The position numbers were made by a program, and so were the translations under genes. Under the pieces are notes generated by a model. The model did no database searches, had not been told where the DNA came from, and worked only from the letters and a program-made list of their open reading frames with translations. A stretch of DNA of 45,668 bases, the filler included, from Jimgerdemannia flammicorona (taxonomy: Eukaryota), in NCBI GenBank assembly GCA_003990765.1. It is 2 parts of 2 records of this genome, joined end to end, with 100 filler letters (N's around TTAATTAATTAA, not from the genome) between each part and the next. Parts side by side here need not be neighbours in the genome. Positions count along the whole stretch, not along the records: positions 22,886 to 45,668 come from RBNJ01001205.1; 1 more part is not named here. One strand, given 5' to 3'. Of this stretch, positions 1 to 45,668 are shown in pieces (the first letter of the stretch is position 1; each line of letters opens with the position of its first letter).

Positions 1-975
1 TTTTTAACAGACTCAATGTCCCATAGATTTTTATTGGAAGGGAACCTAGACTATATAGGCCAAAACCCTTCCCCACCACCCATCAAGCACTGCTCCCCCA
101 TTAACCTAGGCTAGCTATTGTCCAGTAGCTCAACCATACTAGATGCAGTAGGGCCTATATAACCTGCATCTCATTCTGTGCACCATGCTCTTCCTACCAC
201 CAGGGGAAACCCAACCATATGCCAATGACCAAAAGCATATACCCAAGAACCCAACATATGTATAAGGCCATGCTTGAGCTGAATAGAATAGCCCCTACCA
301 CCTCAAAGAGAATGACAGGCAAAGAAAAACCCTCATCAAAGCACAACATGGTGGGTAGGACCTGGTTCTCCCAGTTGAGATGAGTAAAGGACTTATACGA
401 GACCCCCAATACCCTACTACTCAAGTCTGTGGGCCTCGATCACATTGCCATGTCAGCTCCTAGTTCCATTTGAGTGCAGCCAAGACATCTGAAATGGGTA
501 GCCTTGGGCCCCCCAATCCCCTCTGATGACCAGGGCCTAACCTGCCAACCCACCAAAAGAAGTCAAGAGTGTCACCTACTACCTAACCATACTATATACA
601 CCAATCAAAAGGCCTCACTGAAGCAGCACCCACCCCAGCCCCAATGACTGCCCCAGCCTGGCACCCTACTGGTTTACTGTTATCACCCTTCCTCCTATCT
701 ATGATGGCCATCTCTCCTCCCATCCTGACAATACCCGAAAAGCAGTCATCTATACCAGAATCATACTCACTGGGAAGCTTGCCAAAGCCAGAGGGCCCCA
801 CCATAGGTACTGAGGACCTGTAGGTAACCTACACTGAGCACTTGATGTCCAAGGTCAGCTGACTCCCTATGTAGCCTGAGACATACTGAGACACCACCTT
901 GTTAGTGATGGCAAAAGGAAGAAGGCACCACACCAAAATGGATGCACTCCAGACACAGCCAAAGGTACCAGAAAC
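1..975 (-). mobile_element. 5'-truncated poly(A)-tailed non-LTR retroelement fragment (second, divergent LINE-like family), copy 1
   Basis: Reverse complement of ~21601-22585. Minus strand ends AATAAA..GGACATTGAGTCTGTT-poly(A) at the window start. Broken translation (HPFWCGAF, LWWGPLALASFPV, FDWCI..FFWWVG) weakly resembles an L1 ORF2 C-terminus. Confidence 0.6.
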
Positions 976-2559
976 CTCAAGAGGACTGTGGAGTGGTATG
1001 AGGAGCATTCTGGAGCTAAGCTGAATTGGCATAAGTGTGAGATGATGGTGCTTGGGAATGGCCTGGTGGGAGGGGAGGTTATAGGAACAATTGTCCCCAC
1101 CGGTGAAGCCGTGCAGTACTTAGGAATCTACTTGACAGTCTATGGGTCAGTTCTGCCCAAGCTCTGGTGGGAGCAGAGGATTGGCATCTGGGAGGAGGCT
1201 CTGTGGAGTTGGGGGGGAAGACATTTTTCTCTGGCAGAGCAGGTCTCAATTTTGAATGTCTACTGGCTGCCAAAGTTGTGGTACCTGGCGTATCATCTGG
1301 ACTTCCCAGCCTGGGTAGTGAAGAGATTGATGAAGTCGGCAAGGGATGGATTTGGGCTGGCAGGCAGAGTCAGATTAGTTGGGAGACCTTGTCCCTACCA
1401 GTGGCAAGAGGCAGTCTTGGGCTGGTTGACTTCCCAAAATGGTTACACTGCTTGAGAGCATGGTGGCTGAAGAGGGCAGTGGAGTTGAGAGGAGGTGGAT
1501 GGGTTCCTCTGTTACAGAAGATATGGGAGAGGTGGGCATCGCCAAGGGGCTCAACTGGTGATCTCCTCTCCTTGGTTGGGCTTCAGAACACTGCCCAACT
1601 ATGATATAAAGGATTTTGGTGGGGAATTGCAGAAGGAGCGCACCACATTGGCATTCATTGGCAGGGGAATGAAGGTGAGGAGGATTGGGACCTGGCGATG
1701 TGGAGATGGGACCGAATACTGCTGTATGGTGCTCCTTTAGTTGAGTTCGACATTGGTGATAGAATGGAATGCCAAAGGGGACCAGGCCTGGATCTGTGGC
1801 CTAGTGGTTGGCAAGGAGTTGGAATTGGTGAAGAGTGGAACTGGTATGGTGTTTGGACCTGGAGCGCTGCAGTGAGAGCTTGGCTGCCACCAAAGTACTG
1901 GGTGGTCTGGTGGCGCATGCTGCAGAGGAACATTATGCTCAATTTTCACTCAGGGCACCTGGTTGTAGGGGGTTGCTTCGACTGTGAGGAGTGCCATAAT
2001 GTAGGGCAGGAGGGGGGTTACGTACAGATACCGGAACATTGGCTAGGAGAGTGTGAGGTGTTGGGGGATTTTTGGCGGACAATTGGGGATCGCTTAGGAG
2101 TATGGGGTAGGAGTGATGAAGTACAGAGGCGATGGGAGGACCTGAGGGTTAGATTGGTAGGGGGGATAGGGCAGGAGTGGCTTACTTTAGGTTGGGCTTT
2201 GGCAATTTGGGTGGGGTTGGCCAGTCATTGGCTATTTGTTTTTGAGGATGGGAGGAGGCAGAGCTTGGGGGACCGGCTGCTGCGATGGCATAGGCTTATG
2301 GAAGATACCTTAACAGGCTGGTGGCTGGGCTGGGGGATGCAGGGTGGTCGGAGGTGCCACTTGGTGGAGAAAATCTGTGGGCAAAGTGGGGGGAGAGTGG
2401 GGGTCATTGGTGAAAGGGTGATTTTCATTCGTGAGGAAGTAGGGAGGGGCCCCCTGGTGGGGATTGGGTAGTGGGTCAGAATGATGTATAATTATTCATA
2501 GACTGGTAATAAAGGCAGAGTCCAAGTGACTATAAAAAAAAAAAAAAAAAAAAAAAAAA
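976..2559 (+). mobile_element. L1/Tx1-like LINE, 3' portion (end of RT to C-terminal Zn finger, 3'UTR, poly(A))
   Basis: Peptides SGAKLNWHKCE, QYLGIYL, LNVYWLPKLWY, LGLVDF, CEEC..EHWLGEC. AATAAA 2508-2513, poly(A) 2534-2559. Homologous to LINEs at 10289 and 37521. Confidence 0.93.
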
Positions 2560-5110
2560 TAAGAAGACCATGATAGTAGAAGATATTGTCAAACAAAAGT
2601 GTGGCTATGTCTGGTGCTGTTGCAGTAGTAGTAGTTGGTATAAAGTGGGCTTGTTTGCTGAGATAGTCTATGAAGACAACAATTGTATCTTTTCTATTCT
2701 TAGTTTGGGATAGTTGTATAATGAAGTTCATAGAGATTTATTTCCAATTAGTAGATGGTATTGGGATGGTGTAAAGTAGATCAGGTTTTGCTAGTGTTGA
2801 GGACTTGTTGTGTTAGCAGACATTACAGGAAGTGATGTAGGTCTTTAGCTGATCTGCTATGTAGGGCCAATAGAAGTTTTGGGAGATAACTTTATAGTAT
2901 TTATCAAATTCTAAATGTTTAGCTGTAGGGGCATCATGACATTCAAATAGGATAGTTCTTCAGAGGTCTTGGTTGTTTGGAACATACAATCTATCCTTAT
3001 AATAGATTATATTATTCTTCAGTTAGTATTGATGATACTGAGTATACTTATTAGCATTGTCACTGCTTAGAATTTCTTAGAGTGCTTGATCTTCTTTATT
3101 ATCAATATATACTGTGATAATTTGTTCTATGATAGAGTTTATAACCAAGGTGAGGGTTTGGATAACTTTTTCAATTAGTGGTCTGGAGATTGCATTAGCA
3201 ATAGTATTTTCCTTACCAGAGTGATACTAGATTTTATAGTCAAAGTTAGTGAGAACTTTCATCCATCTGACTTGCTTTCAGAAAAGAGTAGCCTGGGTCT
3301 TGATGTTGACTAATAACTTGTGGTCAGTCAATATGGTGAAGTATACTTCTTTTAGGTATGGTCACTATTTGATCAGAGTATCTATGATGACTAACATTTC
3401 CTTCTCATGAGTTATATAGTTGATTTCAGCATCATTGAACTTTCAAAAGTGATAGGCCACATGGTGTCCTTCTTGTATGAGTACTGCTCCAAGGGCTAGG
3501 TCAGAGGCATCAGTAGTAACTTTGTATAGTAGAGCAGAGTTTGCTACTTGAAGTACTGGAGTGGTTATCAAGGCATCCTTTAGTACTTAAAAGGTGGTAT
3601 CTTTCTCAGGTCTCCAATTTACAAGATTGTTGAAGTCTTTTTCTTATTTCATAGTTCAGAGCTGTTCTTCTTTCTTATTATATTTGGTCATTTGGGTAAG
3701 GACAGTAGTGATCTTGGCAAAGTTGGTAACAAATCATCTATAATAGTTTGTTAATCTCAGGAATGACTGGAGATCCTTTAGCTTCTTAGGTCTGGGCCAT
3801 TCCTTAATTGCAGAAATTTTGCTGGGGTCCACTTTGATTCTATTCAGTATGATAATATATTTAAAGAATTGAATTTATTTCAGGAGAAATTCACATTTAC
3901 TAAGTTTTGCAAAGAGTTGGTTTTCTCAGAGTTTCAGTAGTACTAGCTCAAGGTATTCAAGATATTTCTCCAGAGTTTTGCTGAAGACCAGTATGTTATT
4001 AATGTAAATAATAACAAATTTATTCAGATATGGATGCAGGATAGTATTCATCAGAGTCTGAAAGGTTGCAGAAGCATTAGTTAAGCCAAAAGGCATAACC
4101 AGAAACTTGAAGTGTCCATAGTGAGTTTGGAAGGCTGTCTTGTAGATGTCTTCTTCTTCATGACAATTTGCCAGTACCTATTTTGCAGGTCAAAAGAGCT
4201 TATGAATTGTGGGTTGGTAAGTCTATCAAATATTTCATCAATTCTGGATAGTGGGCAATAGTTCTTGATGATCTGTTCGTTGAGATCATGGTAATCAATA
4301 TATATTTGTAGGTCTCTTCCTTTCTTTACCACAAAGAGAACTGGTGTACCATAGGGTAATATACTGGGTCTAATGAATTCTTGTTCTAGGAGTTCATCAA
4401 TTTCTTTCTTGAGTATATTGATTTCTCTCAGAGATATATGGTAGATTGACTTGAAGACTGGCTTGGTATTTGGGATGGTCTTGATGGCATGGTCTACTGC
4501 TTGTTTAGGAGATAGGTCTTTCAGAAGTTTTTTTTGGGAATATGTCTCAGAATTTCTAGAGTAGGGGTCTAACATGGCTGTCCACTTTGGAGAAGTCTTC
4601 TTCAGAGTTCTTGGGTTCTCCTTTAGATGGGTGGATGGAGATGGCAAAGAGAGGGCACTTCTTGGCTAATTTCTTAAGCTATAGCTTGTTGATATGGGTA
4701 ATCTTTGGTCCAGAGTTACTAGAGCTGAGTGGGTCTTTTTCATCTTGCAGTTTGAAGTTGTGGTGTCCTTTCTTGATAGTCAGAGAATGGTTTACCCAAT
4801 CAATCATAGAGTTCTCTTATTTCAACTATGGGGTTCTAAGAATGATTTCATTATTAGAAAGTAGTACAATCTGGAGAGTAACATATACTCAATAGTCACT
4901 AATTTGGAAGAGCAGGTTGCAGACTTTCTTGCTAATAATATGGGAGATTCCATCAGCTATAGCAACTGCTTGAGTTTGTTGTACCAGAGATATCAGGACC
5001 TTGAGTCTGTTGGCTGTTTCTTCATTAATAAAGTTGCCTGAGATACCACTGTCTATCATAATCTTGATAAGTACTCAGTTGACAAAAGCTTGAAGTGTAA
5101 GTAGTTTATC
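2560..5110 (-). pseudogene. pol: Gypsy A pol remnant: protease (~4760-5110), RT (~3800-4520), RNase H (~3170-3800), integrase (2560-~3170)
   Basis: IMIDSGISGNFI (protease); [26 protein letters not shown] (RT); TTDASDLALGAVL (RNase H); IVVFIDYLSKQAHFIPT..FYYHGL (integrase). Confidence 0.92.
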
Positions 5111-5319
5111 TAATCTAATAGTAGTAATTTCAGTTATAGGAGCTTTCCTTCTATTAGTTCTTCTTTGAGCCAGTTCATTGACACAAAAGAAGCAATCATC
5201 AATCATTTAGGAAGGGTACATTCCAATGCTATAGGGACATCAGTCACTTGGTATATATCTGTCTTTGATTTTCTTATAGAATTATTCTTCTTTGTTCATA
5301 GTAGATTGGGCTGGAGCCT

Positions 5320-5735
5320 TGTTTGATGAGCCAAATCCTTTAGATCCTTGGATGGTAGATAGTAGTTCAGAGACTTCCTTGACTATTAGGGTTGACTCAA
5401 TTTTCTCAAATAGGATCTGAGCAATACAGAAATCAATAGAGATCTTGAAGAGTGTCCAATTATAGTTTCAGATGAGGATAATAATTTTGCTTGTATAATC
5501 TTCATCAATGACTCCTCCTTCTACTGAGAGTTCTTTCAATGCTAAGCTGCTGTAACAGTATATTATTTCAATATGTCCTTCAGAGATTTGGATACTGATT
5601 TCTGTATAGACTTACTTAATCTCTCAGTTGGAAACTATAGCTTCTTTGGCTGCATACAGGTCATATCCAGCTGCCTTTTGACTTCCTTTACTTGGGGTCT
5701 TGACAGTTTGTCTTAACTTGATAAAGTTCAATGTC
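5320..5735 (-). pseudogene. dut: dUTPase domain of Gypsy A, between nucleocapsid and protease
   Basis: Minus-strand translation shows trimeric dUTPase motifs AAGYDLYA, SSLALK-VEGGVIDEDY and QGSKGFGSS; the last is in frame with the downstream protease. Confidence 0.9.
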
Positions 5736-5799
5736 TTGGTAATCAGATTGTTGAGATGGTATAGAGTAGTAATAGTTGCTTATATTGTTGTTTGGAGTT

Positions 5800-6720
5800 T
5801 TTGATTGGGATAGGTACTGGCTATGTATCCTGTCTTTTAGAAATAAAAGCATACTCTGCTTCCTCAAAGTTCATTCCTTTCTCCTTCAGTAAGTTTCTTA
5901 AAGGTACTCAGCTGGGTGAGTTCATGATTTCAGAGTGTCTATGAGGTAGATGTTGAGGGAGCTCAGGATGCTTCATGCTTGAGTTCTTCTTTCTTAGTCT
6001 AAGTCTTTTCCTTATTGTTGAATTGTCTTCAGGGCAGAATTGGTCCAGCTGTTAGAATTTACTTAACCATAGTCTTAATTCTTACCAGATATCATTGTTG
6101 GTGATCATAACCAACTAAGCATCCTTGTTCTTGAATTTTTCTTATAAGCCATTCAGGTAGTGCATTGAATAGATGGTCTGCTCTTATACCATTTCATACT
6201 TCATCATTGGTAATATATCTTAGGCCAACAGTGTTCAGGAGTGACTTGAGTTTTGTACAGAAGGTTTTGAATTCTTCCTTGCCATATATATTGAATTTGA
6301 GGTTGCAGAGTTTTACTTAAGATTTGGCAATCATGGTTTTGCTGTAGTATTGAGCAATTATGAGTTGTTTCAGTCTAGGGGCTGCAGAATGGACTCTATA
6401 TCCTGGAGCATTATTTGCTATATTTTGAGTAACTACTGCAGGTTGGGTATCTCATATAAGGAGTTTTTCAGAAAGGATTTGGCATCATTCTTCAGCAGGT
6501 CCTCAGAAGAATGTAACAACTCAATGGACATAAGCTATAGTAGTAGCAAAGAGTTATTCCAGAGTGTGGTCTTGATTGTTTGTCAGAAGGTAGTCAGTAA
6601 CTTTCTCATTGGTCCATTGATTGGCTTCAAAGTTGGTGTCAACTATACTAATAAAGCTTTGGACTTCTTGTGCAGTACTATTGAAGATAGGTAGGCTCAG
6701 ATTTTTGATAGATCAGGTTT
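5800..6720 (-). pseudogene. gag: Gypsy A gag with CCHC zinc-knuckle remnant
   Basis: LPIFNSTAQEVQSFI capsid-like start. Knuckle reads CFYF*KTGYIASTYP at ~5810-5852 (decayed CX2CX4HX4C). Confidence 0.75.
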
Positions 6721-8529
6721 GTTCAGCTAAGGTAGTAATGGTTGCTGCTATTATTACTACCTGGACTATAAGGTCTAGAATCTGTTAGTTTGCCATATTG
6801 TTTGCTGAAGGCAGTTAGACTGCTAGTAGTGATGTTACTAGTACTACTTGAGGTACTGGTACAGAGTGTGATAGAGTTCTTTGGGTCTGTGTAAGTTGCT
6901 AAAGTAGTAGTTGTAGGTCTGGAGTGAGGGCTCAATAAATAGCTATTTGTTGCTGTGTAGGTGTATTCTGTCCTGATGGAGGTGCATCTCCTTCAGTAGT
7001 ATGTTCAGGATCAAAGTTACTAAGATACTCCTCCTCTTCTTCAGCTTGGTCCCTGTGTAGTTGAGTTTGCTCAGCATTAAAGTAGATATAATCAGTTATA
7101 TATCTGATTTCAAATAGACTTAATTCAACGTCAAGTTCTGGTTTAGTATTGATTTCAGGTTCAGGTAGAGCTGTAGCAGGGCCTGCTTCTGATTTGGGGT
7201 CAGGTTATTGGCAGAGAGTTTCCCTTACTTCTTCCTTAAGAATATAGCAGGCCTTACAATTCTGGAATCAATAGTATAATACAGTCTTGGTCCTAGTCTA
7301 GTAAAAGTCAGTAGAGTTGAGCCACTTGGCTATAGAGGCTTGGGCTTTATGAAGAACTAAGGCTAAAAAGACTGCTGCTGGTTGTTCTAGATTACTCAGA
7401 TTTGTAGAGCTGACAAAACTCTTATTGAGAAGAGTAAAGAAGACTTCTATAAGACCTTCTTTATCTTGACTTACTGGGTATAGTACAAGGAGTTCAATGT
7501 ATAGGGTTTTACCTATTTGCTAATTTAACTGAAGTACTTCTTTCTTTAAATGAAGTTTATCTACTTATTATAGGTGTAGAGGTTAAATTGTTCTTATACA
7601 TCAGGTTCAATTCTCTCTAGATTGTCAGATAGTTCAGGATAAATTCTAGTTCAGAGATTGGGCTTTATACTAACTTATAGGAATTCTCAGAGAGATTTAT
7701 AGCAGGGTAAGGAAGTATCTTGAAGTAGAATTAGATTGTAAACTGCTGCTACTAAGTTGTAAGAGAGTTACTTGTTAGGGTAACTATTACATAGTTTTGG
7801 GAGGGTTTTCTGAAAGTTCTGGATATTCTAGAAGACCATTTTCTTAAGGTCAAGATCAATTTTATATAGAGTATGTCCTCTATACTTGATTTCAAGATTG
7901 GGTTGACATCTCAACCAAAGTCCTTATTTGAACTAGTTCTGGATGTTTAGGATTTTCTATATTTCAGGAAGTTCAAAAAACTAAGACTAGCTTAGTTGAA
8001 TTGGCATATTTCTGCAGATAATACCCAATTAGGAAATTTCATAATAGGGTTAGGAGTGAGATCTAACAGAGAGCAGATTTACTTAAGAGTGGTTTGTGGG
8101 TTATCAAATAGGTTTATTTGCTATTTATAATATTATTATATTAGAAGTAGTTATATGAAGAGATATTGTGGGAAAGTGTTCAGAAATGTTCTTGTGTATT
8201 TAAGTTTCTAATTCTGAGGTCTGGGAGAGAGAGTATTTATACTAGTGAGGGGCTATCTGGACTATGCTAAATATAGATATAGCACTTAGTGTCTTGCTGA
8301 GTTAGAATATAGTCATATAGTATAAGTGTAATCTGATATGTCAAGAAATCATCTGACTGCTGAGTTAGTTTACAGTCATATCATACAAAGCTAATTTAAC
8401 TATACTATAACTGCTAAGCTATCTATAAATTTAAATGTTATCTGGGTAGTCTTCAATGACATCACTATTAATGACATCATCTCTAATAAAGTAGTCATCT
8501 AGAAAGAGTTGTTTGCAGATTAATTCTCC

Positions 8530-9493
8530 TTATTCACTGAGGTAATAATACATTGAGACTTCATCACCATCTCACAAGATAGCATCATCTGTCTTGTATG
8601 CTGAATAAGGTGTTAGTGAATGAAGAAGGGGTATATTGTCTTCACTTTCATTAGATTTGTCATCTGCATATCTCCTATAAGTTACAGTACTATGAGTTAC
8701 TAGGTTGTAGTAAGCTGGTGGCTATGGTTTATGTTGTTTATACTTAGGTAGTGGAGTTGTTGGTTTGATCTCAAGGGTTGTCTGGAGATATAGATTATAT
8801 TCTCTGATTTCTTCATTATAGTTGAAATAATCAGAAGTGAATACAGGTTGGTACTCATGCCAGTAATCATTGTCTCAATAAGTTTTATAGGTAGTTATAA
8901 ACTGTTGTAAGTTCATCAGCAAGGTTGGCAGTGTAATCAGGGTTGGTGGTATGATCAGAGTTAGCAGAGATCCTTGGCTTGAGGTCATGTTGGCATCAGA
9001 GGGATCATTGTCTTCTGCTTTATCTTTATCAAATTAGATTATATCATAGATGTCTTTTATAGTATATCTGACTTGAGGCATTTGTAGGATATGGTCATTG
9101 GAGTTCTGTCTGTAGTCTGAACATACTTGAGATACTTATGGTTGAGTTCTTGTATCATATCATCTATTTGGCCATAGGACAGGATAGTGATCATATCAGC
9201 TATAGTAACTCAGAGGTAGAGAATAACAGTACTATACTTATAGAAGAGTTCTCGATATTTGTGAGCAATGAGTTTCTAGTATTGAGACATCTGAGTAATG
9301 TCTGTATTATAGTAGTGTTTGACCATATCTTCTAGAAAGCAGCCAATCTGGTAGTAGCTTGAGATTTGTCTGATTTGGTGGGCTTTACTAAATATATTCA
9401 GAATATTCCATCAGGCTTTCATGAAGTAGAGGGGTACTAAGCTATAGATATTCATAAGGGGTAGAGGGGGTGTAACTTAGTTGACAATGGCAT
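8530..9493 (-). pseudogene. Decayed ~320-codon ORF of unknown function inside the presumed 5' LTR of Gypsy A
   Basis: ATG at 9493 after a TATA-like run (9614-9624) and an A/C-rich leader. Long stretches with few stops (LEDMVKHYYNTDITQMSQY*KLIAHKYRELF; DYWHEYQPVFTSDYFNYNEEIREY) ending TAA ~8530. AATAAA downstream at ~8113-8118. Inner LTR boundary unresolved. Confidence 0.5.
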
Positions 9494-10285
9494 TTCAAAT
9501 GTCAGTATAGATATAGTTGTAGATCTCAGTGGTTATGTTTTATATATATTCAGAAGTTGGGGTTATTTGCTTGATTTGTTTGGTTCTCTGTTTTGATATA
9601 TCTTGATACTCAGTATATATATATTTGGTCCTGATTGGTAAGATTCTGTTTGTATGAATCTTGTGTTCTATAACTTAAAGTTGACTCAGCTTTGTGTACT
9701 GTAACTTTGGTTTGACTCAGCTTCATGATCTTGCAGATGATTTCTAGATTTATTCAGGGGTCACATGTGATTTCAGTGGCTTGTTCAGAGGGTGATGTGT
9801 GATTTCAGTAGCTTAGAGGTTGTATGCTTACACCTATACAAGATAGAAGCAATTGAAGAATAGTCCATTCCATTGAACCTTACAGAACTCTGATCCTTCC
9901 TTAGTCTAGCTGGCTACTACTACTACTTTATCAGAAACTTCTCTAGCATTGCTGAGCCACTAACTAATCTTATAAGAAAGGCCCTGCACTTAGACTACTA
10001 TATACTCTATACCTGAGACCTTTTCTATCAACAAGCTTTTTAAGAACTCAAGAACTGCCTGATCTATGCTCTAGTTCTGTATAATGTAGATTAAGGTCTA
10101 AAATTCATGATCACTACTGATGCATCAAATTTTGCCATTAGAATAGTTTTGTTACAAGATGATGGCAAAGGACATCATCTTATTACTTTTGAGTCCTGCA
10201 AGTTAGCTCTGGCTGAATAAAAGCTAGCTACTCATAAGAAAGAACTACTAGTAATAATATATGCACTAGACTACTAGTGATGCTA

Positions 10286-10319
<34 letters not shown>

Positions 10320-10444
10320 GTCGCTTGGACTCCTTTATTCCACTAGTCTAGAAAGAGAACACTATCCATGTATCTCTATGATTACCTATAAACCAACAAT
10401 GAACCCAACCCATAACTATTTAAAATAATACAAAGAAGGACCAT

Positions 10445-13400
10445 TCAGCCCACTCCTTCTTTCCACCTCACCCCCTTCTCACCAAGTACAAGGTGGCCCC
10501 GACTTTACTGAACAATGTCTAATACCTTCTTCATGGCCCCCAACTGGTGCCTCTTCCCCTGATACCACCACCCTTGCACTACTTCCAAGAACAACCCCTT
10601 TCACTGCTCTACCAATTCTCCAATTCCCATCCAGGGATCCTTCTCGAACACCTATCACCAGTGCACCGCCATCAGTACCCAGATACCAATAATCCGACCC
10701 AGGCCTCCCCAGATGTCCCCAATTTCTCCCACCAGATGATGCTTGATCACCCGACAAGTGGAGCCCCCTGCCCGCTCACTCTCCTCCCCCCAATAACCTT
10801 CCAATGTCTGCCAAAATCCTTCAACCCCTGGACAGGCTGCCAGAACATGCTCCGGAGTCTGCACTACTCCCCCATCCAGCTCACAACACCACTCACATTC
10901 CTTCACACCTTCTTCCACCATCCACCCTGTCCTGTACCCCAGCATGATGTTCTTCTGCAGAAATCGCCACTATACCACCCAGAACTTGGGTGGAGTAATC
11001 TTGAGTAGCGAGGTCCCCCAGCCCCAAACCCGACCCCACTCCCATTCTTCTCCGAACCCAGCCTTCTGCCAACTGACCAGCCACCTCTCAAGTGGACCCA
11101 TCCGGATCCACTCCATCGCCCCAGACAAAGAGTATTCCACCAACAAGTGGCTGCCAATACGAATCACACCTAATTGCCACCATTGTCGATCTGGGTCCTC
11201 CTCCTCTTCGCCAGGTTCTGGGCCCATGAGACCCATTGCCAGCCAAGTTTCTACAATACCCCACCAAAATCCCCTATAATGTAACCTGCTAACCCTTCCA
11301 ACCTGGAGCAAACCTCACATGTCCTTTCGAGCCTCGCTCCGGGGGCAGAACCGAACTTCCCAATTGTCCATAGCCAGTTTGCTCCAACCCTCTCCTCCTA
11401 ATTCTGCCATTCGACAACCCCACCAGCCTCGAAGGACCTTTAGCCGCCTTCTGAAGTCCACCAACCCCAGACCTCCATCTGCCTTCACCATCACCATAAT
11501 TTCCCAGCTAATCTGCAATCTCCTTCCCTGCTACAGCTATCCTTCGATCACCTTCTTCAGCTTTTGAACCACCCATCCTGAAAAGTCCAGGTGGTACCCC
11601 AAGTACCACAGCTTCGGTAACCAATATACATTCAAAACTACAATCCTCCCAACCAAGGAGAAGCCCCTCCCAGACCAGCCCACCAAGGCATTCTCCCACT
11701 TCTGTATCATTCCACACCACCACTCTTTTGGCAGCACCATCCCATAAACTGAGAACCAGATGCCCAGATATCAAACTGCTTCTCCAGGTCGAACCAATTG
11801 CCCAAAATGTCCATGCTCCCCCAATCCAGCTCCAAGCTCCATAGTCTCACACTTGCCCCAGTTCAGCTTCACTCCTGCCAGCGTCTCATACTGTCCTACC
11901 CCTTTCTGTAAGCTCGCCACATCTTCCACACTGCCTAACCCTACTACCATATCGTCCACAAAGGCCCCCATCTTCCAGACCACATTTCCCATTTTCAATC
12001 CAGTAAGCCTCCCCTTCAACCATGCCAACAAGGGCTCCAAAGATAAAATGTAAAGCAGGGGTGAGAGAGGATCTCCCTGTGGCACACCTCACCCTAAGAG
12101 GAACTCCAGGCCACTCCACCCATTTATCAATACTGCCGCCTGGCAACCTCGCACCAGACCCATCAGCTTTTGAGCCTCCCCCATATCAAACCCGGCCTTC
12201 CATAGAACTGCCTCCAAGTAGTTCCACCACACCCTATCATAAGCCTTCTCCTGGTCCAAGAACAACATCCTTCCATCTACTTGCCAGCTTCGACAATCTT
12301 CCAAAACATTTTGCACCCATGCCATACTGTTTCTAATCTGCCTCCCCTTCACAAACCCTCGCTGTTCATCGCCCACCAATCAGCCAATCCATTGTTGCAT
12401 TCTCCCTGCCAGAATCTTGGAGACCAACTTCCTATCCACATTCAGTAACATGATGGGTCTCCAGTTCCGCCACACATGTCTGTCCCCTTTCTCCTTATAT
12501 AGCAGAGAGACTAGCCCTAAGGAGCCATTGCCAATCCAGCAGCCTTCCCCCAGTGTAAAGTTCGCCATTTCCACAAGCCATTCTCCAAGCTCAGTTTGAA
12601 ACTCCTTCCAGAACTCCCAAGGCAGTCCATTCTCCCCTGGCGATAAACCAGTCTGCACTTTCCTCAGAACCTCTAACACTTCTTCAAGAGACACCCTACC
12701 CATTACTGCCCCACCAATTGCTGGCTCTGCCACCACTGGCCAGCTGCCAACCAAATTGTTATTGTCCTCCAGTGCTGCCTCTCCCTCCACCAGCCCTCTA
12801 TCATCCTGCCATAGGGAGCACCATCGACCAGAAATCTCTCCAAGTATGTCTGTGATATCGGTCACCTCAGTGCCATCCTCCTGCAACACAGAGGCCCAGC
12901 TGTGCCTCACCCTCCTGGCCTTCAAGATGCCAGACAAGTATTTGGTGGGTCGCTCTCCTTCTTCCAACCGCTTGGCTCGCAATCTTGCCAGCAACCCATC
13001 CACCACCCTATCTTCTGCAGCCTTCAAATCCGACTGCAACTCTGCCACCTCCTTGATTAACAGGGAGCGCCATTCCTCTGAGGGGTTCTCCCCCTCTAAA
13101 AGTCTCAACTGCCAGTGTAGCCCCTGCTCTACTCTCCTCTCTCTATCCTTCTGCTCCCTTCCCACTACCTCTCCTACATTATGCCAGTATGCACCTGCCA
13201 GATGTTTAAATTTCCCCCACCACTGTGCTATTGACTGGCCACTATTCCTCCACTGTACCACTTCCTGTCTAGCAATTTTAACAAACTGGTCTCACTCCAC
13301 CTGTCTCTTGAGTAGTGCCACATTAAGTCGCCATCTGCCTCCACCACCACTGGTCGCCTGGAATCTTCCACACACCTCTACACCCCAGTGATCTGACCAG

Positions 13401-14080
13401 GGACACCACCGTACCTCAGTTGAATCCAAAACATTACCCCAGCATTCCACCACCAGAATCCAGTCAATTCTTGTACCAACCAAATTCTCACCAACTAGAT
13501 ACCACCTAGTAAATGGCCCTGACTTCTCACCTTGACATTGTCGTACTCCATCAACCAATCCCATTTCCTTCTCAACTTGCAGCTATCATGAGAGCCCTGT
13601 AGAAACCACCACGCCGACTCTACCATCAGACCTATCTAATGTCCTGTCATGAACCATGTTGAAGTCCCCTCCCAAAATGTCCAGCCCAATCTCCTCTCAG
13701 CCTTCCCAATCCAGCCAACCTTCTACCCATTGGTTTCGCTCTCTGCCAACCGCTGGCAGATACGCTGAGCCAACTACAAGCCCATTGCCTGCTCCTCCTT
13801 TCAGTCTCCCCCAGACCAATCGATTACCATACCTCGTGACCTCCTTCAGCTCTCCTCTCCTCAAGCCAACCAGAATGCCCACCTGCTTATTCCACCCTGT
13901 GCTACCATACCATTCCTTGCTCCACTCCTCATAATCTTGCTCCCCATAGGCCCAAATGTCCTGCAGAAATATCAAATCATACCTCCTGTTCTTCAGCCAC
14001 TGAAACAAATACCTTCGCTTCACTCCATCATGCAAACCATTGACATTCAGTGATAAAATACGTAGACTGTTCATCATCAT
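10445..14080 (-). pseudogene. LINE ORF2: APE endonuclease, reverse transcriptase, C-terminal Zn finger (stops and frameshifts)
   Basis: SLNVNGL, IFLQD, TRIDWILV, WSDH (endonuclease); NWRPIMLLNVDRK, QRGFVKGR, LDQEKAYDRV, PQGDPLSPLLY, AFVDD (RT); CEWC..EHVLAAC. Confidence 0.95.
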
Positions 14081-14089
14081 GAATTTAAA

Positions 14090-15975
14090 TGTTTAAATTT
14101 CCACCTGATTCGCCGCCACCTTCTCAGCCCTACTGCAAATAATAGCCTTCCGTTCCTCACAGATACCCCTCCAGATGCATACTCCATTCACCCCATTGCA
14201 AAAGACCACTACTCACTCTGCTGCTACCTTCCTGATTTCAGCCATACAGTTCTCATCAACCTCATATCCTTCATCATCCAGAAGAGCCGCCACCATTGCT
14301 GTCACCAACTTTGGCCCCTACAATGCCATGTTGAGAAACCCTTCCCAGGCCTCCTGCGATCCATTAAACATATCCACTTCCTTGATATCCTCCTCCATGA
14401 GTTCCTCGAGTACTGCCTGATACCAGTCATCTGCCGTCATCACCATGGGCCCTGGGGTGGCAGGCCTTGGAGTCCTGCTCAGCTCCTGCAGCATCTCTCT
14501 ATCTGCTGACACATCAGAAGTCACATCCACCAGATTGTCCTCCTCAGTGCCCTTCTCCAGCCGAACCACTTCGCCTGCCTCTGGGCATTCCCAATGCACA
14601 TTCGCCACTCCTGCCATGCGAACATCCTCCAACTGGGTCTCTGGTACCATCTCGACAACCTCCTCAAAGCCCCCAGTGGTTGCCTCCTCCTTATCTGCCC
14701 ACTTCCCTGTTACCGGTGCATGAGTAGAGTCTGCCACACCCCCTAGTTGTGAAAGGGACATCTCAGCCATCTCCACCTCTTCCATTTGACTTTTGGCCAT
14801 CTCTGCTTTTTCCTCCTCCTCCCTTTTCAAGCCCTGGAGGACTGTCTGCAGATGCTCCCAGTTTGCTCTTTACCACTTCTTCCTCTTCCCATCAGTCAGA
14901 ATCCAGATCCAATCCTTGGCAAACTTCTCCCATTTCCTCTTCCGCAATTCCTTCACAGCCTCTCTCTCCTCTAGGGCGACTAGCAATTCCTCCTCCTCCT
15001 GTTCCAAGTCCTTCCTTCTCCACACTTTGCACTCCTGCCCTCCGATGCGAACTACTTCTGGTCAGTCCCTCTCTTGTCCCATGGCCTCCTTGCCTTCCAG
15101 CCTCACCATCACCTCACAGTTGCCATTCCTCAACTTAGTCCCCTCCCAAAACATGAACCCGAAGTCAACCATCTCACCAAATGCCCCCAGTGCCTCTGCC
15201 ACCATTCTTTTGGTCTCCTGCCTCCCCAGTGTCAGCAGCCCTTCAATCACCAGTCGCACTGCCCGCAGGTCCCATCTCAGGCACCTTGCCATGCCAACCT
15301 TAATGCTCTTGATGACCAGCTCTTTCTCCAAGGCCTTCACCATCTCCTCCTCCTCGACGAATCCTATCTCAACCATCTCAGCTGATGGAATGAACTTCAG
15401 CGACTCTGCCCCTGCAATCTCCTCTTCAACTAGCCACAAGACCTCCCTCGCCGACATCCCCAGCCCCAGAAAATTCGCTGATATGGCCCACGTTGACACC
15501 GATTTGTGGAAGAAGGAACGCACCACCAGTTCACCAGATCTAGCTGCCATCGTCACCTTCTTCTTGTTCTCCGATACTCCAGCAGTCACCCCAGCCACCG
15601 GCCCAGCCCCAGGAATACCAGTCTCAGCCACACCACTTCCAGACCCCTGGCCTCTAGCAGGCACCTGACCAGTCACCTGACCCATCACCTGGCTGGTCAC
15701 CTGACTCCTACCCCTGTCAACACTATGCCCCCTCTGCCCTACCCCCATGGGCCTAGTAGCCACCCTCCTGCCCCCCATCACTGTGTGCCAACCCGCAATA
15801 CCAGCCTGCCTCCCATCACTGTGTGCTAACCCGCAATACCAGCCTGCCTCCCCTGACCACCTACTCCTCCTGCCCCTACACCTGCTCCAACTATCGCCGT
15901 GAAACTCTTGGGGAGACCCAGACCAGGCCTCCTTCTCTCCAAATACTCAGAGCTTGATGAACCCTGGGTTACCAT
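14090..15975 (-). pseudogene. LINE ORF1 (RRM-like region, charged coil, C-terminal helical domain), disrupted
   Basis: ATG at 15975, N-terminal KSFTAIV motif, ORF-track segments 15062-15781 and 14318-14830; homologous to ORF1 at 41335-43218. Confidence 0.75.
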
Positions 15976-16147
15976 CTGACGAAAACTCCACCAAAATAGA
16001 CGAGACTTGTTGTATGCTGTAGCTAGACTCCTGCTGCACCTTGTACACCAGAATAGATGATGGGAAAACTTGAGAATGTGTTGCTTGTCGCGAAAAGATG
16101 TCTGTGTGGCTTAGCTTGCTCTGAATGGTTCGAGCAAAAGGAGTCTC

Positions 16148-16215
16148 AAGAAGTAGAAGACTTCTGGCACCCTATCCTTCAGGACAACCCAGACCAATTC
16201 CTGCAAGGATTGATC
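16148..16215 (+). repeat. 68-bp fragment of the Gypsy B LTR ORF at the LINE 5' junction
   Basis: aagaagtagaagacttctggcaccctatccttcaggacaacccagaccaattcctgcaaggattgatc matches 35461-35528 (2 mismatches) and ~28317-28384. Confidence 0.95.
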
Positions 16216-17679
16216 CACTAGTGATGCTATCTAGAAGGTGTTGAGTTTGATATTATTACTGACCATCAATCTCTTAAGTATATCAACACCCAACTTATCC
16301 TATTATATCTATAAGTCAAGTAGAGCCTCAAGCTTCAAACCTTCAATCTGATGATCATCTATAAGCCTGGTAAAATACTTGTAGTATCAGATGCCTTATC
16401 AAGATGCCTTGACCTCACTACAATTATATAAGTCACCTTATTATCAGAATTTCTAGACTAAATCAGATAAGCTTATAAAGAAGACACAACTATTACTAGA
16501 GTTTTCTTAAATAAGCTCAAGGATATATATACTATTGAGAACAACCTGATCTATCATTAAGACTAAGTCTATTTATCTGAAAATATAAATCTATACTATA
16601 AGGTTTTGCAAGAACATTATAACTCTCCTTTTACTAGTTATCTTAGAATTGAGAAGACTGTCAAGAACATTTAATACTGCTACTATTGGCCAAGTATAGT
16701 CAAGGAACTCAAGAACTATATTACTAGCTATAATCTATATCAGTACAATAAGTCTACCAACCAAGTATCAGCTGGTTTGCTATAACTACTGTCAATCCCT
16801 ACTAAGAAATTTGAGTAAGTTACCATAGACTTTATAACTTAATGATCATAAACTCAATCTGGTACTGATGTTATTATTGCATTCATTGACCACCTAATCA
16901 AGACTATGGTTGCTGAACTAACTACTACCAACATTATTATACTCAAGATTACAAGTATCTTTTTCAAGTCTATTTTTTGTCACTATGACCTACTATAAGT
17001 AATTATTAGTAATTATAACTCCAAGTTCACTAGTTACTTCTGGCAAACTCTCTTCAAGACCCTGGAAACCCAATTGGCTATATCTACTACCTTTTACTCA
17101 CAAACTGATGAATAAACTGAGTATATGAACAGAACTCTAGAATAAATGCTTAGAAACTATATTTCTTATAAGTAAGATGATTGGGACCACTATCTGACTT
17201 ATGCAGAGTTTGTATATAATAACACTATCCAATCATCTACTGGTCTTTTCTCTTTTTAGCTACTCTATAGTCAAGATCTCAAGACTCCTGCAAGTCTATT
17301 CTCTTTCAAAAAAAGTAGTCAAATACAAGTTCCTACTACCAAGAGTCTTACAGACAAAATTCAGAAAGCTCAACAACATCAAGCCAAGTATACTGATAAG
17401 AAATATTATGATATCACTTATACTACTAGAGTTTAAGTTCTACTATCTACTGAGAATCTTAAGATATAATCTTAAGTCAATCACTCTTCAAATAAGTTTC
17501 AACCCAAGTATATTAGATCTTTTGAGATTACTGAATAAGTCTCTGCATTCTCTTACTACCTCAAGCTATCTGAAATCATGAGAGTATACTCAGTCTTTTA
17601 TATATCATACCTCAAGACCTAGAACTAGTTACTGCCTTACTCTAGTTGAATTCCTAAGCCATCTGCTCCTGTGATTATT

Positions 17680-17840
17680 GAAGACCATATTAAGTATGAA
17701 GCTGAGAAAATCCTTGACAAATAAATCCACTACTGCTGTTCTGAATACCTAGTCAAGTGGATGAATTATCCTGAATATGATACTATCTGGGAACTACTGG
17801 TCAACCTCAAGAACTCTCAAGACCTAGTTTAAGACTTCAA
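17680..17840 (+). pseudogene. Chromodomain at the integrase C-terminus of Gypsy C
   Basis: YEAEKILDK*IHYCCSEYLVKWMNYPEYDTIWELLVNLKNSQDLV matches the chromodomain pattern YEVEKI..YLVKWKGY..TWEP..NL. Confidence 0.88.
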
Positions 17841-20800
17841 GATAAAATGTATTACCCAATTCCTATAGTAACTTTCTTGAATTATTAATAATCTATAGCA
17901 ATGACCAGTATCTTATATATCAAAAGTTTACTTTAGAACTCTGGAACTAGCAGAATATTTAATAAATAAGAAGTTCACTGAAATAAAGCTACTAGCTGAG
18001 TTTGAATCTCTCTCAGTTAGTTAGTCTAGTAATAGACCCTCTGCCCTATATAAGAATAGCCAATCTCTATTAATATATTGATACAATTTTGAGAAATTTT
18101 GGTTAAGTATATCTAGTCTTATATTATTTAAGAACTCAATGAGGATATTAGTTCTTAAGGAGAGAGAGATATAACAATTTCACAGTTATATTTAGTCTTA
18201 GTATATTTTTGCATCTTTTAGTTAGTCTTTTCTTATTATTTCTTGAATATTCTACTATATTCTGCCACTTTCTACTTACTTAGAAATCTTCTCTTAGTAC
18301 TCAGATACTACTAGAATACTCTTGTCTTTCCTTGATACTAAGTATCTTGTCTTAACTAGATATAGAACTTTTTGGATCATTGTAGAATTGTATTAGTCAG
18401 CTTTGCCAAAAATCTATTTCTTGGTATTTCTCTTTCTTTCCAAAATCCTTCTAGACCTTTTTTTCAGATTATATATAAATATCCTTATTCTCTGCCTAAA
18501 TAAAGCTCAGAATATTTTCTCCCAGAAATTCTTTAAGAATACTTGAACCTTTAAGTATCTCTTTAAGCTACTTTAGACCAATTATATAGAACTTTCAGAT
18601 TTAACTGCTTTCTCTTAAAGAAACTAGAACTGTTATATAGATTGAGATATCACTGCTTATAAAGATAACAGATAATATAAATATTCTCAATACTATAACT
18701 ATTAAAAACAAATCAAACCTAAGAACAAAATAAACATTTTACTTGAAAAGATAATAATATTTCTAGTTATATTTATCCTAAAAGTATCAAAGAAAGTAAA
18801 ATAGTTTATCATATATATGATAAAATAAAAATACTTAAAAAAAGAATACTTAAATCTTAAGTTTCTAAGTTAGAAAAAACTATAACTATAAGAGTAGTTT
18901 TAAGAGCAAATACTAAAGACCATATATCACTTTATATCAAATATTATGCTGAAAACTTCAAAGAAATAACCAGATAAGAATAGTTAAATATTTTATCTAT
19001 ACTTCAAAATATCATCAAAAAAGTTGATAAGATATATATATAATCTAATAGGCTATAGAATTAGTATACTAATTGGGCCAATCAGTACTCAAATCTACTC
19101 TATTTTTATATATAAATAGTTTCTAAATATAAAAATAAATATAGAAGTATATATGTAAATTAGCAAAAATATAAAAAGTAAAGTAGTTCCTCCAGAAGTA
19201 ATTAAAGAAGCAAAAAACTGTTTTAAGTAACTAATAATAATAATATTATTATAGAAAAGAGTAAAGTGGCTGTAAGATTATATATATATTAAAATAAAAA
19301 ATATAACTATCTTACTAAAAATTACTTATTTAATAATATCAATACTATTGACTAAGAACTTAAGACCAAATTAGAGAAGTCTGTCAAGAACTTATATAAA
19401 AAATAGAATCTATATTACTAGCTAGTAGTTTTACTATCAAATGTGAACTTAATAAAAAAGCTATAAAAATATTGAGAAAAGAAGCTGAATTACCTTTAAA
19501 TTATAGCCAAACTTATTCTGTATTTGAATTTTTAATATTACTTTTTTCTAGATTTATGTTGAAAAAATAATGAAGACAATTTAGACTTAAAAAAGATAGT
19601 TAATTTCAAGATACATATAATAGAAGATAAAAGAATAGCAAAAAAAATCAGAAATTCTAAAACTTATTATATTATCTAAAAAGGAGATAAAGATTATTTA
19701 AAGTATAAAGTATAAAATATCTATCTCTTTTTACTTGTTTCAGAAAAAGAGATAAAAAGAAAAAATAATATTACTGAAGTATAAATTTAAATTAAGGATT
19801 TAGAAAAAAAAAACCAAATTATACTCCAGCAGAAGAATAAGAATTATAAATCAAAAAAGAAAAATTAGCTAAATTAGAAGCTCAAATAAATAGTAAGAAA
19901 TAAGCTAGTAATAAATTTCCTTAAATCAAATTAGGAGTAGTTTTAATTACTATTATGAGAATAGCTATTTATTTACTAGTTAAAGAATTTATTTATAATA
20001 AAAATAGAAAATAAAAGTTATATTATTTGAGACAAGTAATATCTTTGAATTTGTCTCAGATAAAGGAGTAGATATTATGATAAAGGTACTTCTGATATTT
20101 CAATTCAATAGAATAAGGCTTAAGTACTAGAAATAATAAAGTTTTAATTTTTTCTATAGCTTGAGAAGTTATAGATTTACTAGTCTTCAATAACTTGAAT
20201 TCTTGATAAGAACTACTTATAACTACTTAGACTTTGACTATATCAGAATCAATACTAGTAAAAAGAAAGTATTGAAATTTTTGTAGCCTAAGTAATTTTT
20301 TGAAATAGATTTCTAGATCTCTTATAATGTTATAATATTGGAAATCTTCATTACTATTATAATATCAAGCTTTATTTAATTTAGTAATATTAGATCTTTT
20401 TATTACATCAATAATATAATCTATATAGTCTACTATAGTTTTATATAATAAAGCCTTTGATCAGTCTAAAGCAATTATTACATTTGAATTTAATATAATT
20501 AGGAACCATAAAGTTCAATTTAATACTTTTATAATAATTAGTAATTACTAAGTATAGGTAAAATTAAAGAGTAGTATTATTTTTGTTTTATCTGTCTATA
20601 TTATCTTAAGTAATTTTTAAGTACTTTTCATCTTTATTCAATTGCTTAATTCTATTGAAAACTAGGCTAAGAATATTATTGAGACCCTTTTTAAATAGTT
20701 TATTCTTATTTAGTATATAATTAATTTACTTATATACTGCTTTATTTTAGATATCAACAAGTATACTTTATGAGTACTAATATAATACACTTTGTTAATC

Positions 20801-21409
20801 TGTTGATCTGAGTGAGATATATAGACATTTTGAGCTCAGTTATAACTATAATAAACAACTACATCAATACTATAGTAGGATATCTTACCTTCAATTAGTT
20901 AGTACTCTTAACAAATTAAATTAAATTAAATTTGATTCAATTCATTTAGAAGTACTATAATTAGTAAATAATTTTAATTAATAAGTTTTTATTATTTTTT
21001 TACTAGTTTAGAATTTTTATTATAATAGTTTCACTCTAATCTGACTTTAGATAAGTACTCTTTATATCTCTTTAATAAATCTTAAGTCTTTTTCTCTTTA
21101 TAGGCTTTAAATTATAAGTCATTCTATGAATATTGATAAGTATTGCATAAATTAGTTCAGATACTCATGATTTAGTCAGCTGATATTACAATTTGTGAAG
21201 AATATTATATTTGAGTATGTATAAAATACTATCTTCTTCTAGACTAGTTAAAAAATTATAGTAAACAGATTTATAGCTCATTTCTGTAGATAAAAAAATA
21301 ATTACTTAAGTAACTTGATTAATATTTCTAACCAGACTAGATAATCTATAAACTTTAGTATAATTTAAGAAATTTTTTTTTACTATAATAACTATATCTT
21401 TATCATAAC

Positions 21410-22582
21410 TACCCCTTTCTCTGCTATCTTACTAGCTACAATGGTTTGGTCGGTAACCTTTTGAGTCCACTTTCTACAATTATTACTCTCTCTACCTCAG
21501 GTTGGTTTGCTGTACCTATTGCAGAGTAGTGGGAGAGAGGCAATAGTGATGTGTTGCCCCTTTATTGGTATCAGATTGGTATCTTCTCTACTTTTTCACA
21601 GTTTCTAGTACCTTTAGCTATATCTGGAGTATATTCATTTTGGTGTGGCATCTTCTTCCTTTTGCTATTGCCAATAAGATACTATCTTGATATGTCTTGG
21701 GCTACATAGGGAGTCAGCCAATCTTGGGTATCAAGTGCTTAGTGTAGGCTACCTGTAGGTCCTCAGTATCTGTGGTGGGGCTCTCTGGCTTTGCGAGCTT
21801 CCCAGTGAGTACAATTCTAGTATAGATGACTGCTTTTCAGGTATTGTTAGGATAGGAGGGGAGATAGTCATTACAGATAGAAAGAAGGGTAATAATAGTC
21901 AACTAGTAGGGTGCCAGGCTGTGGGTGGTTGTCAGGGCTGAGACAGGTACTGCTTCAGTGGAGTCTTTTGATTGGTGTGGCATAGTTAGGTAGTAGGTAT
22001 TACTCTCAGCTTCTTTTGGCAATTTGGCAGATTGGGCTCCAGTCGTCAGAGGGAGTCAGGGGGCCCGAGGCTATCTATTTTAGGCATCTTGACTACACTC
22101 AACTAGAACTGAGAGCTGATATAACAATATAATCAAGGTCCATAGGCTTGAGTAGTGGGATATTGGGGGTCTCCTCTTGCCTTATATGTAAGTCCTTTAC
22201 TTACCTCGACTGAGAGAACTAGGCCTTATCTACTATATTGTACTTTAATGAGGGTTTTTCTTTACCTATCATTCTCTTTAAGGTAGTGGGGGCTATTCTA
22301 TTTAGCTTGGGTATTGCCTTATATATATATTGGGTTCTTGGGCATATGCTTTCAGTTGTTGGTATATATGTAGCTGGGTTTTCTCTAGTGGTAGAGAGAG
22401 CATAGTGTACAGAATGAGGTGCAGACCAATGTAGGCTCTACTGCACCTAGTATGATTGAGCTGCTGGACAATAACTAGCCTAGGTTAATAGGGGGGCAGT
22501 GCTTGATGGGTGGTAGGGGAGGGTTTTGGCCTATAGTCTAGATTCTCTTTTAATAAAAATCTGCAGAACATTGAGTCTGTTA

Positions 22583-22590
<8 letters not shown>
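21410..22590 (+). mobile_element. Second copy of the poly(A)-tailed LINE-like 3' fragment
   Basis: Inverted homolog of 1-975, extending ~190 bp further 5' (start approximate). AATAAA near 22552, poly(A) 22582-22591, then (AT)n. Confidence 0.6.
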
Positions 22591-22626
<36 letters not shown>

Positions 22627-22785
22627 TATTCTGTAATATAATGCAGCCAAATTTGACTGCAAAAAAATTTTAAATTTTTAAATTTTTTTTTGACTTAATA
22701 TTTATTATAAAATTATAAAAAAAATTGAAATTTTTTTTTGATAATTTCATTTTTTTTTATTTTCTTTTGATTTTTATAGTTTTTT

Positions 22786-22885
22786 NNNNNNNNNNNNNNN
22801 NNNNNNNNNNNNNNNNNNNNNNNNNNNNNTTAATTAATTAANNNNNNNNNNNNNNNNNNNNNNNNNNNNNNNNNNNNNNNNNNNN
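22786..22885. other. Assembly gap: 44 N + TTAATTAATTAA linker + 44 N
   Basis: Symmetric 100-bp spacer carrying stops in all six frames; scaffolding artefact. Confidence 0.97.
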
Positions 22886-23330
22886 TTCATAGTCATGCCA
22901 GAGGGTCATTCGTTCGGTAGTGTCTTTGAGCTGTTGGGTCATTATATACTGGTAGTTGATGAAGTGTCCAAGGTCCTCAGTGTAGAAGTTCAAGTGTTCG
23001 GAAGTATCTGGGTGCCAGATGGCCTTCTTGATAGCTTCAAAGATCAGGGTCTTTGGGCCAGGCAAAGGGGTAGAGTGGCAGGAGGTCTGGTTGGTTCGGC
23101 GAATGGGAGGCATTGTGTGGTGGGTACTTGGTTCTTTGGTGCCGATCTCTGAGGCAAAGCAGGGTTCCTTAAATAATGTGGTCTTCATTTTGGCTCGAAT
23201 CTTCTTGTCTCCTTTTGGGATGATCACCTAATGGATCAGGCTGTCTATTTGATTGTCACGCCATTATGTCGTCTGATCTTATAGTCACAGGGTACTCTGA
23301 ATTTGGACAGGGTCAATTGTAGATGTCACA
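22886..23330 (-). mobile_element. 5' part of an LTR from a third family, carrying a homolog of the Gypsy B LTR ORF; truncated by the gap
   Basis: Starts TGTGACA at 23330 beside an (AT)n run. ORF from ATG 23113 (MPPIRRTNQ..IFEAIKKAIW..LNFYTEDLGHFINY..TTERMTLWHDYE) aligns by eye with 27842-28080. Confidence 0.8.
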
Positions 23331-23727
23331 ATATATATATATATTCTTAAGCTTAATTTATAAATTGAATAGCTGAGATTTCAGATGAAATTGATTTAAT
23401 ATACATACTTACATATGATAATTATATAGAGTCTCTTATATCTCATGAGTTATTTTTATATATATTATGAACTTTGTTTATAAATTTGATATTATGAATA
23501 TGATTTTATATATGTAATACTTAGTAATTATTTATAGTATTATAATTTTAAATTTGTACTTATAGCTTTATACTCTACTAAGCCATATTCTTCTAGAAGA
23601 TTTAATATATAAAATACCCAAATAATATAATCTTTCTTATTGAAGATCAGAATAGATCTTATGGCTATGTTTAAACTAATAACTAGAACTATATTTTTAT
23701 TATTATAGTTATACTAGTAGTTATAAT

Positions 23728-24151
23728 TAGTGCTCTCAATGAATCGAATCAAATTGAATTTGGCCCAAACTCAATTCGATTTGATCAAATCAAGGGTCCA
23801 ATTCGATTTGATTCAAATTGAATCAAAGGTCCAATTTAATTTGAAGTTTGATTCGAACCTTAATTTTCAAAATGTAATAACTCGACTAAACCTCATCCAA
23901 ATTTAACATATTTTAGCTTGTTAGATTTACTGTATTAATGTAATTCTAACAAGCTAAAGTAAGTTAGATTTAGATGAGTTTACACTGAGTTATTGCATTT
24001 TGAAAATTAGGGTTTGAATCAGACCCTCAATTTGATTTGACTTTTGATTTGATTCAAATTGATTTGAATTGAAAAATCCCCAATTTGATTCGACTTGTTT
24101 AACCCTCAATTTGATTTGATTTGAATTGATTCGACTCATTTGGGAGCACTA
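23728..24151. mobile_element. hAT-type MITE, 424 bp, near-complete foldback
   Basis: TIRs TAGTGCTC..GAGCACTA. Exact 8-bp TSD GTTATAAT (23720-23727, 24152-24159). Subterminal TTCGA/TTTGA pentamers; internal inverted arms centred ~23935. Confidence 0.92.
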
Positions 24152-24188
24152 GTTATAATAGAGACTACTTCTATTATTACTAGAATAC

Positions 24189-25740
24189 TATAATATAATA
24201 GGTGCATAACTAGATAAATGTAGCAGATTTCTATAACTCTTCTTGACTCCTCAGAGTTACAAGTAGTATCTATCTGATCTCATTATCAGACTATCAGAGT
24301 AAGGCTTAAACTCTTTTGATCTGAGGTTTATTTACTCTAGATACTGAGATATTTATACAAGTTTACTAGCTATTAAGTGGCTAAGTTATGACTATATTTC
24401 CTATAAGTTACTTTTTATAAGTATAGATATTCTATATTTGTAAAATCTCTACATTTATAAAGTTTCTATGTTTGTAAAATGACTGTTATTTGTAAGAGTT
24501 TAGATACTGTAATCAAATATCTATTTTCTATTTTTATTTCATACTATATATTATATCTTCCTAAATAGATTATTTTTAATATAAAAATATCTATTCAAAT
24601 TCCTAAATCTCAATGTTTATATGTATATTTGTTCCCCTTATATAAACATATTTGTGATATATTAAAGCAATTATTAGAATTTTTTTTGAGATTCTAAAAA
24701 AAGTCTTTAAATAATTAATTCAGATAATAGTATATATATCATCAAAAGTCAGATAATGGTATCTTCAAAAAGTAATATAGTAGTAAATCATATACTTGTA
24801 TTACAAGATGGCTTCCAGGCTTATCTAATATAGATATCTTCAAAAATTAAGAGAAAGCAAATCATATATTATAGGACAGTAATTGTATATTATGGAATAG
24901 TAAATTATATATTATAGGATCATAAACTGTATATTATAGGATGATAAATTATATAACACAGAATAGCATTTCATATATTATAGGATGGCAAATAATATAT
25001 CATAGGACAGCAAATTGTATATCATGGAATAGCTTCTAGGCTTGTTGAGTATAGGTAATAGATCATATCTTCAAAAGTTGAATAATGATTTATATATTAT
25101 CAAAAATCAGATAATGATGGTTTGTATATTGTCAAAAGTTAGATAATAATGACTTGTATCTTCAAAAGTCAGGTGGTAATAAATCATATATTACAGAATA
25201 GCTTCTAGGCTCATCAAGTATATAATAAGCCATATCTTCAAAAGTTGGGTGGTAGCAAATCATATATTATAGGATAGCTTCCAGGCTCATTGAGTATAGG
25301 TAATAGACTTTGGAATGATAAATCATATGTCACAGGACAGATGGTATCAGTTGTTCATTGTTTAGCTTAAAAGTGAGAGATTTATCTTGACTTAAATTAC
25401 CAGTCAATGGGTATTAAGTTGTAATATAGTAGATATATAATCAGGAAAATGCAGAAGATTTCTATAACTCTTTTTGTCTCCTTAGAGTTATAAGTAGTAT
25501 CTATCTGATCTCATTATTAACTATCAGGGTGAGACTCAAACTCTTTTAATCTAAGGTTTATTCACTCTAGATACTGGGATATTTATATAAGTTTGCTAGC
25601 TATAAGATGGCTAAGTTATGACTATATTTTCTATAAGTCACTTTTTATAGGTATAGATTCTGTACATCTATAAAATCTCTATATTTATAAACTATGATCA
25701 AATGTCTATTTTCTTTTTCTATTTTATACTATATGTAACA
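24189..25740 (-). mobile_element. TRIM-like non-autonomous LTR element; LTRs 25420-25740 and 24189-24555
   Basis: Direct repeats of ~320-370 bp, 4-bp TSD ATAC. PBS/leader ~25340-25419 and PPT 24556-24563 resemble Gypsy B. Interior is non-coding tandem repeats. Confidence 0.85.
24700..25340. repeat. Composite tandem-repeat array inside the TRIM-like element
   Basis: About 8 units of 22 bp (atatatcataggacagcaaatt-like) at ~24863-25033, plus recurring tatcttcaaaagtcagataat and gcttccaggctcat units. Confidence 0.8.
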
Positions 25741-25799
25741 ATACTTATAATTAGTATACATATCTATTTCACCACTTATATTGCTAGGCTGATCATTAC

Positions 25800-27599
25800 T
25801 TATTAATTCTAGTATAATATATATTAAAAAGAGAAGGGGTTTTTTTTTACTATAGCTACTTAGTACTTATGAGACTTATAATCTTTATTGTAAAAGAGAG
25901 ATCAATTTTATAGAAGTTATATATATATATTACATATTTTATATATTACTAATAAATAATATAAAACTGATAGAATAGTATAATTATATATTAATATATT
26001 GAGTTATTATTAAAACATTTTAATAGTACTTAGAGTTCTTAGGTATTACTTATAATTTAGAAAGAAAAGAATTTTTTTTATTAAAATCTATTTAATTATT
26101 TTATTTATATTAGCTAAAGATTCTAAGTATCTGCTTCAGAGTTTTATTAATATATAGAGTAATATATAAATTATAGAAGAATTTTAACTTTATATATAAA
26201 ATATAAAAAAATAACTTTAAAAGTTACTTATAAACTTTATATAATTAAAAACTAAAGTACTTAACATATTATTTGTATAATCTAAATATAAAGTTAAAAA
26301 ATATTTCAGTAGTTTCAAAGACTGTTGTAGTAATTTTTATTAGTATAAAGTAGATTTATTTACTAATATAGTCTACAAATATAATAATAATATTCTAATT
26401 ATTTCTAATTTTAAAGAGTTATATAATAAAGTTTATTATAATATAATTTTTAGTTATAAATTAAATTGAAAGAAGTTATAAAAACTAGCTAATAGTTTAT
26501 TATTACTTTAGAATTTTTAATATATATATTAAAGAAGACTATAAAGATTTTAATATCTTTAAATATTTTACTAGTAATATTTTTGAGAAATAAGATTATA
26601 GATTTTATTAAACTAAAATTTTTCTATATCTGAAATATTATATAAATAATCTTAAGTCTGGGATTATTATTTCTAGATATTACTACTTATTTATAAACTT
26701 TATAAATAAGTTTATCTCAATATATAAATCTCTTAATTATTTTTTTTATAACTTCAGATATTTTGGAGTCTAGATTCTAATAATACTAAAGAAAATTCAG
26801 CAATAGATTATTCTTTTATTAATTATCTTTAATGAGTTAAATAAGATTACTAATAACTTTAATAAAAAGAATAAGTTAGTTTTCTATATCTTAAGAATAT
26901 ATCTATTATTTAGTAAAATATATTTATCTCTATAATAAAAATATAATGATCTTTATTTATTATTCTTAATTATAGATCAGTATTTACTAAATATATTTAA
27001 GAGTATAGTAATTTATATACTATAAAAGATTATTTAAATAAGAAATAATATTATTTTTTGAAGGCTATAACTATAGTAAATAACTTTTTTTTATAAATAA
27101 TATAGTTTATTTTGACTGACTTGAGTTTCTGAGAAAGGTAGACTACTGAATAGTCTTTTTGACTAAATATTATTTTAATAATAATATTAGAAATATTAGT
27201 TATTAAAGTAAAATTTTTTAATAAATTTAATATAATAAGAATTAAGATATTAGTTAAAAGTCTTTTGAGATAGTTCATATATAGTCTTAATACAGATATG
27301 AGTTGATTCATTTTTAATATTTATATTCATTTGAATTAGACTAATAAGTAAAGCTATAATAGCTCAGTATTTATAATAAATTATTAATAATATGTATCTA
27401 ACTATTTTTAAGAATCTTTACTATAATTTAAAAGTTATTGAAATACAGAAATTCTATAGTACTAATACTTTTTTTAAATTCTATATTGATACTATTACTT
27501 AAGATAATATAAACTGGATAATTAATTAGTTTTTAATAAAACTTATTTTTATATAGTTAGTATTTTATAATATAATTGATATACTTTTAAAATAGATAT
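25800..27599 (-). pseudogene. pol: Extremely AT-rich Gypsy pol relic D (RT end, RNase H, probable integrase); left boundary approximate
   Basis: FTLITNISNIIIKIIFSQKDYSVVYLSQKLKSVKINYIIYKKKLFTIVIAFKK is a hypermutated Gypsy RNase H (TDAS..GAVLSQ..PVAYLSRKL..EKELLAIV). Confidence 0.75.
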
Positions 27600-27714
27600 T
27601 ATAATGATGACCCCAGAATGATGACATCAGCACAGGAGACAGCCTTTCCTTATAAGCCACCAGATCAGAGCATAAGAAGATTATATGGCATACAAGATGA
27701 GCAATGATGACCAA

Positions 27715-27761
27715 CTATGAGTCATTGTGACCACAGTATGAGTATCTTGAAGAATATAAAA
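27715..27761 (+). promoter_or_regulatory. Putative promoter of the LTR ORF: ATGAGTCAT (AP-1/Gcn4-like) and TATAAAA
   Basis: ATGAGTCAT 27717-27725, TATAAAA 27755-27761, about 80 bp upstream of ACAAAATG; core motifs retained in the 3' LTR. Confidence 0.5.
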
Positions 27762-27841
27762 GAAGGATCAAGGAACTGTAGTAGCAGCAACCAACAAGAA
27801 CCACCAATCCCAAAATAGCTCAAAGACTTACCACAAACAAA

Positions 27842-28645
27842 ATGCCTACTACCCGCCAAACCTTAAGGTCTAGAAATCACCAAGGTATCTTAGTTGAGAA
27901 AAGGATGTTCCAAGACATCAGAAGAGCCATGAGGACCTGCTCAAGAAGGACTCCTAGTGTCAACCTGGGTACTGCAGACCCTTATCACTTTATCCTCTAC
28001 TACTGCGAAATAGAAACAAGGATCACCATTACTACCAAATACCTCCAAATGTGGCAGGAGTACAAAATAGAAAACCTCCTCTGCCGGGAGTTCCAACAGG
28101 CCAGCACCCAAGAGCTACAAGATGCCACTCCCATGGATATACATGAAACAAGGACAGCTAAGAAGATCCATCAGATCTTCAGACATGCACCATGGTCGAT
28201 CCTCAACTTGGAGTATGTTAGAGTCTCAGATTTCAGAGACCTATCATCCTGCTGTATCAATATACTAGAAGCCAGGATGGCTACAGAAGCTCAGTCCACT
28301 ATCACCCTCAATAGTGAAGAAGTAGAAGACTTCTGGCACCCTATCCTTCAGGACAACTCAGATCAATTCCTGTAAGAATTGATCTCAGTATTCCAAGGCC
28401 CAAGCATCTGGGTTAGATCTCCCCAAGACCCCACATTTGTTCCTTATTTTGTAGAAGAGAACCTCATAGACTGGAGAGCTCCAGACCTTGTCTCTGATTT
28501 CCCCACCACAGCCGAACATGATGACATCATTGATGATGTCATCCTGCATGACATCGAAGTACGCAAAAATGACGAATTTGCAGATCTCATCTCCTTCAGT
28601 GATGATGATGATGAAGCCCCCATAATCCTGAACTTTCTGCTCTAA
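27842..28645 (+). pseudogene. LTR-encoded 267-aa ORF of unknown function (5' copy, one premature TAA)
   Basis: ORF-track segments 27842-28375 and 28379-28645 are in frame; the stop is CAA in the 3' LTR copy. Confidence 0.85.
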
Positions 28646-28815
28646 GTTCTTTATTTACTGGATAATGCCAGCACCAGCATTCTGAGGTGACGCGAAATTA
28701 TTCCAGCACTGGTATTTTGATGTGACACTAAATAATACCAGCCCTAGAACTTAGTAGTTTTAGTTATTGGAATTTATATTTAGCTTTATATCTTAGCAAT
28801 CATTGAATTATATTT

Positions 28816-28850
28816 TATATAAATACCCCTCTTATTTTCTCTGAAATAAA
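28816..28850 (+). promoter_or_regulatory. Second TATA box and AATAAA signal at the presumed U3/R region
   Basis: TATATAAATA 28816-28825 and AATAAA 28845-28850; equivalent motifs near 35998-36030. Confidence 0.55.
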
Positions 28851-29059
28851 GTTGGTTCCTCTTAGTGCAACATACACACTTCCTTGCAAGCAATCTAAGA
28901 GATAACAAGATAGTTAAAGATAAGAAGTTTGAGGACTATAAGACCTTGGGAAGGCACTCCAACAAGAACTTGCTTATAACAACTTGAGTTAGTCAAAGAG
29001 ATATATCTTGAAGAGAATCTGGCATATTTGAAGGACTCAGCGACCACTATTTGACAACT

Positions 29060-29077
29060 TGGTGCCCATTGGCTGGT
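29060..29077 (+). promoter_or_regulatory. Primer-binding site of Gypsy B
   Basis: TGGTGCCCATTGGCTGGT, 3 nt after the LTR end; starts with TGG, complementary to tRNA CCA. Primer identity not established. Confidence 0.7.
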
Positions 29078-29137
29078 GATTCAAGATGAATCCCTCACTT
29101 TCAAGCTGAAAAATGAACAACCCCCACAACAACTACC

Positions 29138-32100
29138 TTGACTACAAGAGTCACCTCTGCAAGAATTCAAGACAAGATGGAAATACGCCCCCCCACATTC
29201 TATGGATATACTACTGAAGAGTTAATCCTGACCTTCATTGAAGACTTTGAACAATTTACTGCCATACAAGCTCTTGGTGTGGATGCTCAATTGGCCCTTC
29301 TACCAGTCAGCCTCAGAGGACCTACCAGAGACAAGTTCAATGCAGCCACCATTGCTGATGCTGATGCAGCCAAACTTGCCAATATGAAGATCTTCCTCAG
29401 AACAACATATTATACCAAAGAGATCAAGTAAGCTCTCAAGGATCAACTCAATTCTATCTGCCAGGGACTTAGTGAAGATCCCAACTCATTCTATATCCAA
29501 ATCTGCCACCAGATTGTCTTGGCTGGCTATGATGATGCCCTCAAGAAACAAATAGCAGATTCAACCTTCCTCAAAGGAGTTCACCCTGAAATTGCTCTAG
29601 CAATTCAGTCTACCCTAGCTGCACTGACCCTTGATCAGAAAGTGGTCTTTACACAGAGATATTGGACTGCTAGACACCCTGCCAAACACTCAATGGAGAA
29701 AATAACTGGCATAAAGATGGAGCCATCAAAGCCGACTAGTATCTTATCTGCCACAGTTGTAAACAGACAACCAACCCCACCTATCTCCAAGATAGCCAAA
29801 GCTGACCCAGTGGAAGAACTTGCCAAGCAGTTTGCCAAGATGACTGCACACCTTGGTGATGTTGTTAGAGAAGTCTGAAGTGCCAACAGGAGACCAGTGC
29901 AGAGATTTACAGCTGCTACAGAAGAATGCAATATCATATGCTTCAGATGAGGAGAAGAAGGCCACTATGCAAAGAGTTGCATGACCGAAACAAGATGCAA
30001 AGCCCAACCAAGCAATGCTAGCAGAACCAGAGAACAAACTAATGCAGTAGTCATCGAGGAGATTGGTGACACTGATGATGAGGAATACTATGAGGAGCTC
30101 GAATTCTACCCTGCTACCGAAGGTACCAGAACCCGGTCCAAGCCATATGACAAGAAGAGCAACAGCAAGCCAGTTGGAAGACCAAAAAAGACTCCAGCTG
30201 TCACTATTCAAAGTAAGACCCAACACAAGGAGATTGATCAAGACATAGAGTTAGACGAGGCTGCCTGCCAAATTATCGAAGGCACTACTCCAGTCTCAGG
30301 AGAAAGCAAAAGCAAGAAGGAACAGAAGCTGTGCAAGACCAAGATCCACTAGTATGACATCTACAAGGACCTCAAGGAACAGAAGGTCAATGCCACTTTT
30401 GGGTAGCTAGCTAAAGTCTCTGCCTTCAGACAGCAGTTGAGAGTAGGACTTGCAACTACTATCAAGAATGAAGAGTACAAGATTGTAGAAGCTCACAATG
30501 TACAAGAAGAATCTGAGAACTCAGGTGAAGAATCTGAAGACCAGTGCAAGACATCAGCCTATACCCCCTGCCAGATCAAAGACTTTATCTTTGATGCCAT
30601 CATTGATACTAGTGCTGGAGGATGCCTCATGAGCAAGAAGGCAATTGACCACCTAGGTTGGGACATTGAAGAGTCCACCAAGATGGTCTATATCACAGCA
30701 GATGGTATACAAGCTACCCCCCTTGACAAAATCCAAGAAGTACCCATTAAGATAGAAGGAGCTACCATCCCAGTAGACATGATTGTTACAAGCACCACCA
30801 ACTATGACATCCTCATTGGCAACCAATGGCTTCACAAGGCCAAGGCCATCATTGACCTCAATGTCCAGAAGATGCAGATCAACTACAAAGGAAGAAAGGT
30901 ACAAGTTTCTATCAATGTCCACAAAGGAGTCCTGTCAGACATAGAGGAAGGAGATGAAGAAGACACAGAGGTCTTCATGCACTCAGTGAACAAGAATAAG
31001 AACAAGACACCCAAGCTTACAGATGAGCAGTGGTATAACAAGATCATTGATGGGTATGCCCCTCAAGGAAGATGCCCCCATGGTACTAGAATGTACTGCT
31101 CCAAACACCTGAATGACTGCTGGTCCTGTATCAGTGAAGTCAGGAAAATCCATCAACAGAAATATGAGCAAGAAGCTGCTGAAGTAAAAAGGAAAGCTGA
31201 AGAAGATGACCAGCCCCCAGAGCTTCAAGCTGACAGTGATGATGAGAAGGAATAAGAATCAGACATCACCCTTAAGGTCAAGAAGTTTCACCCTGAAGTT
31301 AAGATCCCAGAATACAAGACTGAAGGAGCCATAGGAATGGACCTTGCTAGCATCCAAGATGCTACCCTTGAACCACAGACCACAACCCTACTTGGCACTG
31401 GAATTGGAGTCAAGTTGCCAGAAAACCATACCGGAATTATCAAGACCAGGAGCAGTCTGGCCAAAAGTGAAATCTCAGTTGAAGGAGGAGTAATTGACCC
31501 TGATTATACTGGTGAGATTTTTCTCATAGTCAGAAATCACAACCACACCACCCCCTTCAAAGTCAAGAAGCATGACAGGATTGGCCAGATGCTGATCCAC
31601 GAAATCAAGAAGCCCAAGATCATAGAGGCCACTGAACTTATCAAGACCAAGAGAGGAGAACAAGGCTTTGGATCTACTGGAAGAGGAGCCTATGCTGCCA
31701 CCAAGATTACTGAACTTGAGCACAAGAAAGATAAGGACCAGGACAAGCACATATATACCATTGGAGAAAACTTTCCCCTGGAGGAACAACTTCTCAAGAT
31801 CCTGTACCAGAACAAAGGAGTACTTGCTACAGACTTTAGGGATATCCACAATCAAGAACCCAAATACCACCATGAAGTTGACACTGGTGATACCAAGCCT
31901 ATCTATCAGAAAGCCAGACCCATACCACCTGCCTACAGAGAGTGGCTGTGAGCTAAACTCAAGGAAATGGAAGAAGCTGGAATCATCAAGCAAGCTATCA
32001 GCCCCTGGGTCTCACCAATTGTCCTTGCCCCAAAGAAAGGAAGCAAGTCTGGAGAGTTTGCACCAAGACTCTGCATTGACTACAGGAAACTCAATGCCAT

Positions 32101-33157
32101 CACCAAGAAGGATAGGCAGCCCTTGCTGAATATTCAAGAAATCCTTACCACTCTTGGAAGCAAAGCCAAATACTACACCACCTTGGATCTGTTCTCAGGC
32201 TTCCATCAAATCAGTCTCAATCAAGATGCCAGTGAGAAATCAGCCTTAATCACACCTGATGCCACCTATATCTATCTGCGAATGCCATTTGGAATGTACA
32301 ATGCCCCAGCAAGTTTCCAGCGAATGATGAACAGAGTCTTCAGCAATGAGATTGGAAAATGGTATTGATGATGTGATCATCTTCAGCAACACTACATGGG
32401 AACATGTCAATCACATACAGCTAGCCCTCAAGAGGCTCAAGGAGTATGGCCTCTACATCAAGCCCAAGAAATGCAAGTTTGCAGCTCAAGAAAACGCCTA
32501 CCTAGGACACCTCATCAACCAGACTGGAATCCACATAGACCCCATGAAGATCGAGGCTGTTGCAGCCTACCCAAGACCCAGAACAACCATGAAGTCCATG
32601 CCTTCCTTGGACTGGCCAGCTACTACAGAAGATTCATCAAAGGATACTCCAACATTGCAGTACCTATCTATGAGCTACTGAAGAAGGAGACCAAATTCGA
32701 ATGGACCAAGGAGTGCCAAGAAATCTTCAATGAACTCAAGACCAGGTTGACCCAAGTACCTATCCTCAGAAGACCAGACTGGAACCTAGAATTCACCCTG
32801 CAGACAGATGTGAGTGCTATAGGACTTGGAGTGGTTCTAGCTCAGAAGAAAGATGGACATAAATATGTCATCTCCTACACAAGCCAAGATACCCATGGAG
32901 CAGAACAGAACTATGAGTCATGCAAGCTTGAATGCTTAGCAGTAGTTTGGACAGTAGACAAGTTCCACTACTACCTAGCCGGAAAACACTTCACCATTTA
33001 AACAGACCATTCTGCTCTTGCCTGGCTATTCCACACTCTGAACCCCAAAGGAATATATGCCAGATAGATCTACAGGCTACAAGAATATGACTATACTGTC
33101 AAGCATCACCCAGGAAAGACCAATACCAATGCCAATGCACTCTTAAGGAAACCCTGA
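29138..33157 (+). pseudogene. pol: Gypsy B gag-pol: gag, Zn knuckle, protease, Cys module, dUTPase, RT, RNase H
   Basis: Six ORF-track segments from 29138 to 32368 share one frame. CFR*GEEGHYAKSC; IIDTSAG; SPWVSPIVL, LCIDYRKLN, LDLFSGFHQI, MPFG, IDDVII; FLGLASYYRRFI, QTDVS. Confidence 0.95.
31270..31685 (+). pseudogene. dut: dUTPase domain of Gypsy B, between protease and RT
   Basis: All five motifs: GMDL, RSSLA, GVIDPDYTGEI, RIGQ, RGEQGFGSTG. Confidence 0.95.
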
Positions 33158-33182
33158 AACATCACCATCAAGACTATTCAAC

Positions 33183-34395
33183 ATGAATAAGAAGCTATAC
33201 TATGGATTAATCAGCTACCTTGGGCAGTGGAAGATGCTCAACCACCTCGAACTCTGGACAATCACCATCATCAACCAGACTTGGAAACAGTTTGAATTAG
33301 ACAACACTACACTCAGAAAAGGAGGAAAGCTAGTAATACCTGAATATAAGAAGTATCAAGTAATGAAGGAAGTACACAAGCAAGGACACTTAGGAGGAAC
33401 CAACACATACGACAAGGCAAGAAGAATCATATGGTGGCCCAAAATGGAAGAAGACCTGCGCCAATTTGTCAAAGGGTGTGACAAGTGCCAAAAACAGAAA
33501 CAATATCAGCAAGACCAGATACCTGGATCATCAAGAATTGAGCCTATCCCCTTCCACCATATCACAATGGATATCATTGGACTACTACCAGTAACACTAT
33601 CAGGAAACTGCTATATTATAGTTATTATAGACCTCTTCACCAAATGGATAGAGGCAGGAGCATTACAAGAAGCCAATGCCCTCTCTATAGCTGATTTCCT
33701 ACACCGAGAAATCATCTGCCACTATAAGACACCAAAGCAAATCACAAGAGACTGCAGCACAGAATTTGTCAATGGATTCCACAAGATAATGTACCAAAAA
33801 TACAAGATCCAGCACATCAAGACCACTGCATACCACCCTCAAGAAAATGGACAGACAGAGAGAACCAACAAGACCCTCAAGAACATCCTAGCAAAGATCT
33901 CAGAGACATATGAGAATTAGGATAACTATCTCCCAACTGCCCTCTCTGTTCTATGAGACATACAGTCACAGAGCACACATTTTACCCCAAGAGAGCTGCT
34001 CTTCGGAGAAGAAGATTCTAATGGAACCTCAGCCACAAATCTAGACCTAACTTGGAGATGGGTTAATGCAGAAATCCAGAGACTACACCAAATCAGGAAG
34101 AAGGCTGAAGATTACATCACCAAGTTACAAACACTGACAAGGAAGAATGCGGAAAAGAATCACAAGGCCCTAGAACCCATCCAAATTGGAGAAAAGGTTC
34201 TACTATATCGAAATATAGTAGAAGCCTCATGGTCATGAAAACTGGAGCCCAAATGGGAAGGACCCTTCTACATGCAAGATATCAAGGGAACTACCTTCTG
34301 GCTTAGAAAAATCTCAGAGACCATACTGCCTACTATGGTACATAGAAACAGACTCAAGAAGTACCACGAACCTATACAAGAGAAGCAAAATGTGA
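33183..34395 (+). pseudogene. Gypsy B integrase (HHCC, DDE core, GPY/F; no chromodomain)
   Basis: H..GH..CDKC, MDIIG, IDLFTKW, TAYHPQENGQTERTN, KLEPKWEGPFY. Confidence 0.93.
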
Positions 34396-34743
34396 TGACC
34401 GCTCATGAGGTTCTAGTCCACAAATCATAACAGCATGTCCCATGACCAGCAGGCTATCTGTCTAGACCATTCTCTAAGGGATATGGCACTGGCAACTACT
34501 CATCCATGAGACTTTTGAAGTCAGAAGAGTTTGAACTGTCAACTGATTGGTCAAGATCAGAATCAGGCCCTTGCTCTATATGAAGGGAGTGACCCTTCAC
34601 CATCATGCCAAAATACAAAGGGAAGACACTAGTCTATAAACACCAGTTTTCAACCCCTTGCCAGAGGTTATGAGATCAGTAAATTTTTCAGGACTGGACC
34701 AATGAATAAGGATGCTCAGGAAGATCTTTATTCAGGAGGAAGA

Positions 34744-36236
34744 TGTAACAGTGACCCCAGAATGATGAAATCAGTACAGAAGACAGCCTTTCCTTATAAG
34801 CCACCAGATCAGAGCATAAGAAGATCATATGGCATATGAGATGAGCAATGATGACCAACTGTGAGTCATTGTGACCACAGCATGAGCATCCTGAAGAATA
34901 TAAAAGAAGGATCAAGGAACTGCAGTAGCAGCAACCATCAAGAACCACTAATCCCAAAATAGCTCAAAGACTTACCACAAACAAAATGCCTGCTGCCTGC
35001 CAAACCTCAAGGTCAAGGAATCACCAAGTTATCTTAGTTGAGGAAAGGATGTTCCAAGACATCAGAAGAGCCATAAGGACCCACTCAAGAAGGATTTCTA
35101 GTATCAACCTGGGTACTGCAGACCCTTATCACTTTATTCTCTACTGCTGCAAATTGGAAACAAGGATCACCATTGCTACCGAATACCTCCAAATGTGGCA
35201 GGAGTATGAAATAGGAAACCTCCTCTGCCGGGAGTTCCCACAGGCCATCACCTAAGAGCTACAAGATGCTACTCCCATGGATATACGCAAAACAAGGACA
35301 GCTAAGAAGATCCATCAGATCTTCAGGCATGTACCATGGTTGATCCCCAACTTGGAGTATGTTAGAGTCTCAGATTTCAGAGACCTATCATCCTGCTGTA
35401 TCAATACACTAGAAGCCAGGGTGGCTACAGAAGCCCAGTTCACTATCACCCTCAACAGCAAAGAAGTAGAAGACTTCTGGCACCCTATCCTTCAGGACAA
35501 CCCAGATCAATTCCTGCAAGAATTGATCTCAGTATTCCAAGGTCCAAGCATCCAGGTTAGATCTCCCCAAGACCCCACATTTGTTCCTTATTTTGTAGAA
35601 GAGAACCTCATAGACTAGAGAGCTCCAGACCTTGTCCCCGATTTCCCCACCACAGCCGAATGTGATGATGTCATCGATGACATCATCCAACATAACATTG
35701 AAGTATACGAAAATGATGAATTCGTAGATCTTATCTGCTTCAGTGATGATAATGATGAAGCCCCCATAATCCTGAACTTTCTGCTCTAAGTTCTTTATTA
35801 TACTGAATAATGCCAGCACCATTATTCTCATGTAATACTGGATAATGCCAGCACTGGTATTCTGAGATGATACGAAATTATTCCAGCACTGGTATTTTAA
35901 TGTGACACTAAATAATGCCAGCCCTGGAACTTAGTAGTTTTAGTTATTGGAATTTATATTTAGCTTTATATCTTAGCAACCATTGAATTATATTTTGTAT
36001 AAATACTCCTCTTATTTCCTCTGAAATAAAGTCAGTTCCTCTCAGTGCAATACACATACTTCCTTGCAAGCAATCTAAGAGATAACAAGACAGTTAAAGA
36101 TAAGAAGTTTGAGAACTATAAGACCTTGGGAAGGCACTCCAATATGAACTTGCTTATAACAACTTAAGTTAGTCTAAGAGATACACCTTGAAGAGAATCT
36201 GGCATATTTGAAGGACTCAGCGACCACTATATGACA
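34744..36236 (+). repeat. 3' LTR of Gypsy B (1493 bp), preceded by PPT AGGAGGAAGA
   Basis: TGTAACA start directly after the purine tract; ends ATGACA, then TSD ATAT. Confidence 0.95.
34986..35789 (+). pseudogene. LTR-encoded 267-aa ORF (3' copy, two premature stops)
   Basis: Same 804-bp length as the 5' copy; stops TAA 35253 and TAG 35616 are CAA and TGG in the 5' copy. Confidence 0.85.
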
Positions 36237-36410
36237 ATATATATAATATAGTTTAATAGTCTTACTATAAATCAAGAATTATCAGTATATTAAAACTAGT
36301 ATTTGAAATAAATTGAAATAAATTAAAAACTATCTTTACTAATTTAAAAATATCTATTATCTATATTAAATTATCTAGAAATCTATAATTTGATATAGAA
36401 CTTTAAATAC
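36237..36410 (-). pseudogene. pol: Upstream continuation of relic D (RT YxDD region)
   Basis: Minus strand reads roughly LVLIY**FLIYSKTIKLY, a decayed VYLDDxLIYSKT, and joins 27599 across the Gypsy B insertion. Confidence 0.55.
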
Positions 36411-37516
36411 TAAAGGAGATTTCTTGAAGTGAAGTGACTGCCTTTCCTCAAGTACTACTGCACACCATGACATCACTTTTTTTTTTTCTCTTGGTTCAAA
36501 ACAAAGATTTTACAGCAAGCAGCAGATTTCCTTATTCAAGCATTATGGTCTAGTTTGAACTTATAGTTTTTGAGTAATATGACTCCCATCTATATCTATC
36601 TGTAATAGTGCTGTTCTTAGCTCTCACTCCATAATGATTTGAACCAACTTGGCCATAAATGTGAAAGATATTAGTATATAGGGCAAGTGTCCTGACATCT
36701 AGTAGTTCAATATTTGTTAAAAATCCTTGCACAGTTAAGTATTTCATATTAATGTTATTTCATATTGATGTAGTGAACCTTGTATAATCTTTGAAATCCA
36801 AAAACACCTACTGACATACTTTTGACCAGTTCTTATGCTAGTCTTAATTGCTATAAACCAACTGATGAGCCCCTTAAGCAAGGGCAAAACTGGTTCCACA
36901 AGCAAAGTCAATTTATGATCTTTTGTTTTCAGAATGGCCACACATCTCCAATCTCATACTCCTTCCTGTACAAGTTCTTCCTGCTACTCTTCATGGAATC
37001 TTCGACCCTCCCCCTGGACACTATCTCCCCTCCTACTACCTCGCTGTTATGCTCTACATCATGACAAAGATCTCTCAGTTCATCTACCAGGCTGTCCAAG
37101 TGAGGAGCACAATGGACTCTATCTTCCTTTTATACAAATAGCTGCCATTCTAATATGACCATTCCCACCTTCTTCCTCACCTTTGTGTTCTCATATAGAA
37201 TTGGCCATACATATGTTCTCCTCTTTTCCAACACTCTAGTGAAGAAGGATGTCATGACAGCAGTATTGTGTTTGTATGATATAATCAAGGGAGATGTAGT
37301 TACATTATAATTTGTTCATTCTATATTGTAGAAAGACTTATATAAATAGTAAAAATATAGCTCAGCTTTCTTTGTTTAAAATTTATTATCAGTATGCTTT
37401 CTAGCATAATAAAATGGCCCTGAAATTTTCATGGCAAATTATCAACTCACCTCTACTTCATTCTTGATAAATATTTTATCATTCTTCAATTACCAGAACA
37501 TTGTCTACTTTGCTGG

Positions 37517-37584
<68 letters not shown>

Positions 37585-37627
37585 GTCACTTAGACTTTCT
37601 TTCTTCTCTTTATTAAAATACAATCTA

Positions 37628-40600
37628 TCATTTAAAAAATACACAATGCCCAACCCTATCCAATCCCCCAGGGGGGCCCCTGCCTCCCACCCCCACTTGA
37701 TGAAAGACCACTTTGTCTAATACTATCTCCATCTGCCCACCACTTTGTCCACATATTCTCTCTACCAGGTGATGATGTTTGTCACTCTGGAGACCCCAAC
37801 TCACCCACCACCCAGTCAGCAGATCCCCCATCAACCCCTCCCACCTTAATAACTTCTCCTGTAAATCCATCTACTGTCTCTCCTCAAAGACAAAGAGCTA
37901 ATATCCAGCTAGCCCTATCTATACTGCTAAGACCCACCCTACAGTGAGCCAACCATTGTCCATACCACCCACTAGCTGAGATTTCAAGTTCTCTCAGCGA
38001 TCTTGCTCTCCATCTGGCCTCCTCTCCACACTCAGTCAATTCCCTACTACTATCCAAAAGTCCCCCAGAATCTCACACTCTCCCAGCCAATGTTCAGGCA
38101 TTTGCACAAATCTCCCAACTTGCCCTACATTATAACACTCCTCACAATCTAAATGGCCACCCTCCACAAGATGTCCAGCATGGAAATTCAACATGACATT
38201 CCTCCTCAGTATCTGCCACCATACCACCCAGAACTTAGGAGGAAGCCACCACCACACCTCAGCACTCCATGACCAGACTCCTGCCCAGTCCCACTCCTCA
38301 CCAATCCCCACAGCCTGCCAACTACCTAGCCAAAGATCCTGACCAAGGCACTGCTGACACACCACTCCATCACCAATATCAAACTCAGCAAGTGGAATAT
38401 CTCCCAGAAGAAGTCTGTCCCATTGCCACATAGCTAGACCCCCCAGTACCTCTCTCTCATTGCCTCACCAGTACAGTCTAATCTGGTGTGCTCCATCTAC
38501 CACCCCCCACCAGAAGCTCTTATATCATAGCCATTGGCTTCCAGTCAGGCTCACCAGAGAGAGTAAATCTCCAGAGGACCCCTGAGGAGAAAACCTCATC
38601 TTCCACACCTTCTACATCAGTGGCACCCACCCTCCTCTCTGCAGTTCAACAGCCCTTTTCAATTACCAAGCTCACAGATAGTGCAGCCACTTAGGGAAAT
38701 CCACAAGACCTAGTCCTCCCCTAACCACTAGTGTTACAAGAGTATCCCAACTGATCTGAGACCTCCTCCCTACCCAAATCCAATCTCTAGCCAATTTTGT
38801 CAGTCTCTTCACCACCCAAGCCAGGAAGTCTAAGTGATAGGCCACATACCATAGCTTGGAGAACCAGTAAACATTCAGAATCAACACTCGCCCTGCCAGG
38901 GAGATGTGGTGACCCCCCAACCCCTAAGAGCCTCCCCCCAAATGGCCACTCTCCTCTCTCACCATACTTATGGCAAGACAGATCCATATACAGAAATGAT
39001 AATACTCAAATACCACACCACCTCTCCTGTGGGGACAATTGTTCCAATGATGTCTCCTCCCATCAGCCCATTCCCTAACACCATTGTCTCACACTTATGT
39101 CAGTTGAGTTTCGCCCCAGAGTGTGCCTCATACCATTCCACTGTCTCCTTGAGTACCTCAACATCCTCCACTGATCCAAGTCCAACCACTATATCATCTG
39201 TGAAAGCCCCCACCTTCCACACTACACCATATACAGAGAGCCCTACCATCCTCTGACGTATTCTATCCACCAAAGGTTCCAAAGAAAGGGCATAAAGGAT
39301 AGGAGACAGTGGGTCTCTCTGAGGAACTCCTCTTTCCAAGGGAAATGCCAGACCCTGGTGACCATTACACAACAGTGCTACTTTACTGCCCTCCAACAAA
39401 TTCAGCATAGAAGCCCAAAACCTTGGAGGAACACCAATTCTATCCAGCACCTTGCCTAGTCATACCTGCCAAACATGGTCATAGGCCTTCTCCTGGTTCA
39501 AAAAGACCAGTCTACCATCCAGTCCACAAGCTCGAGCCCCCTCAATGATGCTATACACTCAGGTAGTCCCATCCCTAATAAGTCTGCCTCCTACAAAGCC
39601 ACACTGCTCCTCACCCAGAACCTGTTGGGCAACTCTCTGTAGCCTCACAACAATCACCTTAGTCACCATCTTCCTGTTCATGTCTAGAAGTATGATTGGC
39701 CTTCAGTTCTTCCAGTCCTCCCTTCTTCCCTTATTCTTGTACAATAAGGCCACCAGCCCCAAGTCCTGCTCGCTAACCCACTTGCCATTCAGAAGAACAT
39801 AGTCACAGAATGCAGCCATCTCTCCTAATACTCCAGGAACCTTTGCTATCTTCTTCCAGAAGTCCCAAGGTAACCCATCCTCTCCTGGCACTGTTCCTAG
39901 TTTAGTTGCTGCAAGGACTCTCTGGATCTCCTCCCGTTGGACTGGTAAGATCAAATCACCCAGACCATCTACTTGTAGTTGCTCCCACTCCTCCAGTATA
40001 TCTCCAATTGCCTGCTCATCAGCACCCTCTTCCTCCTCACTCTACAGATCCCTCCAATTTTCCTTCAGTTCTGCTGTGTACCATGCACCATATCTCCCTT
40101 GGCATCCAAGACTCCATCCCATTGGTGGCACACCCTCCTTGCTTGGAGGAGTCTTGACAGGTACCTAGTGGGCCACTCCCATTCTCCAAGCCCCTGCCAC
40201 TGCAGCCTGGCTGCCAAACCTTTCATAAGAACCTCCTCCTCTTCTTGCAATATTTGTTGCAGCTTCAATACCTCCAACTTCACCTTCTCCAACCTCCAAT
40301 CCTCCACCCCTTCCAAATGAAGCAACTCGGCCCACTCCACCTACAATCTAATCAACCTATTAGAAGGACACTGTACTCACTTCCTTCTCAGCCTTCCAGT
40401 CTCCCTACCAGCTTCTCCCCAATAAACCCTCACAGCCTCCTTCAACCTCATCCACCGGACATCCACAGCTGATCTCTCTTGTATCCAGATGGTGATCTTC
40501 ACTTGGACATCCTTCACCCATGGGTCCCACAACCCCTTCTCAGCCAGCAGTGAGGAGTTAAGGCACCAATGTCCAGGTCCATCTCCACTCCCCCCAAACT

Positions 40601-41303
40601 GTCCCTGCCCCAATAGGCCCCAGTGATCAGACCAAGGACACCACTCCACCTCCAGAGTCCTCTAAACATCAGCACCCCAATATTCAGCTGTCAGAATCCA
40701 GTCAATCCTTGTATCCAGTCCATTTATCCAATATGTATAGACCCTCCTATCACCCCACTGTGTTCTGTCCATATCTCCTAAGGAGCTAAGAGTCTCCACC
40801 TCCTCCCACTTATCCAGCCCACCACTCCACCCACCTGCACTCCTTCCTCTATCAGTTCTATCCAGCTGTGGATCTCTCACCATATTAAAGTCACCTCCCA
40901 GAACATTGATGCCTTCCTCCAAGAAGACAACCTCCTCCAACAGATCTCTAATCCACTCAATCTGCTCACCCCTAACCACAGAGCAGTAGCAGGAGCCAAC
41001 TCTAACCAATTCCCACCCAGGTCAGTGCCATTCTCCCCAGACCAAATAGTCCCCCCAGCTCTGAATTCCACCCAAGTCCCCTCTACCCTTTCTCACCAGA
41101 ATTGCCACTTTGCCATTCCAAGCAGTAGCCTCTCCCCATTCTCTAGTCCACTCCACTTGATCTACCTCACCCTCACACTATACATCCTAGAGTAAAAAGA
41201 TATCAGCCTCCAATCTCTTAAGCCAAGTAAAAATGTTCCTATGTCACCCTGATCTCCATAGCCCATTCACATTTGGAGAGAAAATACTAGTTGTACTGTT
41301 CAT
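37628..41303 (-). pseudogene. LINE ORF2 (APE-RT-Zn finger), many stops
   Basis: PNVNGL, LGGDFNMV, TRIDWIL, WSDH, PGEDGLP, GVPQRDPLSPILY, AFTDD, CEEC..EHWLGEC. Confidence 0.93.
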
Positions 41304-41334
41304 AAGGAATAATTTTGTTTATCAATTGTGCCCT

Positions 41335-43218
41335 CTACAGATCTGCATTCAGCTCCTCCTGTACCAAGTCCAAGTTATGTTCTGTAGCCAGTGCCTTCTC
41401 TTCAGTCACCTGCACTTCCAACCTAGCCAGAAGTTCCACCATTGCCCCATCCTTCTTTTCCTTGAAGTCCTTTTGATATTCCAGGCATACCTCCTGCCAG
41501 AGTTGCAACCCATGATACTCTGCCCAACAATAGGCAGTCTGCTCACCAGCAATGACTGCCAACTCAGCCTCTCTCATCTCATCCACCACATATCTCTCCT
41601 CCTCCTTGAAAATTGCAAGTATCTCTGCCTTCAGCACCTCCACCACCCCATCCCAATGCAGAATCCATGCCCAATGCTCCTCCAGCATCACATGCAGGTC
41701 AACTTCTCCCTACTCCTCAGCAGTGAGGTTATTCATCACTTTGCTCATCCACAGCAAGTTCCCCACCTCCCTTCCTCTAGGAGTTCCTGCCACCCTGCAT
41801 CCAGCATCGTGGTATCTGCTCCCACACTGGTAGCCTCATCCCACTCCTCCTCTGGGACATCCACCAGCTTGTCCTCACCAACTGCCACCACCTGGCCCCC
41901 TTTCATCACATCTGAGACCCCAAAGTGAACTCACTGAGCCCCCTGCATCAGCACATCCTCCACTGCTCCTCTCTTCCCAACTGGGCCCCTCCTGATAAGT
42001 GGGGGGGGGGTGCCATCCAACTCCTGCTCCCAAACTTTGAAGGTACCATCAGTATATGGATCCTTGCCCAGCATCTTCCCAGCCCCTTCCTCATTTGCCT
42101 CCCCCTCCTCTCCTCCTTTGCTAGCCCAGATGCTGGCTTTGACACCCCCAGACTCCTCAGCTCCAACCACCTTCTTCTTCACCCCTTCTGTCATACTTGC
42201 CAAAAGCTCCCTCTGCCTCTTGCATCCCTGGGCCCACTCCCACTGCTTTCTGTCAGTATGGATATGCTTCTTATTCACAAACTCCAGATGCCTTAACTCT
42301 TTATACAGTTTCCAGGCTTTTGCCCTCCTCTCTACAGTACCACTCAACTCCTCTAGAGCCTCCAACAAGTCCTCCTCCTCCTCTTTACTCTCTTTCACCC
42401 TTGACACCTTACAGATGAAGGCCCTTCCACATCAGCACCAAGGGCCAGTCACTCATCTTCCCTGTGATCTCCTTTTCTGTCAGCTGAATCCTGACATCAA
42501 CATTGCCTGTCCTGAATGTTGTCCCCTTCCACATCTAAAAGCCAATATCTACCACATCACCATACTCTACCATCACCTTCTCCACCCTCCTCCTAGTCTC
42601 TTCCTTAGTCACCATGGGCACCCCCCTCACCAGAAGCTACACCACCCTGGGGTCCTACCTCAAGCACCACACCATGGGGACCACTACCTCCCCAACCACT
42701 ACTCTAATCTTCAGAGTCTCATTCAGTGGGCCCACCTTCTCAAAGCCCACCTCAACCACCTCCAGACCCTTCAAGAACTTCACTGAGGCTGCCCCAGCCA
42801 CCTGCTTCGAAATAAGCCCCAGGACCATCCTCACCATCACTGCTAAGCCCTGGAAGCACAAGGTAGCCACAAACTTCAAGATCAACTTCTTGAGCAATGG
42901 AGCCACCGCCAGCCCCATTATACCATCTACCTGGTCCCCCTTCCACATTGGGAACTCCTGCCCCCCTTGGCCATCAGCCATCACATCTCTTTTTTTTTCC
43001 TGATTCTCTGTCATACATCTATCAACAGTCACACCCCCAGCTTTAGCCCCTCCAACCCCTATGCTCACATCTCTCATCTGAGGGCCACTCCCTCTCCTGA
43101 TTCTAGCCTTGCCCTTTCCTTCAGCAGTACCAGCTCTGGTTCCAGCAGGCCATCCACCCACCCTTATCTTGTCAGCAAAGCTCAAGGGACTAGGCCTTCT
43201 CCCAGATCCACTAGACAC
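41335..43218 (-). pseudogene. LINE ORF1, disrupted
   Basis: SFADKI N-terminal motif; SVKFL..VEVGF aligns with SLKFI..VEIGF in the other ORF1. Confidence 0.75.
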
Positions 43219-45194
43219 CAGTCCTCCTCCAGAGCCTTTATCCCCCTTTGAGACTCAAAAAACCCCTATCCCCAATCTATAACCTCTCTCTACATACTAC
43301 CAGCTGAAAGCCCCAGGTCCACCTGACTAAGCATGCCCATCAGAACTCTTCCTTGATGATATTTTGATAGTATCTTTTCTCTGAGTTGTGCTGAAAAACT
43401 GTTGCTTGAAGTTTGTGTAACATGAATTATACAGGAGAAAAGTGCCTGCTACTTTGCTGGCATTGTGAATTTCTTGTGAGGAATAGCAAATTGAATCTAC
43501 ACAGGATTTATGCCTTGTACTCCCCCTGTAGGTCAAATTAAATCCAGAGCTAGCAGGTTTAACTTAATAGTGAAATGTGAGGGATACAATATATTATTGT
43601 TATTTTATTTTATTTTATTGATTATATAAATAAAGGCTATCCATCCAACATTCAATATCATAGGAAAGTTGACATCATAGCAGATACCAATCATAAATAT
43701 ATTTTCCCTGACAGAAATCTCCAGCTATATCACCAAAAAACACAATCTAAAAAAAAAAAAAAAAAAAAAAAACACTATGATGCTATAGACCACCTAGTTA
43801 TCTGAGAAGGTCCCTTTTTCACTTAACCACTATCAAGCAATGCCAATGTCGATCAGCCACATGAAAAATCAACAAATGTTGAATTCTATAATGTGTTAAG
43901 AGGAATCTGCACCATTGCATATAGGTTAGATAATGGTAACATGACAGTATAAATATCTGTCATCAACCAAACTGCTGAACATAAAAAGGTGGCAAACATA
44001 GGTTGGACATTTTTCTAGCTGAAGAATATCCAAAGATCAAAATATTTCTCAAAAAAGAAAAAAAAAAAAAAAAAAAAAAACAACCAAAAAACTGTCTCCT
44101 CATTTTGAGGATGTACTCGCTCTGAATTTTGGAGCACTAGAGGAGAAAGCAATACTGGTAGAAGTTAAGCTTACATTTGCAGATTGTAAGTATGTTTTAT
44201 GTCAATGTGCACTCATTGCCATACTGCCACCATTGCAGATGGCTACAATGTCAAACTAGAAGTATATAAGTATGAAGATGAAGTGGGAGTCTGATAAATT
44301 ATGAAGTAAAGAATATGTGTGAATGAGTAGAGCCATAAAGATGATAAGAGTGAAAACAGATGGTAATAAGTGAAGTAAAAGAGAGTAAGGCTTATATGAT
44401 GAGATGCCTGGGCAAGACAGGACTACTGGTGATATTCACCTTAGCAGAGTTTGATGATAAAGAACTAAAAGGCAATTTATATAATTAGTTCATATCCAAT
44501 ATCCATACCACAAACCAACCCTCTACAACAACATTCACACTAATCTACTCATTTGCTCTAGTCTTAACACTTAACACCACCTTGAATTCAACAGACAGAT
44601 CTTGATTCTGACATATGTACAAGTGAGAGCATAGGCCCAAAGTTAAAGAGTGTATACACAGCATTAGTATGTATAGGTTATTATGGGATGAGGTAAAGAT
44701 ATAAGCACATTGAAGATGCAAACCTCATACCTGAAATAAAAAAAAATAAAAAAAAATAAAACTCTATATTTTATCTTCTCAGAAACAAATAAAAAAAAAA
44801 AAAAAAAAAAAACAAAAAAAAAAAAAAATACATACAGAAGATAAAAGCAAGTGGCTTGAGGCCCAGTTTCTTGACTGGCAGGTCATACATAAGAACCAGG
44901 GTGCTGGTGCCATCAAGACATTGGCAGCTATGTTGTTACCTACACCATTTGAAAAACAATGATTTTTTTTAAAAAACAAACTAGTAACTAGCTGTAGCGA
45001 TTATATTCTCTATAAGAAGAATTTGATACTCTTGTAAAGAAACTGGTCCATCCACAAGAACTCACCATCCATTTGAAATACAGGCTTCAGATTATGGATT
45101 TTTTCAATCAATATATTCTTGTATTTGCCACCTTCATTGATCTTAATTGCTCACAATGTTCCCAATTTTAGTTCTTAATAATGAAGAGTATAAT

Positions 45195-45668
45195 TGGGGG
45201 GTGGTAGATGGCGCTCACCGGATTGGTCTACGCTGGCAAGGCAATGAGGGGGAGGGAGTGTGGGGGCCTGATATGTGGCGATGCGATGGACTGCTGCTGG
45301 GGGGCACTCCAATTGAAACATTTAATCTTGGAGATGGGGTGGAGTGTCAGCAGGGTCTTGGCCAGGATCTTAGGCCAAGTGGCTGGCAGGGGGCAGGGAT
45401 TGGTGAGGAGTGGGACTGGGCAGGTATCTGGTCTTGGAGTGCTGAGGTGCAGAGATGACTTCCTCCCAAGTACTGGGTGGTGTGGTGGCGAATGCTGTGG
45501 AGGAATGTCATGCTGAATTTTCGCACTGGGCATCTGGTGGATGGTGGCCATTTTGATTGTGAGGAGTGTTACAATGTAGGGCAAGCTGGGGGATTCATGC
45601 AGATGCCGGAACATTGGCTGGGGGAGTGTGAGGTATTGGGGGACTTTTGGGTAGAAATAGGCAATAGA
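45195..45668 (+). mobile_element. 5'-truncated LINE 3' fragment running off the window
   Basis: Homologous to the reverse complement of ~38040-38510; CEEC..EHWLGEC. Confidence 0.92.

Follow-up and report, generated by a model that had tools for sequence, protein, structure and literature searches.

We analyzed a window of 45,668 nucleotides from the genome of Jimgerdemannia flammicorona (231 Mb in 35,354 contigs). Within it, LINE-like and Ty3/Gypsy elements lie nested in one another and CpG is scarce—the observed/expected ratio is 0.13 overall and 0.04–0.40 in the elements. Gypsy families A, B, and E each carry here an accessory open reading frame (ORF), or its remnant, within a long terminal repeat (LTR), and the features concerned are collected in Table 1.

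Table 1. Features of the window that bear on the accessory ORF, in order of position.
Feature	Positions	Strand	Remarks
Decayed distant homolog in 5' LTR, family E	9108..9518	-	LTR start ~9832
68-bp piece of family A LTR ORF	16148..16215	+	
Scaffold gap, N run with TTAATTAATTAA insert	22786..22885	.	contig C1204 stops at 22785
5' end (U3) of family B Ty3/Gypsy LTR	22886..23330	-	5' or solo LTR
Accessory ORF, family B, first 76 codons	22886..23113	-	cut by assembly gap
TATA-like box TATTTAA, family B	23169..23175	-	62 nt above ORF ATG; putative promoter
(AT)n flank	23331..23344	.	insertion site of the family B copy
Family A 5' LTR	27600..29056	+	promoter-like TATAAAA of the ORF at 27755; main TATAAATA at 28818; AATAAA at 28845
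Accessory ORF, family A, in U3	27842..28645	+	267 codons, one in-frame stop
Family A internal region	29060..34743	+	PBS-like, gag-like, protease-like, dUTPase, RT/RNase H, integrase, PPT, in that order; several stops, frameshifts
Family A 3' LTR	34744..36236	+	92% identical to 5' LTR
Accessory ORF, family A, second copy	34986..35789	+	two in-frame stops

Other repeats surround these features. LINE-like copies with poly(A) tails lie at 1000–2560, 10330–16000, 37590–43700, and 44850–45668; the 68-bp piece of the family A ORF (window 16000–16220) sits at the 5' end of the second of these, which is on the minus strand. An old family E Gypsy element, also on the minus strand, occupies 2500–9832 and retains RT, integrase, and dUTPase remnants. 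Segments 54–975 and 21601–22535 are inverted copies of one repeat, 77–91% alike, and 23700–24150 holds short TTTGATTCGA-like repeats together with a 132-nt inverted repeat (23799–23930 / 23940–24071).

The family B copy in the window runs on the minus strand and begins with TGTGACA at 23330; the ATG of its accessory ORF follows 217 nt further in, at 23113. Another in-frame ATG, at 23188, sits above the TATA-like box, so 23113 is the likelier start. The gap hides the remainder of this copy and is thus likely far longer in reality than 100 nt; the palindrome within it (22830–22841) is probably a scaffolding remnant. With an (AT)n flank upstream in place of a polypurine tract (PPT), the copy is taken to belong to either a 5' LTR or a solo LTR. 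Complete copies elsewhere in the genome encode an accessory protein of 328 aa within an LTR of ~2.45 kb with the ends TGTGACA..CACA. A PPT lies directly 5' of the LTR in 11 of 22 copies, and all 11 flanks of the other kind end in TAT or TAG—LTR families here often insert at TA-rich or (AT)n sites, as seen at window 23331–23344 and in the flanks of loci L001–L022 and L081–L089. In copy L021 the LTR is followed by a primer binding site (PBS) and gag, and by a pol with Pfam matches to protease, dUTPase, RT, and the integrase zinc finger, in that order; copy L088, a solo LTR, shows an ATATA target-site duplication. Family B is thus a true Ty3/Gypsy LTR family, with TG..CA LTRs, PPT, PBS, target-site duplication, and pol order. 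L021:3129–4118 also holds a long Pro/Glu-rich extension before the gag-like region and a Cys/His-rich stretch before the dUTPase, with no Pfam match to either; the gag-like frame of family A likewise has no Pfam match. The B ORF ends ~450 nt upstream of the main TATAAATA and AATAAA, which places it, on these motifs, in U3.

A genome search with B DNA returned 850 candidates, among them 40 scored matches at 95–100%. Sixteen of the 22 copies examined were translated; seven span the whole ORF, and three of these seven are stop-free at 328 aa. A first-pass annotation of the window had proposed that its B copy may be young, having retained CpGs and having no stop before the gap. The frame is indeed open, over a span of just 76 codons; the proposed youth did not hold up, as the copy has 9 CpG in 444 nt against 7–14 (median 11) in 21 siblings and differs from them by 13–21 transitions, so that it is no younger than they are. 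At the level of families, B looks younger than A, from LTR pairs that are 96% identical over 716 nt in B and 92% over 1450 nt in A.

The same annotation had read the B and A ORFs as homologous at the protein level within LTRs of dissimilar DNA, and both halves of this reading were borne out. Local protein alignment of the window B peptide with the family A ORFs scores 59 for the 5' LTR copy and 68 for the 3' LTR copy, and none of 5000 shuffles reaches either score (maxima 57 and 51); at full length, the B protein (P0002, 328 aa) and the A protein (P0001) share 24% identity over 165 aa (E=6e-11). The B and A DNA aligns with a score of 23, which 64 and 58 of 300 shuffles reach and which is therefore not significant. 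The ATG had been put at about 220–240 bp from the LTR start in both families; it lies 217 nt from that point in B and 242 nt from it in A (ATG at 27842, LTR start at 27600).

Five dUTPase-bearing Gypsy families carry the gene: in A, B, and E it lies in U3, and in C and D between integrase and PPT. Families C and D came from using metagenome relatives as seeds in the genome, and family E from a profile scan of the window. First-look searches gave, besides the B figure, 6395 (A protein), 3104 (D protein), and 4095 (E DNA) candidates, none of these four figures being a copy number. The family C ORF (269–275 aa) follows a chromodomain integrase (Pfam Chromo, E=1e-12), with PPT and TG directly after its stop in 18 of 19 copies. 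In family D only a core of 153 aa is present, its ATG overlapping the integrase stop and its end lying just ahead of the PPT; 150 scored copies of it stand at 91–100%. The family E ORF starts 288 nt into the LTR; the E homolog of the window is weak alone (i-E 0.009 in the window scan), and sibling copies reach down to 1e-9. Without exception the gene reads in sense and stands at the element's 3' end, with the main LTR TATA and the poly(A) signals following it. The stretch from integrase to PPT in families A and B, compared with the D protein, gave no significant match that would mark a further paralog there. Each of the five families has dUTPase in at least one copy; among family C copies it is present in L128 and missing from L080 and L127, and a deleted C sub-family may thus have spread. 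L080 (C2614) is a head-to-tail repeat with a 6.04-kb period, and it has neither gag nor dUTPase.

Outside this genome, profile searches of 1.84 billion representatives gave 14 matches, of which 13 are plausible and none carries a family name; the remaining one, the ankyrin protein P0021, was dropped as a repeat artifact. Two short metagenome contigs are, by inspection, C-like (L053) and A-like (L054). None of 52 pattern matches on viral contigs was confirmed. The suggestion that the gene family is widespread therefore stands for its high copy number in this genome and for a few unnamed metagenome proteins, its reach being shown only there. Calling it an LTR gene, as the first-pass annotation did, is right for A, B, and E and wrong for C and D; that annotation had also held that homologs lying mostly outside LTRs would speak against it, and the two families with the gene outside go part of the way.

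Selection on the ORF was gauged from dN/dS (NG86, first 215 codons) with best hits picked for open frames, 14 of 15 of them stop-free. Across lineages, the ratio is 0.14–0.17 for C against L053 (5 pairs) and 0.17–0.21 for A against L054 (6 pairs), at a dS of 1.3–1.5 that is near saturation. Within families it is 0.17–0.47 in A (15 pairs), 0.21–0.69 in B (6 pairs), and 0.15–0.35 in nine of ten C pairs, the tenth giving 2.2 at a dS of 0.014. Indels present in at least two copies point the same way: in family A (21 copies) 11 of 13 keep the frame inside the ORF against 0 of 8 outside it, and in family C (19 copies) 4 of 4 against 3 of 24; those of family B are uninformative. There is also a third-position bias. 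By these patterns of substitution and indels the accessory ORF is a coding gene under purifying selection, and the earlier idea of a selected gene family common to diverged LTR families finds its support in the homology (E=6e-11), the low dN/dS, and the frame-keeping indels.

All five families have a TATA-like box 62–88 nt above the ATG. A box at 55–95 nt was found in every copy scored of families B (17 of 17), C (22 of 22), and D (12 of 12) and in 19 of 21 copies of family A—these being the copies with an anchor among 30 A, 22 B, 25 C, and 13 D loci, with a pattern set after the sequences had been seen and with copies in a family that are not independent of one another—while internal 40-nt windows gave 1 of 128 and 4 of 172. 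One E copy and both metagenome contigs, L053 and L054, have the box as well, and all 72 copies scored in families A to D carry A at base -3. Family D is the most telling case: there the box TATAAAA, 86 nt above the accessory ATG (L118:1357–1445), is made of the integrase codons ATA AAA (11 of 11 rows); in its sister family A, with the cassette in the LTR, the same Ile-Lys is written ATC/ATT AAG (12 of 12 rows). A box conserved at a fixed spacing suggests that the accessory gene has its own promoter. Contigs from two presumed RNA runs, of uncertain kind, lie over 22887–34744; they cover the family A LTR and hardly the B fragment.

The history of the gene appears to differ from that of its carriers. 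In pol, A and D are 66–71% identical, C and E 46–48% (~150 columns), B and either A or D 39–42%, A and C 35–37%, and B and C 36–37%. The accessory ORFs, which share 15–42% between families, rank otherwise: 42% for A and C, 28–30% for A and B, and 17% for A and D. An AU test rejects an A+D clade of the ORF (p=0.01), with long branches involved. Families B and C also have 251 bp in common at 84% identity, just behind the integrase (L004:1161–1410, L073:983–1231), and 45–48 bp of this segment recur in L053; the segment was not found in A or D. Because the ORF tree conflicts with the pol tree and because B and C have this segment in common, we infer that a 3' module has been exchanged, and thus moves, between Gypsy lineages. 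The segment folds no better than its shuffles (z -1.5 and -0.8), and its tRNA-like look came to nothing (ARAGORN found no tRNA in 26 loci or in the window, and Rfam no match in 6 loci). On the unrooted pol tree, placement in U3 (A, B, E) or internally (C, D) needs at least two changes, whose order is undirected because the tree has no root. The simplest route into U3 would be for the PPT to move to a place upstream of the cassette.

The encoded protein has an Arg-rich, basic N-terminus (4–7 K/R in residues 1–35), a core of ~130 aa with helical periodicity in several windows, and an acidic tail (14–31 D/E against 1–5 K/R in five of six proteins). The core is not basic, K/R standing at or below D/E in residues 36–150. 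The family D protein, at 153 aa, has neither the middle segment nor the acidic tail. Hydropathy reveals no transmembrane or signal-like stretch in any of six proteins (maximum over 19 residues -0.02 to 1.29; N-terminal mean negative). The motif D-L-I-x-F occurs in the otherwise unalignable acidic tails of A, C, L053, and P0018, and P-x-x-L-N-F occurs in these and in that of L054; from this recurrence they are possible host-binding motifs.

Searches of Pfam, PHROGs, and PDB sequences gave no significant match for the accessory protein; neither Pfam nor PDB supports Tas/Bel1 homology, and the Pfam families PF03078 and PF20167 do not match. A helix-turn-helix candidate, DUF1016_N / DUF3102, was not supported, with no genome match in a word-seeded first look and an hhalign probability of 0.1% against one YhcG sequence as the single template; a scan for YhcG relatives found one locus only, too few for a profile. 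ATHILA ORF1 / Transposase_32 was set aside as well, its Atlas values of 0.83–0.84 falling below the bar of 0.9 and not being repeated with a second family member. The Atlas model of P0014 is poor (pLDDT 0.38), with matches at a TM of at most 0.39. As for other families, Zn2Cys6 matches number 88 in this genome and occur in none of 14 control genomes, which marks the host of these elements as a fungus.

The reading we favor, to which we give a little under even odds (about 0.45), is that the accessory protein acts in trans in the nucleus as a soluble regulator comparable to Tas or VANC, turning on the main LTR promoter or lifting its silencing. Foamy-virus Tas is a transactivator of the LTR promoter, and this reading is favored because an early, separately promoted, soluble, and acidic-tailed protein has the layout of Tas, and because the genome shows methylation-type decay. 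A short RNA would be transcribed from the gene's own promoter and end at the LTR poly(A) site, independently of the genomic RNA; with the PPT upstream of the cassette, the gene would be copied into both LTRs and every solo LTR. The basic N-terminal arm and the ~130-aa helical core may bind DNA or chromatin, the acidic, aromatic-dotted tail may recruit host factors, and the regulator would then switch on or de-silence the main LTR promoter in a genome with heavy CpG decay. Against this, a non-basic core is weak for a DNA binder, the helix-turn-helix lead failed, and family D has no acidic tail—the tail must hence be dispensable.

Several other functions have to be weighed. The protein could be a counter-defense adaptor whose tail motifs bind a host factor for silencing or degradation (in RNAi or DNA methylation, or a chromatin reader), with no binding to the LTR. 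The recurrence of the two motifs in acidic tails and the non-basic core suit such an adaptor, and fast divergence with lineage exchange fits an arms race; however, the tailless D protein is well conserved in its 150 copies and the host partner is hypothetical, and we regard this reading as unlikely. Rather improbable is an RNA-stage factor of the CERV/Rev kind, which would bind a cis element in the genomic RNA and aid its export or packaging: export needs no acidic tail, and the 251-bp B/C segment, a non-coding stretch just upstream of the cassette that might have supplied the element, shows no folding signal, matches neither Rfam nor a tRNA, and did not turn up in A or D. The Arg-rich N-terminus nonetheless agrees with such a factor, and there is a precedent in CERV of Cer1, an LTR retrotransposon (PMC10309623).

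More improbable again is the control of copy number or of competitors, in which the protein, made also from solo LTRs, would repress its own or rival families. Self-limiting copy-number control is known from p22 of Ty1; the U3 position does spread the cassette into solo LTRs (L088, with its target-site duplication), and an independent promoter would allow action without gag-pol. Yet the carrier families are very abundant, the protein has no similarity to gag, and repression alone hardly explains exchange between lineages. An Env-like or movement protein would sit where the gene does in C and D, at the env position, but the lack of a transmembrane or signal-like stretch in all six proteins and of any env family match makes it very improbable. 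Least probable of all is a neutral captured frame hitchhiking in the LTR, since the many stops (the frame is free of them in 3 of the 7 B copies translated at full length and in 12 of the 30 A copies taken as best hits) post-date insertion and also strike pol, and since the ORF, though known here as a gene predicted from its sequence, shows third-position bias, low dN/dS, and frame-keeping indels in recently transposed lineages.

Beyond the favored trans-regulator lies a wider reading that we hold as doubtful: an undescribed regulator family may form a self-contained unit of promoter and gene, exchanged among Gypsy lineages, that has moved into or out of U3 on more than one occasion. If it were true, every LTR of such a family, solo LTRs included, would supply a trans-activator or anti-silencer by itself; retrotransposons would then have an equivalent of the regulation seen in complex retroviruses, and its feedback loop could be part of the reason why these elements expanded in this genome. 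To our knowledge, the common view holds retrotransposon LTRs to be non-coding and solo LTRs to be inert promoters; here, three Gypsy families have a selected gene entirely within U3, and two relatives have it outside U3. The series from integrase end to spacer to U3 offers a natural record of gene entry into an LTR. Should the protein regulate or de-silence the element that carries it, this fungus would provide an example of a regulator encoded by a retrotransposon. There is also a warning for annotators—accessory ORFs such as this are liable to be annotated as thousands of "hypothetical" host genes.

What can be said of its kind is that the gene is real and selected, matches no known family, occupies an unusual place, and is an accessory ORF of LTR retroelements. 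Searches of a mostly open-access literature, Repbase and GyDB entries aside, showed no report of this accessory ORF family and none of a retrotransposon gene wholly inside U3, and the available text of PMC6875170 and PMC11963269 has nothing on LTR-located genes. The carriers resemble the fungal Ty3/Gypsy LTR retrotransposons with dUTPase of PMC2864245, for which no LTR gene is described in the available sections: A and B have the same LTR-PBS-gag-PR-dUTPase-RT-RH-IN-PPT-LTR order, and family C is like them with its chromodomain integrase. For a fungal or spikemoss element, a figure legend in the same source mentions an "additional ORF with unknown function", which may bear on novelty.

Among accessory genes, the sense additional ORFs of PMC7264820 are close: the gene here is conserved in most copies and under selection, and in C (18 of 19 copies) and D it is the same conserved extra ORF between pol and PPT, toward the 3' LTR. 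It is, however, not env-like, has no enzyme domain, and has its own TATA instead of splicing; and a position wholly inside the LTR, where the A, B, and E genes lie in U3, is not listed there. The bdelloid ORF3 types (PMC5408684) are likewise accessory genes common to distant element lineages. VANC and the Athila ORF domain (PMC13547354) offer the same picture of lineage-specific, fast-evolving accessory proteins in a methylated genome, although VANC belongs to plant DNA transposons, unlike the Gypsy carriers here.

Retroviruses supply the nearest parallels for position and layout. MMTV sag is described in PMC9147501 as a U3-overlapping accessory gene in a long LTR (1.3 kb, against 1.5–2.45 kb here), and the gene here lies inside U3 and in both LTRs; sag, though, comes from a retrovirus and is a type II membrane glycoprotein that acts on T cells, whereas the accessory protein is soluble, fungal, and of no detected similarity to it (no Pfam match or hydrophobic segment). 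Foamy-virus Tas, with which the accessory protein has no sequence similarity, is not wholly in U3; it is, however, a 3' accessory gene with an internal promoter in the upstream coding region (PMC7828637), to which the TATA-like box of family D, as a putative promoter, is comparable, and an acidic tail is common to both proteins.

Follow-up and report, generated by a model that had tools for sequence, protein, structure and literature searches.

The long terminal repeats of a Ty3/Gypsy retrotransposon in Jimgerdemannia flammicorona probably encode an accessory protein

Long terminal repeats (LTRs) are usually regarded as non-coding control DNA. In a stretch of 45,668 nucleotides from Jimgerdemannia flammicorona (the window), both LTRs of one retrotransposon contain the same frame of 267 codons, which raises the questions of whether an LTR can harbor a gene of its own, how such a gene would be expressed and what its product would do. 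Our analyses indicate that both LTRs probably encode a helper protein besides their control signals. On balance, we lean slightly towards reading the frame as a genuine accessory gene that resides in the LTR and has a promoter of its own, the product of which would be a nuclear regulator of its own LTR.

The window consists of two pieces that are not contiguous and are connected at 22785-22884 by a linker (N / TTAATTAATTAA / N); the features are collected in Table 1. The two LTRs lie in direct orientation and are 90.1% identical over 1485 alignment columns, and the single indel between them is a 36-column gap directly 3' of the ORF, corresponding to one additional 35-bp tandem-repeat unit. The outer boundary of the 5' LTR is also seen in sequencing run X2, in which loose ends change to PPT-like sequence precisely at 27608. 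The pentamers flanking the element, read by eye, are unlike (AATGA and ATATA), for which later mutation is a possible cause. Along 30407-33920, the Pfam domains follow the order protease (PR), RT, RNase H and integrase, which is that of Ty3/Gypsy elements (Metaviridae), and a dUTPase (PF00692, E 3.7e-29) lies inside pol, flanked by the PR and RT matches, at 31256-31951. The gag CCHC match was weak and fell under the Pfam cut-off. Positions 29117-33001 constitute one reading frame, with a frame shift preceding integrase; five in-frame stops are found within 30407-33001 and another five within the gag read-through (29177-30406). A search for integrase relatives, covering a length range outside which full-length pol proteins fall, returned 35 at E<=1e-10, most of them metagenomic, and the nearest organism-labelled ones were plant proteins with 31-34% identity. 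No tRNA or Rfam match was obtained within the window.

Table 1. Positions of the features in the window, with remarks
Feature	Position	Strand	Remarks
Isolated fragment of the most conserved core of the ORF	16144..16215	+	94% identity to LTR positions 710-777
Second-lineage LTR start	22885..23330	-	begins TGTGACATC near 23330; cut by the N linker at 22885
5' LTR	27608..29056	+	1449 bp; starts TGACCCC, ends GACA
Upstream TATA box, TATAAAA	27755..27761	+	87 nt 5' of the ORF ATG
ATG-free leader	27762..27841	+	last 57 nt A/C-rich; final 20 nt identical to L001
LTR-borne ORF, 5' copy	27842..28645	+	267 codons + TAA; in-frame TAA at 28373-28375 (codon 178)
35-bp tandem repeats, 5' LTR	28662..28742	+	2.3 copies; perfect CCAGCACTGG dyad core in one unit, 28703-28712
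Second TATA box, TATATAAAT	28816..28824	+	TATATAA/TATAAAT at 28816/28818; candidate genomic-RNA promoter
Sole AATAAA of the LTR	28845..28850	+	3' LTR equivalent at 36025
Putative primer-binding site	29060..29077	+	TGG start 3 nt past the 5' LTR; read from the sequence without a tRNA match
Internal region	29117..34751	+	gag, protease, dUTPase, RT, RNase H, integrase
PPT-like purine-rich run	34734..34743	+	immediately 5' of the 3' LTR; loose-end consensus of runs X2 and X3 similar
3' LTR	34752..36236	+	1485 bp
LTR-borne ORF, 3' copy	34986..35789	+	267 codons; stops at codons 90 (TAA) and 211 (TAG)
35-bp tandem repeats, 3' LTR	35800..35927	+	3.7 copies; exact dyad cores at 35848 and 35883, one-mismatch core at 35918

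The carrier is best assigned to a clade of Ty3/Gypsy retrotransposons that possess a dUTPase. In such elements of bdelloid rotifers and fungi, a third ORF follows pol, outside the LTR. The available parts of two reports describe a dUTPase between PR and RT, as found here, in the bdelloid Juno, Vesta and TelKA elements (PMC5408684) and in fungal Gypsy elements (PMC2864245), and indicate that these elements tend to acquire extra ORFs, the extra gene being ORF3, besides ORF1 (gag) and ORF2 (pol).

The frame itself starts 234 nt into the 5' LTR and ends 411 nt short of the LTR end. A preliminary description of this DNA stated that the two LTRs carry the same 804-bp ORF without any indel and that their premature stops fall at different codons, and both statements were borne out; at each stop, the opposite copy has a sense codon. 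The layout that it gave (a TATA box, an A-rich leader, an ORF with an acidic tail, 35-bp repeats, a second TATA box and AATAAA) could likewise be located in full. The ORF tail comprises 52 residues, including 16 D/E and two K/R, and a (TGA)5 run at 28600-28614 encodes its Asp run. All three premature stops are transitions of the CpA/TpG type (RIP-type), and among the 99 transitions between the two LTRs, 62 are at CpA and only two at CpT. On the best reading, RIP-like mutation (C-to-T and G-to-A) put both copies out of action. The element in the window is decayed and both of its ORF copies are dead; as both are broken, these two LTRs cannot yield the full protein.

The breaks are private to the window copies. 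At 28373, the base of the sense codon accounted for most of the depth in each of four sequencing runs (1072.6 of 1122.9 in X1, 111.1 of 134.9 in X2, 182.8 of 182.8 in X3 and 54.5 of 58.3 in X5). Among the 12 indels listed of 14 relative to the sequencing runs, the three inside the ORF are of +3, +6 and +12 nt and the nine outside it are of 1-2 nt; the in-frame indels all lie within the (TGA)n microsatellite, where slippage proceeds in steps of three with or without selection. One X3 contig skips 83 nt in the tail region (28485-28569), the intervening sequence being unspecified. An alternative genetic code in which TAA and TAG encode Q was also considered and was ruled out, since pol has in-frame TGA stops and intact relatives of the ORF are called open, the latter evidence assuming that the gene callers had all three stops in force.

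The frame belongs to a small protein family of three subfamilies, with members 27-88% identical to the window's ORF; five relatives were found at E<=0.01 among 203 candidates, five (138-342 aa) at E<=0.001 among 1.84 billion representative proteins, and 12 at E<=0.01 in a profile search of 8000 scored sequences. Intact members include P0004 (271 aa), the ORF of the soil-metagenome DNA copy L001 (291 aa), P0018 (325 aa) and P0011 (342 aa). Members share the start MPxxR..QT, a core and an acidic tail; the start and the core are common to subfamilies that are only 27-42% identical, and tail motifs of the DLISF and LNF types are common to subfamilies B and C. Intact relatives down to this level of identity indicate that the frame is not open by chance. 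Protein databases contain only open frames and are therefore biased towards intact copies.

Among the 594 pattern matches of a first metagenome scan for DNA copies there was no relative, scans of viral_contigs and genome_contigs found none, and a second metagenome scan yielded one locus, L001, the protein of which is approximately 40% identical to that of the window's ORF. In addition, the window contains the start of a second-lineage LTR on the minus strand, with an ORF beginning at an ATG at 23113, of which the first 76 codons are present and identify a subfamily-A member (hmmsearch E 4.4e-16). Residence in the LTR is seen directly in the one element with both LTRs, and for L001 and the minus-strand copy it is deduced from a terminus and a spacing that they share; TGACCCC, the terminus, is found 234 nt upstream of the ATG in the window and 233 nt upstream of it in L001.

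The dN/dS comparison that had been proposed for this ORF says nothing about selection when made between the two LTRs of the window, because the differences by codon position (27/21/22) reflect neutral decay since insertion. Against the one distant copy, L001, the window's ORFs gave a pN of 0.43, below the pS of 0.71-0.74, with an omega of 0.22-0.28, and L001 against the subfamily-A ORF start gave an omega of 0.16; as dS is saturated, omega against L001 is only a rough upper-range figure. Taken together with the intact distant relatives, these values indicate a real gene wholly inside the LTR that is very probably maintained by selection. We also considered that the frame might not be a functional protein gene at all, having been kept open for cis-elements of the LTR or being the relic of a captured host fragment. 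The lack of a known domain, the low-confidence structure model and the two broken copies would suit this explanation. However, frames of 271-342 codons are open across three subfamilies with 27-42% identity, the start codon and the tail motifs are conserved, pN is well under pS, and none of the five matches among the 1.84 billion representatives is longer than 342 aa, as a host gene could be. That the frame is not a functional protein gene is thus highly improbable.

As regards transcription, the first TATA box sits 147 nt into the LTR, with its counterpart in the 3' LTR at 34899. A box, TATAAAAGAA, is common to the window and L001 (10/10 match), 87 and 80 nt before the ATG, respectively, and the 20 nt preceding the ATG are identical in the two (20/20). 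The 57-nt stretch of the leader comprises 29 A, 19 C, 5 T and 4 G, and none of the three copies has an ATG between the upstream TATA and the ORF start, while A is found at -3. Conservation of the upstream TATA and leader in a relative with approximately 40% identity fits an own promoter. As judged from sequence, the odds that the ORF has one are even or marginally better; the TATA boxes could also be incidental in fairly AT-rich DNA.

Further downstream, the 35-bp tandem repeats vary in copy number, both between the two LTRs and in an X2 contig with a 36-nt insert. With up to one mismatch, CCAGCACTGG occurs nine times in the window against 2.15 expected, none of 100 shuffles reaching nine, and four of the nine dyad occurrences are within the LTR repeats. 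The second TATA lies 27-29 nt 5' of the only AATAAA; in the 3' LTR it is represented by TATAAAT only, at 35998. Neither a second TATA nor an AATAAA was found in the 284 nt past the stop of L001, at which point the contig ends. Three other lines of inquiry were rejected: within the window's LTR, the two promoter regions are no more alike than shuffled sequence (score 14; shuffle mean 16), the likeness of the DNA following the ORF in L001 to that in the window (score 24) is inside the shuffle maximum of 30, and a scan for promoters and terminators of the bacterial type was set aside, the element being eukaryotic.

Two other transcription schemes have to be weighed against an own promoter. MMTV sag and HIV nef are the models for the expression of an ORF in U3 from genomic or subgenomic RNA. 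By analogy, the ORF could be a real gene without a promoter of its own, reached via the 3' LTR from genomic RNA, or from a spliced subgenomic RNA, initiated at the second TATA of the 5' LTR. The ORF is 5' of the repeats, the second TATA and AATAAA and would hence belong to U3 if the genomic RNA originates from that TATA, in which case this RNA would bear the ORF near its 3' end; moreover, retroviral genes resident in U3 are the only precedent that our literature searches found. However, a relative with approximately 40% protein identity retains TATAAAAGAA, its spacing of 80-87 nt and the leader devoid of ATG, although silent sites of the coding DNA are saturated, and inspection by eye revealed no convincing pair of splice donor and acceptor. 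We therefore consider expression without an own promoter unlikely.

In the other scheme, the upstream TATA would be the single promoter and the ORF would lie in an unusually long R of approximately 1.1 kb; RNA ended at AATAAA would be the ORF mRNA, read-through RNA would be genomic, and the second TATA would be incidental. A distance of 147 nt from the LTR start to the first TATA is a normal U3 length, this TATA is the conserved one, and L001 has no second TATA in the 284 nt past its ORF. However, 25 ATGs would then precede the gag ATG, compared to two from the second TATA, and most genomic transcripts would terminate early, at a poly(A) signal located 1.06 kb past the cap. Furthermore, LTRs are usually laid out as enhancer repeats, a promoter TATA and an R with AATAAA, and it is this order that the variable tandem repeats, TATA and AATAAA follow here. 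A single promoter with a long R is thus less probable still. The sequences show a real and conserved gene that resides in the LTR together with a conserved TATA and leader; two start sites and a function are what we infer.

With respect to the product, the protein has a pI of 4.5-4.9, with a net charge of +1 to +8 over residues 1-45 and of -14 to -26 in the tail. The structure model shows a helical core with pLDDT of 80-93 over residues 70-160, and pLDDT falls below 50 from about residue 217-220 on; the acidic tail is probably disordered. We read the product as soluble and acidic, the N-terminus being basic, the core helical and the tail strongly acidic with conserved short hydrophobic motifs. 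In four members, the Kyte-Doolittle mean over 19 residues peaks at 0.64-1.07; because it reaches only 1.07, no membrane segment is predicted, which distinguishes the family from Sag, a type II membrane glycoprotein.

The family matches no described family or fold. Pfam returned nothing for P0001 or P0002 at E<=0.1, nothing for three further members at E<=1 and, for 14 members at E<=5, nothing except a chance ATG5_HBR match in three of the 14. No PDB sequence matched at E<=1, and the suggested Foldseek search gave zero matches at E<=0.001 for either model. The best VIA-align Z scores were 4.5 and 3.6, with no match at Z>=5, which is below any meaningful level; helix-turn-helix proteins of the ParB/SopB/KorB/VirB type aligned to model residues 71-157 at a Z of only 2.4-3.1, also below that level. 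In the ESM Atlas, the best feature score (0.83) and the best TM (0.33) were both under the Atlas's own bars. A match to an already described accessory ORF or a captured host exon, raised earlier as a possible refutation, was thus not encountered in the Pfam, PDB sequence and fold searches. Kinship to the element's own gag was ruled out (hhalign probability 0.06%), and homodimer prediction gave a score of 0.00, which is not evidence either way.

The acidic tail of low pLDDT with hydrophobic motifs has the features of the activation region of acidic transcriptional activators, which are a functional class and not a homology family. That the product is a transcriptional regulator is a tentative proposal, drawn from composition and weak leads. 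It is comparably possible that the gene is real and LTR-borne and that its product is not a transcription factor, being instead a helper in RNA export or packaging, a protein that counters host silencing or one by which the element limits its own copy number. A basic N-terminus and an acidic tail with short hydrophobic motifs suit several kinds of adaptor protein, and the basic N-terminus together with the hydrophobic C-terminal motif would suit an export or packaging role in particular; CERV of Cer1 is a Ty3/Gypsy accessory protein with a role in RNA export, according to the portion of the source available (PMC10309623). Nothing specific speaks against these roles; Pfam searches of family members detected no RNA-binding or silencing-suppressor domain.

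Under the favored reading of an accessory gene with its own promoter, the LTR would begin with a module made up of the integration terminus, the first TATA, the ATG-free A/C-rich leader of approximately 57 nt and the ORF, followed by a classical U3-R-U5 end with the enhancer-like, dyad-bearing 35-bp repeats, the second TATA, the single AATAAA and U5. A monocistronic mRNA of approximately 1.05-1.1 kb would start past the first TATA and end at the shared poly(A) signal, and any LTR could produce it. As the ORF is entirely within the LTR, each insertion has two copies. The gag-pol RNA would start past the second TATA, at or just beyond AATAAA, and this signal would then serve the genomic RNA at its 3' end only. 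The product may be a nuclear regulator of the element's own LTR, for example an activator acting via the dyad repeats. A fuller version, in which a trans-acting protein binds the 35-bp dyad repeats of a two-promoter LTR and switches the genomic promoter, with full elements and solo LTRs feeding a shared pool, is speculative and rather unlikely as a whole.

Among known systems, MMTV sag is the nearest analogue of an LTR-resident ORF. Both are frames of several hundred codons within the LTR and at both ends of each element. However, the carrier here is a Ty3/Gypsy element without env, the family shows no sequence similarity to Sag (no Pfam match), and here a conserved TATA and leader stand directly 5' of the ORF. 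The additional ORFs (aORFs) of plant elements fall into classes located either in the interval from the 5' LTR to gag or in that from pol to the 3' LTR, and differ in this from the window's ORF, which is inside the LTR. They resemble it as extra genes of unknown or regulatory function in Ty3/Gypsy and Ty1/Copia elements, as the available text of a 2020 mini-review describes (PMC7264820). The earlier statement that LTR genes occur in some retroviruses and are not typical of Ty3/Gypsy elements holds to this extent: phrase searches for ORFs inside LTRs return almost only papers on MMTV sag, and the phrases 'in/within/inside the LTR' have no occurrence in that same portion of the mini-review (PMC7264820). 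A fungal Ty3/Gypsy element with an additional gene is Boty/BcGypsy1 of Botrytis cinerea, which carries brtn (10.1101/2021.04.13.439636, in the part available); brtn is antisense, going by the title of Zhao et al. 2011, whereas the window's ORF is sense and inside the LTR. Cassandra LTRs also contain an additional, independent unit that resembles a gene and has a promoter of its own, and this unit is 5S rDNA-like; as far as the accessible text goes (10.1101/2023.07.14.548913), the carrier is a non-autonomous plant element and the unit is the promoter of a Pol III RNA gene, which sets it apart from a protein-coding cassette for Pol II.

The family described here is a protein family without detectable relatives, and natural intact copies exist for testing. 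If the gene is what it appears to be, promoter module included, LTR annotation pipelines miss coding capacity, solo LTRs could stay genetically active once the element is lost, and accessory regulation in the style of complex retroviruses would have arisen within a simple Ty3/Gypsy lineage. If the two-promoter, self-regulating reading were also true, a feedback loop like those of Tas and Tax would be written into the terminal repeats of a retrotransposon.

The preliminary description had claimed that both Gypsy LTRs hold the same 804-bp frame, and alignment of the two copies agrees: they show zero indels, their premature stops fall at different codons (178 in the 5' copy, 90 and 211 in the 3' copy), and each stop position is a sense codon in the opposite copy, so that the consensus is open. 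The LTR layout that it had given, with a TATA, an A-rich leader, the ORF with its acidic tail, repeats, a second TATA and AATAAA, was likewise right. The stretch from the upstream TATAAAA to the ORF ATG is free of ATGs, and its last 57 nt hold 29 A and 19 C, while 16 of the 52 residues of the tail are acidic and 2 are basic.

Table. Coordinates of the LTRs, the LTR-resident frame and its signals
Feature	Position	Strand	Remark
5' LTR	27608-29056	+	direct repeat with 34752-36236
3' LTR	34752-36236	+	direct repeat with 27608-29056
ORF, 5' LTR copy	27842-28645	+	804-bp frame
ORF, 3' LTR copy	34986-35789	+	804-bp frame
Upstream TATAAAA	27755	+	87 nt 5' of ORF ATG
Second TATA (TATATAA/TATAAAT)	28816/28818	+	
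AATAAA	28845	+	sole one in LTR

The internal region gave Pfam-type matches to aspartic protease, dUTPase (E 3.7e-29), reverse transcriptase, RNase H and integrase, in that order, and the predicted domains identify the carrier as a Ty3/Gypsy element with dUTPase between PR and RT. A single frame (29117-33001) covers gag to RNase H. This element is dead, as the integrase lies in a separate frame and there are in-frame stops, five listed in 30407-33001 and five more in the gag read-through (29177-30406). The two LTRs are 90.1% identical; their sole indel, a 36-column gap directly after the ORF, is one additional unit of a 35-bp tandem repeat, of which the 5' LTR has 2.3 copies and the 3' LTR 3.7.

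The ORF copies differ at 70 sites (27, 21 and 22 at the three codon positions), 63 of them transitions, and the NG86 omega between them, 0.58, is what neutral decay gives under such a transition bias. With the G/C state taken as ancestral, the 99 transitions between the LTRs fall in CpA (62), CpC (20) and CpG (15), and only 2 in CpT, although CpT is the commonest C-dinucleotide of the LTR (226/595). CpG observed/expected is 0.00-0.28 throughout the window, and some blocks have 14-25% G+C, especially 18001-21000 and 24001-27000. CpA-biased transitions together with CpG depletion are the pattern of repeat-induced point mutation (RIP) in fungi, and the low CpG and CpA-biased LTR transitions point to RIP-like mutation here and to a fungal host. 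The three ORF stops (CAA to TAA twice, TGG to TAG once) are of this LTR transition kind, and they are local damage. Thousands of short contigs matched the LTR in a comparison with four runs, three of them soil metagenomes and the fourth an organism, and the sense-codon base at 28373 accounted for a depth of 1072.6/1122.9 in run X1, 111.1/134.9 in X2, 182.8/182.8 in X3 and 54.5/58.3 in X5. At 80% likeness or more, X1 depth was 8-236 over 28469-28582, the part coding for the acidic tail, against approximately 1000-1800 over most of the ORF; some other ORF bins were lower too (283-864). Because of this drop, with which the protein alignment agrees, the acidic tail is taken as the family's most variable part.

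A word-indexed protein search returned five relatives at E<=0.01 among 203 candidates, an exhaustive phmmer search of 1.84 billion representatives five at E<=0.001 (138-342 aa), and a profile search 12 at E<=0.01 among 8000 scored; all belong to small clusters from short metagenome contigs (567-4848 bp). They divide into subfamily B (62-88% identical to the window ORF, which belongs here together with P0003-P0008, P0012 and P0020), subfamily C (37-42%; P0010, P0014, P0011 and the ORF of the soil-metagenome locus L001) and subfamily A (27-33%; P0013, P0018, P0019 and P0021). Every subfamily has intact full-length members (P0004, 271 aa; L001 ORF, 291 aa; P0011, 342 aa; P0018, 325 aa), which share the start MPxxR..QT, a core whose motifs include W.EYEI, HQ.FRH.P and F.GP.I, and the acidic tail; subfamilies B and C also have DLI.F and P..LNF motifs near the C-terminal end. 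Protein databases contain open frames only, which weakens this evidence; nevertheless, we infer that frames of 271-342 codons could not have stayed open under neutrality in lineages 27-42% identical. Comparison with L001, the single relative (1535 bp) on which the DNA-level analysis rests, gave pN 0.43, pS 0.71-0.74 and omega 0.22-0.28 against the two ORF copies and omega 0.16 against a 76-codon subfamily-A start in the window, values that, with dS saturated, show only that replacement sites have changed far less than silent ones. Among 12 listed of 14 contig indels, the nine outside the ORF are of 1-2 nt and the three within it are of +3, +6 and +12 nt. Two further points weaken the case for a gene: these three lie in a (TGA)5 run, in which slippage in steps of three is expected regardless, and one X3 contig omits 83 nt in the ORF tail region.

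The claims that the frame is a gene and that it resides in the LTR were upheld. L001 has TGACCCCTGAAG 233 nt 5' of its ATG, and the window LTR starts with TGACCCCAGAAT 234 nt 5' of its own, with 10/12 bases identical; TATAAAAGAA, the sole TATA-box match across the L001 contig, lies 80 nt (L001) and 87 nt (window) upstream; L001 and the window share the same 20 nt immediately 5' of the ATG, and both leaders lack an upstream ATG. Judged from these sequences, the gene is an integral part of the LTR, and the putative promoter module is conserved between L001 and the window; a promoter of its own, the other part of the cassette proposal, is plausible. L001 also carries a 28-bp direct repeat bracketing the ORF (170-197 and 1481-1508, 24/28 identical, scoring 36 where shuffles reached 26 at most), one copy approximately 100 nt before the TATA and the other 230 nt past the stop, which may be a control element common to two promoters.

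A third lineage begins on the minus strand, with an LTR-like start, TGTGACATC, near 23330 and an ATG approximately 215 nt further on at 23113; this copy runs for 76 codons, 64/76 residues matching P0018 by hand count, before the linker cuts it. That linker (22785-22884) is TTAATTAATTAA between two 44-N runs, with stops in six frames; the window is thus two pieces artificially joined, and features across the linker are not contiguous. Beyond these copies, the family profile found in the window only a 72-bp fragment at 16144-16215. It comprises 68-72 bp of the most conserved ORF core, has 94% identity to the LTR and is isolated, bordering a GC-rich block (context 15850-17151). Sequence reading ITDHQSLKY, by eye an RNase H-like motif, follows it directly, and an integrase-like match is present nearby (16684-17151); the fragment may mark a recombination junction or belong to a chimera.

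Downstream of the ORF stop, the 35-bp repeats are followed by the second TATA 75-150 nt beyond them, and by the sole AATAAA 27-29 nt after that TATA; the LTR ends approximately 200 nt further on. Several repeat units have a dyad core of the CCAGCACTGG type, perfect in one unit of the 5' LTR and two of the 3' LTR and with one mismatch in another unit of the 3' LTR; if one mismatch is allowed, the window holds nine such cores where 2.15 would be expected, 4/9 within the LTR repeats. Besides the difference in repeat number between the copies, one X2 contig has a 36-nt insert. Variable repeats, TATA and AATAAA in this order are the usual arrangement of enhancer, promoter, R and U5. Two ATGs precede the gag ATG (29177) in a transcript from the second TATA, against 25 from the first, as would apply under the rival of one upstream promoter with an R region of 1.1 kb. 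Because of this layout and these counts, we infer that the LTR comprises two transcription units with one common poly(A) signal, which is the least secure part of our explanation: the first TATA would give a short ORF mRNA and the second the gag-pol genomic RNA, both ending at the same AATAAA. A further rival is a U3 gene of the sag/nef kind, reached through the 3' LTR only; the conserved upstream TATA speaks against it.

The protein has no Pfam family, PDB sequence match or significant fold match, and it is unrelated to the element's own gag. Several ParB/SopB/KorB-type DNA-binding rows in the fold search (Z 2.4-3.1) are a lead only. The better of two AlphaFold models (19 sequences, mean pLDDT 60.7, pTM 0.55) has a helical core (residues 70-160, pLDDT 80-93) and a small hairpin, and its tail is disordered from approximately residue 220 onwards. 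Four members analysed have a pI of 4.5-4.9, a charge of +1 to +8 in the first 45 residues and of -14 to -26 in the tail, and no membrane segment. This combination of a basic N-terminus, a helical domain and an acidic tail bearing short hydrophobic motifs suggests a nuclear regulator. That it activates the element's own LTR is our preferred reading, held with low confidence; RNA-handling, anti-silencing or copy-number roles are alternatives.

Elsewhere in the window, a second, more decayed Gypsy element (approximately 4016-5734, minus strand) retains a dUTPase, 36.9% identical over 160 residues to that of the first element, with PR and RT pieces; neither an LTR pair nor an ORF-family member was found for it in the window. 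Two GC-rich blocks (10500-16000 and 37600-43200; 50-56% G+C, very marked C-over-G skew of -0.4 to -0.5) have many overlapping open frames on either strand, with Pfam matches for 0/12 frames searched. A repeat family occupies 1-2565, 21601-22586, 37550-39153 and 45195-45668: 1-975 matches the reverse of 21601-22586 at 79%, 976-2565 that of 37550-39153 at 68%, and 38036-38509 that of 45195-45668 at 81%; its frame 880-1455 has no Pfam match. The decayed DNA that separates the two LTR-bearing regions contains an AT-rich direct repeat (24191-24461 and 25422-25691; approximately 270 bp, 86% identity).

The dUTPase position has precedents: bdelloid Juno, Vesta and TelKA are reported to have dUTPase between PR and RT along with varied ORF3 genes (PMC5408684), and Postia placenta one such family, with dUTPase reported in Phanerochaete and Tuber elements too (PMC2864245). 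An additional gene of a fungal Gypsy element, the antisense brtn, has been published (10.1101/2021.04.13.439636), and the accessible portion on Podospora crapaud shows only gag and pol ORFs (PMC10787394). Among the listed matches to LTR-ORF phrases in the main texts of the open-access literature, almost all were papers on MMTV sag; a Talaromyces paper uses 'LTR ORF' for pol frames, and the available part of a mini-review on additional ORFs of plant LTR retrotransposons lacks 'in/within/inside the LTR' (PMC7264820). MMTV sag is the nearest analogue, as a coding frame in an LTR, but the present protein has neither Sag sequence similarity nor a membrane anchor, and its carrier is a retrotransposon. 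An LTR-resident gene of a Ty3/Gypsy retrotransposon, as proposed here, thus appears not to have been described in the main texts of the openly searchable literature, and it is testable with natural intact copies.
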